64,000 bases of DNA from Lachnospiraceae bacterium. Lineage in GTDB: Bacteria; Bacillota; Clostridia; Lachnospirales; Lachnospiraceae. Positions 1-64,000 of this stretch are shown in pieces. Below the pieces are notes generated by a model. The model was not told where the DNA came from and did no database searches. It worked only from the letters and a program-made list of their open reading frames with translations. Each line of letters starts with the position of its first letter. The first letter of the stretch is position 1. The stretch lies in NCBI GenBank assembly GCA_019420465.1, contig JAHZHB010000119.1, positions 1,002 to 65,001 on the forward strand, in the 5' to 3' direction. Made by a program: the position numbers and the translations under genes.

Positions 1-39
1 TTTCAACTTATAGCAAAATTTTCTGTAATAGTCTTGCAT
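1..39 (-). CDS. 5' end of a CDS running off the window (position suggests spoVAD)
   Basis: ATG at 39..37 directly abuts the spoVAC stop (42..40). Only 13 codons are visible, so the product is inferred solely from the conserved spoVAC-spoVAD gene order. Confidence 0.3.
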   Translation of the reverse strand, partial: MQDYYRKFCYKLK

Positions 40-495
40 TTAACTGCACCACAGCTGCCACAGCCAGTAGCAGAAGCCCAGTGCCGAAGATGTTACGATA
101 CCGTATAAAATGACCGGACCGGCGATCGTAAAGATCTTGGCTCCGATGCCAAACACCTGGCCTTCTGTCTGATATTCCACGGCAGGTGCTGCCACACTGT
201 TGGCAAACCCTGTGATCGGCACGAGTGCTCCGGCACCGCCGAATTTACCGATATACGGCCAGATATTCGTTCCGGTAAGCAAAACGCTCACCAAAATCAG
301 AAGAATCGATGCAAAACTGCCGCTCATCTTTTCGTCAAGTCCCAGGCTTTTGCCTGCATTCAGAAAAATCTGTCCCAGTACACAGATCAGCCCGCCCACC
401 AGAAAGGCTTTTGCCATATTTTTCGGCAGGCTGTGTGTCGGTGTGATCTCTTCTACATACGCTTTGTATTCCTGTTTTTCCTGCTCTGTTACCAT
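40..495 (-). CDS. spoVAC: stage V sporulation protein AC (SpoVAC/SpoVAEB family)
   Basis: About 151 aa, multi-pass hydrophobic, with a GAGALVPITGFANSV segment typical of SpoVAC. AAGGAG RBS lies 7 nt before ATG 495; the track start at 513 is a GTG extension. Follows spoVAA/spoVAB. Confidence 0.85.
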   Translation of the reverse strand: MVTEQEKQEYKAYVEEITPTHSLPKNMAKAFLVGGLICVLGQIFLNAGKSLGLDEKMSGSFASILLILVSVLLTGTNIWPYIGKFGGAGALVPITGFANSVAAPAVEYQTEGQVFGIGAKIFTIAGPVILYGIVTSSALGFCYWLWQLWCS

Positions 496-549
496 AGTTT
501 TTCTCCTTTTCACCCGTTGTATTCTGCGGATTTTCTACTGGCCGTACGG

Positions 550-951
550 CTACACACAAAGTGCCAGAAAGGCACCGGCTGCTTTGCCCAGGCACAATGC
601 CCATACGATCACCGAAAGCAGCACACGGATATGCAGCCGCCTGAAGATCACCGCATACATATTAAAAAGCTCTCCCAGCGCACACGTCCAGCATCCGGTA
701 AAGATACCTCCCGTCAGCCCAAGAAGCGAAAGCAGCCAGATACCGGCCTCCATCCGGATGACATCCAGCTCCAGAAGGAGCCCGGCATACATACCACACA
801 TCACCACAGTTTCATAAAAAAGGATCTTTTTTACGGTTCCGCTGATCGCTGCGATCCGCGGGACGATCCCCAGCGCCAGAATAAACGCCGCCGTGGAAAA
901 AGCCACGGCAATACCGCCGCAAAAGGCGATCATACCGCCAAGGATCTTCAT
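550..951 (-). CDS. spoVAB: stage V sporulation protein AB
   Basis: 133-aa membrane protein resembling B. subtilis SpoVAB (LGIVPRI... region). Its ATG overlaps the spoVAA stop (ATGA), and it sits between spoVAA and spoVAC. Confidence 0.75.
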   Translation of the reverse strand: MKILGGMIAFCGGIAVAFSTAAFILALGIVPRIAAISGTVKKILFYETVVMCGMYAGLLLELDVIRMEAGIWLLSLLGLTGGIFTGCWTCALGELFNMYAVIFRRLHIRVLLSVIVWALCLGKAAGAFLALCV

Positions 952-1580
952 ATATCACTCTCCCTGTCCTCCTGCTCCAGGATCGTTTCCTCTGCCTCCT
1001 GCATATACTGTTTCATCTCCATTTCCATGGGCGTCGGCTCATCCTGCAGTCTGAAGCTTCCAAAATGATTGAAATACAGAAGCATTCCTGCACCTACGCC
1101 CAAACTGAAACAGATCTCTATCCCTTTGCTGTCCGCAGCCCCCTGCATCCCCATATACAGATAGATCCTGCTGAACAGTCCGTTTAAATTGGCTTCATGG
1201 ATAAAGGTCATAAACGTAAAGGCCGAACCGACAAAGACAACTGTCGCCACAAAAAGGCTCCACATACCTGCCCGGATGCCCGGTTTTTTCTGTGGTTTTT
1301 TATATTCCAGCACGATATCTGTATCTCCCAGAAAGCACAGATCACAGGCCGGCTCCTTCGCAAGGATCCTTGCACCGATCTCCCCGGCTGACAGCGTATA
1401 CTTTCCATAGGCCTTGTCCGGGATACTGGCTACCTTAAGTACCCGGATCTGTTCAACAAGTGCCAGATCTGCACCACAGATGTCAGCGATCTGCCCAAGC
1501 TGCACCGGTCCGGCCCCCGCCTCATTGTGCCGTGCAAGCTGAAGATAGATCTTTTTTTTCTCCGGATCTTTCATACTCAT
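948..1580 (-). CDS. spoVAA: stage V sporulation protein AA
   Basis: Matches B. subtilis SpoVAA by eye (YFNHF...EPTPMEMEM versus FNHIF...EPSPLEVEM). AAGGAGAG RBS precedes ATG 1580; the track ORF extends to 1613. Lies immediately downstream of sigF. Confidence 0.75.
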   Translation of the reverse strand: MSMKDPEKKKIYLQLARHNEAGAGPVQLGQIADICGADLALVEQIRVLKVASIPDKAYGKYTLSAGEIGARILAKEPACDLCFLGDTDIVLEYKKPQKKPGIRAGMWSLFVATVVFVGSAFTFMTFIHEANLNGLFSRIYLYMGMQGAADSKGIEICFSLGVGAGMLLYFNHFGSFRLQDEPTPMEMEMKQYMQEAEETILEQEDRESDI

Positions 1581-1625
1581 TTTCTCTCCTTTTGTCATGG
1601 CAAGTATCTGCAAAAGGCAGCAGGA

Positions 1626-2357
1626 TTATGCATGCTCTTTCATCTTTTGCTGCAGGCGGATCTTGTGCAGGATACGTTTTTCCATACGGGACACCTGCAC
1701 CTGTGATATGCCGAGCTTTTCGGCGATATACGACTGTGTCAGTTCCTGCTCGTAACGCATATACAGAAGATGCCTTTCCTGCTGTGTCAGATCCTTTAAA
1801 AGTTCCTCCAAAAGCAGCTGATCCAGTACCTTCTCATGCCTGTCTTTCGGATCCTCCAGACGATCCATCAGGGTCCGTCCACCGCTTTCATCACGGTACA
1901 CTGCCTGTTCCAGAGATTCCACATCCATCGTAGCCTCCAGGACCGGTGCCAGTTCCTCCGGCGCTATGGCCATCGCTGCAGCGATCTCCTCCATCGTCGG
2001 TTCACGGCCCAGTTTTATCTCCAGCTTTTCTTTTTCCCTGTACATCTGCACGGCCTTCTCTTTGAGGGAGCGGCTCACCTTCAGCATACTGTTATCCCTG
2101 AGATGCCGCCGGATCTCTCCTGAGATCATGGGCACAGCATAGGTGGAAAAGCAGACACCGTATGCCGTATCAAAATGATCAATAGCCTTTAGCAGCCCTA
2201 TACTGCCGATCTGAAACAGGTCATCCATCTCCACATTTCTGTTTAAAAAACGCCGGGCTACGCTCCACACCAGTCCCATATTCTGCTCTGTCAGCGTAGC
2301 TCTGGCCTCTTTATCTCCCTGGTGTGCCCGCGCAAGCAAAGACAGCGTATCCGTCAT
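1626..2357 (-). CDS. sigF: RNA polymerase sporulation sigma factor SigF
   Basis: 243-aa sigma-70 family protein with regions 2-4. Lies downstream of spoIIAA-spoIIAB and has a GGAGG RBS. Confidence 0.9.
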   Translation of the reverse strand: MTDTLSLLARAHQGDKEARATLTEQNMGLVWSVARRFLNRNVEMDDLFQIGSIGLLKAIDHFDTAYGVCFSTYAVPMISGEIRRHLRDNSMLKVSRSLKEKAVQMYREKEKLEIKLGREPTMEEIAAAMAIAPEELAPVLEATMDVESLEQAVYRDESGGRTLMDRLEDPKDRHEKVLDQLLLEELLKDLTQQERHLLYMRYEQELTQSYIAEKLGISQVQVSRMEKRILHKIRLQQKMKEHA

Positions 2358-2368
2358 GGCACCTCCTT

Positions 2369-2812
2369 TCAGTCAAAAGGATGATGTCCGCTGCCAAAGA
2401 TTTTTTTCATACGGACGGTCGTGCCTTTTTCCGGTGCTGATTCTACCGACAGTTCATCCATAAAAGCCTCCATAAAGGCAAATCCCATACCGGATCTGTC
2501 AAGCTCCGGCCGTGTCGTATATAAAGGCTCCATGGCCTTTTTGACGTCTCTGATCCCGACACCGTGGTCGGTCACCACTACTTCCATGGTTTTTCCGCGG
2601 ACACGGCATTCGATCCGTATTTTATCCGTTTTTTCCCTGTAGGCATGGATCACTGCATTGGTCACAGCCTCAGATACGGCTGTTTTCAGATCTGCCACCT
2701 CTTCCAGTGTGGGATTCAGCTGTGTGGCAAACGCTGCCACCGCCACCCTGACAAAGCCCTCGTTTTGTGAGCGGCTGTCAAATTCCAGTACCATTTCATT
2801 GGTGTCTTCCAT
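2369..2812 (-). CDS. spoIIAB: anti-sigma F factor (serine kinase) SpoIIAB
   Basis: HATPase-type anti-sigma kinase (SEAVTNAVIHAY, GMGF). ATG 2812 gives a ~147-aa protein colinear with B. subtilis SpoIIAB. An alternative ATG at 2851 abuts the spoIIAA stop. Confidence 0.9.
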   Translation of the reverse strand: MEDTNEMVLEFDSRSQNEGFVRVAVAAFATQLNPTLEEVADLKTAVSEAVTNAVIHAYREKTDKIRIECRVRGKTMEVVVTDHGVGIRDVKKAMEPLYTTRPELDRSGMGFAFMEAFMDELSVESAPEKGTTVRMKKIFGSGHHPFD

Positions 2813-2851
2813 GATATGCCCCCTATTCCTTTTTTCATTCCCCAAAAGCAT

Positions 2852-3169
2852 CTATACCCCTCTGATCTCGATCCTTTTGCTGATCCCGGCCAGCTCAAGG
2901 ATCTTCTTTACCCGTTCTTTTGTATGCACAGCATAGATCTCTCCGCCGCTGCGGCTGATCTGGCGGTAACGCCCCATCAGCATACCGATCCCGGAGCTGT
3001 CCATAAACTCCGTTTCCTGAAAATCCATCTCGATCTCTTCGATCCTCTGGTGACGAAGAATCTCCTCTGTCTGCTGACGGATCGGCGTTGCCGTATGATG
3101 ATCCAGCTCTTTTGGCACATGAATGATCATACGCTGTCCGATGACTTCCACCGTTTTCTTCATATACAC
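2852..3169 (-). CDS. spoIIAA: anti-sigma F factor antagonist SpoIIAA (STAS domain)
   Basis: 105-aa STAS protein with the DSSGIG phosphorylation-site motif. First gene of the spoIIA operon. Confidence 0.9.
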   Translation of the reverse strand: MYMKKTVEVIGQRMIIHVPKELDHHTATPIRQQTEEILRHQRIEEIEMDFQETEFMDSSGIGMLMGRYRQISRSGGEIYAVHTKERVKKILELAGISKRIEIRGV

Positions 3170-3200
3170 TCTCCCTTCCTCACAGGCTGCCTCTTCGTAT

Positions 3201-3237
3201 AAAAAAGGGATGTACAGCTTTTAGACTGTACATCCCC
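3201..3237 (-). terminator. intrinsic terminator after the TPR gene
   Basis: On the minus strand, an 11-bp stem GGGATGTACAG/CTGTACATCCC is followed by a T run. Confidence 0.6.
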
Positions 3238-3270
3238 TGTATCCGAGGTTTTTCTGTTGTATGTAAATCC

Positions 3271-4929
3271 TTACTGGTTGCCAAGAACGTCCTGGGCATT
3301 GCCAAGACCTGTGGCATCTTCGCCTGCCGTCTGTGTATCCCCGGCTGCCTGTGGCTCTGTGGCCGCTGTATCGGCTGTACCGGTATCCTCACCTGCAGTG
3401 GTATCTGTCTCAGGCGCAGCGGCCTGCGGATCCTCTGTGGCCGTATCCTGTCCGGCGGTATCTGCCGTATTACCGGTCGTATCTGCTGCCGCTGTATCGG
3501 CTGCTGCTGTACCGTTACCGGTCTCTTTATTGATGATGTCGATAAAGGCCTGGGCATTCGTCGCACGGCGGGAATTCGGGAAATTCTTTACGATCGCTTC
3601 AAAAACAGTTTTGGCGTCACCGCTCTTTCCCAGCTCTCTGTAGGACAGCGCCAGACACTCCAGCACATTGTAATCCGTACTCTTGATATCCATGGCCTTT
3701 TGCAGTTCATCTGCTGCCGTCTGGTAATCCTTGTCCACATAGGCCTGTACACCTTTTGACTTGTACTGTTCAAACAGGCTGTCCTTAACCTGACTGTAGA
3801 TCGAATCATACAGAATACGGGCATCTACAGAAAGCCCTGTCTCATCGATATTTTCGATGACATTGAGCACACTGTCATAATTGCCCTCCGTGTAGGCACT
3901 GTATGCCTTGACCAGATTCTGATAGCTCTCCACTTCTTTTTTGGCGGCATCGATCTGCTCATTTGCCGATGCCACGGTATTTTCAGATTCTGTGATCTGT
4001 TCCTTCAGTTTGGCTATCTCCGTAGACTGGCTGGCCATCGTATCCGAATACTCAACGATCTTGCCGTTGGCTGTTTCGTTGATCTCTTTTCGTGTCGCCG
4101 GAACGACCAAAAACCACACAACAGCCGCACCTACCAAAAGGCCGAAACACAGATTGATCAGTGTGGCTACGACCGACGTCTCACGGAAAGCCGGTGGCTG
4201 GATCACCACGTCATTATCGGAAACAAAGATCTCCGGACCACCCTCCCTGAGATCATCCGCCTCTTTGTTGCCAAAGGAAGGCAGCAGGGATCTTGTGCCT
4301 GAACGGCCGGAAGTACCCAGCTGTTCATCGATCTCCTTCATAAAACGCAGTGTTGTTGAATTGGTATGGTCGATCCTGATCGCCTTTTTCAGCACACGGC
4401 GGGCTTTTTTATATTCACCGCTGTGCATATAGATCAGTGCCAGCAGGTGATAGCCCTTGATCAGCTTCGGATTCTGCTGCAGCACTTTTTTCAACTGGAT
4501 GATCGCCGTATCGGTATGGCCTGCACGGCACGTTTCCAGTGCTTCATTATATTTTTTGATGGACAGATTGATCGTATCCAGCTTGTTGGCATTGGCCTGC
4601 AGCTGTGCGATAAAATCCGCAGCCAGATTGCCTTTTGTCTGCATATTGTCGCTGATGACCCACTCACTTAAGGCAGCCACCGCTTCGCCCATCTCAAAAT
4701 ACACCAGTCCCAGAAGATTACGGGCCTGTATATTTCGTTTATTAAATTTCAGACTGCGCACCAGAAGATCCACTGCGCCCGACAGATCGCGGATCTGGGC
4801 CTTTTCCAGTCCCTGATTATAATACAGATCAGAGATCAGATACGCACGTTTCTGAAGCGAAACATCACATCCGCAGCCCGGACAGTAGGAACTCTCGTTC
4901 AGTTCAGCCTGGCATTGTCTACATCTCAT
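3271..4929 (-). CDS. zinc-ribbon / TPR-repeat membrane protein with acidic T/A/D-rich tail
   Basis: N-terminal CxxC...CxxC zinc ribbon, several TPR-like repeats, one hydrophobic helix (VVATLINLCFGLLVGAAVVWFLVV), a coiled-coil stretch, more TPRs, and a low-complexity tail. Confidence 0.7.
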   Translation of the reverse strand: MRCRQCQAELNESSYCPGCGCDVSLQKRAYLISDLYYNQGLEKAQIRDLSGAVDLLVRSLKFNKRNIQARNLLGLVYFEMGEAVAALSEWVISDNMQTKGNLAADFIAQLQANANKLDTINLSIKKYNEALETCRAGHTDTAIIQLKKVLQQNPKLIKGYHLLALIYMHSGEYKKARRVLKKAIRIDHTNSTTLRFMKEIDEQLGTSGRSGTRSLLPSFGNKEADDLREGGPEIFVSDNDVVIQPPAFRETSVVATLINLCFGLLVGAAVVWFLVVPATRKEINETANGKIVEYSDTMASQSTEIAKLKEQITESENTVASANEQIDAAKKEVESYQNLVKAYSAYTEGNYDSVLNVIENIDETGLSVDARILYDSIYSQVKDSLFEQYKSKGVQAYVDKDYQTAADELQKAMDIKSTDYNVLECLALSYRELGKSGDAKTVFEAIVKNFPNSRRATNAQAFIDIINKETGNGTAAADTAAADTTGNTADTAGQDTATEDPQAAAPETDTTAGEDTGTADTAATEPQAAGDTQTAGEDATGLGNAQDVLGNQ

Positions 4930-4940
4930 GTAACTTCCCC

Positions 4941-5093
4941 TTATTTCGTCTGGTCTGACGTATTTTTTCTGTCCATCATCTCTTTCACGATATCGATGAC
5001 GTCTGTCAGCTCCTGATTATGAATGGCTTCTTCTACCTCGCCAACCTCCAGACACGGTTTGAATTTTTTTAATTCTTCTTCGTAATTAATCAT
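4941..5093 (-). CDS. hypothetical 50-aa acidic protein, translationally coupled to folC
   Basis: ATG 5093 overlaps the folC stop (ATGATTAA). The longer track ORF (to 5288) lies inside folC and is not credible. No recognisable family. Confidence 0.35.
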   Translation of the reverse strand: MINYEEELKKFKPCLEVGEVEEAIHNQELTDVIDIVKEMMDRKNTSDQTK

Positions 5094-6417
5094 CCGTACT
5101 CCTCTCTTCACCGGCCAGATACGCCTTGATCTCTCCGACCAGATACAAAGAACCGACACAAAACAGCATACCCTCACCCTTATGGCTTTCGGCCAGCTGA
5201 TAGGCCTTTGCCACATCCGGCTCGCTTTCCACCGCTTCACAGCCATGGGTTTTAAATACCTCCGCAAGCTCTGCAGCCGGTACTTCACGGTAACCGCCTA
5301 CCTGTGTGGTCACCACATGCTGCGGATGGATCCTGTCACAGATCGATGCGATCATGGTATCGTATGCCTTGTCCGACACAGCCGAAAACAGCAGTGTTAC
5401 CGGACATTCTCTGGCAAAGTGCTCCGCGGTCTCCACAAAACGGGCCACACCATCCGCATTGTGTGCACCGTCCAGGACAACACCCGGACGCACGGTTTCC
5501 ATACGGCCCGGCCAGCTGGTCGAAGCGATGCCGCGCACCAGATCTTTTTCACTGATGTGGTGCACATCCTTTAATACCAGCATCGTCAGATAGGCCAGCG
5601 AAGCATTCATCATCTGATACGGTGCGATATAGGGAATCTGCAGTCTGGTGTCTTCACAGTATGCACTGTGAAACATGAAACGGATCCCTTCTCTTGTATT
5701 TTCCAGGATCTTATACATATCCTCTTTGAGCTCGTACGCAGGCGCATCCATCTTTTTGGCCTGTGTGCGGATCACAGCAGCTGCCTCAGGCACATGACCG
5801 TCATAAATGACGGGAATATGCGGCTTGATGATCCCTGCCTTTTCTCCTGCGATAGCTTCGATCGTATCTCCGAGGATCTCCGTATGGTCCAGACTGATAG
5901 AGGTAATGATCGTTGCCAGCGGTGCTTTCACACTGTTGGTTGCGTCCAGACGACCGCCAAGGCCGGTCTCCAGCACGCAGAAATCCACATGCTTTTTCTG
6001 AAAATACAGCATGCCCATAACAAACAGCGTCTCAAAATAGCTGGGATGTCCCTCACCGGCTGCCATCATCTCGTCGATCTTTTCCTTTACCTGCAGAAAA
6101 ACTTCTGTAAAATCCTCTTTGCTGGCCATAACACCATCGATCTGGAATCGCTCCCGGATATCGACCAGGTGCGGCGAGGTAAAGAAGCCGCAGGAAATGC
6201 CTCCGGCTTTGAACATACTGGCCAGATAGGCACAGGTGCTTCCCTTGCCATTGGTACCTGCCACATGGATCACCCGGAACTGATCCTGCGGATCGCCCAG
6301 AAGGCCGAGCAGCTTTCTGGTGTGTTCTAAGGGATGCTTTGTCGAAAATTTTGGTATTTCTTCTATATATTCTGTTATTTCCTGATAATGCAAAATGATC
6401 ACCACTTTATCTTTCAT
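5086..6417 (-). CDS. folC: bifunctional folylpolyglutamate synthase / dihydrofolate synthase
   Basis: Mur-ligase-type P-loop HVAGTNGKGST and overall FolC-like layout. 443 aa; the exact start is uncertain because the RBS is weak. Confidence 0.9.
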   Translation of the reverse strand: MKDKVVIILHYQEITEYIEEIPKFSTKHPLEHTRKLLGLLGDPQDQFRVIHVAGTNGKGSTCAYLASMFKAGGISCGFFTSPHLVDIRERFQIDGVMASKEDFTEVFLQVKEKIDEMMAAGEGHPSYFETLFVMGMLYFQKKHVDFCVLETGLGGRLDATNSVKAPLATIITSISLDHTEILGDTIEAIAGEKAGIIKPHIPVIYDGHVPEAAAVIRTQAKKMDAPAYELKEDMYKILENTREGIRFMFHSAYCEDTRLQIPYIAPYQMMNASLAYLTMLVLKDVHHISEKDLVRGIASTSWPGRMETVRPGVVLDGAHNADGVARFVETAEHFARECPVTLLFSAVSDKAYDTMIASICDRIHPQHVVTTQVGGYREVPAAELAEVFKTHGCEAVESEPDVAKAYQLAESHKGEGMLFCVGSLYLVGEIKAYLAGEERSTDD

Positions 6418-6455
6418 TATATACTGTGGCTTCGTATTGCCAAAGCCACAGTACT

Positions 6456-6484
6456 ATAATACGTGCAGTGGTGACCATTTGCAA
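6456..6484 (-). promoter_or_regulatory. sigma-A-like promoter upstream of folC
   Basis: Minus strand reads TTGCAA-17 nt-TATTAT, about 40 nt upstream of the folC start. Confidence 0.4.
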
Positions 6485-6586
6485 GTAAATAATATCGCAC
6501 TTTTAGACTTAAATCTCCGTGATTTTGCAAGAAGGCCGAACGTTTAGCGCCTGTCCTTCCTGCTTTTTCTAAAAAACGATTCTTTT

Positions 6587-9232
6587 TTAAAACTGAGCCA
6601 GACGCTCTTTGACCTGCGCCATCATCTGCTCATATTTTTCCAGTTTTGCCTTTTCTTCATCGACCTTGGCCTGCGGAGCCTTGGACAGGAATCTCTCATT
6701 ACCCAGCATACCGTGAGAACGGGCGATCTCTTTTTCCAGACGGGCCTCTTCCTTTTTCAGGCGTTCCAGCTCTTTTTCCTTATCGACCAGATCCTCCAGC
6801 GGCATATAGACAACAGCGTCTGCGATCACAACGGATACCGCATCCTCGCCGATACCTGTCTTGTCTGCCTGTACGGTGACGCTGCCTGCGAAAGCAAGCT
6901 TCTCGTATACGTCTGTATACTGTGAGAAATATTCACGTAAAGATGCATCTGCTGTCACAATAAAGACATGGGTCTTTTTGTTCTGCGGTACATTCATCTC
7001 GTTACGTGTGTTACGGATACCACGTACCATCTCTTTGACATGGTTGATGAAGGAAACCTCTGCCTCAAAATGCATCGCATCATCGGTAACCGGCCAGCTC
7101 TCGATCATGATCGTTTCAGCTTCCGGATGCAGTGTACAGTAGATCTCTTCTGTGATAAACGGCATATACGGATGCAGAAGCTTTAAGGCCTCTGACAGTA
7201 CATGAGTCAGTGTCCACAGCGCTGCATTGGCATCTGTGGGATTCTTTTCCTTGTCAAACAGACGGCTCTTTGCCATCTCGATATACCAGTCACAGAATTC
7301 ATCCCAGATAAAGTCGAAGATCTTCTGTACAGCGATACCAAGCTCAAACTTCTCCATATTGGCGGTTACGTCACCGATCAGGTCGTTTAACTCAGATAAG
7401 ATCCAACGGTCTGCCGGCTTCAAGTCCTCTGTAGCCGGTTTTTCCGGTGCTGTATCTCCCATATTCATCATGATGAAACGGGAAGCATTCCATACCTTGT
7501 TGGCAAAGTTACGGCTTGCCTCTACACGCTCCCAGTAGAAACGCATATCATTTCCCGGAGCGTTACCTGTGATCAGGGTCAGACGCAGGGCATCTGCACC
7601 GTATTTGTCGATAACTTCCAGCGGATCGATACCGTTTCCGAGAGATTTGCTCATCTTGCGGCCCTGGGAATCACGTACCAGACCGTGGATCAGAACGTGC
7701 TTAAACGGCGACTTTCCGGTCTGCTCCAGAGCGGAAAATACCATACGGATAACCCAGAAGAAGATGATATCGTATCCGGTAACCAGAACATCCGTCGGAT
7801 AGAAGTACTCATACTCCGGTGTCTTTTCCGGCCAGCCAAGTGTGGAGAACGGCCACAGTGCGGAGGAGAACCAGGTATCCAGTGTATCTTCATCCTGTGT
7901 CAGATGTGTGCAGCCACATTTCGGGCATTTATCCGGCATACCGATATTGACAACGACTTCCCCGCACTCATCACAGTAGTAAGCCGGGATACGGTGTCCC
8001 CACCACAGCTGACGGGAAATACACCAGTCACGGATATTTTCAAGCCAGTGTGTGTATGTCTTTTCAAAGCTCTCCGGTACAAAGTTCAGATCGTCTGTTT
8101 TGACAACCTTAAGCGCAGCCTCGCCCATCTCTTTCATGCGGACGAACCACTGCGGCTTGATCATCGGCTCTACCGTCGTATGGCAGCGGTCATGGGTACC
8201 AACATTATGCACATGACCTTCCACACGTACCAAAAGGCCCTGTGCCTCAAGATCAGCGACCATGGCTTTTCTGGCCTCATAACGGTCCATACCGGCATAT
8301 TTGCCGCCCAGACTGTTGATCGTACCGTCATCATTTAAGATATTGATCTCTTCGAGGTTGTGGCGCTTGCCGACCTCAAAGTCGTTCGGGTCATGGGCCG
8401 GTGTGATCTTTACGCAGCCGGTACCGAACTCTTTGTCTACATATTCATCAGCGATCACCGGGATCTCTCTGTCTGTCAGCGGCAGCTTCAGCATCTTGCC
8501 GATCAGATCCTTATAACGCTCATCCTCCGGATTGACAGCGACAGCAGTATCACCGAGCAGTGTCTCCGGACGGGTTGTGGCGATCTCTACAAAACGGCCT
8601 TCCTCACCGACGATCGGGTAGTTGATATGCCAGAAATGTCCGGCCTGCTCCTCATGCTCTACCTCGGCATCGGAGATGGATGTCTGGCATACCGGACACC
8701 AGTTGATGATACGGGAACCTTTGTAGATGTAGCCTTTCTTATACAGTTTCATAAAGACTTCTTCAACGGCACGGGAACAGCCCTCGTCCATGGTAAAACG
8801 CTCTCTGTCCCAGTCAGCAGAAGAACCCATCTTTTTCAGCTGATTGATGATCTTGTTGCCGTATTCGTTTTTCCACTCCCAGCAGTATTCTAGGAATTTC
8901 TCACGGCCGATATCGTTTTTGTCAATGCCCATCTTTTTCAGCTTGTCGATGACCTTGACCTCTGTAGCGATCGCTGCATGGTCTGTACCCGGCTGCCACA
9001 GTGCTTCGTATCCCTGCATACGTTTGAAACGGATCAGGATATCCTGCATGGTGTTGTCAAGGGCATGGCCCATATGCAGCTGGCCGGTAACGTTCGGCGG
9101 CGGCATAACGATGGTGAATGGTTTCTTATCCGGATTGACTTTGGCATGGAAATAGCCGCCGTCTACCCATTTCTGATACAGACGCTCTTCGATCCCCTTC
9201 GGATCATAGGTCTTTGCAAGTTCTTTGCTCAT
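6587..9232 (-). CDS. valS: valine--tRNA ligase
   Basis: 881 aa with class I HIGH (HMGH) and KMSKS motifs and a C-terminal coiled coil. A T-box leader with a Val specifier lies upstream. Confidence 0.97.
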   Translation of the reverse strand: MSKELAKTYDPKGIEERLYQKWVDGGYFHAKVNPDKKPFTIVMPPPNVTGQLHMGHALDNTMQDILIRFKRMQGYEALWQPGTDHAAIATEVKVIDKLKKMGIDKNDIGREKFLEYCWEWKNEYGNKIINQLKKMGSSADWDRERFTMDEGCSRAVEEVFMKLYKKGYIYKGSRIINWCPVCQTSISDAEVEHEEQAGHFWHINYPIVGEEGRFVEIATTRPETLLGDTAVAVNPEDERYKDLIGKMLKLPLTDREIPVIADEYVDKEFGTGCVKITPAHDPNDFEVGKRHNLEEINILNDDGTINSLGGKYAGMDRYEARKAMVADLEAQGLLVRVEGHVHNVGTHDRCHTTVEPMIKPQWFVRMKEMGEAALKVVKTDDLNFVPESFEKTYTHWLENIRDWCISRQLWWGHRIPAYYCDECGEVVVNIGMPDKCPKCGCTHLTQDEDTLDTWFSSALWPFSTLGWPEKTPEYEYFYPTDVLVTGYDIIFFWVIRMVFSALEQTGKSPFKHVLIHGLVRDSQGRKMSKSLGNGIDPLEVIDKYGADALRLTLITGNAPGNDMRFYWERVEASRNFANKVWNASRFIMMNMGDTAPEKPATEDLKPADRWILSELNDLIGDVTANMEKFELGIAVQKIFDFIWDEFCDWYIEMAKSRLFDKEKNPTDANAALWTLTHVLSEALKLLHPYMPFITEEIYCTLHPEAETIMIESWPVTDDAMHFEAEVSFINHVKEMVRGIRNTRNEMNVPQNKKTHVFIVTADASLREYFSQYTDVYEKLAFAGSVTVQADKTGIGEDAVSVVIADAVVYMPLEDLVDKEKELERLKKEEARLEKEIARSHGMLGNERFLSKAPQAKVDEEKAKLEKYEQMMAQVKERLAQF

Positions 9233-9296
9233 GGTGATTCTCCTTTTTGTTTTCTGGTATCTGTAAAGCAGTACAAAAACTGCCAGCGCAGTTCTC

Positions 9297-9555
9297 GCAG
9301 AAAAATAAAAGCCCTCTGCTTATATCAAAGCAAAGGGCGAATCTTAACCGCTGTACCACCTTTATTCGATGTGTATACATCCTCATTATCCTGTAACGTG
9401 GATCAGACGTGTCCGCTTACCTTTCGCAACACTGTACAGTTCAGCGGGCCGGTTCAAAAGCTACCTTCCGGATCTCCTCTCCCGGGAACTCTCTCAGCCT
9501 GCGGGGCTCCCTCTCTGGCGGCGGATAATCGCGTACTCCTCTTTCTCATTACCTT
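9297..9555 (-). promoter_or_regulatory. T-box leader (Val specifier GUA) with terminator/antiterminator
   Basis: Minus strand carries the T-box sequence AAAGGTGGTACAGCGG (9362..9347) and AGAGA/GCTGAGAGA stem I elements. The candidate specifier is GGAAG-GUA-G, with GUA at 9463..9461. A 9-bp terminator (9337..9310) is followed by TTTTATTTT. Confidence 0.85.
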
Positions 9556-9567
9556 TTCGTAAGCTCT

Positions 9568-9597
9568 ATCATAAACGCAGGATCGCGCACTTGTCAA
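9568..9597 (-). promoter_or_regulatory. sigma-A-like promoter for the valS leader
   Basis: Minus strand reads TTGACA-18 nt-TATGAT. Confidence 0.5.
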
Positions 9598-9630
9598 GGC
9601 TTTTACGGCTCCCTGATCATGATTTATGGC

Positions 9631-9655
9631 AAAAAGGGGGAGAATTCACTCCCCC
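9631..9655 (-). terminator. intrinsic terminator after the ABC transporter operon
   Basis: Minus strand reads GGGGGAG-tgaatt-CTCCCCC followed by TTTTT. Confidence 0.6.
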
Positions 9656-9662
9656 TGCCATA

Positions 9663-10508
9663 TTATCCTTTGACAGCGCCCGCTGTCACGCCAGCCACCA
9701 TATATTTTTCCAGGAATATAAATACCAGCGCTATAGGGATGATGGAAATAGCAGCTGCAGCCATTATTTCCCCCCAGATAATGGTGTATTCTCCCTTTAA
9801 GGAGGAAATACCTACGGTCATTGTCCATTTCTCCGGTTTCGTGATAAATGTCCTTGCAAACAGGAACTCGCTCCAGCCAAGAATTGCCGAATACGTTGCC
9901 GTAGCAGCAATACCCGGTGTAACTAACGGAACAACAACCTTACGGACCGCCTGTATCCGGCTGCATCCGTCAATTCTTGCGGATTCCTCCAGCGTAATCG
10001 GAATACTGTCCAGATAGCCTTTCATCATCCATGTGGCAAAAGGAATAATGAAAGTAATATTGCTGATGATCAAAGATGCAAAGTTATTGATCATCTTCAT
10101 ATTGGTAAACATCATATACAACGGTACGATCAGCAGTGTTTCTGGAAGCATACGCACCACCAGTAAAAAGAAGCCCAGAAAATTGGTGGAGCGGTATTTA
10201 AATCTTGACATACTGTACGCTGCCATCGTGGATACAATAATTGCAATCACTGTGCTGAATGCCGTTACAAAAATCGAATTTCCAAACCATTGCAGTATGG
10301 GATGTGATTCTACGATTTTTTTGAAATTATCCAGTGTAAGCTGTGACAGCTTTGGCAATACACGGACATTGTCAAGCAGCGCACTTCTCTGTGTCAGCGA
10401 TGTCACCAGCATCCAGTATAAGGGAAATGCAAGAATCACCACTGAGAGAATGATAAGCATATACATACCTGCACGCCGTACTCGTTTCGACTGAAAAGCT
10501 TTCATCAC
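9663..10508 (-). CDS. carbohydrate ABC transporter permease (MalG-like)
   Basis: 281 aa, six hydrophobic segments, EAA-type loop (EESARIDGCSRIQAVRKVVVPL). Confidence 0.9.
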   Translation of the reverse strand: MMKAFQSKRVRRAGMYMLIILSVVILAFPLYWMLVTSLTQRSALLDNVRVLPKLSQLTLDNFKKIVESHPILQWFGNSIFVTAFSTVIAIIVSTMAAYSMSRFKYRSTNFLGFFLLVVRMLPETLLIVPLYMMFTNMKMINNFASLIISNITFIIPFATWMMKGYLDSIPITLEESARIDGCSRIQAVRKVVVPLVTPGIAATATYSAILGWSEFLFARTFITKPEKWTMTVGISSLKGEYTIIWGEIMAAAAISIIPIALVFIFLEKYMVAGVTAGAVKG

Positions 10509-10521
10509 TTATCACTCCCTT

Positions 10522-11436
10522 TCAATAAAACTGTTTTTTCAGTGACGGCATTGCCAGAATCACAAACAGGGAACAAACCAGTAGGCTCACAATGCCGATG
10601 CTGGAAGCATAGCCCATATTATAATATTTAAACGCCTGATTATACAGTAACAACGGCAATGTTTCTGTAGCCTGATTCGGTCCTCCACCTGTAATGGAAT
10701 ACACCAGATCATAATTTCTGAAAATCCATAAGCCATTCAGAAGTAATGACGTCACAATAATGGACTGCAGTGCCGGAAGCGTGATATTTCTAAATTTCTG
10801 CCATGCATTTGCACCGTCAATAGATGCCGCCTCATAGTAATCTCCCGAAATCCCCTTTAATCCAGCCAGTAAAGTCAGCGTGAAAAACGGATAACTTTTC
10901 CATATGGTTGCTGTAATAACCGTAGCAACTGCTGTTTTTTCTCCCGACAGCCATTTTACATTCTGACTGATCAGATGCAGCGATTTTAAAATCGTATTCA
11001 GGATGCCGTAGTTACCATCAAACAGCCAGGTAAACAACAGACCTACTACTACACCCGGAATCGGCCATGCCAGCAGGATCAGCGTACGCACCAGTTTCTG
11101 AAAGCGAAATCTTTTGTTCAGCAAAAGCGCCAGACCCAGACCAATCAGGAAAGAGATCGTTAAGGCAATCGCAGTAAACAGTACCGAACGCCACAGGGCA
11201 CTCCAGAACGCCGCATTCGAAAACAGTTTTCCGTAGTTATCCACAGTCAATGCACTTACATTATCTGTTTTGCTGCCAATAAACTTTATGTTCTGAAAAC
11301 TCAGTTTAATTGTTGTGAACAGTGGATAAATAATCAATGTAAGAGAAAATACTGCTGCCGGTAATGCAAACGAAACAGCCATTCTGTGATTCTTTTTTTC
11401 ACTGATACTTTTTTTGTTTCTGGTCATTTTTGCCAT
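10522..11436 (-). CDS. carbohydrate ABC transporter permease (MalF-like)
   Basis: Multi-pass protein with the EAA loop YEAASIDGANAWQKFRNITLP. ATG 11436 has an AGGTG RBS; the track start 11445 is a GTG. Confidence 0.9.
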   Translation of the reverse strand: MAKMTRNKKSISEKKNHRMAVSFALPAAVFSLTLIIYPLFTTIKLSFQNIKFIGSKTDNVSALTVDNYGKLFSNAAFWSALWRSVLFTAIALTISFLIGLGLALLLNKRFRFQKLVRTLILLAWPIPGVVVGLLFTWLFDGNYGILNTILKSLHLISQNVKWLSGEKTAVATVITATIWKSYPFFTLTLLAGLKGISGDYYEAASIDGANAWQKFRNITLPALQSIIVTSLLLNGLWIFRNYDLVYSITGGGPNQATETLPLLLYNQAFKYYNMGYASSIGIVSLLVCSLFVILAMPSLKKQFY

Positions 11437-11449
11437 TTTACACACCTGC

Positions 11450-12778
11450 TTATTTCAGTTCTGTAGAAATCTTATCCTGCATTCCCTTCAATGTCTCTTC
11501 AACATCTGCATACGGCTCTGTTACCATGGTCATAACACCATCGATGATATACTGTGTAAACTCTCCATAAACCTTTTCATAACCGGACGGAAGGATTTCC
11601 TGTGCTTTTTCTGCATCCTCAACAAACTGCCCCATAAACGGGTTTTCTTCCAGAATCTTATCATCGATAGCCGTGCTGCTCGGAGACGGAGATCCCACCT
11701 TTTCCATATACAGCTTCTGGAAATCGTCTTCCGTTACCATCTGGATAAATTCCCATACAAGGTCTTTCTCTTCGTCGCTGATCGAAGCCGGGATATGCAG
11801 ACTGTTACTCATGGAACCCGGTGTAGTCTCAAACGGTACAGAGGCAACAAGAAGATTCGGCTTGATGTCATCAGCTGCATTTTCAATCAGGGATGCCACC
11901 CACGGCCCATCAAAAATCATAGCCATTTTTCCCTCAACGAAATACTGCCGTTTCTGCTCTACAGAAAGACCTACCGGTGTATAGTTATTCTCAAACAACG
12001 ACTGATACAGCTTCAGTGCATCCACGGTTTCCTGCGATGTCATAGGTGCCAGATCGCCATTGTCCGACCATTTTCCACCCATACCCACAACAAATGTTGT
12101 CGCTTCATTGTAGAAATTCGTATCAGTTACCTGGCATGCACCAAATCCATAAACATCCGGATCGCCATCGCCATCTTTGTCCACTGTCAGCTTTTCTGCC
12201 GCCTGCATAAAAGAGTCCATATCCGTTGGTACTGCCATACCAGCATCGTCAAACATCTGCTTGTTGTAGTACATCGAATAACCATTTCCAAGCAACAGAA
12301 CACCATAGTAATCATCCCCCACTTTGAGGCCATCCTCCAGACTGCTCCATCTGTCCAGAATATCTGTCTTTTCCAGCCTGTCATTCAGAGAATCAAACCA
12401 TCCCATATCCGAAAACTGTGCAGCATATCTGGACGGAATATGTGTGATCTGCGGTGCATTCTCAGCCGCATATAAGGTTGTCAATGTATCTACATAACTG
12501 TCAAAAGGTACCTGATACAGATTGATTCTGACATTTTCATGTCTGTTTTCAAATTCAGCCACAGCTTCCTCCCAGAACTCCTGAAATCCCGGTTCTGTAG
12601 CCTGCCAGCTTGGAAACTCCAGTACGATCTCATCTCCAGTACTACTTGTTTTTGTTTCTTCAGCAACCGGTTCCGATCCTGCTGCCGACCCTGTCTCTGA
12701 GGATGCTGTCGATCCACATCCCACCAGACCTGCTACCATCGCTATTGCCAAAAATGCACTGACCATTCTTTTTCTCAT
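11450..12778 (-). CDS. ABC transporter extracellular sugar-binding lipoprotein
   Basis: Lipoprotein signal with lipobox LVGCGS. Family-1 solute-binding-protein size (442 aa), adjacent to two permeases. Confidence 0.85.
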   Translation of the reverse strand: MRKRMVSAFLAIAMVAGLVGCGSTASSETGSAAGSEPVAEETKTSSTGDEIVLEFPSWQATEPGFQEFWEEAVAEFENRHENVRINLYQVPFDSYVDTLTTLYAAENAPQITHIPSRYAAQFSDMGWFDSLNDRLEKTDILDRWSSLEDGLKVGDDYYGVLLLGNGYSMYYNKQMFDDAGMAVPTDMDSFMQAAEKLTVDKDGDGDPDVYGFGACQVTDTNFYNEATTFVVGMGGKWSDNGDLAPMTSQETVDALKLYQSLFENNYTPVGLSVEQKRQYFVEGKMAMIFDGPWVASLIENAADDIKPNLLVASVPFETTPGSMSNSLHIPASISDEEKDLVWEFIQMVTEDDFQKLYMEKVGSPSPSSTAIDDKILEENPFMGQFVEDAEKAQEILPSGYEKVYGEFTQYIIDGVMTMVTEPYADVEETLKGMQDKISTELK

Positions 12779-12798
12779 CTTTTTTCTCCCTTTTATCT

Positions 12799-14136
12799 TT
12801 ATACATTCGCTCCGTTTTCTTTAAGTTTTTTTCTTAACACCGGAACATCTACCGTCCGAGGCCGTATATGCTTTTCTGCTGCCATTGCTGCGGCCATACC
12901 TGCGGCTTCACCGATTGCCATGCAGGATGGCATAATTCTTGTTGAGGCCAGAGCCTTTGCCGTAGTTGAAATACATCTTCCCGCCACTAACAGATTCTCT
13001 GTCTCTTTTGGTATCAGGCAACGATAGGGAATATCATAGCAGCCATCCTCACTTTTAATAAAAGAAACACCCCATCCGTTCCCTTTGGGATCGTGAATAT
13101 CTATGCAGTATCCGTTTTTCGCAATACAGTCCTCAAATTTTCTTCCCTGCAGGATATCTGTACTGTTCAAAACGTATTCGCCCTCAATTCTTCTTGTTTC
13201 TCTTATGCCAATACCATTCGGAATACTGGTGATATGTGCCTTCTCCATGCCCGGAACATTTGCCGTCAGAAAGCGGACAACCTTTTTCAACTGTCTTCTG
13301 CCCTCTATTTCTGCTTCCGAAAGCTCATAGGCATCTGCACCGTTTTTTCCACTGACCCGGATTGTATTTACATAGGTCAGTTCATTTTGCCGCATTGTAC
13401 CGGCCCAGATATTATGATCCTTATGAGGGAAAATTCCATCCCGTAAAATAATATCATTCCATTCTGTCAGTTTCCCACTGATATGCAGATTGTATTTGTG
13501 ATCTCCGCCAATGGGACACTCGATGATCGGATTTTCCGAAAAATGGCCCGTTGCCTTTTCCACATCAACATCACCCAGCTTAAACAAAAGGCTCATCGCC
13601 TGACAAAGCCCGTCCTCTTCCCGGCCAAGCTTATACTCTGCACCTGCAAAATTGGCCAGATCCCCGTCACCGGTTGCATCTATAAAACAGTCCGCTGTAA
13701 ATTTTGTCAGACCATTTTTATTGGCGACAAGAATCTTTTTTAACACATTCTCTTCTACTTCTGCACCGCATACAAAAGAATGGTACAATATATCACAGCC
13801 ACTTTCCAGAAGCATCTCTTCTGCTACAATTTTTACCCATTCCGGATCTATCATGGTCACAGAATTCAAATGACCACCACTGGTCCTTATATGTCCAAGT
13901 GCAGCTTTTTCTTTATACAGCCGTTCCATCAGCTCCTGGGCCTGCCCCTGTATGATCTGGACACCATTTCTGGTGAAAAAATCAATGAATGGCAGACCAG
14001 AAGCAGCGGTTCCGCCCACATATGCATTTTTCTCAATCAGCAAAACTCTTGCATCGGTTCTTGATGCGCTGAGTGCCGCAGAAATTCCGGCTGTACCGCC
14101 ACCGGCAACAATCACATCATATGTTTCCTGATACAT
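12799..14136 (-). CDS. FAD-dependent oxidoreductase (PF12831-like)
   Basis: N-terminal dinucleotide fold DVIVAGGGTAGISAAL and an IDATGDGD motif. GGAAGGAGG RBS precedes ATG 14136; the track ORF extends to 14271. Confidence 0.8.
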   Translation of the reverse strand: MYQETYDVIVAGGGTAGISAALSASRTDARVLLIEKNAYVGGTAASGLPFIDFFTRNGVQIIQGQAQELMERLYKEKAALGHIRTSGGHLNSVTMIDPEWVKIVAEEMLLESGCDILYHSFVCGAEVEENVLKKILVANKNGLTKFTADCFIDATGDGDLANFAGAEYKLGREEDGLCQAMSLLFKLGDVDVEKATGHFSENPIIECPIGGDHKYNLHISGKLTEWNDIILRDGIFPHKDHNIWAGTMRQNELTYVNTIRVSGKNGADAYELSEAEIEGRRQLKKVVRFLTANVPGMEKAHITSIPNGIGIRETRRIEGEYVLNSTDILQGRKFEDCIAKNGYCIDIHDPKGNGWGVSFIKSEDGCYDIPYRCLIPKETENLLVAGRCISTTAKALASTRIMPSCMAIGEAAGMAAAMAAEKHIRPRTVDVPVLRKKLKENGANV

Positions 14137-14333
14137 ATTCTGTCCGACCTCCTTCCTGTTTCTCTTCAGCGTTCGAACACCTTGTGACTGCATCTTATAT
14201 AATTTCCATTCTTTTTTAAACGTGGTAATCTTTCTATTTTGTTTGTTTTCTTTCGAATTTCTCCAAAACACTTTCTTTCTAAATAGAATCGTCTATAATA
14301 TTTTTAAGAACATTCTGAAAAGGAGATCTTATT

Positions 14334-16043
14334 TTGCGACAGCTTCCCTTTGAAAAAATTCTGTACAAAAACTACATGTATCTTATCCTGACAGCGGCTA
14401 TTCTGATCAGTGTTTTTACGGCTGCCGTAGATGTTTCCACAACCCTGAATAATGAAAAGAAAAATATGCAGGATTCCCTAAAACAGGCACAAATCAACAT
14501 CAATACCCATTCCCAGATGATCGAAGATTATCTCACTCTGACACACAGCAATTCCCAGCTGCAGAAAAATCTTCGAAAGCTATACGCCAGACCATCTGCC
14601 TCTCTGCTTACCGCTATAAATGAAAAGCTGTTTTCAGTCGATCTGTTTAAAAAATCTCTGGATTCCATGCAGATTTTTGCTTATGAGGAAGCCTCTTTTC
14701 TTCCAGCTTTTTCAGACACTTCGCAGTATGGAAACGCCATATTTTCTGCCGAGAGTGTATCTGATGCTGACTGGTTTCAGCAGACACTGGACAGCACAGG
14801 TAAAACCTACTGGTTTACAGACGATGATAATTTCCGAAAACCCACCCTGTGTGCTGCCCGTGTTTTATACGACACCAGCAATCCGGAACATATACTGGGC
14901 GTTTTAAAAGCCAATGTTTCTGTAGAAAAAATGATCCGACATCTGAAAACCCTTTCTTTTGGTAAAAAAGGATATACCTTTATTTCTACGGCAACTGTTT
15001 CTCTTTACGTTGATGCAGATGTTTCCACAACAGATCTGCCTGCTGTCTCTGGGGAGCCGGAACACTCCTCCCTCTCACACCTTGTTATGACATATCCCGT
15101 AATAACAGACGGCTGGCATGTAACAGGTGTTATTGACAACCGCGCACTATATCGCAGTACCTTCCAGAATCTGCTGTGGATCTTACTTATATTTATCCTT
15201 GTTTTGATAGCAGCCGCTCTTTTATCGCGGGAAAACAGCCGGAGAATCTCTGCACCGGTAAACCAGCTTTGCGAACATATGCTAAAGCTGGAAACCTGTC
15301 AAAAGATTCCTGCTGCAAACTGTACCGAAATCCGCCAGCTATATGACACCTACAACAAAATGCTTGAGAAAAATGAAGCTCTGATAAAGTCCAGAGAGGA
15401 TGCCCTTTTAAAATTCAAACAGGCAGAAATGGCAGCACTACAGTCCCAGATGAATCCACATTTTATCTATAATACGCTGGAATCCATCAACGCGCTGATT
15501 TCTATCGGCGATACCGAACATGCCTCTTTAATGACTACCGGTCTTGGCAATTTTTTGCGCAGCAGTCTGAATAACGGCAACAACTATATTTCTTTGCAAA
15601 AAGAACTGGAACAGGTAATTTCCTACATACAGATTCAGAAGTTTCGTTATGCGAACCAGATTGAATTACGGCTTAACGTACCTGCTGTTATTCCGGATTA
15701 CCGGATCATCAAACTGATTTTGCAGCCACTAGTGGAAAATTGCATCTTGCATGGTTTTAAAGATCTGGATGAAACAGGAATTATCACCATCGGCATTTCA
15801 GAAACAGACACCGATCTGATTCTCTCTGTCGCTGATAACGGTTTTGGAAGTGATATTGAAATGCTGAATTATCTTGTCCGGCAGAAAACACTGTACAGAG
15901 AAGATAATGTGAATTTTTACTGTATACAGAATGTATTTCACCGTCTGTATAACTGTTACGGAGAAAACAGCAGTCTGCTTTATACAGAAAACGCGGACGG
16001 CGGTGTTACTGCCACCATCCGTATTGCCAAAAAGGTTCTGTAG
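14334..16043 (+). CDS. sensor histidine kinase, YesM-like
   Basis: Two TM segments flank a sensor domain. H-box region QSQMNPHFIYNTLESI plus a C-terminal HATPase. TTG start with AAAGGAG RBS. Confidence 0.85.
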   Translation: MRQLPFEKILYKNYMYLILTAAILISVFTAAVDVSTTLNNEKKNMQDSLKQAQININTHSQMIEDYLTLTHSNSQLQKNLRKLYARPSASLLTAINEKLFSVDLFKKSLDSMQIFAYEEASFLPAFSDTSQYGNAIFSAESVSDADWFQQTLDSTGKTYWFTDDDNFRKPTLCAARVLYDTSNPEHILGVLKANVSVEKMIRHLKTLSFGKKGYTFISTATVSLYVDADVSTTDLPAVSGEPEHSSLSHLVMTYPVITDGWHVTGVIDNRALYRSTFQNLLWILLIFILVLIAAALLSRENSRRISAPVNQLCEHMLKLETCQKIPAANCTEIRQLYDTYNKMLEKNEALIKSREDALLKFKQAEMAALQSQMNPHFIYNTLESINALISIGDTEHASLMTTGLGNFLRSSLNNGNNYISLQKELEQVISYIQIQKFRYANQIELRLNVPAVIPDYRIIKLILQPLVENCILHGFKDLDETGIITIGISETDTDLILSVADNGFGSDIEMLNYLVRQKTLYREDNVNFYCIQNVFHRLYNCYGENSSLLYTENADGGVTATIRIAKKVL

Positions 16044-16073
16044 TTTTATCCATACACAGGAAAGGATGATCTT

Positions 16074-17684
16074 ATGTTACATATTGTTTTAGTGGATGAT
16101 GAACAGCTGATCATTCATCATCTCATACAGATAATTTCCGGCTTTGATATTCCACATAAAATTGTCGGTACAGCAACCAATAATGAACAGGCTTTGACAA
16201 TCATCCGGGAGACCCGTCCAAATCTTGTCATTACAGATATTCGCATGGGTTCATCCAACGGTCTGGATCTTTGTGAAACCCTGAGCACAACTATGCCGCA
16301 GACAAAGCTTATCCTTCTGTCCGGTTATGATGATTTTCATTATGCACAAAAGGCTTTTCGTTATAATGTTTTTCATTATCTTTTAAAGCCCATCAATGCC
16401 AAAGAGCTTTACGAGCAGCTGGCGCAGGTTTCTGCTATACTGCAAGATGAAGCCGCCACAGAAGCAAAAGATTTTCGTCTGAAAGCGCAGATCCATGATT
16501 GTCTGCCCATGATGCAGGAATGGTTTTTCAAAATCATCCGGGATAATCAGACGGATCTTACTGCGATTGACTCCGTTTTTCAGCTGTTTGACATTGATAT
16601 TTTAAATCCGTTGTACCAAACTGTATTTGTCTCGTTATCTCAGGAAAAAAACATGCAGGAAATAGAAAAGGACTTTATGAATGTTTCCAAGCTGGCTCAG
16701 ACGATCCGGCTTTTTATAGATACTTCCATAAAATCCATCTATTTTTATGATGCAACCTCCATTACACTGATTCTTTCAGCTAGCTATGACCGTCCGGAAA
16801 TCCTGCATCAGCAAAGCTATGAACTGGCTGACCGTATCCGGCAATATCTGGATTTCAGTTATGAAAATCCATTCTCCATAGGGATGTCTACAACTGTGCA
16901 GCAGATTGGCGCACTTCGCCAGTCCGTAAAGGATGCTTTTTCCGCCAGCAAGTACTCCTTCTATATCGGTTTTAATGAAATTATATGTATTACCGATGTC
17001 GAACTGCGCTTAAACAATCCTATGGTTCCAAACTTCAAATATATACAGGAAGATCTTTTAAAGCACTTAAAACTGTGCGATCTGCAAAGTGCACTGCAAT
17101 ACCTGAATATTTATCACCTCAATGTGCTCCAGCTACATGACAGCCAGGCACTTTCCAGAAACAAATTTCTGGAACTGTACTACTATTTATCAAACGCGCT
17201 GAATGAAGAATTTCAGTCTGAACTGCCGTTTCATCCGGATATCGCAGGAAAAATAGAAAACAGTACAAATCTTGATGACCTGAAGATGATTCTGGTGCAA
17301 TATATTCAGGATGTAATTTTCTCTATCGAACAGCTGCGCACCAGTAAAAGCAGAAAGCTGATCGATAAAGCCAAACAATATATTCAGGATAACTATGCGC
17401 ATGAGATTTCTCTGGATTCCATCGCCTGTGAGATTGGTCTGTCTGCCTGCTATCTGAGTACCTTGTTCAAAAATATTGAAACTGTTTCGTTAAAAGACTA
17501 TATCACCACGATTCGTATAAATGCATCCAAAAAATACCTCAAGGATATTGATCTGAAAATATACGAGGTCGCCGCAAACGTAGGATATACGGACTCCCGC
17601 TATTTCAGTCAGTTATTCCGCAAAAAAACGGGATATACTCCTGTACAGTACCGAGAATTTATACAAAATTCTTCCAAAAAATAG
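16074..17684 (+). CDS. response regulator with AraC-type HTH output domain, YesN-like
   Basis: N-terminal receiver domain (DDE...D...K pattern) and C-terminal AraC HTH (GYTDSRYFSQLFRKKTGYTP). Confidence 0.85.
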   Translation: MLHIVLVDDEQLIIHHLIQIISGFDIPHKIVGTATNNEQALTIIRETRPNLVITDIRMGSSNGLDLCETLSTTMPQTKLILLSGYDDFHYAQKAFRYNVFHYLLKPINAKELYEQLAQVSAILQDEAATEAKDFRLKAQIHDCLPMMQEWFFKIIRDNQTDLTAIDSVFQLFDIDILNPLYQTVFVSLSQEKNMQEIEKDFMNVSKLAQTIRLFIDTSIKSIYFYDATSITLILSASYDRPEILHQQSYELADRIRQYLDFSYENPFSIGMSTTVQQIGALRQSVKDAFSASKYSFYIGFNEIICITDVELRLNNPMVPNFKYIQEDLLKHLKLCDLQSALQYLNIYHLNVLQLHDSQALSRNKFLELYYYLSNALNEEFQSELPFHPDIAGKIENSTNLDDLKMILVQYIQDVIFSIEQLRTSKSRKLIDKAKQYIQDNYAHEISLDSIACEIGLSACYLSTLFKNIETVSLKDYITTIRINASKKYLKDIDLKIYEVAANVGYTDSRYFSQLFRKKTGYTPVQYREFIQNSSKK

Positions 17685-17967
17685 AAAATATGTTGCCATC
17701 CCGGGAAGAAATCCAAAATTTCTGCCCGGGGTGCAGCATATTTGCAAAAAAAATACAGCCTCCATATCGGAAACTGTTCAGTGTGCGATGTGTAAAAGGA
17801 GGACGGGCTACCCCGGTTCAAGATCATGTAGAGGAAGTATCATCATTTTTGTTGCGGAGGAAAAACGATGATCATTGATATCGATCCGGAGTATCCACCC
17901 AGCCGTTTAATCTCTTATTCCGTATTCGAGGCTATTGGCCAAGTGAATATCACATACAGGATATTCC

Positions 17968-17999
17968 ATAAAAATAATGCCTGCTCGAAAGAAGCAGAC
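17968..17999 (-). terminator. intrinsic terminator ending the cobalamin-riboswitch transcript
   Basis: On the minus strand, a 7-bp stem GUCUGCU/AGCAGGC with a 7-nt loop is followed by AUUAUUUUUA. Confidence 0.55.
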
Positions 18000-18039
18000 A
18001 TCTAAGACGATCCATATGGATCGAATAGCTGTTCAACTT

Positions 18040-18245
18040 TCTTCGGAAGTCTCAACCTCACTACACAAGCAGGTTTCCTGACTTACAGATCAACGCTAGG
18101 CTCTCCTTCTCATATGCTGAGGACATACAATGGATATTTGAGCTTCACTCCCTGCTCACAGTGACCGGATCGCTCAGGACTTACACCTGATTCCCTCTTT
18201 CAACTGGTACGAGTACCAGAAGCACTTGCATAGGCAATATGGAAT
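18040..18245 (-). ncRNA. cobalamin (B12) riboswitch aptamer with no downstream CDS
   Basis: Minus strand reads AGAGGGAAUCAGGUGUAAGUCCUGAGCGAUCCGGUCACUGUGA (core around 18195..18184). The B12 box AGUCAGGAAACCUGC lies at 18083..18069. Confidence 0.8.
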
Positions 18246-18256
18246 AATACGATAGT

Positions 18257-18285
18257 ATAATAGCATCCTCTGGCAGATCTGTCAA
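18257..18285 (-). promoter_or_regulatory. near-consensus sigma-A promoter driving the riboswitch
   Basis: Minus strand reads TTGACA (18285..18280), a 17-nt spacer, then TATTAT (18262..18257). The -35 box sits inside a 9-bp-stem hairpin (18270..18299) that may terminate the upstream operon. Confidence 0.6.
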
Positions 18286-18325
18286 CCCAAATCTGCCAGA
18301 GAATACATATTTCTCCTCCGTTTTT

Positions 18326-18811
18326 TTACCTGAGTTTCAAATCCAGATGGCTCTCCTCAAGGACACCACCATACCGCTCCGGTAATGCCGCCTGCAGTTC
18401 TTTTTTGCAAGTGGACACATTGACCTGCTGCCATGTTTTCGTGTGGATTTCCCATGAGGATGCGATATCCGCTTTGCTGTCCCGGCTACGGACACGCTGC
18501 AGCTGAGCGGAAAACAGGGGACCTGCAATATGACATTTATACACAGTTCCTTCACTTTGATACAGCTTCTGTCCACAGTGCAGCAGTACTTTTACCGGAT
18601 GCGTAAACCAGATCGCATCGACCAGTGCGGCTCCAAGCTTCGAATATTCCTTTGGCAATCCGTACAGAAGCCTTTTCTGATCCGGACTATACATCTCTTC
18701 AAGGTAAAAGCAGTCACCGGATGCAAAAGCCAGATAAAAGCGACACTCCTTTTCCTGCAGCAGCTTCTGTACAGTGTCCGGCAGCATTTCCGGCTTTAGT
18801 TTTTCCTGCAT
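18326..18811 (-). CDS. hypothetical protein (161 aa)
   Basis: The ORF overlaps the upstream gene's stop by 16 nt. No family recognised. Confidence 0.5.
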   Translation of the reverse strand: MQEKLKPEMLPDTVQKLLQEKECRFYLAFASGDCFYLEEMYSPDQKRLLYGLPKEYSKLGAALVDAIWFTHPVKVLLHCGQKLYQSEGTVYKCHIAGPLFSAQLQRVRSRDSKADIASSWEIHTKTWQQVNVSTCKKELQAALPERYGGVLEESHLDLKLR

Positions 18812-20052
18812 GGCAGATCCATCCTTTCCAGGTCGCTGTCGGGATGATTGCCACAGAGCTTATAGTTATCATCCACGGCCACAAGACCATAACTTTTTCT
18901 TATCTCATAAAATTCTTTTGTCAGACGCACATAGTAGGACAACGGTGGCATCGGCTGCATTCCAAGCTTTGCATGTTTATGTGGCCGCCAGATCGTACTC
19001 AGGCAGACCACTCCGTGTTTTGCAAAAAAGTCACATCCCTCCAGATTCGAGCGCAACGCATCGTCCACACTGGTAAATCCATACGGTCTCGCCAGCTCTG
19101 CACCGGCAACCACCTGTGTATACACATTCCCCGGTCCAAAGACATCCACGGCATCGAGAGTTCTCTTTATCCACGTATCGTACCCAATCCATCTTTCTTT
19201 GCCCGGACAAAGCTTTTTAAACAGCGTCTTGTCCATCACTTCGATATTCGGAGAATAGCTTGTCAGCCCCGTCTCCTGATACAGCCGCTGTACATCCTTT
19301 TTTTCGTAGGCCGGTGCCATCAGCTGACTGTGGAATCTGCCGTCAAACAGTGTACCGATGGAATGCAGAATACGGACATACCGCGCAATCTCTTCCTCAA
19401 ACGGATATCTGCCACGATAATCCGAGCCACCGGAAATATAGATCTGGGAATAACGGCCCGGCTCTTTTAAAGCCTCCCGCACCGTCTCAAAAATATCCTG
19501 CTCGTCCACCTCTGCCGTCTTTGTCTCCGAGAAAAAAGCACAGTATCTGCACTGCTCTCCGGCTTTCCAGAACAGACATTTCTGAAAAGCCGTAAGGATC
19601 AGCTTCTGCGCCCTCGCCAGTGCGACCGCCTCCATCGGCGTTTTCTTCGACGTCACCTGTCCGTAAAAGGACGGTCGGGGGACAAAATCGATCTCATCCA
19701 CCATCTGATCATCTTCCAGCAGCAGAAAGCACCCTGTTTCCGGATCATAATCGGCAATATAGGGATTCTCATACGGTTCCCCGTAATTGATATGGACAAA
19801 GGTTGCATCCCGCAGAAGGATGGCTCCCGGATATACTTTTTTTACTTCTTTTCCACCGGCCAGTCCAAAAGGCTCCAGCTTGCCAAAGCAGTAATCCGGT
19901 GCCTGCACCCGGTCCATTGCCCGTTCTGTCAGGGCAACTCCATGCCAGATCATGCTCAGTTTCAGCAAAACAAAGGGAGATATCGTGGGATATTCCCGCT
20001 GCAGCTGCTCCCATTCCCTGACTTTTTTGTATTTGTTATCCTGTATATTCAT
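18796..20052 (-). CDS. radical-SAM-like protein with atypical CX8CX2C motif (putative)
   Basis: Contains CLFWKAGEQCRYC followed by a glycine-rich YISGGSD segment, and has TIM-barrel-like length. AGGAGA RBS precedes ATG 20052; the track start is 20088. Confidence 0.5.
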   Translation of the reverse strand: MNIQDNKYKKVREWEQLQREYPTISPFVLLKLSMIWHGVALTERAMDRVQAPDYCFGKLEPFGLAGGKEVKKVYPGAILLRDATFVHINYGEPYENPYIADYDPETGCFLLLEDDQMVDEIDFVPRPSFYGQVTSKKTPMEAVALARAQKLILTAFQKCLFWKAGEQCRYCAFFSETKTAEVDEQDIFETVREALKEPGRYSQIYISGGSDYRGRYPFEEEIARYVRILHSIGTLFDGRFHSQLMAPAYEKKDVQRLYQETGLTSYSPNIEVMDKTLFKKLCPGKERWIGYDTWIKRTLDAVDVFGPGNVYTQVVAGAELARPYGFTSVDDALRSNLEGCDFFAKHGVVCLSTIWRPHKHAKLGMQPMPPLSYYVRLTKEFYEIRKSYGLVAVDDNYKLCGNHPDSDLERMDLPCRKN

Positions 20053-20140
20053 AAATGTATGTTCTCCTGTTGTATCTTCCAACGGCATTTTCCAAATACA
20101 AATCTAAATATTTCACTACGTTTTTTGTATGTGCCCCTGC

Positions 20141-20857
20141 TTACAGCCACACAAGACCGCAGATAATCCCTGTATTCAGTCCGATCAGGAACACAAAATC
20201 TCTGATGCGCACCTTTGTCTCAAAGGCCACCTTACGCGGGGCATCATTCTGAAACCCCCTCGACTCCATCGCCATGGCCAGACTCTGCGACCGCTCCATG
20301 GCCTGCACAAGCATCGGGATGATCCGTTTCGGCGAAGCAAATCCGGCTTTTACGCCGCGTACCTTCAGAGACGCGCCCACGATACCATACTCTTCTTTGA
20401 CCACCGGGAAAAAGTGGTACGCCGCCAGTATACCATAGGCAAATTTTGGTGGCAGCTTAAACTGCTGCATCAGACTCATGACCAGCTCAAAGGCATCCGT
20501 GGTAAACGCATACAGCATACCAAGTCCCCCGTAAGCCAGAATACGGCTTGCCAGCTGCATGGCCGTCTGCATATTGCTGGCATACAGTGTTCTCTGGCCC
20601 AATGCGCTGACCTCGACACCTGCCGTTGTTCCGTGATCACCAAAAAACAGACCCGTTGTAAACATGCCAAGGGCCGCAATACCAAAGGGCACCATTGCCA
20701 GAAGAAGTCCCTTACGATTGATGCCCGGTGTCAGAAATGTAACCAGAAGACAGGCCACTGCCACTACAAGGTTGACACGGATATGAAAAGTTGTGGATAA
20801 GATCAAAGAAGCCACGATAACGCTTAACATTTTATATGCCGGATTCAAACTCTTCAT
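20141..20857 (-). CDS. ykoC: ECF transporter T component (YkoC-like)
   Basis: Multi-pass membrane protein. AAAGGAG RBS precedes ATG 20857, a 26-nt overlap with the ATPase gene; the track start 20971 is not credible. Confidence 0.8.
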   Translation of the reverse strand: MKSLNPAYKMLSVIVASLILSTTFHIRVNLVVAVACLLVTFLTPGINRKGLLLAMVPFGIAALGMFTTGLFFGDHGTTAGVEVSALGQRTLYASNMQTAMQLASRILAYGGLGMLYAFTTDAFELVMSLMQQFKLPPKFAYGILAAYHFFPVVKEEYGIVGASLKVRGVKAGFASPKRIIPMLVQAMERSQSLAMAMESRGFQNDAPRKVAFETKVRIRDFVFLIGLNTGIICGLVWL

Positions 20858-22325
20858 TATTTTCCGCTCCTTTTCTGTATACACGCATTTCCTCGTCCGT
20901 AAGTGCCCGGATCTGCCGGTTTTCCACCAGAAAGATCTGGTTGCTGATCGCCTGGGCCAGCCCGAGGTCATGGGTTGCCAGGATCATCGTCAGACCCTCT
21001 TTGATCCTTTTAGCCAGCAGCGATAAAATAAACTTCGTCGACTTTTCATCCTGGGCATACGTCGGCTCATCCAGCAGCATGATATCCGCCTTGCTCAAAA
21101 GCATCGACAACAGCGCCAGTCTTCTCTGTTGCCCCTGGCTGATCGCATACGGCGAATAGGCTTTGTATTCCCACAGGCCGAAGTTTTTCAGGGCTTCTTC
21201 TGTTTCTTTCTTCATGCTTTCCGGATCTGCCTGTTTTCCCTCCCGCATGGCGAGGGTTTCCATGATTTCCTCCTCTATCGTCAGCTTTAAAAACTGAAAT
21301 CTGGGATTCTGAAAGACCAGACCGATCTTTCCACGGCTCTGCAGATCGCCTTTCGTTTTCAATATTCCTGCCATACCGTACAAAAGTGTTGTTTTGCCAC
21401 TGCCGCACCGGCCCACCAGAGCCGTCACGCTGCCCTTTTGGATGGCAAATGACAGATGCTCCATAAAGCAATGCTTCCGGTCATGGTAAAGGGCTACATC
21501 CTGCGCCTGCAAAATGACCTCTGCTGCCGGTAAGACCTCCGGCTTTTTTATATCATCCAGATAAGAGCCTTCTTTTGCATCAGCATAAAAAAGCCCCAGG
21601 TGCTCAAATTTTTCCCGGCTGTTGAAAAGCTCTGCGGGATATATGCTCGTTTCATCCAGATTACCCTCTGTCCGCATCAATACAACACGGCTTAAGAAAG
21701 GCTTCCACCAGTCCAACTTATGATCCACGATCAGTAAAGTCATACCCTCTGCATTCACTTCCCTCAGCATTTTGGCCAGACTTTTGCAAGACGCCGGGTC
21801 AAGATTGGCAAAGGGCTCATCTAAAATCAGCATTTCTGCACCCGTGGCCAGTGCCGTGCCCAGTGCCAGCTTCTGTTTCATACCACCAGAGAGCTTCTGG
21901 ATCTGCGTATGCATTTCCTGCTCCAGACTGATCTTTTGCAGGATTTCCTGCGTGCGTGCCACCAGATCTCCTTCATAATTGATATTTTCCAGTGCAAACA
22001 GGACTTCCTGATCGACCCGGCTCATACAGAACTGGTCATCCGGATTCTGGAACAGGATGGACAGTTTCTTGGAACGTGCCGCCGCCCCAAAAGAAGAGAG
22101 AGATTCTCCCTCTAAAAGAATCTCTCCCGACATTTCTCCTGAATATTGCGGATACAGTCCACTTAAACAATAAGCCAGTGTACTTTTTCCGCAGCCGGAT
22201 GGACCCATAAGCAGCACGACCTCTCCACGTTTTACAGAAAGCGACAGCTGTTGAAAGACCTTTTTTTCTTCCATGCCATAGGAAAAACTCAGGTCCTTAC
22301 AGGTTAATATCTCATCCATTTTCAT
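20832..22325 (-). CDS. ykoD: ECF transporter duplicated ATPase (YkoD-like)
   Basis: Two ABC cassettes: Walker A GPSGCGKST and GRCGSGKTT, signatures LSGGMKQ and ISQGQQ. Confidence 0.9.
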   Translation of the reverse strand: MKMDEILTCKDLSFSYGMEEKKVFQQLSLSVKRGEVVLLMGPSGCGKSTLAYCLSGLYPQYSGEMSGEILLEGESLSSFGAAARSKKLSILFQNPDDQFCMSRVDQEVLFALENINYEGDLVARTQEILQKISLEQEMHTQIQKLSGGMKQKLALGTALATGAEMLILDEPFANLDPASCKSLAKMLREVNAEGMTLLIVDHKLDWWKPFLSRVVLMRTEGNLDETSIYPAELFNSREKFEHLGLFYADAKEGSYLDDIKKPEVLPAAEVILQAQDVALYHDRKHCFMEHLSFAIQKGSVTALVGRCGSGKTTLLYGMAGILKTKGDLQSRGKIGLVFQNPRFQFLKLTIEEEIMETLAMREGKQADPESMKKETEEALKNFGLWEYKAYSPYAISQGQQRRLALLSMLLSKADIMLLDEPTYAQDEKSTKFILSLLAKRIKEGLTMILATHDLGLAQAISNQIFLVENRQIRALTDEEMRVYRKGAENNEEFESGI

Positions 22326-22909
22326 TATTTTCTACCTAATTCATATCCCTTTAACAGGCCGGTCTTAGCCAGTCCGTCACCGATCATCTTGCAGATGAAA
22401 CCGGAGAAGATTAAAGAACTTACCAGACGGATCACAAAGAACAGGATCAGCACCGGAACCGACAGCTTGCCGTATCCGGAACGGACAAAGCTCCAGGCAA
22501 AGCTGGTGATGCAGGCGCCGGCAGATGCGATATACATCACAGCGCCGTCAAACTTGCGGTATTTGTTGGCGGCAAAGACGATCTCCGCACCGGCACCCTG
22601 AATGATACCGGCCACGATCACCATCGGTCCGAACCAGTTGCCCAGCAGAACTTCGATCACAGCGGCGATAACTTCAGCTACAACAGCCACACCCGGCTTC
22701 TGCAGAATATAGCCGGCCAGTGTTGCCGCCATAAACCATACACCAAACAGGATCTCATTGCCCAGCTGGCTAAGGCCTGTGGCTGCCAGTGCTGCAGAGA
22801 TAAAGGATGCGCCGTAAACAGCACCCAGATATACCACACCAAATACGATACAGATCATTGCGATCAGGATAATTTCATTTAACTGCCATGTATTTTTCTT
22901 TTCTTTCAT
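22325..22909 (-). CDS. ykoE: ECF transporter S component (YkoE-like, HMP/thiamine precursor)
   Basis: 194-aa six-helix membrane protein positioned between the ykoF-like and ykoD-like genes. Confidence 0.75.
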   Translation of the reverse strand: MKEKKNTWQLNEIILIAMICIVFGVVYLGAVYGASFISAALAATGLSQLGNEILFGVWFMAATLAGYILQKPGVAVVAEVIAAVIEVLLGNWFGPMVIVAGIIQGAGAEIVFAANKYRKFDGAVMYIASAGACITSFAWSFVRSGYGKLSVPVLILFFVIRLVSSLIFSGFICKMIGDGLAKTGLLKGYELGRK

Positions 22910-22913
22910 CTTC

Positions 22914-23549
22914 TTACTCCTCCACTGTCGGACTGTTACAGTTCATTGTAAAATGTAAAATATAATGGGGCACGCTCTTTTCCATCAGTGTGCAGACATC
23001 CGTCAGATAATCCATCACCTCATGGACATCTCCCTCAATACGGGTCGCATAATGGATCGTTTTCGGCTGAAGGCCTCTGTCCTCGGCCATATACCATACC
23101 TTTGCGATATCGTCGATATAGTCACCTGTACCCATCGGATACAGAGCAAGCTTACAGTGTACCGGGAAATGGATATCCTGCACCTTCGCTTTGTTCGGTG
23201 CTTCTCCCTCTTTTCCCAGCACGCTGTCACCGTCGCTGTCGCCCGGGCAGCCCTTGGAGAACTGTCCTTCCAGAGCCATATGTACACCCTCGCGGTAAGC
23301 GTTGATAAACAGTGCTTTCACTGCATCTGCGACATACGCAAGCTTTCCACGGTATACCGTAGATAAAGCATCTGACTCGCTCCATACATAGGATGTATCG
23401 GTTTTCTCCAAAGATCCTACGATCAGATCGATAAACTGATCGCACATCGGATACAGGGAAAAACGGCATCCGGAGATTGGCAGAGATGTGCCTCTTCCGG
23501 CCCATGGCAGATCCGGTCTGTTGCAGCCGCTGCAGCAATTGTTTTCCAT
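22914..23549 (-). CDS. ykoF: HMP/thiamine-binding protein YkoF
   Basis: Colinear by eye with B. subtilis YkoF (RFSLYPM...CPGD...LALYPM tandem repeat). GGAGG RBS lies 8 nt before ATG 23549. Confidence 0.85.
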   Translation of the reverse strand: MENNCCSGCNRPDLPWAGRGTSLPISGCRFSLYPMCDQFIDLIVGSLEKTDTSYVWSESDALSTVYRGKLAYVADAVKALFINAYREGVHMALEGQFSKGCPGDSDGDSVLGKEGEAPNKAKVQDIHFPVHCKLALYPMGTGDYIDDIAKVWYMAEDRGLQPKTIHYATRIEGDVHEVMDYLTDVCTLMEKSVPHYILHFTMNCNSPTVEE

Positions 23550-23563
23550 AGTCATTTCCTCCT

Positions 23564-23720
23564 CTTTTACATGCTAAGGCAACCATGAGAAACACACTTC
23601 GCGAGTTTCTCATGGTTTTCGCGGCAGTCGCCAAGGCCTTGTGCAAGCACAGGCTTTGGCTCGTTGCTCGCGTAAGTAAAAGAAACCTCCACCGGAGCTT
23701 TCTTTTATCTGCTAAGGCAA
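23564..23720. repeat. 19-nt imperfect direct repeats bracketing a ~119-bp highly structured insert in the ykoF leader
   Basis: CTTTTACATGCTAAGGCAA (23564..23582) versus CTTTTATCTGCTAAGGCAA (23702..23720). The interior has a perfect 13-bp stem (23581..23617) and a second 9-bp stem (23630..23660). Confidence 0.6.
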
Positions 23721-23870
23721 AAAAAATACTTTCCTTGGTAAAAGAAAGTATCTCGGTCATATCCTCTGTATATTGATTTAATGGTTGAAATACTTCCCTA
23801 CGCCGGTATTACCCAGATCAGGTACAAAGGGTCGAATCTTTATTCTCTCAGCCTTGCGGCTCCCCCAGTA
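23719..23870 (-). promoter_or_regulatory. TPP (THI-box) riboswitch with terminator
   Basis: Minus strand reads CUGGGGGAGCC...GCUGAGAGA...ACCCUUUGUACCUGAUCUGGGUAAUACCGGCGUAGGGAAG. The terminator is an 8-bp stem ATACTTTC/GAAAGTAT plus T8 (23751..23719). Confidence 0.9.
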
Positions 23871-23978
23871 TTATAATATTTTTTTGCACGGGCTTAAGTA
23901 TATAACGATATGTCGGCTTTGTCAATGAAAGCATATTTTATGCTATAATACAGGAAATGATTCGAAGGGAGGACAGCT

Positions 23979-24587
23979 ATGACTGGACAACACTGTCTTT
24001 TTCTCGGCGACAGTATCACTGACGCCGGACATCTCTGGGAAGCGGATCCCCGCCTGTTGGGGAACGGTTTTGTACGAAAGATCAGCGAAGCGGAGGCTTT
24101 TTCTTCGGCCCATATTGTCAACCGGGGGCAGGACGGCTTTACCAGTGCCGCACTCTGGCGGCTGGTACAGCGGATGACGGATCTGTCTTCCTTTGACACG
24201 ATCACCATGCTGATCGGCGTCAATGATCTGCCTGTCGCTTACTATACCGATCCCGGCTGGATCACGACAGCCTTTGCTCCGTCTGTGTGGGCACTGCTTG
24301 ACCGTCTCACGGTCGCCGCACCCCAAAGGCTCTTTGTCATGGAGCCCTTTTTATTCACGCCGCCGGACAGCCACAGTCATCTGCTGCCACTGCTTTTACA
24401 GGAACAGCAGATCCTTCAGGCATACGCTGCGGCCTGCGACGCTGTCTATATCCCTCTGCAAGAGGCGTTACAGGCAGCCATCGACCGCCTGGGCACAGCC
24501 GCTGTCACAACCGACGGCATCCATCTGACGCCCGCCGGTAACCAGATCCTTGCCGACGCATGGATCCGCAGCTGTCTGCGGGAGTAA
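23979..24587 (+). CDS. SGNH/GDSL-family hydrolase
   Basis: N-terminal FLGDSITD block, a later GxND block (IGVNDL), and a C-terminal DGIH block. Confidence 0.8.
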   Translation: MTGQHCLFLGDSITDAGHLWEADPRLLGNGFVRKISEAEAFSSAHIVNRGQDGFTSAALWRLVQRMTDLSSFDTITMLIGVNDLPVAYYTDPGWITTAFAPSVWALLDRLTVAAPQRLFVMEPFLFTPPDSHSHLLPLLLQEQQILQAYAAACDAVYIPLQEALQAAIDRLGTAAVTTDGIHLTPAGNQILADAWIRSCLRE

Positions 24588-24597
24588 GTCTTTGGTC

Positions 24598-24834
24598 TTA
24601 CTGCATCCGGTCGGTCGTATCTTTCATGCTCTCGCTGTGGGCCTGTCTGCTCTTTTCCTCACGCTTTCTGCGGGTGACCAGACCGCCGATCCGGCCGGTT
24701 TCCTTGGCAGACAGCGTTTTCCAGCCGTCCTCCAGCACACGGTCCAGAAGGCCGAGCTCCCCGGCGATCTCATATTTCATCTTTTCTTCCCGGGACAGCG
24801 TATCCAGATCCGGGATTTCCTTTTGTCTGCTCAT
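24598..24834 (-). CDS. alpha/beta-type small acid-soluble spore protein
   Basis: MKYEIAGELGL and GRIGGLVTRR motifs. AAAGGAG RBS precedes ATG 24834; the track ORF extends to 24936. Confidence 0.8.
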   Translation of the reverse strand: MSRQKEIPDLDTLSREEKMKYEIAGELGLLDRVLEDGWKTLSAKETGRIGGLVTRRKREEKSRQAHSESMKDTTDRMQ

Positions 24835-24866
24835 GTGATTCACTCCTTTGTCCTGTGATCTGTAAG

Positions 24867-24895
24867 GAGTATGCCCGGAATCTGACGGGATATAC
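24867..24895 (-). promoter_or_regulatory. forespore-type (sigma-G/F-like) promoter for the SASP gene
   Basis: Minus strand reads GTATA-17 nt-CATACTC, about 30 nt upstream of the RBS. This fits the GnATA/CATnnTA pattern, as expected for SASP genes. Confidence 0.45.
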
Positions 24896-24932
24896 ACGTT
24901 TTTCCTACTGCTTTCCAGACAGCCTGTTTTTA

Positions 24933-25106
24933 TCACAACAAATGCAGAATATCTTCTACTGTCTCTTCCGTCTCCCCTGTCATCCTCGCAATCTTCTTTA
25001 CCATATATCCCTGACCATATAATAAAGTCACGATCTTTGACACAGCTTCTGCATGGCCTCGATTTTCTACAACATCTAATACATCACACATATTCTTATT
25101 TTCCAT
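24933..25106 (-). CDS. 57-aa ORF with HTH-like tail (possible remnant of an Rpn/transposase-like C-terminus)
   Basis: MENKNMCDVLDVVENRGHAEAVSKIVTLLYGQGYMVKKIARMTGETEETVEDILHLL. Below the track threshold and 15 nt downstream of the ATPase stop. No clear RBS. Confidence 0.3.
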   Translation of the reverse strand: MENKNMCDVLDVVENRGHAEAVSKIVTLLYGQGYMVKKIARMTGETEETVEDILHLL

Positions 25107-25121
25107 AATCTCTTAAAATTG

Positions 25122-26459
25122 TCATAAAAACATCGCCATATACAACGGAAGATGTATTACATTTTCTTTTATAAGAACATCTTTTGTATATAAAATATAT
25201 GCCTGTCCAATTTTCCCTTTAAATTTACTTCTGAATTTATCTAATGATGAGTGTTTTCTGTATGTTCCAGACTTCACTTCGATTGGACATATTTTTCTTT
25301 TTTCACGAATCAGAAAATCAATTTCCATATTATTTTTACGATTATTCGTATCTGATCTGGAGTAAAAGAAAAGTTTGTGACCACTTGATCTCAGCTCCTG
25401 TGCCACAATATTTTCCATCAGCATTCCTTCATTCACATGTAATCGGTCCAGTAAAATATCTCTGTACAATTCATTATCTGTAAATTTATCATCCATAAAG
25501 GAATGCGTCACTAAAAGCCCTGTATCTGCCATATAACACTTTCTGGTCGTATGTTCCTCACTCATTGCCAAACCAACGGTCGGTTCTGTAGCATTGTAAC
25601 AATTATTTACTACCATTGCCTCTGCAAGCCACATAAAAGCATTTTCATACTCTCGAAATCTGGCCCCTTTACTAATCCCGGAGAGTTTATATTTTTTTTC
25701 AGTTTTTGATAATTGCGATGGTAGCTCATCAAAGATTGATAATACCTTTGCTTCGTAACCTCTTGCAAATTTTGTGATATCCTGGCGATACAGTGTAAGA
25801 ATTCTTTTTTTAATCCGGTCTGCATCTTCAAAGTTTTTTGTCTTTCTGTAAGCATCTACTACCTGTGGCATGCCTCCTGTTAAAATATATTGTCTGAAAT
25901 CATTCATTACTCTTCTGTGAATTGCCTGACCTAATGGTTGCACCTTTTCAAAACATTCTCGTAAATAAGGGACTGTCGTTTCATCTCCCATTGCCCACAA
26001 AAATTCCTCAAAATCCAGTGGATACATTTCCACATGTTCTTCTTCAGACGGTATCACAATATTTTCAATATTTACCTTTAACGATATTAATGAACCAGTT
26101 TCCAGGTAATCATATCGTGCGTCTTTCACTAAGTATTTTATCAATTCTCTCGCCTGTGGATATCTTTGCACTTCATCAAAAATGATAAGTGATTCTCTGT
26201 TATAAAGAATTTTTCTATAATATGCCGATAATTTATGAAAAAACATATCAAAATCATCTATATCATTTTCAAATATATCACGTACCTCTTCTGGCAGGTG
26301 TGCAAAATCAATTAACAAATAACTTCTATATTCTGTTCTTCCAAATAATTCTGCAATATAGCTTTTTCCTACACGACGCGCTCCATCCAATAACAGCGCA
26401 CAACTCCCCTGATCTTTTTCTTTCCATTCTAATAATCGATCATAAATTTTTCGCTTCAT
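25122..26459 (-). CDS. COG1373-type AAA ATPase with DUF4143 / PD-(D/E)xK-like C-terminal domain
   Basis: Walker A GARRVGKS near the N-terminus. The C-terminal motif EIDFLIREKRKICPIEVK (25325..25272) fits D...ExK. The gene is very AT-rich compared with its neighbours. Confidence 0.8.
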   Translation of the reverse strand: MKRKIYDRLLEWKEKDQGSCALLLDGARRVGKSYIAELFGRTEYRSYLLIDFAHLPEEVRDIFENDIDDFDMFFHKLSAYYRKILYNRESLIIFDEVQRYPQARELIKYLVKDARYDYLETGSLISLKVNIENIVIPSEEEHVEMYPLDFEEFLWAMGDETTVPYLRECFEKVQPLGQAIHRRVMNDFRQYILTGGMPQVVDAYRKTKNFEDADRIKKRILTLYRQDITKFARGYEAKVLSIFDELPSQLSKTEKKYKLSGISKGARFREYENAFMWLAEAMVVNNCYNATEPTVGLAMSEEHTTRKCYMADTGLLVTHSFMDDKFTDNELYRDILLDRLHVNEGMLMENIVAQELRSSGHKLFFYSRSDTNNRKNNMEIDFLIREKRKICPIEVKSGTYRKHSSLDKFRSKFKGKIGQAYILYTKDVLIKENVIHLPLYMAMFL

Positions 26460-26500
26460 TTGTTGCCATCCTCTCGCACAACATTTCTCTTTACAATACT

Positions 26501-26530
26501 ATTATACTCACAAAAGGCAGTTTTATTCAA
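26501..26530 (-). promoter_or_regulatory. sigma-A-like promoter of the ATPase gene
   Basis: Minus strand reads TTGAAT-18 nt-TATAAT, about 40 nt upstream of ATG 26459. The proximal repeat copy fills the spacer. Confidence 0.5.
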
Positions 26531-26591
26531 TGTATTTTCTCACAAAAAGGCAGTTTTAATTTTATGTTTTTATCACAAAAAGGCAATTGCA
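26508..26591. repeat. three direct copies of TCACAAAA(A)GGCA(G/A)TT.. spaced 32-33 bp
   Basis: Copies lie at 26508..26525, 26540..26558 and 26573..26591, the third degenerate at its 3' end. Confidence 0.7.
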
Positions 26592-26838
26592 GTGATATGT
26601 TTCCTACAAAGCCTTTGTCCTTCTGTCCCACAGATCTCCCTGTTCTGTTTTGATTTTCGTTTTGAAATACATAACGACTGTTAAATTTGAAATGATAACA
26701 CCTGATGACGAACTCTGATCAGAAATGCATAATTTATAATGCTAAAGTTATTAACTATTTTATTCGTCTTATTTACTATATCCTTTTCCCCAAGTTTTGT
26801 CAATCCCTTTATGACAGCTTCTCCTGCGTAGTTATGTG

Positions 26839-26866
26839 AAAAAGCGTGCCTTATCCGTGGCACGCT
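26839..26866 (-). terminator. intrinsic terminator overlapping the DUF89 stop codon
   Basis: Minus strand reads AGCGTGCC-acggataa-GGCACGCT followed by TTTTT. Confidence 0.6.
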
Positions 26867-27738
26867 TCTTCTACGCGGGATTCATGGATGAACATCCCGC
26901 CGTATTTTGGTTTGTTAAACCGCCGCATAAACAGCGGACATTTGCAAAGGAAGATGTAGTAGATTGGCCAGCCGTAGCCGTAGGCTGTTTCGAAATTTCC
27001 CATGCCCTTTGCCAGGATCACGTCCGTCCGGGAGAGAAATTCCCGTACAGCTTCCGGTACATGCGCGGGTGCTGTACCTCCGATATCGGTTCCGTTATCC
27101 ATGATCTCTGCCACCTGGTCTGCGCCGACCTGCAGCGCATCTTCTCTGGTCACATCGTTAGACACCGGTTCGCCGCGGACCATCATCACATAAGAAATCT
27201 TCGGCCACCTTTCTTTTAATGTCATCAGAAGCAGCTTGTCCAGAACGATCTCCCCACAGTTATCTGCCAGAAGCACCATGCGCCCGGCATTGTCCATCTC
27301 CCTGATAAAATGAACATACTCTTCTGCATCAATGCTCTCGGGGTCCGCCCTGGAAAACAGATCCAGAAGCTGCTCCTTTTCAATTGTGTTCCCCGTGCCA
27401 AAATCAATATAATTGGCGGTCTGGGCAAACACAAGCGCTGTGCGCACCGGATCATCTGATGCCTTTATACGGTTCAGGAACTCATTTTCCATGGAAAGCA
27501 TCAGATCGTTATAATACCGCTTGATCTCTGTAAAGTCCTGTTTTTTTCCAAAGTAGCACTCATAGGCTTTTCGCATCTGCACCGACAGACAGGGTGCGGA
27601 CTCTTTGTCCCCCTGTGTGGCAACAATTCCGGCAATCTCCCGGAAATAGTCGGCCTTTTTCTTTTCGTCTGTAAAAGATTCGATCTCTCTTCCTCTGCGA
27701 TCCAGAAGGCAACGCATACATTCACTGGTCAATTCCAT
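26851..27738 (-). CDS. DUF89 (ARMT1-like damage-control phosphatase) family protein
   Basis: About 295 aa, with LLADNCGEIVLD and KGMGNFE motifs typical of DUF89. AGGAGA RBS precedes ATG 27738. Confidence 0.7.
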   Translation of the reverse strand: MELTSECMRCLLDRRGREIESFTDEKKKADYFREIAGIVATQGDKESAPCLSVQMRKAYECYFGKKQDFTEIKRYYNDLMLSMENEFLNRIKASDDPVRTALVFAQTANYIDFGTGNTIEKEQLLDLFSRADPESIDAEEYVHFIREMDNAGRMVLLADNCGEIVLDKLLLMTLKERWPKISYVMMVRGEPVSNDVTREDALQVGADQVAEIMDNGTDIGGTAPAHVPEAVREFLSRTDVILAKGMGNFETAYGYGWPIYYIFLCKCPLFMRRFNKPKYGGMFIHESRVEEACHG

Positions 27739-27748
27739 ATCATTTCTC

Positions 27749-28786
27749 CTATGCAATCGTTTCGCGTATACAGATATCCAGACAGGTATGTACCACATCC
27801 TGTGCCGGCAATGTACCGCTGCTCAAATAATCATACAGTATCTGCAGGGGCTCGCTGCCCTGCCGCTCAGCCTCCTGACCGATCGTAGCATTTAAGATGC
27901 CGTCCTTAAGCATCCGAAGCGTAGACTCTGCCTTATCGTGGCTGATCACGGCCATGCTGTCCTGCCGTCCGGCAGCACAGACAGCCCTGCAGGCACCGTA
28001 AACGCCACCGGCGACAATATACAGTCCCGTAATCTCCGGATGGGCCGCCAGCATCTGCCTTGTCACGTCAAAGCTGATAAAGTCATCATCCTGATTGGCT
28101 GCGGCTGCTTCGATCGTCAGTCCCGGATATCTTTTCTGTAAAATTTCCTGAAATCCCTTTTCCCGTTCTACATGGCAGGTGACCATAGGCGAACCACTGA
28201 TGATCCCGACCTTTCCCCCCTGCGGATGAAAGAGTCCCATCAGTCCACCGGCCACTTCTCCGGCCTTTTTATAGTCACTGCCTACATAGCAGAGCCTGTC
28301 GGAATCCTCGAGGTCTGAATTTACCGTGACCACCGGGATTCCTGCGGCAGAAAGCTCTTTCAGCCTTTTGGCCACTGCCGGGTGGCCAAAGGGGGTGATA
28401 GCCAGTCCCTGGACGCCCTCGGCCACCATACGGTCGATCTTTTCGATCTGTCCGGCTCCGGTTTCATCTTCTATACTGCTTGACGCCTTTAGCACCGTCA
28501 CTCCGAAGCTTTTCAGCTCATTCTCTTTTTCTTCTACCCCGCGCAGTACTTCCGTAAAAAAGGGGTTGGCTGTTGTTCCCTGAAAGATCAGATAGCCGAG
28601 CCTTATATTTTTACGGCTGATCGCCAGCGTTCTGCCGATACTGTTTGGCACATAGCCTACCGAATCCACGATCGCCTGTACCTTTCTGGCCGTTTCTTCA
28701 CTGACACCGCCGCGGTGATTGAGAACACGATCCACCGTTCCACGCGACACACCGGCCATCTGTGCAATTTCTTTTAATGTGATCAT
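27749..28786 (-). CDS. LacI-family transcriptional regulator
   Basis: N-terminal HTH ITLKEIAQMAGVSRGTVDRVLN plus a periplasmic-binding-like core. The start is chosen by family N-terminus; the ORF is open to GTG 28843. Confidence 0.85.
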   Translation of the reverse strand: MITLKEIAQMAGVSRGTVDRVLNHRGGVSEETARKVQAIVDSVGYVPNSIGRTLAISRKNIRLGYLIFQGTTANPFFTEVLRGVEEKENELKSFGVTVLKASSSIEDETGAGQIEKIDRMVAEGVQGLAITPFGHPAVAKRLKELSAAGIPVVTVNSDLEDSDRLCYVGSDYKKAGEVAGGLMGLFHPQGGKVGIISGSPMVTCHVEREKGFQEILQKRYPGLTIEAAAANQDDDFISFDVTRQMLAAHPEITGLYIVAGGVYGACRAVCAAGRQDSMAVISHDKAESTLRMLKDGILNATIGQEAERQGSEPLQILYDYLSSGTLPAQDVVHTCLDICIRETIA

Positions 28787-28873
28787 ACTGTTACTGCGAA
28801 CGTCCTGTCCTTTCCCGTTTTTTGTCTGCACCCATTTTGGCACACCTGTATAAGCAAGTATACTTCTTTTTTC

Positions 28874-31800
28874 CTACACCGGCAACACATCCCGCAGGGC
28901 AAAAGAACAGATCAGCTGGCGCACGACCTTTTTCCCGGTCAGCCGGGACAGTGCCCTGGCATAATACCTGAGCTGAACACGGTATTTTTCCACCAGATCC
29001 TGCCCGTCCTTTCGCATAACCCGGTCTGTCTTGTAATCTACCAGCACCAGACCCTCTTCCGTTTCATAATAGGCATCTATGATACCCTGGATCAGGACAG
29101 TCTCGCCACTTTCCCTGAAGCGTTCGTCCACTTCGTCCGCCGGCACTGTCAGGAAAAACTGCTGCTCTCTGTACAGTGCTCCCCGGCTGTCAGCAGCTGC
29201 CATTTCACGACCCAGTGCACTTTCCATAAACCAGTTAAAATCCTCTGCCTTAAGCATCGCAGCATCCTCGCTGCCAAGCATCCCGGTACTCACCAGATTT
29301 TCCATCTGTTCTTTTATTCCCACACCGGCAGCATATGCCGCATAATCGATACATTCCATCATGCGGTGGTACGCGGTTCCCCGCAATGCCCCCTGACTGG
29401 CCGTCTGGCGGCTGCCCTGCATAAAGGCAGGCACATACGGGATCACCTCCGGTTCCTCATACAGGCTGTGCCCCTGTTCTTCCTCGTAGGCTTTCAGCTT
29501 CAGTTCAGAAACACTGAGTTTTGACGGCATGTCGGCACTGTCCTGATATGGATAGGTATAGCCGGATATTTTCTCGAGATATTTTCTCGTATTTATATCA
29601 TATGTTTTTTCCGTATCCAGAGAAATGATCTCTTCTTCCAGAGCTTTCTGCTGCAGCTGTCGGGTCATCTCGGCTGCCACAAGATCGGGTACGGACAGAA
29701 TCGAAATCCGGAAATTTCCTGTCGGAAGCGTATGCTCTCTGTATTCACTGTGCCCCTGTATACCTCTTTGGGCTGCCAGTTCAGCCAGTTCATGGCTTCC
29801 GCCGAGTGCCTCAAGGATCCAGTCCATATACGAGGAGGCAAAGAGCAGTCTGCCGTAGGAAAGCGGCGCTTCTTTTTCCCGCACGCTCTGCATGATCTCT
29901 GTCAGCTTTTTGTCTGCTGACGATACGGTTCCGGTAAGGATCAGCTTCTGTTTGGCACGGGTCAGGGCAACATACAGTACACGAAGCTCTTCCCCGAGCG
30001 TCTCCTCCCGCTGCGTATTCTGCAGCACTTTATGATACAGCGTTTCCTCCACCGTTCTTTCCTCCGGATGGATGCAGGGCATACCGATTCCATACTCCGC
30101 ATGCAGAGTTACCCGCTGCCTTGCGTCTGTCATATTAAAGCTTTTACCCAGCCCCGCTACGATCGTCACAGGAAATTCCAGACCCTTGCTGTTATGAATA
30201 CTCATGATACGCACCATGTCTGTTTCCCTTTCCGTCACCTGGGCTTCTCCGAAATCCACCTCGTATTTCTTAAGACTGTCTATATAGCGCAGGAAATGAA
30301 ACAGACCGCTGTAGCTGCTCTTTTCGTATTCTCCGGCTTTTTCCACCAGCATGAAAAGATTAGCCCGCCGCTGTTCTCCCGCAGGCATCGCACTCACCCA
30401 TTCCAGATAGCCGGTAAGCTCGTACAGGTTTGTCAGAAGCTCCCGCACGGATATATACGAGATTTTTTCACGCAATATATCATAAATTTCCCAGAAGGAC
30501 GTCAGTTTTTCTGCCAGCTCAGGCTCTGCCTCTTTGCCTTGTGCATAGGTTCTTGCAGAACGATACAGCGGCTGGTCGGGTGCACTGATCCTGATTTTGG
30601 CCATTTCCTCACTGGAGAGCTTTCCTATCGCCGAGGTCAGTACAGCTGTCAGAGGCATTTCCTGTCTCGGATTGTCCAGAAGGCGCAGATACTGCAAAAC
30701 AACCACGACCTCCGGTGCACTGAAATACCCGACACGCGAAATACTCAGCGAAGGAATCTTTCTCTCCTTGAGCACACGGGCAAACACTTCGGACCAGCCG
30801 CGGATACTGCGCAGCAATATCACGATATCGCCGTAACGTACAGTCCGGCGTTTTCCTGTCGTTTCGTCTGTGATCCATTCCTGTCCCACCATACGGCTGA
30901 TCCTGTCCGCCACTAAAACAGCCTCCAGCTCTCTGGCAGAACCAAGCTCTCTGGCATCCTCTGTATCTTTTTCGATCATCAGAAGCTCGCTCTTTGTATC
31001 TGTCTCCTCCTCAGGCCAGACGGCACCGGGATACAGATAGACCGACGGATCGTAGGCGATCTTTCCCAGTGACCGGGTCATGATCCGGGAAAACAGACAG
31101 TTTACACTGTCGATCACTTCGTTTCTGCTGCGGAAATTCTTATGCAGATCTACTCTTCTGAGATCCCCGTCCGTCAGGCTGTAGGTCTCGTATTTTTCCA
31201 TAAAAAGCTCTGGCCTTGCCAGACGGAACTTGTAAATACTCTGTTTGACATCGCCGACCATAAACAGGTTGTGAACGCCGCAACGCTCCCGGCTGACAGC
31301 CGTCAGGATCTTTTCCTGCACCAGATTGGAATCCTGATATTCATCGATCATGATCTGGGCATAACGCTCTGACAGCTCTTTTGCCGCCTCGGTGGGAATC
31401 TCACTTCCATCCTCCCGTCTGGTCAGAAGCACCTGCAGGGCCATATGTTCCACATCATTAAAGTCCAGAAGATTCTTTTCCCGCTTCTGCTGCCCAAAAA
31501 CTTCCGCAAACCGCTTTGTCAGCGCGGCAAGTCCGCGGATCACAGGCAGCATCTGATGCATTTTCCTCACGATATCTTCCAGGGAATCGCTGTAATAGGC
31601 TTTTGCCAGCTTTTCCTGCAGGATCTCCTTGGTCTTTGCCCTTTCTTTCTGTACCTGCAGCTTCTTTTCTTCCTGCACATCCGCCACCTTTTTGGAGGAC
31701 AGCGCTTTCGGCCGGTAGCCGAGCAAAAGCTCTCTGATCGCCGTATAGCCTTTTGCCTGCAGGATCTGCTCCATATACACTCTGTCGCTTTCCAGTGCTT

Positions 31801-32539
31801 CCACATACTGTACCGGGCCATGCGCAGACTGTGCCAGTAAAAGTGCTCTCCGGTTGGCCTCCATCGCTTCCATAAGAAGCGCTTTTGTCACCTCTCTTAC
31901 TCCGGTAAGCCAGGGCATATGCTCCGCTTTCCTGGCATCCGCCATCTCATAGGGCAAAAGGCAGGCATCCAGCCATACGTCGGGCCAGGGATGGCTCTGT
32001 GACAGAAGATACAGCTTCTGCACGGCCTCTTCGAGCCCTGCATCACTCTTTCCACTGTCCAGTGCCTCTGCAAGCATAAGAAAATCCGCATCCTGTTTTT
32101 CGTAGGCTTCTTCCAGCGTCTGTGCCAGCGCATCCTGCATCAGAAGCTTCTGTTCGCCCTCATCGGCCACTCTGGCCCCCGGATCCAGGTCGATCTGTTC
32201 AAAATAGCTGCGGATCACATAGGAACAAAAGCCGTCGATCGTCGTGATCTGCGCATGATGGATCAGTGTCGTCTGCTTTTGCAGATGGGCATTTTCCGGG
32301 TCTGTCTCCAGTTTTTCTTCCAGAGCTTTCAAAAGTCTGTCTTTCATCTGGGAAGCCGCGGCTCTTGTAAACGTCACGACTAAAAGCTCATCCACATCCA
32401 AAGGATGCTCTCCCTCACTGATCAGCTGCAGAATTCTCTCAACCAGCACCGCTGTCTTTCCCGATCCTGCTGCCGCGCTGACAAGAATATTCTTGTCCCG
32501 CAGATCTATTACCTGTTGCTGTTCATCTGTCCACTTCAC
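28874..32539 (-). CDS. addA: ATP-dependent helicase/nuclease subunit A
   Basis: UvrD-type helicase motifs (AAAGSGKT, DEYQD) and a C-terminal RecB-type nuclease (GIIDAY...DYKTD). The probable GTG start at 32539 lies 9 nt after AAGGAAG; the ORF is open to 32596 inside addB. Confidence 0.9.
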   Translation of the reverse strand: MKWTDEQQQVIDLRDKNILVSAAAGSGKTAVLVERILQLISEGEHPLDVDELLVVTFTRAAASQMKDRLLKALEEKLETDPENAHLQKQTTLIHHAQITTIDGFCSYVIRSYFEQIDLDPGARVADEGEQKLLMQDALAQTLEEAYEKQDADFLMLAEALDSGKSDAGLEEAVQKLYLLSQSHPWPDVWLDACLLPYEMADARKAEHMPWLTGVREVTKALLMEAMEANRRALLLAQSAHGPVQYVEALESDRVYMEQILQAKGYTAIRELLLGYRPKALSSKKVADVQEEKKLQVQKERAKTKEILQEKLAKAYYSDSLEDIVRKMHQMLPVIRGLAALTKRFAEVFGQQKREKNLLDFNDVEHMALQVLLTRREDGSEIPTEAAKELSERYAQIMIDEYQDSNLVQEKILTAVSRERCGVHNLFMVGDVKQSIYKFRLARPELFMEKYETYSLTDGDLRRVDLHKNFRSRNEVIDSVNCLFSRIMTRSLGKIAYDPSVYLYPGAVWPEEETDTKSELLMIEKDTEDARELGSARELEAVLVADRISRMVGQEWITDETTGKRRTVRYGDIVILLRSIRGWSEVFARVLKERKIPSLSISRVGYFSAPEVVVVLQYLRLLDNPRQEMPLTAVLTSAIGKLSSEEMAKIRISAPDQPLYRSARTYAQGKEAEPELAEKLTSFWEIYDILREKISYISVRELLTNLYELTGYLEWVSAMPAGEQRRANLFMLVEKAGEYEKSSYSGLFHFLRYIDSLKKYEVDFGEAQVTERETDMVRIMSIHNSKGLEFPVTIVAGLGKSFNMTDARQRVTLHAEYGIGMPCIHPEERTVEETLYHKVLQNTQREETLGEELRVLYVALTRAKQKLILTGTVSSADKKLTEIMQSVREKEAPLSYGRLLFASSYMDWILEALGGSHELAELAAQRGIQGHSEYREHTLPTGNFRISILSVPDLVAAEMTRQLQQKALEEEIISLDTEKTYDINTRKYLEKISGYTYPYQDSADMPSKLSVSELKLKAYEEEQGHSLYEEPEVIPYVPAFMQGSRQTASQGALRGTAYHRMMECIDYAAYAAGVGIKEQMENLVSTGMLGSEDAAMLKAEDFNWFMESALGREMAAADSRGALYREQQFFLTVPADEVDERFRESGETVLIQGIIDAYYETEEGLVLVDYKTDRVMRKDGQDLVEKYRVQLRYYARALSRLTGKKVVRQLICSFALRDVLPV

Positions 32540-32562
32540 TGTCACTGTCTTCCTTTTCTTCT

Positions 32563-35500
32563 TTAGTAGATCCTTCCCTCCAGGATCTCCTGCCACAACC
32601 AGTCAGCATTCTGTTTTTTCAGCGGCCGGAAACCACAGCCCGAAAGCCGCGTATCAAAACCGCACACCTCTGTGTAGGCACACAGATCGCAGGCAGTGCG
32701 TTCTCCCTGTCTGCAGGGATTTTTGGCCGCATGGCCTTCGAGTATCTCCTTACCGATCTGTCCGGCCTTTTTCACAGCGTATGCTGTCAGCGCCTGAAAC
32801 TGTTCTTCGTCCACCGCAGCGGATCTGGCGCTTAAGGTACCATCCTTTTTTCGCTCCAGCGGCAGCATCCGGGACTTTGTTCCGGCTTCCAGACGGTTAT
32901 CCAGATGGCTGTAGATCTTTTCGTCCGAGGAAACCAGACCGCTCATCTTCATCTTTTTCAACCGCAGTTCTTCCGGTGCATCGCCTTCTTTCGCCTCGAT
33001 CAGAGGATCCTGCATCTGATAATACAGCATGGCCGCAGGAACCGTCTGTTTCCCCGGATGCTGCCCTTTTTCGATCTCCAGTGCGGCCTTCATATACAGG
33101 ATCAGCTGCAGCTGCAGACCATAGTAGAAATCCTCCAGAGAAAAGCTTTTGCTTCCCGATTTGTAATCCACGATCCGCACCATCACCTGATCGTGATCCT
33201 CATACAGATCCATACGGTCGATCTTGCCGCGCAGATACATCCGGCCGTTCTCCGACAGTGTAAGACACATGCTTTCCAGAAAGCTCTTGCTGTCGAAACT
33301 GATCTCGAAGCCGGCCGGTTCAAAATCACTGTCCTTCAGTTCTTCCCTGATCGCCCAGAGACTGCGCCGTAAAAGCTTTTCGATCCGCTTTGCCATATAG
33401 CGGTTTCTGGCGGAGGAAAGCAGCACCTGATTGCCGTACTCTTCCATAACTTCCGTAAGGCACTGGGAGATCAGCGCATTTTCACGCTCTTTTGGCACCG
33501 TTTTTAAGGTATAACCCTCCTTTTTTGCCAGCCGGCCGAAAAGCTCCATGCAGGCATGAAGGATAATACCAAGATCCACCGGCCGGAAGCTGTATTCCTC
33601 CCGCTCGGTGACCCTTAAGCCGTACTGCAGAAAATGTGCATAGGCACAGGCCGCATAGCGCTCGATACGTGACACACTGTTCATCAGCTGCTCACCATAC
33701 AGCGCACGCGCCACGGCACCGCTGATTGCGTCCGTATGTGCGGTCTGCCCGGCCGCTTCCAGAAGCCTGAAAAGCCGCTCTTTTTCCTCCGGCACCTGTA
33801 AGGCAAGACGGACAACTTCTTTTTCACCGGCTGTCAGTGCCATCGTCTGTGGCCGTTTGATCAGCTGCAGAAGCAGCTGCTTTATATCCTCTGTCGTTTC
33901 CAGCTGTTCTGGCGTTTCTGGCGAATGTCCTGCTGTCATCTGCAGAGCTGGAAACAGCCGCTTAAGTGTACCAAACAGATAAGCCGGCCCGGTCGGTTCG
34001 CCTTTGGCAGAGCTTGCCGCACAGGAAACACTGACATATTCCGAAGGCCTGGTCAGATGCAGATACAGATAAAATTTCTGGATAAAGATCGTCTCACGGG
34101 GAGAAGGGGCAAGCTCCACGGCCATCTGTTCCAAAGCGCCCCGGTCGGTCTCCGACAAAAGCCCGCCGCCGGACAGGCTGCCGGGGATCACCTGATCATT
34201 GACGCCTACAAAAAACAGGGCTTTCAGATCTTTCAGACGGGTTCTCTCCACATCACCGATCAGCACCTGGTCCGCCGTCGGCGGAATGATGCCGATGCGC
34301 ATTTCCATCAGGCCCTCTTCCATCAGCTGCGCAAAATCCCGGATCGATACCGGCTCATCACCGAGGATCTCCACCATCTTGTCCAGAAGATCCATGATGG
34401 CCCGGTATACCTGGGCGTATTCCCTGGCCAGAGCCGCCTCACCGGCAGCTTCAAACTGCTGTTTCTTTTTCTCCATCTGTACCTGGGCATCCAAAGACAG
34501 CAAAAAGTCATACAGTGCCGCACAGCAGCTTTTTACCGTACGGTTCTTCCCATGCATGGCCTCTGTAAAGGGCAAAAGGCTCTCCATCAGGCGCTGACGC
34601 AGCTTTTCCATCTCAGGCACACGGCCCGGATCCATACGCTGACTGTGGGCATAAAAACGGTTTTCCCACTGGCTTCGTCCGCGGATGCCAAGCGCCAGAC
34701 AGTAATTTTCCAACTCATCGATCTCGTCCTCTGTCAGCACAGAAAGTCCGGTCCTGAGGAACCTGAAAACGCTCTCATAGCTGAAACTGCTGCTTTCCAC
34801 AGCCAGTATGGCACGGATACATTCCACAAGCGGATTGGCCAACACATGACGGCGGCTGTCCAGAAAGCAGGGGATCCCCGCCCGCTCAAATGCATGCACA
34901 GCTTCAAACCCATAGCTCTCCATATCCCCGGTGATCACTGCGATATCACGGTATCGGTAACCTTTTTCACGGATCAGCCGGTGGATCCTTCGCGTGACCT
35001 CCTCCATCTCCGCCGCAGGCTGTTCACAGCAAAACAGCTGGATATGCTCCGGCCTGTTTTTGTACACCGCATGGTCGTACCTGAACAGATGGCTTTCCAG
35101 AAAACGCAGATCATCCCTGTCTTTAAAGCGATCCTTCTCACCGGCACGGATGCGGATCATATCCGCGACCGGCACCTTTACCTCACGCGCTGTATGGCAC
35201 AGTGCCGCTATCGTCTTTTTTGTCATCCAGGAGAGCTTTTGCATACTGTTTTTTCCCAAAGGATCTTCTCTGTCATCCAGCGTCAGCGTCACACAGACCA
35301 TCGGACAGCAGGCTAAAAGAACCCCGATCAGCCGGTTCTGTACCGGTGTAAAGCCGGTAAATCCATCCAGAACGATCGTCGTATGTTTCATACTTTCCGA
35401 CAGCGGGATCACACGGCACAGCTGATCAAGCACTTCTTCCGTTGTCACATAATGTGAAGCCAGAAACTCCTGAAATCCATGGTAGAGTGTTTCCACATCC

Positions 35501-35970
35501 TGCAGTTTTTCCTTCAACAGATGATTTTTATCGAGATTTTCTCTCACTTCTTTCAGATCTTCCGGCCGGATATCGTACTGCATAAACTCTGACAGCAAAG
35601 ACTTGACCTCCCGGATGTAGCCTGGACGGCTGATCTGATTTTTCAAAACATGCAGTCCGGATCTTTTTTTCTGCGCCACACGTTTTAAGACCATGGTCTT
35701 TCCCGTATCTTCAAGGACCGGAGGAAGCTGACATCCGGTTTCCATAAACAGCTTGTAGGCCAGTCGCGTAAAGCTGGAAACATCGATGTTTAACAGGCCG
35801 CCTCTGGGATGTCTTTTCGACATCTCGATCTGTGTCTGCATGGTAAACTGATCCGGCACCAGAAGCAGAAACTGCTCCTTTTCTCTCTCCAGCGATTCCC
35901 GGATGATCCGTTCATATATATAATGGGATTTACCGCTTCCCGCACTCCCCAGTATCAGCTGTAATGCCAT
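32563..35970 (-). CDS. addB: ATP-dependent helicase/nuclease subunit B
   Basis: N-terminal GSAGSGKS P-loop, and a C-terminal nuclease with Fe-S cysteines (C...CDLCAYTEVC). Lies immediately upstream of addA. Confidence 0.9.
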   Translation of the reverse strand: MALQLILGSAGSGKSHYIYERIIRESLEREKEQFLLLVPDQFTMQTQIEMSKRHPRGGLLNIDVSSFTRLAYKLFMETGCQLPPVLEDTGKTMVLKRVAQKKRSGLHVLKNQISRPGYIREVKSLLSEFMQYDIRPEDLKEVRENLDKNHLLKEKLQDVETLYHGFQEFLASHYVTTEEVLDQLCRVIPLSESMKHTTIVLDGFTGFTPVQNRLIGVLLACCPMVCVTLTLDDREDPLGKNSMQKLSWMTKKTIAALCHTAREVKVPVADMIRIRAGEKDRFKDRDDLRFLESHLFRYDHAVYKNRPEHIQLFCCEQPAAEMEEVTRRIHRLIREKGYRYRDIAVITGDMESYGFEAVHAFERAGIPCFLDSRRHVLANPLVECIRAILAVESSSFSYESVFRFLRTGLSVLTEDEIDELENYCLALGIRGRSQWENRFYAHSQRMDPGRVPEMEKLRQRLMESLLPFTEAMHGKNRTVKSCCAALYDFLLSLDAQVQMEKKKQQFEAAGEAALAREYAQVYRAIMDLLDKMVEILGDEPVSIRDFAQLMEEGLMEMRIGIIPPTADQVLIGDVERTRLKDLKALFFVGVNDQVIPGSLSGGGLLSETDRGALEQMAVELAPSPRETIFIQKFYLYLHLTRPSEYVSVSCAASSAKGEPTGPAYLFGTLKRLFPALQMTAGHSPETPEQLETTEDIKQLLLQLIKRPQTMALTAGEKEVVRLALQVPEEKERLFRLLEAAGQTAHTDAISGAVARALYGEQLMNSVSRIERYAACAYAHFLQYGLRVTEREEYSFRPVDLGIILHACMELFGRLAKKEGYTLKTVPKERENALISQCLTEVMEEYGNQVLLSSARNRYMAKRIEKLLRRSLWAIREELKDSDFEPAGFEISFDSKSFLESMCLTLSENGRMYLRGKIDRMDLYEDHDQVMVRIVDYKSGSKSFSLEDFYYGLQLQLILYMKAALEIEKGQHPGKQTVPAAMLYYQMQDPLIEAKEGDAPEELRLKKMKMSGLVSSDEKIYSHLDNRLEAGTKSRMLPLERKKDGTLSARSAAVDEEQFQALTAYAVKKAGQIGKEILEGHAAKNPCRQGERTACDLCAYTEVCGFDTRLSGCGFRPLKKQNADWLWQEILEGRIY

Positions 35971-36203
35971 ATCTGCCTCCCTTTTGCACGTCTTTTGCAG
36001 GTATTGTTTTTGTTCTCTCTTTTGTGGATATTCTCTTTTTCATCCGCACGGTGTATATCTTTTATGATGTACTGTTTCCAGTGTATCATGGTTTTTGGCA
36101 GGCTACAAGAAGCGGCCGCCACCGGTATATTTTTTCTTTTTCCGGCTCATACTTTTCACTCTTGCCACATAGGATATAGCAAGTAAGATAAAAAGAGGCC
36201 CTG

Positions 36204-36659
36204 ATGAGTTCCCGTACCAGAATCGTGGTTTTGCATATGAAAGAAATCATCTACACGGTGATCTTTGCTGCACTGGCTGTGGTGATGCTGGTGCTTTTGT
36301 TTCTGATGTTCCGTTCCCGGCAGACAGCCGAAGGTACACCGCTAAAAGAAACCTCAGCAGGTGTCTATGTGCCTGGCGTGTACTCCACCACGGTAGCCCT
36401 GCACGATCTGTCCTTTGATGTACAGGTGCGTGTGGATGCCGGCCGGATCAACAGTGTCGAACTGGTAAATATGACAGAAACCGTACAGACCATGTATCCT
36501 CTGGTGGAAACCTCCATGAAAGAGCTCGAAACGCAGATCCTGAAAAAACAGACGACCAGAGGTCTGACCTGCAGCACACAGACCCAGTACACTTCCGCGC
36601 TTCTTCTGCATGCGATCGATACAGCGCTAAAAAAAGCGGAGGTACCTAAAAACCCATAA
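36204..36659 (+). CDS. hypothetical membrane-anchored protein (151 aa)
   Basis: A single N-terminal TM helix followed by a ~100-aa soluble domain. Family not recognised with confidence. Confidence 0.5.
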   Translation: MSSRTRIVVLHMKEIIYTVIFAALAVVMLVLLFLMFRSRQTAEGTPLKETSAGVYVPGVYSTTVALHDLSFDVQVRVDAGRINSVELVNMTETVQTMYPLVETSMKELETQILKKQTTRGLTCSTQTQYTSALLLHAIDTALKKAEVPKNP

Positions 36660-36713
36660 CAGCCGTGCCTGACAGGCAAAACAGATCCATGAACCAGTTG
36701 CAAAAGACACATA

Positions 36714-36752
36714 GATATCCATAATTGATTCCCTGGATCAATTATGGATATC
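36714..36752. repeat. perfect 16-bp inverted repeat with 7-nt spacer
   Basis: GATATCCATAATTGAT-tccctgg-ATCAATTATGGATATC, located between convergent genes. Confidence 0.8.
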
Positions 36753-36767
36753 CATGGCAACAAAAAT

Positions 36768-36815
36768 CCCGGTCGGTATCCTTTCTTTTCAGGAATACGC
36801 TGACCGGGTCTTTTT
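36768..36815. terminator. bidirectional intrinsic terminator
   Basis: Stem CCCGGTC...GACCGGG is flanked by an A-rich run upstream (AAAAAT on the plus strand) and a T run downstream. It sits between convergent genes. Confidence 0.5.
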
Positions 36816-36826
36816 CATTGTTTTAT

Positions 36827-38740
36827 TTACTGCAGTGTATCGATCTCCTTTAACCAGATCGCAGCGCAGGCATCGCTCGGCATACGCCAGTCACCGCGCG
36901 GAGATACCGCCACACTGCCGACCTTCGGTCCGTCCGGCAGGCAGCTTCTCTTAAACTGCTGCATAAAGAACCGGCGGTAAAAAGTTCTGAGCCATTTGAG
37001 GATCGTCTCACGGTCATAGGTATCTTTAAAGGCACACAGTGCCAGACGGTAGATCTTTGCCGGAGAAAATCCCAGTCGCAGCATATAATACAGATAAAAA
37101 TCATGCAGCTCATAGGGGCCTACCAGATCCTCTGTTTTCTGGGAGATCACCCCGTCTTTTGGCGGTAAAAGCTCCGGACTGACCGGGGTATCCAGAATAT
37201 CTGTCAAAATCTCACTAAGCTTTGCATCCTGACAGGTATCGGCAAAATACCTCACCAGATGGCGCACCAGCGTTTTGGGGACGGACGCATTCACACCATA
37301 CATAGACATATGATCACCATTGTATGTGGCCCATCCCAGTGCCAGCTCAGAAAGGTCGCCGGTACCGATGACCATCCCCCCCGCCTGGTTGGCCACATTC
37401 ATCAGGATCTGTGTCCGCTCTCTGGCCTGCGCATTTTCGTATGTGACATCATGCACGTTGATATCATGACCGATATCCCTGAGATGGATCGTAACAGCTT
37501 CTTTGATATCTACCTCTTTTAATGTCGCACCCAGCTGCTGTGTCAGCGTACAGGCATTGTTGTAGGTACGGTCTGTCGTACCGAAACACGGCATCGTAAC
37601 ACAGGTGATTTTTTCCCGGGGCATCTGCAGCATATCAAAGGCTCTGGCTGTAACAAGCAGCGCCAGTGTCGAGTCAAGGCCTCCGGAAATGCCGATCACG
37701 GCACTCTGGCAATGAGTATGCTCCAGACGCTTTTTCAGTCCCATGGCCTGGATATTCAGAATCTCATTACAGCGTCTGTCGCGGTCAGCCTTTACGCCCG
37801 GAACAAAGGGCTGCATGGCAAACGTGCGGCTAAGCGGTGTTTCCTCCACCGGCAGTGTAAAATATGTGATCTGGTAGCCTGCGCCGTCCTGCACCGGATA
37901 TGTCGTCATCCTGCGGCGTTCTCCCGAAAGACGGCAGACATCCAGTTCAGTACAGATGGTCTGATTCATAAAACGCTCCGCCTCAGCAAGGATCGACCCA
38001 TTTTCAGCGATCAGATTCTGCCCGCCAAAAACCAGATCTGTCGAGGATTCACCTTCTCCTGCCGTCGCATAGATATAACCGCAGATCAGACTGGCTGACT
38101 GTGCAGACACCAGCTGACGGCGATAGCTGTCTTTTCCTGTCATTTCATCCGAAGCGGACAGATTGACGATCACTGTCGCTCCTGCCATCGCATGTGAAAC
38201 AGACGGCGGACACGGCACCCACAGATCTTCACAGATCTCCGCAGCGACTTTAAGCTCCGGCAAAGTCTCACAGGCAAAGATCTGACGGCTGCCAAACGGA
38301 ACCATTTCTCCGTCAAGGGGGATCCGGGTAACTTCTTTGGGCCCGCTGGTAAAATGGCGTCCTTCATAAAACTCCGCATAGGACGGAATATGGGTCTTTG
38401 GCACCAGACCGAGAATACGACCATGGCAAAGTGCCGCTGCGACATTAAACAGCTTGCCGTAGATCTCCATCGGAAGTCCCACAAACAAAAGAGCATCCAC
38501 ATCCTTTGTCCCGGCAGCGATATCAAGAAGTGCCTGTTTTGCCTCTGTAAGAAGTCTGCTCTGCCAGAACAGATCCTGACAGGTATATCCCGTAATACAC
38601 AGTTCGGGAAGTACCATGATTCTGGCATCAAGCGCCTGCATCTCCTGTACTTTTTCGAGGATAGCCTCTTTATTTGCTGTGGTATCTGCCACACTGATCT
38701 TCGGGATCGCTGCTGCGACCCGGACAAATCCATCCTTCAT
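36827..38740 (-). CDS. nadE: glutamine-dependent NAD+ synthetase
   Basis: N-terminal nitrilase-like CN-hydrolase domain plus a C-terminal synthetase domain with the SGGLDS PP-loop. AAAGGAGAG RBS precedes ATG 38740. Confidence 0.9.
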   Translation of the reverse strand: MKDGFVRVAAAIPKISVADTTANKEAILEKVQEMQALDARIMVLPELCITGYTCQDLFWQSRLLTEAKQALLDIAAGTKDVDALLFVGLPMEIYGKLFNVAAALCHGRILGLVPKTHIPSYAEFYEGRHFTSGPKEVTRIPLDGEMVPFGSRQIFACETLPELKVAAEICEDLWVPCPPSVSHAMAGATVIVNLSASDEMTGKDSYRRQLVSAQSASLICGYIYATAGEGESSTDLVFGGQNLIAENGSILAEAERFMNQTICTELDVCRLSGERRRMTTYPVQDGAGYQITYFTLPVEETPLSRTFAMQPFVPGVKADRDRRCNEILNIQAMGLKKRLEHTHCQSAVIGISGGLDSTLALLVTARAFDMLQMPREKITCVTMPCFGTTDRTYNNACTLTQQLGATLKEVDIKEAVTIHLRDIGHDINVHDVTYENAQARERTQILMNVANQAGGMVIGTGDLSELALGWATYNGDHMSMYGVNASVPKTLVRHLVRYFADTCQDAKLSEILTDILDTPVSPELLPPKDGVISQKTEDLVGPYELHDFYLYYMLRLGFSPAKIYRLALCAFKDTYDRETILKWLRTFYRRFFMQQFKRSCLPDGPKVGSVAVSPRGDWRMPSDACAAIWLKEIDTLQ

Positions 38741-38822
38741 CCTGTCTCTCCTTTTTGTTACATCCCGTATCCATTGACACACCCTGCTTTAACAGACGGG
38801 TATCACTGTTTCCGACTTTTAC

Positions 38823-39713
38823 TTATCTTGTACACTGTTTGTACAGCTCTTTGATCTCTTCTACAGAAAATGTATAGTTGGTATTACAGAAATGACAGTT
38901 CAGCTCAATCTCCTTACCGTCATCGATCATACTTTTCAGCTCTTTTTTTCCTACGCTGATCAGCGCTCTTGAAACACGTTCCTTGCTGCAGTTGCAGTAA
39001 AAAGATGCCGGTACGGTATCATTGATCACCGGATCCATGCCCTCCAGAAGAAGCTCAAGCATCTTTTCCGGTGTATAGCCTTCTTCGAGAAGGCCTGTAA
39101 CGGAATGGATCTTTGCCACATTTTCCTCCAGATGGGAGATTACCTTCTCCTCGGCAAAAGGCATCAGCTGCACGATAAATCCGCCGGCCTGTTTTACCGT
39201 ATTGTCATGCTCCATCAGTACACCCAGCCCCACAGCAGACGGTACCTGCTGGCTGGTAGCAAAATAGTACGTCAGATCCTCGGCGATCTCGCTGGTCTGC
39301 AGCATAACCTGTCCGTTATATGGCTCCTTTAATCCCATATCCATGATAACATTTAAAAAACCGGGGCCGATCGCACCGGCCACATCCAGCTTGCCTTTGG
39401 CATTGGCATGAAGCAGTACCTCGGGATTTCCCACATAGCCTTTGACATGTCCGTGGGAATCGGCGGTAACCGTGATACCTTTGATCGGTCCGCTTCCCTC
39501 AATCTGCAGGGTCAGGATATCCTTGTCCCCTTTCATCATAACACCCATCATCAGTGCACCTGTCATCAGACGTCCCAGTGCAGCTGTAGCTACCGGGCTG
39601 GTATTATGTGCCTTTCTTGCATACTCTACAGTTTCTCTTGTTGTTGCAGCAAAAGCACGGATCTGACCGCCTGCTGCTGTTGCTCTTACAATATAATCAG
39701 TGTTTGCCATCAT
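38823..39713 (-). CDS. hslO: Hsp33-family redox-regulated chaperone
   Basis: 296 aa with the C-terminal zinc centre CNCS...CHFC. Confidence 0.9.
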   Translation of the reverse strand: MMANTDYIVRATAAGGQIRAFAATTRETVEYARKAHNTSPVATAALGRLMTGALMMGVMMKGDKDILTLQIEGSGPIKGITVTADSHGHVKGYVGNPEVLLHANAKGKLDVAGAIGPGFLNVIMDMGLKEPYNGQVMLQTSEIAEDLTYYFATSQQVPSAVGLGVLMEHDNTVKQAGGFIVQLMPFAEEKVISHLEENVAKIHSVTGLLEEGYTPEKMLELLLEGMDPVINDTVPASFYCNCSKERVSRALISVGKKELKSMIDDGKEIELNCHFCNTNYTFSVEEIKELYKQCTR

Positions 39714-39778
39714 ATTCCCCTGGGCCGGATGTCTTCGCTCCGGCTGTCCTTTCCGGCTGGTTTTGCCTGTTATCGCTT

Positions 39779-40543
39779 TTATTCACCCTGTTTTTCTTTG
39801 CCCTGTTCTCTGGCGATCACATAGACTCTCTCGCTCTCTTCTGTGGCCGGTGTATGGGTAAACGCATCATACATAGCCACAAACTTAAGACCTCCTGCTG
39901 TCACGATCTCTTCGATCTGCTGAAGCGGATAGGCTTTCTGCTCATGAAACTCTTCGAATTTATCGTACCGTCCGTCCTCGTCACGGATAAACAGCGTAAG
40001 ATCATATTCGTTGATCTTTTCTGCTGTATCGTAATAGTTTTCCCAGATAAAGCTGGCTTCCTCCCGGTTCTCCGCGATCGTTGTCTCGCCCATATCCCGG
40101 TATCTCTTCTCCGTCTTCAGATCAAAGATAAAAACACCGCCGGGATCCAGATAATTATTGACCAGACGGCACACCGTCACAAGATCCTCTCTGTCAAGCA
40201 GATAATTCATCGAATCACAGATGCTGACCACCGCACGCACAGTACCGTACAGTTCAAACTCTCGCATATCCTGCAAAAGATACAGAATATCCGCTCCGGA
40301 TTCGACACGCTTTTCCATAGCGATCTCCAGCATATCCGGCGAGCTGTCTGCACCGATCATATCATACCCGGCCTGCGAAAGACGCTCCGTCACATTGCCT
40401 GTGCCACAGCCAAGCTCCAGCACCAGACCGTCACTGACACCGTATTCTTTCAGAAGACCGGTCAGATAGGCACACCAGCCGTCGTAATCTATATTGTCCA
40501 TGAACAGGTCATATACCTGTGCAAAGCTCTGATAAGATGCCAT
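39779..40543 (-). CDS. class I SAM-dependent methyltransferase
   Basis: Motif I VLELGCGTG. GGGAGGA RBS precedes ATG 40543; the track N-terminal extension to 40876 is non-coding-like. Confidence 0.8.
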   Translation of the reverse strand: MASYQSFAQVYDLFMDNIDYDGWCAYLTGLLKEYGVSDGLVLELGCGTGNVTERLSQAGYDMIGADSSPDMLEIAMEKRVESGADILYLLQDMREFELYGTVRAVVSICDSMNYLLDREDLVTVCRLVNNYLDPGGVFIFDLKTEKRYRDMGETTIAENREEASFIWENYYDTAEKINEYDLTLFIRDEDGRYDKFEEFHEQKAYPLQQIEEIVTAGGLKFVAMYDAFTHTPATEESERVYVIAREQGKEKQGE

Positions 40544-40637
40544 CTGTATTCCTCCCTGTCTCTGCATAATCCATTTTAGTATAATGCATCCCCAGACTAA
40601 ACTCAACCGCATTTTTGCCTGACAGATGAAATGGGGC

Positions 40638-40667
40638 TTGACAAAACATACCAAGAAGACGTATATA
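40638..40667 (+). promoter_or_regulatory. sigma-A-like promoter for the DUF1858 gene
   Basis: TTGACA-18 nt-TATATA. Confidence 0.4.
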
Positions 40668-40729
40668 AAATACAGCTGTAAAAATGCTGAAAACCAAACG
40701 ATACTTATTATAGAAAGGATGACACCGTT

Positions 40730-40957
40730 ATGATGAAGATTTCCAAAGACATGATCATCGGCGATATTCTCGCCAAGGAGCCGGATATGGCTGGCGTACT
40801 GATGGGCATGGGTATGCACTGCATCGGCTGCCCGGCATCCCAGCAGGAATCTATCGAGGAGGCTGCCATGGTACATGGCTTCGACCCGAACGAGCTTGTA
40901 CAGGAAGTAAACCTCTACGTAGAGAAAAAGCAGATGGTAGAAGACGCTGCAAAATAA
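40730..40957 (+). CDS. DUF1858 / hybrid-cluster-protein-associated redox disulfide domain protein
   Basis: 75 aa with the GMHCIGCP motif typical of this small family. Confidence 0.7.
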
Positions 40958-40972
40958 AAATCGCTTTTTAAA

Positions 40973-41010
40973 ATATCCCGGCTGGCCTGATCCAGTCGGG
41001 ATATTTTTTT
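40973..41010 (+). terminator. intrinsic terminator (possibly bidirectional)
   Basis: A 13-bp stem ATATCCCGGCTGG/CCAGTCGGGATAT is followed by T7. Confidence 0.7.
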
Positions 41011-41087
41011 ACAGCCTTATACCCATACACAGGGCTCATGACCGGTTTGCCCCCGGCGACGTATTCTTCACTCTGTCTGACCAGCTG

Positions 41088-42398
41088 TCAGCGGATCGCA
41101 TACTGTCCGTCACCGTTTTCGCAGATACTGCTCTCAAAAAATACCTTTGCAGCCCGGATCAGCGTATCCGTATCCTTCACACCGGCTGTTTCATAGGGCG
41201 AATGCATCGCCAGCTGGGCCAGCCCGATATCCACGGTATGTAGGGCCACCTGTGTGCCGGATATATTGCCAAGTGTAGAGCCGCCCGGCACATCAGAATG
41301 ATTGACAAACGTCTGTACCTTTGCTCCTGCTTTTTCACAGATTTTGATAAACAGCGCTGCTGATATGGCATCTGTCGTATATTTCTGATTGGCACTGTAT
41401 TTGATCACAATACCCTCGTTCATATACGGACGGTTCGTCGGGCATGCTTTTTCCGGATAATTGGGATGTACGGCATGGGCATTGTCAGCAGAGATCATCA
41501 TACTGGATGCCAGCATCCGGCGATACTGTGCCCCGGACAGTCCCAGCGATTCGCAGATCCTTGTCAGTGTATCCAGAAGGAAGGTGGATGCTGCTCCCTG
41601 CTTTGTACCGCTTCCCACCTCTTCATTATCAAATACACAGTGTACGGGAATGCTGTCCTTCGTCCCGGCTGCCAGAAAAGCCTTCAGAGAGGCAAAGGCA
41701 CACTGCAGATCATCGAGGCGTCCGATCGACATATATTCCCGGCTGGCACCCCATACTGTACCCGGCATACGATTATACACAAACAGATCGGAGGCTACGA
41801 TATCTTCACTGGCCACGCCTGCACTCTCTGCTACCAGAGAAAGGAAGGTGCCTTTGGCTGTCTCATCACCGTACAGAGGCAGAAGGGTTTTCTGTACTTC
41901 CACCTTTACACCGTCATTTGCCTGACGGTTCATATGGATCGCCAGATTCGGGATCATCACCAGATCACGTCCCACATCACAGAGAACCTGACGGATACCG
42001 TCCGGTGTCTGCACGATCAGTCGTCCGGCTACAGAAAGCGGACGGTCAAACCACGGTGCGCAGAGCATGCCGCCGTATTTTTCCACATTCAGGCGTACAT
42101 AGTGTCCCTCCGCCTCCATCTCCGGATTTTCCTTTACCTTAAACATCGGTGAATCGCTGTGGCTAGTCATGATCTGAAAACCGACCGGGGTCTGCACGGG
42201 CAGGCGAAATGCCAGGATCGCCGAACCGTTACGGATCACAAAATATCCCTTTCCCTGTTCAAGCTTCCAGTCCATACCTTCCAGAAGCTGTGTATACCCT
42301 TCAGAAATCAGGCTTTTTTTCATGTAATCTATAGCATGAAATGCTGTGGGGCTCTGCTCTATAAAAGAGAAAAGCTCCTGTGTGGTTGTCTCACTCAT
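41088..42398 (-). CDS. M18-family aminopeptidase
   Basis: 436 aa. N-terminus FIEQSPTAFHA, HSDSP block, and overall M18-like layout. Confidence 0.85.
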   Translation of the reverse strand: MSETTTQELFSFIEQSPTAFHAIDYMKKSLISEGYTQLLEGMDWKLEQGKGYFVIRNGSAILAFRLPVQTPVGFQIMTSHSDSPMFKVKENPEMEAEGHYVRLNVEKYGGMLCAPWFDRPLSVAGRLIVQTPDGIRQVLCDVGRDLVMIPNLAIHMNRQANDGVKVEVQKTLLPLYGDETAKGTFLSLVAESAGVASEDIVASDLFVYNRMPGTVWGASREYMSIGRLDDLQCAFASLKAFLAAGTKDSIPVHCVFDNEEVGSGTKQGAASTFLLDTLTRICESLGLSGAQYRRMLASSMMISADNAHAVHPNYPEKACPTNRPYMNEGIVIKYSANQKYTTDAISAALFIKICEKAGAKVQTFVNHSDVPGGSTLGNISGTQVALHTVDIGLAQLAMHSPYETAGVKDTDTLIRAAKVFFESSICENGDGQYAIR

Positions 42399-42524
42399 CG
42401 TTTTTGTTGTCTCCTTTTTTGCACCAGATGCGCATGTTTTCTGCCTGTCAGTATACTGTATTTTTCTTTTTAAGTCCAGCCCGCGGCACAGACATCCACC
42501 AGCACATCCATTTGCGCTTTTTCT

Positions 42525-44213
42525 TTAACGATATTCTGTGAAATAGCCATACTGGCTGGCACTGTCTACTCTGGCATAGCTGCTGTCTGTATGACCGCTG
42601 TCATATCCTGTACCATTTCCTCCGGTCAGTTCGCCGACACCGGTAAACATCTTTTCATCGTGGATCAGTGTGTCCGTATCAAAGGATGCATCACTCTTTT
42701 TCCAGACGGCATACAGTCGTGCTGTCTGCTGTGGTCTGGCCAGCTGTGTCACGTTCTGCCCCGGTGCATACTGGGATACGGCAGCATCCGGATCTGTGCT
42801 CCATCCGAGGAACTGATAACCCGCCCGGACAAACTGGTTTTGCACAAGTGCCGCCGGTGTACCGTATATAGCCTTCTGTTCTGCCATAGTTCCCGTACCG
42901 CCGTTTGCCTCATAGCGGATGCGATAATCCGTTCTGGTAAATTTGAGCCGCACACTGGTAAGCCCCTGAATCGAGCCGGAAAGACTGCCCTGTACGACAC
43001 CGGCATAGGCATAGCCGGACTTTGCCCGGATGTTTCGGATTTCATAGGTTGTTCCCAGCGGATGTGCCCTATAGTAGTCCGTCGTATTTTGTGCTGCCGG
43101 TTTTCCCTGAATATATATATCTACAATCGCACACTCCCCCAGAGAATCCATATCCGTATTTTCCAGGCGCCCGTTGAGGTCCAGATACGCTTCCCAGGCT
43201 GCCGTAAGTGTTACTGTTCCGCCGTTCTGGTCTCTTCCGTAACTGTCACCCGGAGTATAGTTCTGCCCGTCCGATCCTTTCCAGTGGGTAAAATTACACC
43301 CGTTTCGCACCGGCCGCTGCGGGGAAAGTGTCAGAAGGCTTCCGTATGTCTTTGTCTGATCCGCAGGAATATGGGAGGCATTTTCTGCCGTATAGTGTAC
43401 GGTATGCCTCCAGGGTGTCCACAACGGATATACCTCGGTATTGGCTGTGATACAGGAAAATCCTGTATTCCATCCGGAAAAATTGTGACCGGTCCTCGTC
43501 GGTGCAGCCGGAGATACCGCGCCGTCTCCGCAGGAGATATACTGTGTATTGTAAACTGTTCCTGCTCCGTCATGGAAATTTACTGTATACACCGGTCTGG
43601 CATAGCTGACGGTAAGCTCCGTTCCCAGATATCTCTTTTTATTATTGGTGATCAGGCCAATATTTCCCACATAAAAGGTCACAACAGCGGTCCTTTCGGT
43701 ATCCTGATAGACGGTATCGTCGTTAATGCTCAAAGCCCCTACCGTACCATCCGCATTCTGCACATATGGTCCCAGACGTCCTCCTGACGGACGTTCGCTT
43801 GCCCACGAGGCATACCTGTAGTTTCCATGCTGAACATACCGAAGTGTCACGGATCCGATCACATAGTTTCCTTCTATACTGCTTTTCGTTGTCTGAAAGG
43901 ATGTCGTGTCCAGCCGTACATTATGCACATTGGCTGTCTCTGCCGACAGACTGCAGCTGTAGCTCTGTCCGGCCTTTTTGAAATCACTGTATTTTACACT
44001 TGCCGTCCGGCTCACATTGATCCGGCATCTGGTCGTCTGGCCGCCCTCATCCTGCAGGACCACATAAAAATAGCCGTCTTTATACGCTGTGTCTGTACTG
44101 ACATTCTGCACAGTATAACCATATACCGTGTGCCCGGCTGCCCAAAGCAGCCAGACACACGCCATGACCGTTGCCAGTACGATCGCCAGCATACGCCATC
44201 GTTTTTTTGTCAT
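42525..44213 (-). CDS. membrane-anchored InlB B-repeat (Flg_new) containing protein
   Basis: N-terminal TM/signal anchor and at least three F.GW-type B-repeats (HNFSGWNT, CNFTHWKG, YQFLGWST). AGGAGGGG RBS precedes ATG 44213. No LPXTG motif. Confidence 0.75.
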   Translation of the reverse strand: MTKKRWRMLAIVLATVMACVWLLWAAGHTVYGYTVQNVSTDTAYKDGYFYVVLQDEGGQTTRCRINVSRTASVKYSDFKKAGQSYSCSLSAETANVHNVRLDTTSFQTTKSSIEGNYVIGSVTLRYVQHGNYRYASWASERPSGGRLGPYVQNADGTVGALSINDDTVYQDTERTAVVTFYVGNIGLITNNKKRYLGTELTVSYARPVYTVNFHDGAGTVYNTQYISCGDGAVSPAAPTRTGHNFSGWNTGFSCITANTEVYPLWTPWRHTVHYTAENASHIPADQTKTYGSLLTLSPQRPVRNGCNFTHWKGSDGQNYTPGDSYGRDQNGGTVTLTAAWEAYLDLNGRLENTDMDSLGECAIVDIYIQGKPAAQNTTDYYRAHPLGTTYEIRNIRAKSGYAYAGVVQGSLSGSIQGLTSVRLKFTRTDYRIRYEANGGTGTMAEQKAIYGTPAALVQNQFVRAGYQFLGWSTDPDAAVSQYAPGQNVTQLARPQQTARLYAVWKKSDASFDTDTLIHDEKMFTGVGELTGGNGTGYDSGHTDSSYARVDSASQYGYFTEYR

Positions 44214-44239
44214 CCGGGTTTTCCCCTCCTGTTGGTTTC

Positions 44240-47200
44240 TCATTCTTTTTCTTTCTGTTTTTCCATATCTTCACGTTTTTGTCTGTCATATGTCTTTTCC
44301 ATCACTTTTTCTGACATGTTGTCTCTTCTTTTTCGCAGATGAATCCCGGCCAGCAGGCACAGGCCTCCGCATATACACAGGCACAGATACCAGAAAAACG
44401 CACCTTTTTGCCCTGTCATGGGCAGACGAAGAATGGCATCGTTTGTCACCTCATAAACCAGATCATAAAAATACCAGTTACCCTCATATGCCACAGCTTT
44501 TTTTGTATCTGCATTCAGCTCTTTCGCCTCTTCTGGCATAAGTCTGCATGGCAGGGTAATCTCGATCGGCTCCTTTAAAAGACTTTGTCCGTCCGCAGTC
44601 TTTATTTCCGTCACCGTGTACTGCCCCGGCATCAGTTCGGGAAATGTCACTTCTCCATGTTCATCCGTTGTTTTCTGTATGGTCTGTTTCGTTTTGTGGT
44701 CAGTCAGGACAAAGGTGACTCCCGACAGCGTGCTCTTTTTATCTGCTGTATATTTTTTCAGCTGGATACTGCCACGGGTGGCAGCATTTTCAAACGTGGC
44801 CTGTGCCTGATACAGCTCTTTCACTGTAAATCCAGGTGCTTTAGCCTCTTCGAGGGTCGGACCGATCCGTACCCGGCAGCACGCCTGCCCTGTTTTTTCC
44901 ACCACGGCATTTTCCCCAGGCAGACATTCCAGCCATTCATAGATGCCCTCCATGCCGGATTCTGTCACGGTATATGTCCCATAGGGGATCTTTTCAAACA
45001 GTATTGTCTTTACGATATATCCGTCACTGTCCGCTGTATTCTGATCCTCAGCGGTAAACGTTACCTCTTTTTTCTGTGTATACGGCCTGCCATAGACGTC
45101 CTCGCCGTCCAGCGTAAACGTAAAGACAGGATCTGCCACTTCTGTGGAAAACCGATTTACAGCTATCTTCTTGTGGATCAGTACGCTGCCGCCGTCTGTA
45201 TACTGATGGGTATTGGTCAGCCGTGTGTTTCGCGGTTCTGTTTTATCCGTACTGTATGTCGGCACATAGCCGATCGTGCTTTCTCCGGTGATCCAGTTTG
45301 CATCATCCGGGATTTCCTGCCAGCGATAATCGATATCTCCGGCCTCATCCGTCACCGGCAGCTCTCTTACCGTTGTCTTCCACTGGTTCTCTGCGGACAG
45401 AACAACGCGGTCTGTGGTGTCCTTTTCTTCTTTTTTCACCCGGACATAGCCGTTTTCTGTCAGGCGCATCTGCACCGGACTTTCATTTGCCAGAAGCTGT
45501 ACACTGATCTTCTCCGGCCGGATCTTTTGTGCGTTATCGCTGTCATCCCAGATCTTTTCCACAGACAGATCTATGGTGTCCACCTCATGATAGTTGATGA
45601 TCGTCGTATCCGGGCTGTCTTCCTCCTGCCGGATGATCGCCAGATAGCCTTTTTTCGGGTCCCCGGCTGTTTCTGAAAGATCCGCTTCTTTCCATGTATA
45701 GTGGTAGATATTGCCATCCGGATCGGCTACAGGTAGCTCCGTTTTTGTATAAGTCCATTTTCCTTCATACGGAAGCGTTACCTGACAGAGCTTTATATCA
45801 TTCTGGTACAGCTCTGCTGTGATCGTTTTGGGTCGCAGACCCTCCTGATCCTCTCCGTCCTCCCACAGCTTGGTCACCGTAGAAGTTATCTTTGCCGGTC
45901 CTCTGTTGCGGAAGGTATATGTGCCGGTCTTCGGATCCCATGCACTGTCTGTTTCTTCATACAGCTTCTTTACCTGCTCCGGCATCTGTTCTGTAAACCA
46001 TGCTCTGATCTGCGCTGCACTGTATCCGGCAAACACACCGGTATCTATATCCGTAGACAGCATCCAGCCATCCTTCGCACGCAGCGTATAGGTTTTCCTG
46101 CTGCCATCCGGCAGAGTGATGCTGACAGGCAGACTTTCCGGTCGCATATTTTCGCTGTCGGCACTCCATTCCTTTTTCAGCTGCACTTTCGTTTTCTTCC
46201 CGTTCGTAAAAAGCCAGTCCTCACTGCCCGTATACGCTGTCTTGCTGTCACTGTCCGCATATCCTGACCAGCCATATACCCATTCAGCTACCGTATCGTC
46301 CCCGGCTTTTCCTGTACAGTAGACTACACGATCTGTCTTTTCATAGCCATCCGGCGCTTTCGTCTCCCGGATATAGTACATATAGGGCGCATTTTTGTCC
46401 TTTTTCGCGCTTTCCGTTGGCAGATTGATAAACTCAAGATAGCTGAATTTGTCACCGCCGGTAATCTGGCGGGCGATGACATCATCCTTTTTGCACAGCA
46501 GTTTTCCCTTACGGTCAACGATGTCACAGGCCGCATACAGCGTAAATTCCGCACCGGCAAGCATCTCATGCTGTGCATCCTTTTCATCCGCTTTTACCAC
46601 CTGCAAAGAGACTTTCTTAAGCTCATCTGTCATAGTCAGCAAAATCGCGGGCTCCTGCCACGTCTGTTTCAGCTGGTCTGTCACCTCTTTTACCACCACA
46701 TTTGTCTCTGTCGTACCAAGAGAGTGCCACGGCCCGGAAGCGGTAAAGGTCAGCTGTACGGTCTTTTCACCGGCCTCTGTGGCTATGTGGGGCTCGATCT
46801 TCACATCTGCCTCTTTTGGAACGATTTCCTCTGCCTTGCCGTTTGTGTAGTACAGATAGTACAGGAAATCATCGGTGAGGTATCTGTGTCCCACGGCAAA
46901 CTCACGCTTTGGAACCACCATCACCATACGCTCTGTGTCTGTCTCAAAGACCGGATCCCTCTTTAATTTCTGCCCGTTGACATAGATTCTTTTCACAGCT
47001 GCACAGTAAGCAAACATACAGCGCATATCCTCTGTGTTTACTGTGTTAAACGAGGACAGATCCAGCGTTTCGAGCAGACGACAGCGATAAAACATATAGC
47101 TCATATCGGTAACCTTTGCTGTATCAACATTTTTAAACCGGATCTTTTCCAGCTTCTGACAGGATGCAAACATATGGTCCGAGGCCGGATGCAGCCAGAT

Positions 47201-50200
47201 TACCTGTCCGGCAGTCTGGGTGGAAATATAGTAATCGTCGCCCTCTCTCCACCAGACAATACTGCCGCTGTTGTCTTTATCTATGCTGACCGTTTTCACA
47301 CCGGCGGGTGCTTTTTCCCAGGTAAAGGTAACCGACTTTGCCTCTTTTATGATCTGGTTTACCTTTTTTCCTTCGGACAGCATATATCTGCCGGTCTGGG
47401 AAGCTGTCGTAAGATTACCCAGAGGATCCTCTGTTTCCGGTGTGTTTTCTGTTTTTCTAAGGTCATCAAACTGATCTGTCTTATTGTCCCAGTCCAGCAC
47501 GACCTCCGTTTCTTTTTCATCCCGTACATACCCTTCGGGCGCTTTTATTTCCTTTATATAATATTTTCCGAGATAAAATCTGTCGGTGATCTGACCGTCA
47601 TCCTCTCTGCGGGTGAATCGGATATAACCACTCTCATCCGTCTGTTTCTGATCGATCAGTGCGTCTTTTTCGTGGACGGTCGTGCCGTCATCCTTCGTAA
47701 TCGTTTCCCTGGCATACAGGCCATACACAGCGCCGTCAAGCGGCTCCTTTGCCGACACAAAAGACTGGCTGTCTTTTTCATATCGTGTCAGCACCTGTCC
47801 GGTCTTTTCCACGGCGATCGCACCCATCACAGGACTGTCCGACACCGCCAGAGAAAAGGACCCATTGCCCTCCTCATCATAATCCACGCTGTCTGCATCC
47901 AGCCGGAAAGTATATGATTCCTCATTCAGCGTATAACCGTCTGCCGGATACACCTCGCGCAGCACATACTGACCGTAAGGCAGATACTGTACGGCTTTTC
48001 CATCGGCTTTTTCTTCCGTACCTTCTTTTTTGGCCGTTCCTGTGACCAGATTGGCTATAAACTCTTCCCGGTTGTCTGCACCTTCTTCTCCCGGCAGTAT
48101 ACGATACAGCTGATATCTCGCACCATTTACAGGAATACCGGTATCGGCAGATGTCTTTGTCAGCTCAAAACGGATCTCTTTTTCTTTATCCGTGACCGGT
48201 TTTGCATTCGCGGCCACCTTGGCATGTCTGTGTTCATCTGTCAGCGTCACAAATACCGGTTCACAGAGCGTATGGCGGTTGTCTCCCGACACCTGTTTCA
48301 CGGTGTAACTGCCAAAATCCACTTTTTTAAAACACAGATAACCGTTTTCGTCTGTCGTCTGCTGATCCAGCGTCTCTCCGGCAGCATTCACCAGTGCAAA
48401 TACAGCACCGCTTTCCCAGACAGGCGTACTGTCGGAAACCGTCATCTGCTTTTGCAGCGAAATATCTGCCCAGTCATCCCACAGATCTGTTGCTGTAAAC
48501 GAATATACATGTATACCGTTTTCCACGGTCTGTTCCAGATCTCTGGCATGTACGGAATCTGTCAGCAGATACCCTTCCTCACCATTGGTCTGGTACAGGA
48601 TAAACTCTTCCGGATGTGTTTCATAGATCCAGTTTTCGAGGATCTGTACTGCTTTTCCGTCGTTCCCTGTGGTCAGCACGGCAATGATCGCCTCCGGACA
48701 GTGTTTTTTCAGAGACAGTATATACTCTGTCCGCTCTTCGGCCGTCTTTTTGGCAGACAGCTCCTCCAGACTTTCCTCTACCAGTGCGGCATCCAGCAGG
48801 GTAAATTCAGCTTCCGGCTCCGGCTCTTTTTTCTTTTTTTCTTTATATTTCTGAATACGGATCTTGCTGCCACAATAGGTGTTGTCATATTCCGCATAAA
48901 CGATCGTCTTTTCCTGCTTTACCTCTATTTGCTGTGGTGTCAGAAGCGTATAGTCCGCAGCTCCTTTTACCTGTTTTACGGTATATGTACCAGTTCCCTG
49001 GCTGTCCAGATTTCCGGAATAGGCAATGCCGTTTTTATCTGTCTTTATGGTCCGCAGATAGTGGCCATCCGGTGCGTACACTTCAAATTCTGCGCCTTCT
49101 TCGGCCTCCTTTTTCACCGTACCTGTCTCAGCATCATGGATTGATTTTGTCTTTGTGAGGAAAAATCCCGTCTCATCTCTCTTGTCATCCAGGACAAGCT
49201 GTAACAGCTGCCCCTGACTGCGGATCTCTATCATCTGCGTGGGGACTTTGGCATACTGTTTTGTCGAGGCCGTCTGGCGAAGTGTGTATGTACCGTAGGG
49301 AATCTCTTTTGACAAAACAGTGCCTTTATCTGCTCCTTCTGCAGCGATCTTAAGCCGGTCCACGACCTTTCCCTGCGCATCCACCAGTTCAAAGGTATCT
49401 GTGATCGGCAGCTCTTCTTCCGTCAGTACCTCTTCAAAAGCACAGATCTCGCAGACCCATGTACAGGGTTTGCCCTCCCGGTAAGCGGCATACTGGCAAT
49501 CGGCATTATGCTCGTGCCGGCAGGCTTCCTTTTTCTCATAGCATTCCGGCGTATGGGTATGCCCCTCACTTTCCTCATGGCCACACGTAAGCTCTCCCGC
49601 TTCGTCATAACAGCTGTCATCGTGGATGTGGCCTTTTGCCTCTTCCTTTTCACAGATCAGTACCTGTGTATAACAGTCTTGTGTATGCACATGATTGCAG
49701 GCATGACCTTTCTGTTCAGCCACATAGCCGCAGGTTTCATCATGGGCTGTATGATGAGCGCAAAGTCCCGGCTCATATCCTTCACGTGGCTGCTTTTTGG
49801 TCACAAACTGTGTGGGAATGTCTTTTCCCGCAAAGGTCTTTTTGATCTTTACACGTCCATAAATCGGCTCATCATACACAGTGATCCTCTGTTCCTCCGG
49901 CATTGTATCCCCCGAAAAGGTAAGATCCAGCGCATAGCTTTTATCATCCTTACAAAAGCCCCCGGGCGGACTGATTTCCTGCAGCCTGTATCTGCCCGGC
50001 AAAAGTCCGTCTGCCACAGCCATGCCCTGACTGTCCGTACAGAGCTCTGTCACCTTGCGGCCTGCTTCATATGCCACTGTTTTATTATCTGTCCTGTAGA
50101 CAGTCTCCGCCGCATAGAGCCCATACACAGCCCCCTTCAGGGAAGCACCGGCGCCATACTCCCGCGAAGACTTTTTCTGCAGTCTGAGCTTTCTGTACAC

Positions 50201-51331
50201 CGGAGCATCATAAAATGTATAGGAAAGCACACCTGTACCGGCTTCCTCCCACTGCTCTTTGGGGTTTCTGTCCCGCATATGTCCGGATGGTGCCGTGATC
50301 TCCGCTACACGCCACTGATGCCGTTCGTTTTTTTTGCTCTCCAGAGCCGCCTGCAGACGCGGCTGCATATCGCTCTGCCAGCCAGACAGCGCACTGGCCT
50401 CACTGGAATAATAGCCTTTCTGTTTCTCCGCCTCCTGCTCTGTACGGGAAAGGGCATTCCAGTTCAGCACGTAAACATACTCTTTCGAAGGTTCCACCTC
50501 TGCTGTATATGTCTCGGTATGGGTATACTCTGCCACACCGTTTGCTGTCCGGACGGTCGCCACCTGTATACCATCCCGGTATACGGCAAACTCTGCCGTA
50601 TCCAGAAGACTGCCTGTCACACTGTCCCTTTTTTCCACATGGATCTGTGTCGTTTCCTGTATCTCTCCGGACAGGCTATCCGCAACCGAATCATACTGCA
50701 CCGTCTGCCCCGGCCGCGCACCTTCCCAGCCGATCAGATGCTGGTGCCCACTGCCTCCACCGCCTTTTCTGCAATGGTCCACCGTATAGTACCAGATATC
50801 TCCGTACACCACAGTCTCATCGATCGCCTTATAGACATCTCTGGCATAGCTGGCACTCGCTCCGCATGCAGAGGCTGCCTGCAGCATGGCCGTCTTTTTG
50901 TTTTTTCCTTCACCGGCCGCCCAGGCATAGGCCTGACACAGTGCATAGAGCTTTGTCCCGCCTTTCTGTCCGTTGACACCAAAATAATAGGTCAGTACCT
51001 TGGCAAGCGCCTGATCCTTGTAGTTTACTGCACTGATCTTTTTCCCCTTGGCCGTATCCTGATTGTGCAGAGATTTGCCCGGATTCAGACAGAATACCTT
51101 TTTCCCTCCGACACGCATCGTCCAAAGCCCCTCACCGGCCGGTCTGCTGATCTCCGGTATGCCGCATGAAGACAGTGTCTTTGACAGACGCACTGTACTG
51201 CTGCCCGCATATACTGTCATTACCATGCGATCATCTATCGCTGTGATTCCCGTATGCCCCAGACACAGCAAAAGTATCAGCAGCACACTCACCACACCAA
51301 AGATGATTCTTTTACTGACTGCTCTCACCAT
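44240..51331 (-). CDS. giant LPMTG-anchored surface adhesin / putative pilus tip protein with SpaA- and Cna-B-type repeats
   Basis: Signal peptide after ATG 51331 (GGGAGGA RBS; overlaps the sortase stop). Many GA.F.L/Y prealbumin-fold repeats and Cna-B repeats (K.W.D...RP..I.V.L). C-terminal LPMTG plus a hydrophobic helix plus RKRR. Confidence 0.85.
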   Translation of the reverse strand: MVRAVSKRIIFGVVSVLLILLLCLGHTGITAIDDRMVMTVYAGSSTVRLSKTLSSCGIPEISRPAGEGLWTMRVGGKKVFCLNPGKSLHNQDTAKGKKISAVNYKDQALAKVLTYYFGVNGQKGGTKLYALCQAYAWAAGEGKNKKTAMLQAASACGASASYARDVYKAIDETVVYGDIWYYTVDHCRKGGGGSGHQHLIGWEGARPGQTVQYDSVADSLSGEIQETTQIHVEKRDSVTGSLLDTAEFAVYRDGIQVATVRTANGVAEYTHTETYTAEVEPSKEYVYVLNWNALSRTEQEAEKQKGYYSSEASALSGWQSDMQPRLQAALESKKNERHQWRVAEITAPSGHMRDRNPKEQWEEAGTGVLSYTFYDAPVYRKLRLQKKSSREYGAGASLKGAVYGLYAAETVYRTDNKTVAYEAGRKVTELCTDSQGMAVADGLLPGRYRLQEISPPGGFCKDDKSYALDLTFSGDTMPEEQRITVYDEPIYGRVKIKKTFAGKDIPTQFVTKKQPREGYEPGLCAHHTAHDETCGYVAEQKGHACNHVHTQDCYTQVLICEKEEAKGHIHDDSCYDEAGELTCGHEESEGHTHTPECYEKKEACRHEHNADCQYAAYREGKPCTWVCEICAFEEVLTEEELPITDTFELVDAQGKVVDRLKIAAEGADKGTVLSKEIPYGTYTLRQTASTKQYAKVPTQMIEIRSQGQLLQLVLDDKRDETGFFLTKTKSIHDAETGTVKKEAEEGAEFEVYAPDGHYLRTIKTDKNGIAYSGNLDSQGTGTYTVKQVKGAADYTLLTPQQIEVKQEKTIVYAEYDNTYCGSKIRIQKYKEKKKKEPEPEAEFTLLDAALVEESLEELSAKKTAEERTEYILSLKKHCPEAIIAVLTTGNDGKAVQILENWIYETHPEEFILYQTNGEEGYLLTDSVHARDLEQTVENGIHVYSFTATDLWDDWADISLQKQMTVSDSTPVWESGAVFALVNAAGETLDQQTTDENGYLCFKKVDFGSYTVKQVSGDNRHTLCEPVFVTLTDEHRHAKVAANAKPVTDKEKEIRFELTKTSADTGIPVNGARYQLYRILPGEEGADNREEFIANLVTGTAKKEGTEEKADGKAVQYLPYGQYVLREVYPADGYTLNEESYTFRLDADSVDYDEEGNGSFSLAVSDSPVMGAIAVEKTGQVLTRYEKDSQSFVSAKEPLDGAVYGLYARETITKDDGTTVHEKDALIDQKQTDESGYIRFTRREDDGQITDRFYLGKYYIKEIKAPEGYVRDEKETEVVLDWDNKTDQFDDLRKTENTPETEDPLGNLTTASQTGRYMLSEGKKVNQIIKEAKSVTFTWEKAPAGVKTVSIDKDNSGSIVWWREGDDYYISTQTAGQVIWLHPASDHMFASCQKLEKIRFKNVDTAKVTDMSYMFYRCRLLETLDLSSFNTVNTEDMRCMFAYCAAVKRIYVNGQKLKRDPVFETDTERMVMVVPKREFAVGHRYLTDDFLYYLYYTNGKAEEIVPKEADVKIEPHIATEAGEKTVQLTFTASGPWHSLGTTETNVVVKEVTDQLKQTWQEPAILLTMTDELKKVSLQVVKADEKDAQHEMLAGAEFTLYAACDIVDRKGKLLCKKDDVIARQITGGDKFSYLEFINLPTESAKKDKNAPYMYYIRETKAPDGYEKTDRVVYCTGKAGDDTVAEWVYGWSGYADSDSKTAYTGSEDWLFTNGKKTKVQLKKEWSADSENMRPESLPVSITLPDGSRKTYTLRAKDGWMLSTDIDTGVFAGYSAAQIRAWFTEQMPEQVKKLYEETDSAWDPKTGTYTFRNRGPAKITSTVTKLWEDGEDQEGLRPKTITAELYQNDIKLCQVTLPYEGKWTYTKTELPVADPDGNIYHYTWKEADLSETAGDPKKGYLAIIRQEEDSPDTTIINYHEVDTIDLSVEKIWDDSDNAQKIRPEKISVQLLANESPVQMRLTENGYVRVKKEEKDTTDRVVLSAENQWKTTVRELPVTDEAGDIDYRWQEIPDDANWITGESTIGYVPTYSTDKTEPRNTRLTNTHQYTDGGSVLIHKKIAVNRFSTEVADPVFTFTLDGEDVYGRPYTQKKEVTFTAEDQNTADSDGYIVKTILFEKIPYGTYTVTESGMEGIYEWLECLPGENAVVEKTGQACCRVRIGPTLEEAKAPGFTVKELYQAQATFENAATRGSIQLKKYTADKKSTLSGVTFVLTDHKTKQTIQKTTDEHGEVTFPELMPGQYTVTEIKTADGQSLLKEPIEITLPCRLMPEEAKELNADTKKAVAYEGNWYFYDLVYEVTNDAILRLPMTGQKGAFFWYLCLCICGGLCLLAGIHLRKRRDNMSEKVMEKTYDRQKREDMEKQKEKE

Positions 51332-52242
51332 TTTTCCTCCCGCATCTTTCCCTTGTTTTTTCCGAAAGTCTGTTGCAGACCTCCTGTTTTGTTTTTTAAT
51401 GTTACAAAACACATACAGATCAGCAGAACAGCGGCGATGTGTCGTGTGATTTTTTCACGCTTCACAGCTGCACCTGCGCTCTTGCCCACCGTATTTTTTA
51501 CCTCTGCAGTATTTTCTTTATTTCCCATTATCTGTGTATCCTCTTTTTTCTCTGCATTTTCCGAACGTACACAGTACACCACATACCGCCATTTTCCATG
51601 ACCGCGATACGGATGACAGGTCAAAAGTGTCAGCATATCCTGCCCTTTTCTGATCTTTACCGCCTCACTATCACAGGGTGCGATACAGCATATACTTTCT
51701 ACGGTATAGGAAAGTGTCTCCCATGAGTTCTTAAGCTCCACATCATCTCCTACCTGCAGCTTTTCGATATCCCTGAAAAAAGCCATGCCGCGATAGCCTC
51801 TGTGCGCGGCGATCACACTGTTGGTATTTTCTCCGCCGACAGGCACCGACGTCTCGCCCAGAACAGCGGCCCCCTTTGCCATATGCGCCATCGAAGCCCC
51901 CAGATATACCGGCAGTACCGTATGCATCGCCGGTATATGGATATAGCAAAAAGGCATCTCCCCGTACATCTCCAGTCCGGGAACCCCTGGAACTTCGGTC
52001 ACCACCCACGGATCTGCAAACGTGGTCTGCCCGGTCTTATACAGCGACTGATTGTATCGCATGATTTCCGGATACAGCGCATCCTTTTCCTGTCCTGTAT
52101 CCGGGTGTTCCTTTTCAAAGTCTTTCATAGACTGTACCGTTTCCCGCGAAAACTGTGCCTCCCTTGCTTCGGGATACCAGAAGATCCCCATCCCCAGAAA
52201 AAGCAACATGATTCCGGTTATATATCTGATACTCTTATTCAT
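51325..52242 (-). CDS. class C sortase
   Basis: N- and C-terminal TM helices; catalytic AAHRG, TLLTCHPY and RYVVY blocks. Confidence 0.85.
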   Translation of the reverse strand: MNKSIRYITGIMLLFLGMGIFWYPEAREAQFSRETVQSMKDFEKEHPDTGQEKDALYPEIMRYNQSLYKTGQTTFADPWVVTEVPGVPGLEMYGEMPFCYIHIPAMHTVLPVYLGASMAHMAKGAAVLGETSVPVGGENTNSVIAAHRGYRGMAFFRDIEKLQVGDDVELKNSWETLSYTVESICCIAPCDSEAVKIRKGQDMLTLLTCHPYRGHGKWRYVVYCVRSENAEKKEDTQIMGNKENTAEVKNTVGKSAGAAVKREKITRHIAAVLLICMCFVTLKNKTGGLQQTFGKNKGKMREEKW

Positions 52243-53087
52243 AGTTCTGACCGTCTCCTTTTCAGATGACCGGCCAGATACCCTGCAGCTGCGGTCAGAA
52301 CACCACCCAGACCAAGTGCATACAGATATTCCCGCATCCAGCGGGAATCTGCTCTTTTCTCTGGTCTGGTACCATCCGCTGTCTGTATATCCTCTGTGCG
52401 TACACCTCTGACCAGAAGCCTCTGATTATTCACCCCATAGGGTGTACAGGTCAGAAGTGTGACCAGATCCCGGCCCTTTTCTATGGTCAGCCTCCCTGTA
52501 TCCTCCGGCCAGACGATACTGACCGCCTCGACACGGTATGTCAGCTGCTGCCCCAGAATGTCCAGATAAAACAGATCTCCCCTTTTCATCTTTTCCAGGT
52601 CCGTGAACAGTCTGGCTGTGTGCAGTCCGGTATGCCCGGTCAGTACAGCATGGGTGCTTTCCCCGCCTACCGGCACAGATGTACCTTCCAGATGCCCTGC
52701 TCCTTTTTGCAGGACATCGGCTGTCGTTCCCATATATACCGGCAGCTTCAATGCGAGCACAGGGATCTCCACATAGCCAAGCAGTGCATCTTTCATCTGT
52801 TTTCTCAACGCTTCGTAATGCGCATACCGATCCTTTTTTCCGTCGGCCATAAAAGGATCCACCAGCACTGCTGTTTCCTGTAACAGTGATGTATTGTATT
52901 GTCCGGCATAGTCTCTCATGCGTTCCATATCGGCTCTTTTTTGTTCCTTTTCTTTCGTATAGGCTGCCACTACACGGCCAGCCTGCTCTTCCTGCCAGCT
53001 ATTGCTGATCCAGGGGTACAGCATCAGAAATATCCCGGTCAGCATACACAGTCCTGCGCCTGTACATTGTGCGAGTTTTTTTCTCAT
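52239..53087 (-). CDS. class C sortase
   Basis: Catalytic LTGHTG, TLLTCTPYG and RLLVRG blocks, plus a C-terminal TM helix and a basic tail. Confidence 0.9.
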   Translation of the reverse strand: MRKKLAQCTGAGLCMLTGIFLMLYPWISNSWQEEQAGRVVAAYTKEKEQKRADMERMRDYAGQYNTSLLQETAVLVDPFMADGKKDRYAHYEALRKQMKDALLGYVEIPVLALKLPVYMGTTADVLQKGAGHLEGTSVPVGGESTHAVLTGHTGLHTARLFTDLEKMKRGDLFYLDILGQQLTYRVEAVSIVWPEDTGRLTIEKGRDLVTLLTCTPYGVNNQRLLVRGVRTEDIQTADGTRPEKRADSRWMREYLYALGLGGVLTAAAGYLAGHLKRRRSEL

Positions 53088-55300
53088 CTATTTCTCTTCT
53101 TCAGAAGCATACAGCCTGCACCTGCGATCAGAACCCCCAGAACCGTCACCAGATACAGTCCGTTTCCACCGGTCTGCGGCAGCAGAAATCCCCGGGTATT
53201 GATCACTTCCAGCTGCACAACGGCATTTAATGACGCCGGATCAGCGCTGGCTGTCGCACTGTCACAGACCATCTGTGTCTCCTGTCCATTGACTGTAGCT
53301 GTCGCACTGTGGATGTCTCCTTCATACAGCGGTGTTTTGCCAGTACTGCGGCCATTTGTCTCCTCATGTACCGGTCCGGACACCGGACTGTCACCTTCCC
53401 AGGCACTTTTTGCATCCGTTACCAGCTGGCCATCCTCATTTCGGATCCCGTCACCGTATGCCTTTACTATGGTGTCCTCTGACTTTTCCGTCAGTCCTGT
53501 CGTTCCTGCCACAGAAGCGATCACCTCACGATCCGCAGCCCTGATCGTGATATCCACCGGCTCCTTTAACAGCTGGTAGCCGTCCGCTGTTGTCACCTCT
53601 GTCAGCACATAGCTGTCTCCCTCCAGGCCATAGAGCCACAGTTTCCCGTCACTATCAGGGCAAAACAGCGTCGCCTCATCTTCCTTTTCGGTCTTTTGTT
53701 TCACATAATAAAGTCCCTTCTGTCCGGAGCCATCCGCAATGAGATAACACCGGTCGGTACTGTTATACAGGCGAAACTGCACCTTGTCTGGCAGCGGAAT
53801 ATCCTCAGGCTTTGGTGAAAAAGTTTTCTTAAGATCGATCCCGTAGGTATACACGTAGTTTCGGTCCTCCAGCGTACTGCTGTAATCGTACGATGTACGG
53901 CTCCATGTCAGCTGCACATCATTCGGATTTCCCTCATCGCCGAGCACGATCCTCGCATCCGGTGTAAGCGTTGCTGTATAAAAGACCACCATATACAGAC
54001 CACTGGCGTTTTTTCTTCCATCAAACGGACTGTCCCCGTCACCGCCATTGACCCTTTTTAAGCCTTTTTCATTCAGCTCCACTGTCATCTGTGAACGCTG
54101 TTTCCCATCTTTATCCTTCTGCACATCACCGTAGGTTACCGTATACAGCCCCGAGGACGGTGTCCATATATCCAGTGCTTTTTCCTGCAGATTGCCAGTG
54201 GCATCCCCTGCATTCTTATACCAGGCGACCCGCACATCGCGGTTATACATAAGCCCCTGACTCAGCTGATCCGTAAAGCTGTAGCGGTTCAGCCAAGTAG
54301 CCTTTGACGTGATGCGGGGCATACGGGATACCAGTGTATACTCCAGCGTATCGCCCGCAGAAGCCGTCGCGGTATCCCCGTAGGCTGCCCCGCCCTCCTG
54401 TCGCACACTTTTATCCAGGGTAGGATTTCCGGTCTGGTTCTTCGGATAGCAGACCATATCGTACAGCCACGCATCACCACCGGCATAGCCTGTCTGCTCA
54501 TCCTCCTCTCCCGACGCAGTACTGGTAAACGGCAGGGAAACAAACCAGGGATCCACCGTATCCGTCACCATCTCCGGTACTTCTGTTTCCACGACCAGAT
54601 ACAGCCCCTGTAAAAGCCCTTCAGCCTTTGTCACACCCCTGGCATCTGTCTTTGGCAGAGAAAACGCTTCCTGCCGGGCAGCGCCATCCCGATTGTCATC
54701 TGCACGGCCATACGTATACAGATAGCTTTCCAACGCATCCTTAGTCCCGGTCTCATCCTCCAGAAGCCTCTTTTGCAGCGCCTTTGACAGCTGTGTGGCC
54801 GTGTAATGTAGTGTATCCGCCGCATAGCAGTTCCATGTAAGACCCGGCTGCGTCATATCAACAGCATCCCCGCTGTCCAGTCCGAGAATTTTTCTCAGTT
54901 TCTCCGGTATCTCATATACCAGCCGGATCTCATTGTCCGCTCCATCCGTCCTGCTGTACACCTCCATACTGCCTGTACGCAGACAGGTAAACTGCACACC
55001 CTCTACGGCATAATCCGAAAGCACCGTTTCCATCCGGCCATCACTTAAGCCTGTGGCCTTTGTCTGTCCGCGATGGTATACTCCGGCAGCCTCCGCCGCT
55101 GTAATATCGTACTTATGGATCGTCAGTGAACCTTTTCTCTCCGGATCCGGCACTGTAACTTCGGCCGCTATAGATTCTTCTTTTCCCTTTTTTTCCTGCT
55201 GTGGCACCCCGGACGATGCCTTTACCGAAAACGGTAATCCCCACCATACTGCCACCAGCAGCAACAGCACAGCACAAAGACGCTGATTTTTTCTTTGCAT
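53084..55300 (-). CDS. LPXTG-anchored major (backbone) pilin, SpaA/SpaH-like
   Basis: Signal peptide, pilin motif WLYDMVCYPKN (YPKN at 54448..54437), E-box-like YVLTEVTTADGY, and LPQTG plus a TM helix plus KKRNR. Confidence 0.85.
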   Translation of the reverse strand: MQRKNQRLCAVLLLLVAVWWGLPFSVKASSGVPQQEKKGKEESIAAEVTVPDPERKGSLTIHKYDITAAEAAGVYHRGQTKATGLSDGRMETVLSDYAVEGVQFTCLRTGSMEVYSRTDGADNEIRLVYEIPEKLRKILGLDSGDAVDMTQPGLTWNCYAADTLHYTATQLSKALQKRLLEDETGTKDALESYLYTYGRADDNRDGAARQEAFSLPKTDARGVTKAEGLLQGLYLVVETEVPEMVTDTVDPWFVSLPFTSTASGEEDEQTGYAGGDAWLYDMVCYPKNQTGNPTLDKSVRQEGGAAYGDTATASAGDTLEYTLVSRMPRITSKATWLNRYSFTDQLSQGLMYNRDVRVAWYKNAGDATGNLQEKALDIWTPSSGLYTVTYGDVQKDKDGKQRSQMTVELNEKGLKRVNGGDGDSPFDGRKNASGLYMVVFYTATLTPDARIVLGDEGNPNDVQLTWSRTSYDYSSTLEDRNYVYTYGIDLKKTFSPKPEDIPLPDKVQFRLYNSTDRCYLIADGSGQKGLYYVKQKTEKEDEATLFCPDSDGKLWLYGLEGDSYVLTEVTTADGYQLLKEPVDITIRAADREVIASVAGTTGLTEKSEDTIVKAYGDGIRNEDGQLVTDAKSAWEGDSPVSGPVHEETNGRSTGKTPLYEGDIHSATATVNGQETQMVCDSATASADPASLNAVVQLEVINTRGFLLPQTGGNGLYLVTVLGVLIAGAGCMLLKKRNR

Positions 55301-55539
55301 AAAACTGTCTCCTTATTCTGTTATCGTTTTGTCTTGGAACATATCTCAGAACTGAGATGTACAGAAATGTCGCCCTTTGGCGTCTATATTTATAGTAGCA
55401 TATCCTTTATGCTGTGTAAAGACAAAAATACAAAATAATTTCAGATGAAATTTTATGTTACTTACTGGTAGTACCTCTGGTTTCCTGCTGCTATGTATGT
55501 AAAGCAATATTGGAAATGATACTGGATTGTCCTCATTTC

Positions 55540-55586
55540 AAAAAAGCTGCCACAAATCCATTCCCTCCAGATGGATTTGTGGCAGC
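55540..55586 (-). terminator. intrinsic terminator after asnA
   Basis: A 16-bp stem GCTGCCACAAATCCAT/ATGGATTTGTGGCAGC is followed by T6 on the minus strand. Confidence 0.75.
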
Positions 55587-55651
55587 TCCTGCTTTTTATT
55601 CATTTTCAAATAACTATAGTATATATTCAGAACGTTGATACAGTCAGATGG

Positions 55652-56662
55652 TTACAAAAGCTTAATCCCTGCAGCCTCCATCTCTTTCATCGTCTCCTCC
55701 GGCCACATCGAAGCCTGCACTTCGCCGATATGCGCCTTTCGGAGGTAGAACATACAGATACGGGACTGGCCGATACCGCCGCCTACGGTGTAGGGCAGCT
55801 GTTTCTCGAGTATCGCTTTCTGGAACGGCAGCTCTGCTCTCTCCGGGCAGCCGGCTTTTTCCAGCTGTTCACGCAGACTGTCTTCGTCCACACGGATACC
55901 CATCGAAGACAGCTCCAACGCGATATCCAGTACCGGATAGTACACGATGATATCTCCGTTTAATTTCCAGTCATCGTAGTCCGGTGCACGACCGTCATGC
56001 TTCTGTCCGGAGGCCAGCTTGTCTCCGATCTGCATGATAAATACAGCGCCTTTGAGCTTTGCGATGCGGTACTCTCGCTCCTTTGGCGTACAGTCCGGAT
56101 ACATGTCTTCGAGCTCCTGCGTCGTGATAAAGGAAATCTCTGTCGGCAGGATCTCCTCGATATAATCATACTGCAGAGACATATATGTCTCCGTAGCCTT
56201 CAGTGCCTTGTAGACATTGCGCACAACAGACTGCAAATACTCCACTGTACGCTCTTCTTTGGTGATGATCTTTTCCCAGTCCCACTGATCGACGTAGATC
56301 GAATGGATATTGTCGGTCTCTTCATCACGACGGATCGCATTCATATCCGTGTATAAGCCTCTGCCATGGGCAAAGCCGTATTTCTTTAACGCGTAGCGTT
56401 TCCATTTGGCCAGAGAATGTACGATCTCCGCCTCGGCACCGTCCTGCTCCTTGATATCAAAGCTGACCGGACGTTCCACACCGTTTAAGTTGTCATTGAG
56501 TCCGGAATGCGGATCGACAAAAAGCGGTGCCGTCACACGCAAAAGCTTCAGTCTGGTCGTCAGTGCCTGCTGAAAATAGTCCTTTACCATCTTGATCGCT
56601 ACCTGGGTATCGTACAGATCCAGCGCGGAGGTATAGTTTTCAGGTAATATCAGTTTACTCAT
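55652..56662 (-). CDS. asnA: aspartate--ammonia ligase
   Basis: 336 aa from ATG 56662, AsnA-like throughout (class II aaRS-like fold; GGGIGQSR motif). Confidence 0.9.
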
Positions 56663-56742
56663 CTTTTTCCCCTGCTTTATATTTACTTTGCGGCCTGATA
56701 TGGCAAGTCTTATTTTATCAGGCAGCATATTTTAAAAACTGA

Positions 56743-57063
56743 CTAGCCCAGTACACGCTCTGCCAGCTGGCTGAAACGGTCTTTGTCACCCTGACAGAAC
56801 TCTGTAAACAGCTCTTTCATCTGTGCCTCTACAAAATCATCTACCGGTACCAGTGCGATCACATAGCTGTTTCTGCCACGGCGCTCCTTGCGGATATACT
56901 GCTTCTGTTCGATCTTCATCAGGAATGTGGCCAGTGTCGTTCTGGCATACACCTCACCCTTTTTGGTGTGAAGCTCCTGTCTGAGTGCTGTCTCAGCGAT
57001 CTCACCGCCATTGCACCATACTACACGCATAATTTCCATTTCGCTGTTTGTCAAACGTTCCAT
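56743..57063 (-). CDS. BlaI/MecI/CopY-family transcriptional repressor
   Basis: 106-aa winged helix with the typical LT.SEMEIMRVVW N-terminus. Confidence 0.8.
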   Translation of the reverse strand: MERLTNSEMEIMRVVWCNGGEIAETALRQELHTKKGEVYARTTLATFLMKIEQKQYIRKERRGRNSYVIALVPVDDFVEAQMKELFTEFCQGDKDRFSQLAERVLG

Positions 57064-57216
57064 GGTCTCTCTCCTCCATACTTTGATAGGTCTATTATAG
57101 TATACCTGTTACATGTAGGACAATACTTCTGTGAACTTATTTTTCTTCCAATATTTTCTTACACTGTGTATATGGCATTTGGCCCACTTTTTTCCCCATT
57201 TAAGAAAGGAATGCCT

Positions 57217-57462
57217 ATGAAAACATATGATTTTGGACATATCGAGATCCATCTCGACCGTCTGCTGGAAGAAAAAGGACTCAGCAAAAACAAACTGTCC
57301 CAACGCGCAGAAATGCAACGAACACAGATCAATCATTTCTGCAACAATGATATTTCGCGGCTGGACACCGCTGTGCTGGCACGGATCTGTGCCACACTGA
57401 ACTGTTCTATCGCCGACCTGCTGGAATATATCCCGCCGGAAAGCACAGACAGCCCCCTTTAA
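57217..57462 (+). CDS. XRE-family helix-turn-helix regulator
   Basis: 81 aa with a Cro/C1-type HTH (LSKNKLSQRAEMQRTQINHF). AAAGGAA RBS; the track ORF starts too early at 56968. Confidence 0.75.
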   Translation: MKTYDFGHIEIHLDRLLEEKGLSKNKLSQRAEMQRTQINHFCNNDISRLDTAVLARICATLNCSIADLLEYIPPESTDSPL

Positions 57463-57689
57463 TTCTACATTTTACATCGCTTTAGGCTTTCAGAAAAGCC
57501 CTAATTTGCAACAAACACAATTTTTCACAAATTATACATATTCTCCGGCCATTTTTCTCTGATGATGGTCTTTTTGCTGTTACTTTTTCAGATACCCCAA
57601 AATAAGCTTCGTCCAACAGACCGCTTATGACTGTACACCATAAATCAAAATGGGTCCACTGGACCAATTATTGATATGCATGGCAAATC

Positions 57690-57733
57690 AAAAACAGAGA
57701 TATCTGCCTTGATCGGGCAGTATCTCTGTTTTT
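57690..57733. terminator. bidirectional intrinsic terminator
   Basis: Hairpin ACAGAGATATCTGCC...GGCAGTATCTCTGT is flanked by A5 and T5. Confidence 0.65.
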
Positions 57734-57776
57734 CCATAGCATCTATAGCCTTCTTTATGTCACTGTACAGCCATCT

Positions 57777-58364
57777 TTATGCACGACGCTCTGCTGCTTT
57801 GCCATATGTTTTCTCACTACACTGGCTGATCAGTGTGTCAATCGTCAGCTCGAACGTATCTGAAAGTCGCGCAAGTAATACCTCACCATCCTCTTTCATT
57901 CCGTCCATGATCCAGTGACGCGTATAATCTACCATCGCACAACTGTAAAAACTGACGATATACTGGATATCCACTTCCTCCAGAGCCGCATGCTCTGCTC
58001 TTTGCTCCACAAAGGGACGGACAAAATCCCGAATGACATTAACCAGATAATTCATCAGAATATCCTGATGTCTGGATCTGGCCAGATGCAGCACCGCACT
58101 TTTATACTGCAGGATGATCCTTGCCGCTGACAGATACGCCTCGTAAAATGTCCGTTCTTCCGTATGACGGGCACGCAGCTGTTCTCTGTCCTCCCGGAAA
58201 ATATCTTCCAGTACATCATAGATATCTCTGTAATAATAATAAAATGTATTTCGATTCAGCTCGCAGCGCATAACGATATCTTTGACTGTCACTTTGTCAA
58301 ACGGCTTCTCCTCCAGCAGTTCAAGACATGCATTTCGTATAGCCTGCTTTGTAAATTTCGACAT
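57777..58364 (-). CDS. TetR/AcrR-family transcriptional regulator
   Basis: N-terminal TetR HTH (FDKVTVKDIVMRCELNRNTFYYYY). Confidence 0.85.
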   Translation of the reverse strand: MSKFTKQAIRNACLELLEEKPFDKVTVKDIVMRCELNRNTFYYYYRDIYDVLEDIFREDREQLRARHTEERTFYEAYLSAARIILQYKSAVLHLARSRHQDILMNYLVNVIRDFVRPFVEQRAEHAALEEVDIQYIVSFYSCAMVDYTRHWIMDGMKEDGEVLLARLSDTFELTIDTLISQCSEKTYGKAAERRA

Positions 58365-58465
58365 ATCTTTTGCTCCACTCTTTCACTTACAGGTGTCTCA
58401 AACTCAGATTATATCGGTTTTTCTCTTTTTCTGCAAGCGACAAACCCAAAGGGACTGTCGCATAC

Positions 58466-59494
58466 TTAACAATCCAGATAAGCGACCAGAAGACGCAGGG
58501 TGTTCTCCACAGCATCCACATGTGACCGCTCATAGCCATGAGAGGCATAAACACCCGGGCCGATCAGTCCATGCTTTGCATCTGCCCCCGCCTCCAGCGC
58601 AGCATCTGCATCTGACCCATAATGCGGATACACATCGGCTGCATAGGAAATATGATGCTCCTTTGCCGTAGCGATCAGCTTTCTCACCACATCATAATGA
58701 TAGGGTCCGCCACCATCCTTGACACAGATGGATACCTGATGTTCATCACATTCCAGTCCCTTACCGATACAGCCCATATCTACAGACAGAAGCTCCTCGA
58801 TATCGTCTGCCACCGGCGCACAGGCACCGTGACCGACCTCTTCAAAGACTGTGATATGCTCATAGACCTTTCGTTTTAAGTCCACATGCTCTTCTTTGAC
58901 ATACTTCGCATAGCCAAGCAGGATCGCCGCACTCAGTTTGTCATCCAGAAAACGGCTCTTGATATAGCCGGAGGCTGTCACGCGTGTACGTGGCTCCACA
59001 CAGACAATGCAGCCGTTTTCGATACCAAGCTTTAATACATCCTCTTTCGTATGCACATCTTCATCCAGCACGACCTCTACCGTATCAAAACTTCGCTTTG
59101 TATCACTGAACTCCCCGTTTACATGAATTGAGGCATCGATCAGCTGGATCGTACCTTCGTAAACCCTGCCGTCAAAGCTGTAGACATGGCAGTTTTCTGT
59201 CTCTGTATTGTTGGCATTTAAACCGCCAAGCGGTGTCAGACGCAGACATCCATCTGCTTTGATCTCGGCTACCATCGCCCCCAGTGTATCGGTATGGGCC
59301 ATCAGCACTACCGGTGTGCTTTCACCGCCAAGGCAGACGCAGACACCACCTTTTTTTGTCTGCCAGGGTGTATAGCCCAGGCGGGTGTATTCCGCCATCA
59401 GATAATCCGCTACCTGCTGTGTGAAACCGGTTGGGCTGTCGATTGACAGCAGCTGTTTCATCTGTTCAATGATATACTCTGTATATTTCTTCAT
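58466..59494 (-). CDS. M42-family metallopeptidase
   Basis: 342 aa with an M42-like layout (HTD near residue 68, EEVG block). Confidence 0.8.
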   Translation of the reverse strand: MKKYTEYIIEQMKQLLSIDSPTGFTQQVADYLMAEYTRLGYTPWQTKKGGVCVCLGGESTPVVLMAHTDTLGAMVAEIKADGCLRLTPLGGLNANNTETENCHVYSFDGRVYEGTIQLIDASIHVNGEFSDTKRSFDTVEVVLDEDVHTKEDVLKLGIENGCIVCVEPRTRVTASGYIKSRFLDDKLSAAILLGYAKYVKEEHVDLKRKVYEHITVFEEVGHGACAPVADDIEELLSVDMGCIGKGLECDEHQVSICVKDGGGPYHYDVVRKLIATAKEHHISYAADVYPHYGSDADAALEAGADAKHGLIGPGVYASHGYERSHVDAVENTLRLLVAYLDC

Positions 59495-59527
59495 AAAATA
59501 CGATCTCCTGTATTACCTGTCTGTTTT

Positions 59528-60133
59528 TTATGCATTTTCCTGTTCCATCGCCTCTGCCACACTGTCCTCGCAGCTTCTCATGGCCTCGATCGTTTTAGCG
59601 AACAGCTCATCCAGCTCCCAGCCAAGCTTTTCGGCACCTTCACGGATCACCTCGCGGGAACATCCGGCAGCAAAATGCTTGTCTTTAAACTTCTTTTTCA
59701 GGCTTTTTACTTCCATATCCTTTGTACTTTTGGAGGGACGCATCAGCGCGCAGGACCAGATCAGTCCGGTCAGCTCATCTGCGGCAAACAGGACTTTCTC
59801 CATCTCCAGTACCGGCTCTACATCGCAGCAGATCCCATAGCCATGGGAACAGATCGCATGGATCATTTTTTCATTTACATTTCCCTTTTTTAAAAGCTCC
59901 GGTGCCTTTGTGCAGTGTTCCTGTGGATACATCTCAAAGTCAATATCATGCAGAAGACCTACCTGGCCCCAGAATTCTTCTTCATCGGCATGCCCCAACG
60001 CTCTGGCATACCAGCGCATCACACCCTCCACTGTCAGGGCATGGCGAATATGAAAATTATCTTTATTATATGTTTTCAGCAGTGCCAGCGCTTCATCGCG
60101 GGTGATACTGCTCTGTAAAGTTTCAGTTGACAT
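59528..60133 (-). CDS. HD-domain (HDIG-type) phosphohydrolase
   Basis: H...HD motif (LLHDID). GGAGGTG RBS precedes ATG 60133. Confidence 0.75.
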   Translation of the reverse strand: MSTETLQSSITRDEALALLKTYNKDNFHIRHALTVEGVMRWYARALGHADEEEFWGQVGLLHDIDFEMYPQEHCTKAPELLKKGNVNEKMIHAICSHGYGICCDVEPVLEMEKVLFAADELTGLIWSCALMRPSKSTKDMEVKSLKKKFKDKHFAAGCSREVIREGAEKLGWELDELFAKTIEAMRSCEDSVAEAMEQENA

Positions 60134-60173
60134 ACTTTGCCACCTCCTTTGTCGTTGCTTCTTTTGTCTTATC

Positions 60174-60710
60174 CTAACGCTCATTCATCAGCTCATCCAT
60201 CAGAACAATGTGGTCGTTTTTCAGCGTTTCTTTCATATTGATAATACGCTGGTTTTCCGAGCCACGGAAACGGATGCGCAGATTTTTCTTTTCTTCAATA
60301 AATCGACCGTCTACAAGAACATCGATATTTGAAAAGATCTCCTGTGTCAGCTCCCCGCAGTTGCCACGTGTATCGCCGTTTAGCTCTTCAAACGTAAAAC
60401 CAGTATACATCCAGATAGTTTTGTCTGGAAGAGCTTCTCTGACGGCTTTGATCAGAGGCAGAAGCTCCTTCTGGTTTTCCGGTTCAAAGGGCTCTCCACC
60501 GAGTATCGTAAGACCGGCGATATGTGAAGGCTCCAGCTCTTTTAGAAGCTCCTGTCTGGTTTCTTCTGTAAACGGCTCGCCAAAATCGAAATCCCAGGTC
60601 TGCTGACTGAAGCAGTTTTTGCAGTGATTGCGACAGCCGGAAACAAAAAGGGAGACCCGGACGCCGACACCGTTTTCTATACTGAAGCTTTTGATATTTC
60701 CATAATGCAT
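60174..60710 (-). CDS. nrdG: anaerobic ribonucleoside-triphosphate reductase activating protein
   Basis: Radical SAM motif CRNHCKNC within the NrdG-like N-terminus NGVGVRVSLFVSGC. 178 aa. Confidence 0.85.
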   Translation of the reverse strand: MHYGNIKSFSIENGVGVRVSLFVSGCRNHCKNCFSQQTWDFDFGEPFTEETRQELLKELEPSHIAGLTILGGEPFEPENQKELLPLIKAVREALPDKTIWMYTGFTFEELNGDTRGNCGELTQEIFSNIDVLVDGRFIEEKKNLRIRFRGSENQRIINMKETLKNDHIVLMDELMNER

Positions 60711-61076
60711 ATGCCTTTACCTGCCCAAAGAGCCCGCACCATAAACGATGCGGGCTCTTGTCCTGGGTTCTTTCCTTCCTTCTATCACAATACAAGACGT
60801 AAATTTCGATACATAAAGTCTGTGCCGCAAAAACCGTATTCACTCTGAAGAGAATACCGGATGCTTTTGCAACATCTTTTATATTATATCGTGTTTCTCT
60901 TCATATTTCAATATGGCTTTTTGCTTATATTTTTATGGTTTCTTTAGGTATTTTTTATATTTATTGTTGGCTGGCTGTGACTTTTGTGAGGTTTGCCAAT
61001 GACCTGCTCCTCAAAATAAAACAATTCTTCAAATTTTTTGCCCGGCACAATGCACAGGATCAAAGCATCCCTGTTC

Positions 61077-62621
61077 TCACTGCTCCAACAGCAAAAATCC
61101 CAGCACCAGATCCTGGCATGTCTCCCCATCATCCAGATGCAGACCGGTAAGTTTTTCGATACGTTCCATGCGCCGGAAAAAGGTAGTACGGTGTACATAG
61201 ATTGCCTCCGCAGCCGTAGTCATATTGCATCCACAGTCCAGATAGGACTTTAATGTCTTACAGTATTCCGTCTCCTGTTCCTCATCTATATGCTGTAGAA
61301 GAAGCAGTGCCGGAGGTACCAGCATGGAAACCGGCATTTCCCGCTTCATGGACTCCAGAAGATACTCCCTGCGGTAGTCCTCATAGAAATAGTACCAGTA
61401 ATAAGGATCCTTTTTTCGACCGATACGAAGCGCAATATCTGCTGCCCGGACAGCCTGCGGAATCAGGGACAATTCCTGAAACGCAGGACTTACTCCGGCG
61501 ATGCATACATACTCCCGGATGAACTGAGCCACCTGCTGATGAAACTTCTGGGACTGCACATCCACCAGAGACTTTGACAGATTGACCAGCCAGATGATCT
61601 CATCACCATTTTGCACGCCGCAGGAATAGGGCCACGTTGACTCCAGCCGGGAAATCAGAAAGGAAAACGTGGTCTCCTTATGAATCGTCCAGCGTTCCCC
61701 TGCCAGGAAACGGTATTTGATCAGCGTACACGTATCCTTCGGATTCCAGTGTGCAGCCTTGAACACACTGCCCATAGCATCCTCTGCCAACTCATTTCCT
61801 TTAAGAATCAGTTCTAACGTCTCATGAATAGGATCCGGCATCAGATCACGGAACAGACGGCTTCGGGAAATTCCCCATGAAGATATATACTCCGAAATTA
61901 CAGAAAACAGTTCCTCCATTCCCGGATGAAGCCGAGCCTCTTTTTCCGGCAAAAACATGACCATGCGCGCCAGATAGACCCCATCACTGAAAATATTTCT
62001 GCAATAATTATAGCAGTCCAGACTCTTATTATAATAGTAGAAACACTCCTGATACCCCAATGCCTTATGAAATTCCTCATCCATAATCAGATCATATGCA
62101 ACTTCCGGCGAAATAGATCCCCCATCATACGTTAGCAATGCTTTCATCTTTTTCGAGTTATACAGATTTCTGAGGTCCTTCCAGGCCAGGAAAAATGGCA
62201 TACCAAGAATATTTTCCGCCATTTCAAGTATCTTTTCGTCATCTTCTGACAGCAGCATGGTTCTGAGAAGTTCAGATTCTCTGCAGATGAACTGCTGTCG
62301 AACAGCATTTACTTCTTTTTCCACAATATCCGGATCTCCAACCAGCACGCATCCGGAATCAACTGCTGGTCTTGCAAGAAAAGACTCTGCCGCTACTGCC
62401 TCATCCTCATCACCAACAGTGATAATCACAGAAAACAGCGTATCGGAAACTACCTTTGCAAGCTCTCCCGCACGCAAAACAACTACCGTTTTCTCATATG
62501 TCTTGCTCTTGTCATATCCTCTTTCCACCAAAGCAAATTCTTTTGCAGATCCGGCTCTTTTTTCCTGAAGAACCCTGAATTTCCCCTCAAGCTTCAAAAG
62601 CAGCATATTCACTGTTACCAT
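61077..62621 (-). CDS. PucR-family transcriptional regulator
   Basis: C-terminal PucR-type HTH (AAEAIYVHRTTFFRRMERIEKLTG). GGAGGTG RBS precedes ATG 62621. Confidence 0.8.
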   Translation of the reverse strand: MVTVNMLLLKLEGKFRVLQEKRAGSAKEFALVERGYDKSKTYEKTVVVLRAGELAKVVSDTLFSVIITVGDEDEAVAAESFLARPAVDSGCVLVGDPDIVEKEVNAVRQQFICRESELLRTMLLSEDDEKILEMAENILGMPFFLAWKDLRNLYNSKKMKALLTYDGGSISPEVAYDLIMDEEFHKALGYQECFYYYNKSLDCYNYCRNIFSDGVYLARMVMFLPEKEARLHPGMEELFSVISEYISSWGISRSRLFRDLMPDPIHETLELILKGNELAEDAMGSVFKAAHWNPKDTCTLIKYRFLAGERWTIHKETTFSFLISRLESTWPYSCGVQNGDEIIWLVNLSKSLVDVQSQKFHQQVAQFIREYVCIAGVSPAFQELSLIPQAVRAADIALRIGRKKDPYYWYYFYEDYRREYLLESMKREMPVSMLVPPALLLLQHIDEEQETEYCKTLKSYLDCGCNMTTAAEAIYVHRTTFFRRMERIEKLTGLHLDDGETCQDLVLGFLLLEQ

Positions 62622-62828
62622 AGCTTCGCACCTCCATGCTACAAATTGTAGCGTTTGATATGGCAACTGTCAACAGAGCATACATTTACATAATATCTGA
62701 GTATCTATATAATGAAGCTATAAACGGGGAATATCAGAGGAACCTTTCCCTGTTCATGAATTTCCATGAACATCAGAAGATGCTTTTTAAACCATCTTCT
62801 GCACCAAAAGAAAGCGGAGGAACATTCT

Positions 62829-64000
62829 ATGGCAAATGAAGACATTCAGAAACTGTATCAAAAACGACTTGACCGTGTAAACAAAGCCATCCGTCTCGAA
62901 CCCACTGACAGAGTGCCTCTGGCACCTTTTTTCCAGTCCTATATGCAAAGATCCGGTGGTTCCAGCTACAAAGACATTTATTATGACTTTGATAAAGCTG
63001 CCCAGGCAACAATCAATTTCTACAAGAAATATCCCATGCCAGATGTCGCCATGACGCCTCTTTACTGCAGTGGCCGTGCAAATGAACTGGCAGCAACCAA
63101 AGTCATTGACTGGCCCGGAAGACCGGGGACAAAGGTATCCGACTTCAGTTCCCATCAGGTCATTGAGCTGGAACCCATGTTGCCGGAAGAATACCCTGAA
63201 ATGTTGAATGACTTTACAGGTTTTATGATCCGTAAATACATTCCCAGAGTATATCCCAACCTGAAAGCACTGGAAAAGATCAGTATCACGCCTACCGTTG
63301 TCTTAAGCACTACGATGCTGGCACCTTTCTATGATCCCGAAGTACAGACAGCCATGCAGCTTCTGGCACAGATCGGGGAAGAAGACGCAAAAGCAGCAGC
63401 AGCTTCCGCAGATATCGCCAATAAGCTGGCCGCCATGGGATATCCCACAATGATGAGCGGCATTTCCGAAGCCCCCTATGATATTCTGGGCGATTATTTC
63501 CGTGGTACTATGGGCATCTTTGAAGATCTGACGGATCCGGATATGGCTGAATATATCGATCAGGCCTGTGATATGTTTGCAGAGCAGCAGATCCGGGCAT
63601 TGCAATATTTCCGCTATGTAGATATGCCAGTAAAACGTGTATTCTTCCCGCTGCATAAAGCCATGGATGGTTTTATGAATGAGAAGCAATTTGAGCGTTT
63701 CTACTGGAAACCACTGAAGAAGATCATGATGGCATTGATCGACATGGGTGTCACACCTTTCATTTATACAGAAGGACCTTATGACAGCCGTATTGATATG
63801 CTGACAGATGTACCTAAAGGAAAAGTTCTCTATCACTTTGAGAAATGTGATATGAAGAGAGCCAAAGAAAAGCTCTCCGGTATCGCCTGCATTTCCGGTA
63901 ACTTAAGCGTATCTCTCATGGAATTCGGCGCAAAAGAACAGGTTGAAGATCAGGTAAAATACCTTCTGGAGACCTGTGCCCCGGGCGGCGGATATATCTT
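62829..64000 (+). CDS. uroporphyrinogen decarboxylase (URO-D) family protein, 3' end outside the window
   Basis: My own translation from ATG 62829 (GGAGGAA RBS) stays open to the window edge for 390 codons, reading MANEDIQKLYQKRLDRVNKAI...GNLSVSLMEFG...CAPGGGYI. This resembles MtaA/URO-D-like methyltransferase-family proteins. It is absent from the ORF track because there is no in-window stop. Confidence 0.65.
   Translation, partial: MANEDIQKLYQKRLDRVNKAIRLEPTDRVPLAPFFQSYMQRSGGSSYKDIYYDFDKAAQATINFYKKYPMPDVAMTPLYCSGRANELAATKVIDWPGRPGTKVSDFSSHQVIELEPMLPEEYPEMLNDFTGFMIRKYIPRVYPNLKALEKISITPTVVLSTTMLAPFYDPEVQTAMQLLAQIGEEDAKAAAASADIANKLAAMGYPTMMSGISEAPYDILGDYFRGTMGIFEDLTDPDMAEYIDQACDMFAEQQIRALQYFRYVDMPVKRVFFPLHKAMDGFMNEKQFERFYWKPLKKIMMALIDMGVTPFIYTEGPYDSRIDMLTDVPKGKVLYHFEKCDMKRAKEKLSGIACISGNLSVSLMEFGAKEQVEDQVKYLLETCAPGGGYI

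Follow-up and report, generated by a model that had tools for sequence, protein, structure and literature searches.

An independently transcribed, B12-gated non-coding RNA probably encoded at a cobalamin riboswitch locus in Lachnospiraceae

To our knowledge, few riboswitches control non-coding RNAs rather than genes in cis. The B12 examples that we know of, EutX/Rli55 and AspocR, were all found in pathogens and belong to eut/pdu biology. In the gut, competition for B12 ranks among the main ecological forces. What, then, does a cobalamin riboswitch control when no gene follows it in a Lachnospiraceae genome? The window analyzed here, a stretch of 64,000 nt, contains such an element on its minus strand. 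An earlier interpretation made from the letters alone (the sequence-only reading) had described an aptamer, a promoter and a terminator, and had offered three roles for them: a B12-responsive sRNA, an antisense regulator of the neighboring YesN-like AraC-family gene (yesN), or a relic whose target gene was removed when a lower-GC islet was inserted. We judge it probable (about 0.6) that the locus is an independent transcription unit encoding a cobalamin-riboswitch-gated non-coding RNA, the long form of which carries an effector 3' domain. The features of the locus are collected in Table 1.

Table 1. Features of the riboswitch unit and its surroundings, in window coordinates.
Feature	Coordinates	Strand	Basis or remark
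Sigma-70-type promoter	18257..18285	-	-35 TTGACA (18285..18280), 17-nt spacer, -10 TATTAT (18262..18257)
Cobalamin riboswitch aptamer, canonical RF00174 type with peripheral extension	18051..18244	-	cmscan
B12 box AGUCAGGAAACCUGC	18083..18069	-	unchanged in all 10 sequences
Expression-platform linker	18003..18050	-	includes hairpin CGAUCC-NNNN-GGAUCG (18023..18008)
T1, riboswitch-proximal intrinsic terminator	17968..18002	-	found in window, L004, L009, L011
Non-coding 3' domain, putative effector, ~170 nt	17797..17967	-	conservation and folding
Hairpin H1	17967..17945	-	in 3' domain
Hairpin H2, predicted	17944..17897	-	in 3' domain
Long hairpin H3	17896..17801	-	apical hairpin 17875..17839
H3 apical loop CCUCCGCAAC	17860..17851	-	unchanged in 10 sequences
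CU-rich motif CUUCCUCUAC	17837..17828	-	in 3' domain
CU-rich motif CGUCCUCC	17805..17798	-	in 3' domain
Variable spacer, 3' domain to T2	17778..17796	-	11-17 of 25 alignment columns differ
T2, second intrinsic terminator	17746..17777	-	found in window and relatives
45-aa ORF, probably not a real gene	17868..18005	+	GGAGG-7-ATG start region
Lower-GC inserted islet, 8.1 kb	9604..17742	.	homology breaks, Pfam, GC content

Architecture of the riboswitch unit

Alignment of the aptamer to RF00174 with cmscan gave 95.3 bits (E 1.9e-22; gathering score 31.5) and covered the model at full length (positions 1-189 of 189). The conserved core of the family (GGGAA...GGUG, a GCCACUG-like segment and the B12 box) is visible in this alignment, and the aptamers of two relatives, L003 and L004, scored 96.9 and 95.1 bits. 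By this match the segment is a cobalamin riboswitch aptamer, as the sequence-only reading had it, and is predicted to bind cobalamin. Every feature described in that reading, the B12 box included, lies at the coordinates given there. The first aptamer hairpin reads CUGGUA/UACCAG in the window and CUGAUG/CAUCAG in L012, a difference of two compensatory pairs; the other helices are invariant and therefore uninformative on compensatory change. Over 17600..18350, Rfam at a permissive E-value returned nothing credible besides RF00174, and gave no T-box match for a T-box-like string (UGGGUGGAUAC) that is present.

The promoter, previously described as a near-consensus TTGACA-17-TATTAT site, fits the consensus at 11 of 12 positions and has a TG upstream of its -10 element. 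Transcription would start near 18250. All six relatives whose sequence covers this region retain TTGACA as the -35 hexamer, with TATTAT or TACTAT at -10, and their spacers vary in sequence while keeping a constant length of 17.

The hairpin and U-run noted earlier proved to be an intrinsic terminator, T1, with an 11-pair stem (18002..17976) followed by AUUAUUUUUAU and ending at 17968. A second intrinsic terminator, T2, ends 62 nt ahead of the yesN stop codon (17684), which itself lies 283 nt past T1. Like the promoter, both terminators are present by their sequence features, each being detected independently in the window and in relatives, and substitutions in their stems keep the pairing (U-G to U-A and U-A to U-G in T1; U-G to C-G and U-G to U-A in T2). 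Their loops are variable, as is the length of the T1 U-run. The linker between aptamer and T1 is identical in all 10 sequences compared, except for a tetraloop that reads AUAU, GUAA or GCAA. At the junction of the B12 box and P1 lies a short candidate antiterminator (8 bp), CCUGCUUG (18073..18066), whose complement, CGAGCAGG, is part of the 3' arm of T1. Constrained folding was indecisive between two possible partners for this arm, the 5' strand of P1 and CCUGCUUG. As such alternative pairings are read from the sequence and from constrained folding, we infer rather than observe them.

These elements suggest a mechanism in which the promoter, predicted to be strong and with a TG upstream, would drive the whole unit. 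With B12 bound, the aptamer would permit T1 to form, yielding a short RNA of ~280 nt that consists of the riboswitch alone. With B12 absent, the candidate antiterminator would occupy the 3' arm of T1 and compete with it, and readthrough of ~225 nt to T2 would yield a long RNA of ~500 nt. The 170-nt 3' domain, carried by the long form only, would serve as an effector in trans, its exposed CU-rich anti-Shine-Dalgarno-like motifs pairing with the ribosome-binding regions of target mRNAs and thereby regulating these at low B12. B12-dependent termination at T1, the two RNA species, action in trans, the base-pairing mode and the identity of the targets are parts of this model that we infer from sequence features.

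Conservation and history of the locus

The window was compared with nine related loci, giving a set of 10 sequences, all from close relatives. All nine loci keep the promoter, the aptamer, T1, the 3' domain and T2 together as one unit. From the -10 box to CGUCCUCC, the window is 95.9-98.5% identical to four of them (L003, L004, L009 and L025); from these four the aptamer departs at 2-5 of 194 nt (1-3%), and the platform plus T1 is 2-6% different. Third-codon positions of flanking genes are 55-80% identical (L004, L009). Conservation is 91-99% across the aptamer, the platform, T1 and the 170 nt that follow, and the 3' domain of the window differs from those of the nine relatives at 4-16 of 173 alignment columns (2-9%). 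The spacer between 3' domain and T2 is ~50% different and the promoter surroundings 12-44%, the near-identical L025 excepted, and L029 has a 7-nt insertion in this spacer ahead of T2. Variation is concentrated in hairpin loops, U-run length and spacers. Conserved blocks parted by freely varying spacers and loops point to selection and argue against recent transfer; recent horizontal transfer as the source of the high identity was rejected on this patchy pattern. We conclude from these comparisons that the whole riboswitch unit is under purifying selection and independent of its flanking genes. A blastn search of the 3' domain against plasmid and phage collections gave no match, and among 16 matches from one 20-mer scan of a metagenome collection only L025 was a true homologue, the rest being chance. 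Within the searches made, the element is confined to a very narrow clade.

The genes on both sides of the unit change while the unit itself is kept, which supports the B12-responsive sRNA among the three roles offered earlier. Just past T2 in the window lies the islet, encoding two ABC permeases, a solute-binding protein, an FAD oxidoreductase, a YesM-like kinase and the YesN-like AraC-type response regulator. The riboswitch had been placed exactly at the islet edge; this needs correction, as the islet starts at ~17742, directly after T2. The homology of L003 and L004 runs from window position 24947 down to ~17743 and then jumps to 9603. Both lack the islet, as do L009 and L025, and in all four the sequence runs beyond T2. 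In these islet-free relatives, too, no gene follows the riboswitch, and T2 is followed directly by the promoter and T-box leader of valS (same strand; TTGACA-18-TATGAT; T-box at 90 bits). L011 carries a different insert of ~2.5 kb at the islet site, and L012 is without the whole upstream yko operon.

Three rival explanations can be weighed against this history. AspocR of Listeria monocytogenes is antisense to pocR, and in an equivalent arrangement here readthrough without B12 would enter the convergent yesN from its 3' end, in antisense, and lower its expression. The geometry fits, though in the window only: an ORF-less cobalamin riboswitch faces an AraC-family gene, as PocR likewise is of that family, and antisense positions are over-represented for cobalamin riboswitches (190 cases, P 1e-10; PMC9943018). 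Yet yesN came with an islet that is missing from four relatives whose riboswitch unit is nearly identical, and L011 has other genes at its site. The conserved T2 parts the unit from yesN, which has a terminator-like hairpin of its own (17700..17730), and nothing in that gene corresponds to the conserved 3' domain. In further contrast to AspocR, the gene encodes a YesN-type response regulator beside a sugar transporter, and by Pfam none of the islet genes (sugar ABC transporter, FAD oxidoreductase, YesMN) is linked to B12. With an islet that starts just past T2 and is lacking in relatives, any antisense control of yesN would be incidental, and we regard AspocR-type control as unlikely in the extreme. 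Computational surveys that infer antisense riboswitches solely from the orientation of genes can go wrong where DNA was inserted recently; here synteny and the second terminator overturn such a call. It is very improbable as well that the element is decaying leader DNA, a relic of a B12-related target gene lost, for example, through insertion of the islet. A riboswitch without a following ORF, bordering a site with different insertions in the window and L011, is compatible with such decay, but relatives free of any insertion also have no downstream gene. Moreover, the sequence past T1 is far more conserved than the neighboring synonymous sites, the promoter hexamers are intact in the copies that cover them, and the small ORFs, when translated and searched against protein families, gave no trace of a former coding sequence. 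The least credible of the explanations is that riboswitch and 3' domain form a long two-checkpoint leader, ancestrally for valS. In the four islet-free relatives the valS promoter does follow the unit on the same strand, at a distance of 55-115 nt, but valS is served by this near-consensus promoter of its own and by a T-box leader, T2 is conserved, and inserts of 8.1 kb and ~2.5 kb are tolerated between unit and gene. We know of no functional tie between B12 and valyl-tRNA synthetase.

The 3' domain and its coding potential

The ~290 nt after the riboswitch had been called non-coding. The lack of an ORF stands, but the interval is not empty, holding the conserved 170-nt domain and T2. On the minus strand from T1 to the yesN stop, the only ORFs of at least 20 aa are of 20, 28 and 72 aa, none of them with a Shine-Dalgarno sequence and none conserved, in agreement with the earlier statement that no RBS-preceded ORF follows. 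The 20-aa micro-ORF (17969..17907) was rejected: it is without a Shine-Dalgarno sequence, it has CTG for ATG in L030, and conservation extends far beyond it. By these sequence comparisons, the unit contains no conserved ORF.

A further explanation, which we consider doubtful, turns to the plus strand and takes the conserved sequence past T1 as the gene of a 45-aa small protein, with the riboswitch RNA either unrelated or a B12-gated cis-antisense regulator. The start region of this ORF (GGAGG-7 nt-ATG) is textbook, gene callers have called it in several assemblies, its first 29 codons are in frame in all copies, and both its ribosome-binding site and its coding sequence would match the long riboswitch RNA with perfect complementarity. 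However, its C-terminal third is not kept: owing to 1-nt indels in the T1 U-run and the H1 loop, the product would be 34, 36, 45 or 70 aa long, depending on the close relative. The substitutions I3V, L14V, S16P, Y30H/C, R31M/Y and H34Q stand against a single silent change, where the synonymous rate of the flanks predicts ~7 silent ones. Conservation continues unchanged over 70 nt upstream of the ATG, and no relative has a promoter-like site upstream on the plus strand. The product had no Pfam match, and a protein search returned six clusters only, all at least 89% identical. The ORF is therefore probably not a real gene. The CU-rich motifs of the 3' domain, read on the opposite strand where this ORF sits, are GGAGG ribosome-binding sites.

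As RNA, the 3' domain folds better than shuffled sequences (z = -2.57). The apical CCUCC is predicted to be unpaired with a probability of 0.98, and CUUCCUCUAC and CGUCCUCC are predicted to be partly paired. Changes in the stem of the apical hairpin are pair-compatible. Compensatory change was found in 0 of 65 pairs of the domain, a result that is neutral on the fold because the homologues are all close and their sequences too alike. In 176 nt there are two copies of CCUCC and three of UCCUC, a modest enrichment (P = 0.03 for two or more CCUCC in shuffles), with a background of 0.33 per kb on the minus strand of the window. The domain matched no Rfam family.

Features of base-pairing sRNAs are thus present in the unit, in the form of a conserved, loop-exposed C/U-rich motif (CCUCCGCAAC) and an intrinsic terminator at the 3' end (T2). 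Base pairing is the most likely mode of action, with a protein sponge as the alternative, and the CCUCCGCAAC apical loop is the strongest candidate for the pairing motif. A search for mRNA targets within the 64-kb window gave complementary stretches of at most 11 nt (E at least 2), which is chance level, and an 11-nt match at the start of an M18 aminopeptidase gene was likewise judged to be chance. RNAduplex predictions against 53 translation-initiation regions of the window were unrealistic long-loop duplexes and were discarded.

Relation to known riboswitch-controlled RNAs

EutX of Enterococcus faecalis and Rli55 of Listeria monocytogenes are, as here, stand-alone units with their own promoter and a 5' cobalamin aptamer. 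Further likenesses are a terminator after the aptamer that gives a short form with B12 (predicted here from sequence), a 3' extension found in the long form only, a final terminator and the absence of a protein product. Full-length EutX/Rli55 sRNA is made only without B12 and has its effector in the 3' part (PMC8237595, PMC5821096); the logic implied here is the same, with an effector RNA made only when B12 is lacking. This shared order of promoter, B12 riboswitch, ligand-favored terminator, 3' effector part and final terminator raises the alternative that the long form sequesters an RNA-binding regulator without B12, for example an ANTAR protein like EutV, and a review has proposed that EutX-like sRNAs may occur in clostridia outside eut loci (PMC5821096). 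We nonetheless consider such sequestration unlikely. The ANTAR dual hexaloop, as defined by A1 and G4 (PMC8934654), was not found in the unit, where the only candidate was one hexaloop on a 3-bp stem; the hexaloop scan counted 2 in the module against 2.1 +/- 1.5 in shuffles, which is chance level. The predicted conserved loops are of 10 and 13 nt, and the short H1 loop is variable among relatives. The locus lies outside eut, and the ORFs of the 64-kb window that were scanned with Pfam include no ANTAR, eut or pdu gene. EutX/Rli55 aptamers are reported to be of class IIb (PMC11477304), unlike the canonical RF00174 type seen here. No sequence similarity links the 3' domain to EutX/Rli55, and its CU-rich anti-Shine-Dalgarno-like motifs suggest base pairing rather than protein sequestration. 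It may yet be a sponge for some protein other than ANTAR.

Returning to the riboswitch-gated, base-pairing RNA that we prefer, a broader and more tentative possibility is that it represents an undescribed class of B12-gated trans-acting RNAs in gut Lachnospiraceae, whose anti-Shine-Dalgarno loops would silence or otherwise control a set of mRNAs through base pairing when B12 is scarce. If so, riboswitch-gated sRNAs would reach beyond the single protein-sponge paradigm of EutX/Rli55. The unit would add a further case, in commensal gut Lachnospiraceae, with an effector domain not related to the ANTAR sponge. Its confirmation would present a riboswitch ahead of an sRNA effector as a reusable design and point to an unknown B12-limitation regulon.

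Two other groups of RNAs invite comparison. SreA and SreB, Listeria SAM riboswitches that act in trans, and other riboswitch-derived sRNAs share with this unit that a terminated riboswitch transcript may persist and serve as a trans-acting sRNA. There, however, an ordinary mRNA has a leader that, once terminated, takes on a second function, whereas the present unit belongs to no mRNA and has a dedicated, conserved 3' domain past the riboswitch terminator. In Firmicute sRNAs with C-rich seeds (RsaE/RoxS and the hairpins of RNAIII), C/U motifs in loops can pair with Shine-Dalgarno sequences, and transcripts end at a Rho-independent terminator. The unit resembles these in its C/U-rich hairpin-loop motifs and Rho-independent end. 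It differs in having no sequence homology to them and no Rfam match, and in that its synthesis would be gated by a metabolite-sensing riboswitch rather than by a transcription factor.

A minus-strand cobalamin riboswitch with two terminators

The sequence-only reading had described an orphan cobalamin riboswitch with its own promoter and terminator, and each of these elements was recovered on the minus strand (see table). The aptamer was matched at full length by cmscan, accompanied by the B12 box, the near-consensus promoter, and a hairpin with a U-run (T1). The convergent YesN-like gene was also as described, with a stop at 17684; its product was found to be a 536-aa protein with receiver and AraC-type HTH domains. 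Between T1 and this stop, the minus strand contained only three short ORFs of at least 20 aa, all lacking a Shine-Dalgarno sequence, in line with the claim that no RBS-preceded ORF follows. The sole candidate in the conserved part, a 20-aa ORF beginning in the T1 U-run, was rejected. Its ATG is CTG in the related locus L030, and conservation reaches far past it.

The sequence-only reading had overlooked a further minus-strand intrinsic terminator, T2. T2 precedes the yesN stop by 62 nt, and yesN has a hairpin of its own at 17700..17730. Readthrough from the riboswitch should thus end short of any overlap with yesN, even in this genome. Separately, a perfect 13-bp inverted repeat (UCUGGCAGAUUUG / CAGAUCUGCCAGA; 18269..18300) spans the riboswitch promoter's -35 hexamer. 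It is partially retained in relatives, is followed by no U-run, and could be an operator or else a hairpin at the 3' end of the operon upstream.

Features of the riboswitch unit and its surroundings (window positions)
Feature	Position	Strand	Evidence or content
Cobalamin aptamer RF00174, full-length	18244..18051	minus	cmscan 95.3 bits; gathering score 31.5; E 1.9e-22
B12 box AGUCAGGAAACCUGC	18083..18069	minus	read in sequence
Riboswitch promoter TTGACA-17-TATTAT, TG upstream of -10	18285..18257	minus	11/12 consensus positions
T1, intrinsic terminator	11-pair stem 18002..17976, U-run to 17968	minus	promoter/terminator scan
T2, intrinsic terminator, ACAGUUUCC-GAUAU-GGAGGCUGU then U8	17777..17746	minus	promoter/terminator scan
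45-aa ORF	17868..18005	plus	GGAGG-7-ATG start region; predicted by gene finders
Islet, 8.1 kb	9604..17742		two ABC permeases, solute-binding protein, FAD oxidoreductase, YesM, YesN
valS promoter TTGACA-18-TATGAT	~9593..9564	minus	sequence
valS leader, T-box	9558..9330	minus	90 bits

Genomic context and conservation of the unit

For the 161-aa protein encoded just upstream of the unit, exact matches came solely from assemblies of the same organism, which are identical to the window. When a genome collection was scanned with the radical-SAM protein encoded nearby, it returned L003 and L004 (98% and 92% amino acid identity), both from Lachnospiraceae-type MAGs, and the more distant L005 and L008 (Bilifractor). 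The riboswitch was also present in L003 (96.9 bits) and L004 (95.1 bits); L005 and L008 had no such riboswitch. Further copies of the unit were obtained from contigs carrying the opposite-strand small ORF. The L025 copy came from a metagenome 20-mer scan, in which the remaining 15 matches were due to chance.

DNA homology to L003 and L004 extends from 24947 down to ~17743, slightly beyond T2, and resumes at 9603. This break and the lower GC content of the intervening DNA (39-46% vs ~50% in the flanks) identify it as a genome-specific islet. Its ABC genes form a sugar transporter, and a kinase gene with His_kinase/dCache precedes yesN. In relatives, T2 is followed by 55-115 variable nt and then by the valS promoter (TTGACA-18-TATGAT, as in the window) and leader. 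In the window, the T-box score of this leader falls just below the Rfam gathering score of 93, and a default scan misses it. L009 and L010 share the context of L003. L011 instead carries another insert of ~2.5 kb between T2 and valS (L011 250..3000), with a BlaI/Penicillinase_R-like gene and three small ORFs. In L012, the TPP-riboswitch/ykoFEDC/radical-SAM operon is wholly absent and the unit adjoins a lipase gene. Given the islet, the different insert, and the operon loss, the unit is kept while DNA on either side is exchanged.

The interval from T2 to the valS promoter is a hot spot for insertions, filled in the window and in L011 and holding only the short variable stretch in L003, L004, L009, and L025. 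Inside yesN (~17314..17323), the ENA scaffold has an N-gap (L001 11499..11509) and an independent Logan contig ends at 17323, so continuity of the yesN ORF depends on a scaffold join. The unit/islet junction (17743) lies within a contiguous contig and is unaffected.

Conservation was assessed in a 10-sequence alignment of the unit, counting differences from the window by segment. The -35 and -10 hexamers were kept, with a spacer constant in length (17 nt) and variable in sequence. Near-invariance extended from the -10 box over the aptamer, platform, T1, and 170 nt more, ending with CGUCCUCC (17798). In the spacer that follows, ~50% of positions differed, with an indel, while the T2 stem was preserved through pair-compatible changes. 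The 466-nt core had 13 differences from L004 (97.2% identity) and 19 from L009 (95.9%), against 72-92% identity for flanking genes (55-80% at third-codon positions). Within the aptamer (194 nt), L003, L004, L009, and L025 had 2-5 differences and L012, the most divergent copy, had 17, among them compensatory changes at two pairs of the first hairpin. Across all copies covering each segment, differences numbered 2-9 per 84 for platform and T1, 4-16 per 173 for the 3' core, and 11-17 per 25 for the spacer. As judged from these alignments, the patchy footprint of conserved blocks and free spacers indicates that the whole unit, the stretch past T1 included, is under purifying selection. Had identity been high throughout, recent transfer would have been suspected; the pattern instead is patchy and tracks function.

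Coding potential and predicted fold of the 3' domain

Gene finders predict the plus-strand 45-aa ORF, and its start region is textbook, yet it is unlikely to be a real gene. Its six clusters in the protein database, all at least 89% identical, vary in length (34, 36, 45, and 70 aa) through single-nucleotide indels in the U-run of T1 and in the H1 hairpin loop, just where a minus-strand RNA element would tolerate change. Substitutions (I3V, L14V, S16P, Y30H/C, R31M/Y, H34Q) were accompanied by one silent change, where ~7 would be expected at the synonymous rate of its neighbours. Moreover, the 70 nt upstream of its ATG are likewise conserved, a promoter-like site before it on the plus strand was not found in any relative, and a Pfam search gave no match. 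On these grounds we treat the ORF as probably spurious.

The 3' domain, the conserved segment after T1, matched no Rfam family at E up to 10 and had no similarity to plasmid and phage collections. Its folding was more stable than that of shuffles (z = -2.57). The predicted consensus fold comprises hairpin H1, whose loop varies, a second helix (H2), and the long helix H3, whose apical hairpin (12 bp predicted) displays the invariant loop CCUCCGCAAC. Two more invariant CU-rich motifs, CUUCCUCUAC and CGUCCUCC, lie downstream of this loop. The 176 nt of the 3' region contain CCUCC twice and UCCUC three times (P = 0.03 by shuffles for two or more CCUCC), and the apical CCUCC has a predicted unpaired probability of 0.98. 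No compensatory change was seen at any of 65 pairs (8 were one-sided compatible; three cells break pairing) because the sequences are too similar, so the fold is no more than a prediction.

ANTAR sites consist of tandem hairpins with A1/G4 hexaloops (PMC8934654). An explicit scan for such sites found nothing above chance, and the Pfam-scanned ORFs of the window included no eut, pdu, ANTAR, or B12-related gene. At 17885..17905 (minus strand), UGGGUGGAUACUCCGG resembles the conserved T-box sequence GGGUGGNACCGCG; with no RF00230 match at E up to 10, this is probably a coincidence.

Candidate mechanism and competing readings

Persistence of the unit amid exchanged DNA and constraint past T1 support the proposal of a B12-responsive sRNA, and sequence comparison points to a riboswitch-gated non-coding RNA restricted to a narrow set of MAGs from Lachnospiraceae. 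Two other readings had been offered. Antisense control of yesN, as by AspocR on pocR, is not supported, as the riboswitch came to face yesN through insertion of the islet and T2 blocks readthrough. Relatives without the islet, together with the strong constraint after T1, contradict a relic riboswitch that lost its gene. According to a published survey, antisense positions are enriched for cobalamin riboswitches (PMC9943018); as the present case shows, such calls need synteny and terminator checks.

In EutX and Rli55, a 5' riboswitch permits the full-length sRNA only without B12, and the effector resides in the 3' part (PMC8237595, PMC5821096). The architecture of our unit is as described for both. 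It differs in its effector, its canonical RF00174-type aptamer, its genomic setting, and its commensal host clade. We infer that, with B12 bound, T1 would form preferentially and transcription would end after ~280 nt. When no ligand is bound, CCUGCUUG (18073..18066), otherwise part of the B12-box/P1 region, could pair with CGAGCAGG in T1; alternatively, constrained folding suggests that the P1 5' strand pairs with the T1 3' arm. Either antiterminating pairing would let polymerase run on to T2, giving an RNA of ~500 nt. Under B12 limitation, the anti-Shine-Dalgarno-like loops of this RNA may then pair with ribosome-binding regions of mRNAs. We favour this mode of action because the effector displays such loops and lacks ANTAR sites. 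Sequestration of a protein by the long RNA is the main alternative. A target search within the 64-kb window identified none.

Upstream of the unit, a TPP riboswitch (23876..23778, 74.8 bits) heads a minus-strand operon (18326..23876) of ykoF, ykoE, ykoD, ykoC, and two more genes. The latter encode a 'variant' radical-SAM protein (NF045502; 18796..20088) and the 161-aa protein (18326..18811; no Pfam or NCBIfam match), an unusual pair of genes for a transporter operon under a THI element. A second low-GC patch (25000..27000; 31-39% GC), with an AAA_14/DUF4143 ATPase gene at 25122..26459, is rearranged relative to L003 and is thus probably another variable insert. Unrelated to the riboswitch unit, the minus-strand surface-protein cluster at 42525..55300 is a sortase-dependent pilus or adhesin locus; it contains a 2390-aa ORF, a Listeria-Bacteroides-repeat protein, two sortases, and a SpaA/pilin-type protein.

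Follow-up and report, generated by a model that had tools for sequence, protein, structure and literature searches.

A variant radical SAM enzyme and a predicted PNPOx-like partner accompany riboswitch-preceded ykoFEDC genes in two bacterial phyla

The THI-box-controlled ykoFEDC operon of Bacillus subtilis stops at ykoC, whereas the same four genes in a Lachnospiraceae bacterium are followed by two more, encoding proteins of 418 and 161 amino acids. Do the two added genes belong to the operon, and what might they do? The question touches genes whose own roles are incompletely understood, as neither what YkoF does nor which compounds YkoEDC truly carries has been settled (PMC5037267). The window analyzed here is a stretch of 64,000 nucleotides from contig JAHZHB010000119.1, and its minus strand carries the following control elements and genes.

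23897..23925 (-), sigma-70-type promoter of the operon, TTGACA-17-TATACT, with 11/12 consensus matches, directly upstream of the TPP aptamer
23778..23876 (-), TPP riboswitch aptamer, RF00059, 74.8 bits against a gathering score of 54.3, E 6.6e-13
23719..23751 (-), likely expression-platform terminator of the TPP riboswitch, an AT-rich 8-bp hairpin (ATACTTTC/GAAAGTAT) followed by T8, from direct reading of the sequence
22914..23555 (-), ykoF, thiamine/HMP-binding protein family with two YKOF repeats, PF07615 E 1.6e-50, matching the B. subtilis YkoF structures 1S7H and 1S99 at E 1e-42
22325..22909 (-), ykoE, ECF S component, PF09819, matching PDB 5EDL at E 1e-37
20832..22325 (-), ykoD, fused double ABC ATPase of the ECF transporter, with two ABC_tran domains and 246-258 bits to ECF ATPase models
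20141..20857 (-), ykoC, ECF T component of the CbiQ family, PF02361 E 4e-21
20053..20140 (-), ykoC-to-rSAM spacer of 88 nt, with an AGGAGA ribosome-binding site ahead of the ATG at 20052
18796..20052 (-), rSAM gene, 418 aa, variant radical SAM enzyme
18326..18811 (-), partner gene, 161 aa, overlapping the rSAM gene by 16 nt

A preliminary description of this DNA had placed a TPP riboswitch at ~23.8 kb ahead of ykoFEDC, and RF00059 matches there. The window and the B. subtilis operon have in common the riboswitch, the four genes in the same order, and the homology to the structurally known YkoE (5EDL) and YkoF (1S7H). The likely riboswitch terminator was missed by our consensus terminator scan, which demands at least three G-C pairs. 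The start of ykoC (20857) was picked by its length match to homologues (237-240 aa), the reading frame being open from 20971. For the rSAM gene, an alternative in-frame ATG lies upstream at 20088 and would give a 430-aa protein; however, the AGGAGA site precedes 20052.

No separating promoter or terminator was detected between ykoC and the rSAM gene. A minus-strand scan of the 88-nt spacer gave no terminator-like and no good promoter-like site, and the predicted RNA fold of the spacer is unremarkable (z = -1.0). Both this terminator-free gap and the overlap of the 161-aa gene with the gene for the 418-aa protein had been described before, and they stand. The spacer is bridged by two short contigs, X1 (19851-20179) and X2 (20003-20232), from runs labeled as metatranscriptomes, which support co-transcription weakly, their RNA status being a guess and DNA carry-over being possible. 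From the spacing, the absent signals, and these contigs, we infer that the TPP riboswitch and ykoF-ykoE-ykoD-ykoC-rSAM-partner form one thiamine-repressed operon.

Past the partner gene, the minus strand continues with these elements.

18268..18301 (-), perfect 11-bp hairpin past the operon, with no U-tract, overlapping the -35 box of the next promoter
18257..18285 (-), strong promoter for a cobalamin riboswitch, its -35 box lying within the 11-bp hairpin
18051-18244 (-), cobalamin riboswitch, 95 bits
18002..17976 and 17777..17755 (-), first canonical minus-strand terminators past the operon, from the terminator scan

The first convincing hairpin past the second gene had earlier been put at 18270..18299. 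An exact 11-bp stem is indeed present at this place, but without the U-tract of a terminator and shared with the promoter of the cobalamin riboswitch. The stem is partly kept in one relative (L001), with one compensatory pair, and poorly kept in another (L002). It may therefore be a weak 3' end or a stabilizer rather than a canonical terminator. The cobalamin riboswitch just downstream of the operon had been overlooked. That it drives an antisense transcript directed at the convergent gene for an AraC-type response regulator was considered and rejected, since the second terminator (17777..17755) lies ahead of that gene and the downstream neighbors are different in L001 and L002.

The 418-aa protein is, by family and predicted fold, a true radical SAM enzyme, for which SAM cleavage is predicted. 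Profile searches and structure prediction agree on this identity, which the preliminary description had proposed. The NCBIfam model NF045502 ("variant_rSAM"), whose cutoff is 125 bits, matches with 188.3 bits over model positions 6-354 of 357. Pfam PF04055 passes marginally (29.6 bits, gathering threshold 29.5), and many homologues have no precomputed PF04055 match. With 50.8 bits against a cutoff of 303.7 for TIGR04043 (MSMEG_0568 family radical SAM protein), the protein scores as only a distant relative of that family. The AlphaFold model has a pLDDT of 92.4, and its top 20 Foldseek matches in the PDB are all radical SAM enzymes (probability 1.0), including BioB, LipA, PylB, HydG, and NosL. 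Against biotin synthase, lipoyl synthase, and PylB, E values range from 2e-7 to 9e-6 and target-normalized TM scores from 0.52 to 0.61. The window protein shares the (beta/alpha) barrel core with these three enzymes but differs from them in sequence (10-17% identity), in Cys spacing, and by an additional N-terminal domain of ~140 aa.

The cysteine motif noted earlier is present as C159-X8-C168-X2-C171 and is invariant in 120/120 homologues, as well as in outgroup paralogues. Its spacing departs from the canonical CX3CX2C of radical SAM enzymes but is on record for rSAM megaclusters (PMC9477430). The glycine-rich YISGGSD block was also recovered, with G209 of SGGSD invariant. What had been read as additional Cys pairs are in fact single conserved cysteines (C282, C340, and C400). 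C282 (in CPGK) and C400 (in CGNH, within CGNHPDSD) are conserved across the superfamily, and C340 is conserved only in the clade linked to yko genes and its nearest sisters. We had considered the three residues as ligands of a three-Cys auxiliary cluster, an assignment dropped once the wider alignment showed C340 to be clade-specific. Whether the enzyme would hold an auxiliary Fe-S cluster is uncertain, because beyond the CX8CX2C motif the superfamily retains no more than these two cysteines, C282 and C400; the auxiliary-cluster ligand sets of BioB and LipA are not evident in it.

Core members of NF045502, grouped here with RadicalSAM.org megaclusters 4-6-x, have in common with the window protein the CX8CX2C motif, the CPGK cysteine, and the C-terminal cysteine. 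They are 25-27% identical to it, score 410-460 bits with the model compared with 188 here, and those seen in this study have no PNPOx-like partner. The CX8CX2C clusters are listed as uncharacterized variants (PMC9477430). A homologue search with a core NF045502 paralogue returned only the labels "radical SAM", "NifB", and "FO synthase" and none of the names BciD, IsrB, or MarB.

A radical SAM enzyme under a TPP riboswitch recalls thiamine biosynthesis, in which ThiC, too, is of the radical SAM type and whose genes are commonly controlled by TPP riboswitches. The rSAM protein could be an anaerobic substitute for ThiC or for another step of biosynthesis; it would form the pyrimidine out of a common metabolite and owe its place in the operon to co-regulation alone. 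Its best structural neighbors include BioB, LipA, and HydG, which serve cofactor biosynthesis and would suit such a role. However, no ThiC family in Pfam or NCBIfam matches the protein, and its motif differs from that of ThiC in both spacing (CX8CX2C, where ThiC has CX2CX4C) and position (mid-protein, where that of ThiC is C-terminal), in line with the earlier distinction between the two enzymes. Moreover, no other thi biosynthesis genes lie within the yko-rSAM operons, and the gene pair is tied to an importer in every clade, either yko or SsuA-type ABC, and once to YkoF itself. We regard a de novo route as very unlikely.

The 161-aa protein is an obligate partner of the rSAM enzyme. Every fused rSAM homologue (~600 aa; 25/120) ends in a C-terminal domain homologous to it, as are the products of small neighboring genes in L007, L011, and L013, and a small partner gene follows the rSAM gene in most of 93 loci. 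In one locus (L025), partner and YkoF are encoded as a single fusion protein, in the gene order rSAM, [partner-YkoF], E, D, C. This partnership and the PNPOx-like nature of the protein had both been overlooked in the preliminary description.

Alone, the window partner matches no Pfam or NCBIfam family, not even PF01243 at E <= 1. Its family is more informative: PF01243 matches 18/40 aligned members (best E 5.9e-6), and the family profile matches PDB 2HTD, a COG3576 flavin-binding protein, at E 4.8e-4. The fold was read on a model of a fused homologue that is 33% identical to the window protein (pLDDT 91.6, pTM 0.92; pLDDT 83-98 in the C-terminal domain). The C-terminal domain of this homologue matches the PhdC flavoprotein (9NK4, 9NK0, and 9SRJ) with Foldseek probabilities of 0.98-0.99 over ~158 columns. 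Judged by family profiles and by this 33%-identical homologue, the partner is predicted to be a diverged member of the PNPOx-like (flavin-binding-type) split-barrel family. A first secondary-structure reading as a ferredoxin/ACT-like protein was overturned by the profile and fold searches. The N-terminal sequence signature and the fold of the partner family are those of PNPOx-like proteins (2HTD of COG3576, HupZ, and PhdC), but the window partner is too diverged for a PF01243 match and differs from these proteins in the conserved C-terminal H-L-D motif of its family and in being the subunit or domain of a radical SAM enzyme. Because the window partner has no Pfam match and the G-x-P-H motif of distant family members is missing from its N-terminal half, flavin binding may have been lost in the yko clade.

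The neighborhoods of the orthologues speak to whether the arrangement in the window is accidental. The order ykoF-E-D-C followed by rSAM and partner occurs in at least 15 distinct loci of Lachnospiraceae, other Clostridia, and Coriobacteriia such as Parolsenella, so the six-gene unit is conserved in two bacterial phyla. Relatives with at least 49% identity (Bacillota and Coriobacteriia) are almost always found 3' of ykoFEDC, the gap between ykoC and the rSAM gene is ~0-120 nt, and a TPP riboswitch lies upstream of ykoF in 12/12 of the yko-rSAM loci scanned. The two genes could still be an unrelated cassette that landed behind ykoC, as one relative (L017, 61% identity) has no yko genes and adjoins a recombinase. 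Such a chance adjacency is hardly credible and is already contradicted by the data: the order recurs across both phyla with short gaps and riboswitches while the genes flanking the six-gene unit vary among loci, and the fusion to YkoF points the same way.

A hint at the substrate comes from YkoE, for which pyrimidine and thiazole contacts in the binding pocket have been assigned (PMC5037267). The window YkoE retains the pyrimidine-binding residues W49, E77, and Q95, and its thiazole contacts are altered (Y46 to F and D131 to S). Across the rSAM-linked YkoE sequences (n = 14), E77 and Q95 are present in 14/14 and W49 in 12/14; at the two positions that contact the thiazole in B. subtilis YkoE, F46 takes the place of Y in 12/14 and S131 that of D in 10/14. 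The pocket for the pyrimidine ring of thiamine thus appears to be kept and its thiazole side replaced, which hints at a pyrimidine-bearing substrate.

The wider family, which hints at where the gene pair came from, comprises 80 representative clusters at E <= 1e-30. Distant relatives sit in operons of metK, rSAM, partner, and an SsuA-like ABC importer (66 loci), an association with sulfonate-type importers that had gone unnoticed before. In these SsuA-type loci, metK is present in 20/66, often directly 5' of the rSAM gene, a B12-rSAM gene in 21/66, and a NifH-like gene in 9/66. Sulfatases and nitrogenase-like proteins are further neighbors, as are an rSAM/SPASM protein of the anaerobic sulfatase maturase type and SAM riboswitches that precede metH or metA. 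No TPP riboswitch was found in the 10 SsuA-type loci scanned, and this clade is therefore not thiamine-regulated. Two Leptospira relatives (L004 and L005, 32% identity) have neither partner nor importer nearby and lie beside a PanE/ApbA-like reductase. In a neighbor-joining tree, all yko-linked proteins form one clade nested in the SsuA-importer-linked radiation, from which we infer that the yko-linked pair was recruited from this larger SsuA-importer and metK family of anaerobes. That the wider family deals with sulfur compounds is read from gene context: in the SsuA-type loci, SsuA_fam scores lie close to the cutoff or under it, and some ligands of NitT/TauT-type binding proteins contain no sulfur.

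These loci also bear on the idea that the pair serves the transporter rather than acting on an imported compound, by modifying YkoF or YkoE or by making or repairing a cofactor. Radical SAM enzymes do modify proteins, and the partner-YkoF fusion could mean that YkoF is the target. Yet the SsuA-type loci hold the same pair and no YkoF, so the conserved client cannot be YkoF. The classical ykoFEDC operon, as in B. subtilis, also works without the pair (PMC5037267). We consider this service role highly improbable.

The preliminary description suggested that the pair may modify or salvage a thiamine or pyrimidine precursor. Riboswitch control and the conserved linkage support this suggestion, the salvage step itself being read from genomic context. 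Of the outcomes named there as refuting it (a protein with no radical SAM fold, orthologues unlinked to thiamine genes, or a promoter or terminator setting the two genes apart), none was observed. As the yko clade is nested in the SsuA-type radiation, the pair is most likely a salvage enzyme, induced by thiamine starvation, for an imported pyrimidine-bearing compound, a reading that we hold to be probable. At low TPP, the cell would make the ECF importer YkoEDC, the cytoplasmic thiamine/HMP-binding YkoF, and a two-subunit enzyme of rSAM and partner. A 5'-deoxyadenosyl radical would then turn the imported compound, a pyrimidine-bearing breakdown product or analogue of thiamine, into an HMP-type precursor anaerobically, while the PNPOx-like partner would supply or accept an electron or hold the ligand. 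The pair appears to have been recruited from a sulfur- and methionine-linked family with SsuA-type importers and a dedicated metK, and the reaction would therefore probably be a cleavage or an oxidation at a carbon to which a sulfur (or similar) leaving group is attached.

Salvage of degraded thiamine is known from ThiXYZ import, the YlmB deformylase, and the TenA hydrolase, a route of hydrolases with no radical chemistry. The logic would be the same here, an importer of a pyrimidine breakdown product together with enzymes leading to HMP under thiamine control, but these enzymes are unrelated in sequence to the rSAM pair, and none is present in the yko-rSAM operons. In agreement with the earlier statement that no radical SAM enzyme had been described in yko-type operons, a literature search found no paper linking ykoF or ykoE/D/C with radical SAM enzymes, a TPP riboswitch with rSAM and ECF, or thiamine with sulfite and a pyrimidine sulfonic acid.

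The regulation and linkage that support salvage fit detoxification equally. YkoEDC may also admit toxic thiamine or HMP analogues (bacimethrin-type compounds or oxidized pyrimidines), which the pair would destroy or convert so that uptake is safe under B1 starvation. The alteration of the YkoE pocket on its non-pyrimidine side would be compatible with this, and a preprint treats thiamine antivitamins released in nature together with yko genes (bioRxiv 10.1101/2025.04.17.649140). However, nothing found here is specific to toxins, and the ancestral family, with its importers and metK, occupies loci of a nutrient-acquisition type, which fit assimilation better than defense. Detoxification is in our view unlikely.

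Returning to salvage, a more specific and rather doubtful version would make the whole family (variant rSAM, PNPOx-like partner, importer, and dedicated MetK) an oxygen-independent counterpart of the desulfonating oxygenases TauD and SsuD, with the yko clade acting on (4-amino-2-methylpyrimidin-5-yl)methanesulfonate. This sulfonate is the product of thiamine cleavage by sulfite. The 5'-deoxyadenosyl radical would take a hydrogen from the sulfonate-bearing carbon, the partner would take up the electron, and addition of water would give a 1-hydroxysulfonate, which would decay to an aldehyde and sulfite. By this route, the yko clade of gut and rumen bacteria would save the HMP skeleton and make vitamin B1 from it. 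Radical SAM proteins are needed for anaerobic organosulfur use in two described systems, IsrB with IsrHDK (isethionate, Rhodobacter capsulatus) and MarB with MarHDK, which lie beside Ssu/Tau-type importers and nitrogenase-like proteins (PMC11423573). The SsuA-type relatives share such gene neighborhoods, but most loci of the pair described here do without a nitrogenase-like partner, and the pair of the window belongs to the thiamine regulon.

A conserved, riboswitch-controlled radical enzyme that is physically tied to YkoF offers a handle on the function of YkoF and on the substrate range of YkoEDC. Competition for thiamine shapes gut and rumen communities, and the finding implies an anaerobic salvage reaction that is absent from current B1 pathway maps and from predictions of auxotrophy in gut anaerobes. 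Beyond the yko clade, the wider family represents an uncharacterized system of environmental anaerobes, composed of metK, rSAM, partner, an SsuA-type importer, and often a B12-rSAM; oxygen-independent routes of such nutrient assimilation are only now emerging. Carriers of the yko-linked pair include, by organism name, the cultured Parolsenella massiliensis and Enorma phocaeensis, which allow the salvage hypothesis to be tested directly.

The preliminary description placed a 418-aa radical SAM-like gene and an overlapping 161-aa gene at the end of a ykoFEDC operon under a TPP riboswitch. This description was accurate, as the riboswitch, the four yko genes, the 88-nt gap and the two ORFs were all found.

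23925..23897, minus strand: near-consensus promoter (TTGACA-17-TATACT) 5' of the TPP aptamer
23778-23876, minus strand: TPP riboswitch aptamer (74.8 bits; gathering score 54.3)
about 23751-23719, minus strand: AT-rich hairpin followed by T8, from direct reading of the sequence
22914-23555, minus strand: ykoF (PF07615; E 1e-42 against the B. subtilis YkoF structure)
22325-22909, minus strand: ykoE (PF09819; E 1e-37 to the YkoE structure 5EDL)
20832-22325, minus strand: ykoD, double ABC ATPase
20141-20857, minus strand: ykoC, CbiQ family
18796-20052, minus strand: 418-aa ORF (rSAM), with AGGAGA 5' of the ATG
18326-18811, minus strand: 161-aa ORF (partner), overlapping the 418-aa ORF by 16 nt

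The start of this six-gene operon is under riboswitch control. The AT-rich hairpin with its T8 is read as the putative riboswitch terminator; it was overlooked in the consensus terminator scan because that scan demands three G-C pairs. The leader also holds a perfect 13-bp hairpin without a U-tract (AACCATGAGAAAC / GTTTCTCATGGTT, 23588-23626, minus strand), 3' of the riboswitch terminator and ahead of the ykoF ribosome-binding site; it may be a processing or stabilising element. In the 88-nt gap between ykoC and the rSAM gene, the consensus scan of the minus strand gave no terminator-like or good promoter-like site and the RNA fold was unremarkable (z = -1.0), in agreement with the earlier reading that no terminator separates the two genes. 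Two assembler contigs span this junction (19851-20179 in sequencing run X1 and 20003-20232 in run X2). The runs carry metatranscriptomic or RNA-Seq labels; that they are RNA is a guess and DNA carry-over is possible, and the contigs weakly suggest that ykoC and the rSAM gene are co-transcribed. Elsewhere, at 9663-17684, lies a cluster that has no relation to thiamine. Its minus-strand genes encode a sugar-type ABC importer (binding protein, two permeases) and an FAD-dependent oxidoreductase (PF12831), and diverge from a YesM/YesN-like pair of a Cache/His_kinase sensor and an AraC-type response regulator.

HMM searches and structure prediction bear out the earlier radical SAM assignment of the 418-aa protein, which is an enzyme of a variant type. 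It passed NCBIfam NF045502 "variant_rSAM" (188.3 bits, cutoff 125) and barely reached PF04055 (29.6 against a threshold of 29.5); in the NCBIfam search it scored far under the cutoff of the MSMEG_0568 family. The C159-X8-C168-X2-C171 motif is kept in 120/120 homologues listed, and CX8CX2C megaclusters are uncharacterised variants in RadicalSAM.org (PMC9477430). An AlphaFold model built with 62 sequences (mean pLDDT 92.4, pTM 0.91) has the radical SAM fold, preceded by an extra domain of ~140 N-terminal residues. Foldseek ranked biotin synthase, lipoyl synthase, PylB, HydG and NosL as its closest structures in the PDB (E 2e-7 to 1e-4), with target-normalised TM-scores of 0.52-0.61 for the top three (BioB, LipA, PylB). 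Two further cysteines, C282 (CPGK) and C400 (CGNH), are kept superfamily-wide, outgroup paralogues included; C340 is kept only in the clade of relatives that follow ykoFEDC (the yko-linked clade) and its nearest sisters. The superfamily is small: a full HMMER pass over 1.84 billion representative proteins gave 790 clusters with E <= 1e-3, of which 80 reach E <= 1e-30. Homologues are named merely "radical SAM protein" or "hypothetical protein" in public records.

The 161-aa protein by itself matched nothing in Pfam or NCBIfam, and its relatives identify it as the obligate partner of the rSAM enzyme. Among the 120 rSAM homologues listed, 25 are 570-720 aa long and all have C-terminal tails homologous to it, as are the small genes 3' of rSAM in distant loci (phmmer E 1e-26 to 1e-7). 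In an alignment of 40 partner-family sequences the core (A-I-W-F, G-P, A-S-x-W-E) is conserved, and an H-L-D motif stands at the C-terminus. PF01243 (PNPOx_N) is matched by 18 of these 40 (best E 5.9e-6), and the family profile matches 2HTD, a flavin-binding protein of COG3576 (E 4.8e-4), with a further weak match to HupZ. We also modelled the natural fusion from Parolsenella massiliensis (pLDDT 91.6, pTM 0.92; 83-98 in the C-terminal domain), which, rSAM matches aside, matched the split-barrel flavoprotein PhdC with a probability of 0.99 over ~158 columns. These results make the partner a PNPOx-like split barrel, with the fold modelled on this fusion homologue. In the same alignment, the yko-linked clade has lost the G-x-P-H signature of distant members from the N-terminal half, and cofactor binding by the partner is uncertain in this clade.

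The linkage of the pair to ykoF and TPP riboswitches was borne out in orthologues. Exact-protein look-up gave ykoF-E-D-C, rSAM and partner at the locus of a 66%-identical Clostridia homologue, and ykoF-E-D-C followed by a fused rSAM-partner in Parolsenella (Coriobacteriia). A metagenome scan added 80 loci (L numbers denote loci from all sources), whose called ORFs were labelled by phmmer with the window proteins and the proteins of two distant loci as queries. In relatives sharing ~49% identity or more, yko genes lie directly upstream in at least 15 distinct loci, with gaps of ~0-120 nt. The exceptions are contigs that end too near the rSAM gene, L036, whose short contig has another ECF A-A-T set upstream, and L017, where the pair stands alone. 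A TPP riboswitch lies 5' of ykoF in 12/12 loci scanned with Rfam (the window, L002, L007, L010, L014, L016, L018, L019, L022, L023, L028 and L032). Neighbours beyond the six genes vary between loci, so these six form a discrete unit. L025 has the order rSAM, a 368-aa single ORF (1315-2421), ykoE, ykoD and ykoC. This ORF matches the partner profile over residues 41-135 (E 7e-20) and YkoF over residues 176-367 (E 4e-54), and the fusion links the enzyme with YkoF itself.

Three of these loci have further features. L017 (3000-16000; 61% identity) is the only close relative without yko genes, and its pair has a large serine recombinase and QueA at one end and two TIR-TPR proteins at the opposite end, which suggests relocation on a mobile or defence-island segment. 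In L010 (Parolsenella massiliensis), a TPP-dependent enzyme of the acetolactate synthase/pyruvate oxidase type (10012-11682) lies ~200 nt 3' of the fused rSAM gene on the same strand. The L002 contig, with 93% identity over the operon, carries the label Ruminococcus bromii ('cleanbin'), and the 98%-identical L001 that of Lachnospiraceae; the mismatch probably reflects an error of binning or labelling.

Directly 3' of the 161-aa gene is a self-contained cobalamin-riboswitch unit.

17755-18285, minus strand: whole cobalamin-riboswitch unit
18285..18257, minus strand: strong promoter, overlapping the hairpin of the preliminary description
18051-18244, minus strand: cobalamin aptamer (95 bits)
18002..17976, minus strand: first terminator
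17777..17755, minus strand: second terminator

On the minus strand, the unit has no ORF with a ribosome-binding site and is followed by no coding gene. The ~200-nt tail 3' of the first terminator carries three CCUCC/UCCUC motifs, and a 279-nt X1 contig (17820-18097) has a depth of 64 against 1-9 over the neighbouring operon, the RNA status of the run being guessed. The unit is a candidate B12-controlled small RNA, with a logic similar to that of EutX/Rli55. It is ~99-100% identical in the related genomes L001 and L002, despite divergent flanks and an unrelated downstream sequence; it was not found in the more distant rSAM loci scanned and is therefore not part of the rSAM module. Antisense to its tail and first terminator is a 45-aa ORF (MIIDIDPEYPPSRLISYSVFEAIGQVNITYRIFHKNNACSKEADI; 17868-18005, plus strand) with GGAGG 7 nt 5' of the ATG, on which riboswitch read-through could act as an antisense RNA.

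The relatives that share 35-49% identity stem from metagenomes of peat, sediment and groundwater and from MAGs of Geobacteraceae and Chlorobiaceae. Yko genes never adjoin them, and the TPP riboswitch was absent from 10/10 of their loci scanned. Their recurrent operon consists of metK, rSAM, partner, an SsuA-like binding protein, permease and ATPase, often with a B12-binding rSAM, and this combination is an uncharacterised system. The binding proteins score best with TIGR01728 SsuA_fam (134 and 167 bits, cutoff 163.5). Across 66 SsuA-linked loci, neighbours include metK (20), a B12-binding rSAM (21), a NifH-like gene (9) and a sulfatase (3), and two or three paralogous copies are frequent. MetK is directly 5' of rSAM in the same direction in L041, L047, L063, L066, L068, L070, L071, L078, L082, L085, L088, L093 and others, and the B12-binding rSAM is often the last gene of environmental metK-rSAM operons. 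SAM riboswitches lie 5' of metH or metA, a few kb off, in three loci, a Pfs-like nucleosidase is 3' of the importer in one, and L013 further carries an alkylsulfatase and an rSAM/SPASM protein. Anaerobic sulfonate assimilation in Rhodobacter capsulatus requires the rSAM protein IsrB and a nitrogenase-like enzyme, a system beside Ssu/Tau importers (PMC11423573) that the SsuA-linked family resembles in gene context.

Core NF045502 paralogues (25-27% identity, same CX8CX2C, CPGK motif) rooted a neighbour-joining tree in which the yko-linked sequences form one clade, nested within the SsuA-linked radiation and sister to a porin-plus-SsuA group. From this nesting and the SsuA/metK contexts, we conclude that the enzyme entered the thiamine regulon by recruitment from a family that, in sulfur-/methionine-linked loci, processes the compounds taken up by sulfonate-type importers. 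Tandem core paralogues also occur beside SsuA-type clusters (L011, 549-5048; L013, 13425-17251; L057, 10853-14875); in L011, a BcrAD/BadFG-type activator ATPase and two HGD-D subunits come after one of them, and NifH/NifDK-like genes lie downstream of the importer.

The Kd of B. subtilis YkoE for thiamine is ~4.5 nM, with the pyrimidine held by W49, E77 and Q95 and the thiazole contacted by Y46 and D131; thiazole contacts vary in general, and the role of YkoF is described as unclear (PMC5037267). In our comparison, which covered rSAM-linked YkoE proteins only (n=14), E77 and Q95 are present in 14/14 and W49 in 12/14, position 46 is F in 12/14 and position 131 is S in 10/14. With the pyrimidine residues kept and the thiazole contacts replaced, these substitutions hint that the pocket may still suit the thiamine pyrimidine and not obviously the thiazole half.

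We consider a role of the rSAM-partner pair in salvage under TPP limitation fairly probable. A pyrimidine-bearing compound would be imported via YkoEDC and held by YkoF. The 5'-deoxyadenosyl radical of the enzyme would attack a carbon on the pyrimidine C5 position, or an equivalent site, releasing or converting a group beyond ordinary hydrolases (TenA-type) to give an HMP-type precursor, and the split-barrel partner may mediate the accompanying electron transfer or present the ligand. The most specific version, oxygen-independent desulfonation of a thiamine-sulfite cleavage product in gut and rumen bacteria, is compatible with both the yko-linked and the SsuA-linked contexts, and we regard it as unlikely. 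No paper linking a radical SAM enzyme to ykoF or ykoEDC came up in our literature search. Each component is of a known kind; what is new is their combination, the obligate pairing of an rSAM enzyme with a split barrel, and the division of this pairing between the thiamine regulon and metK/SsuA-type operons.
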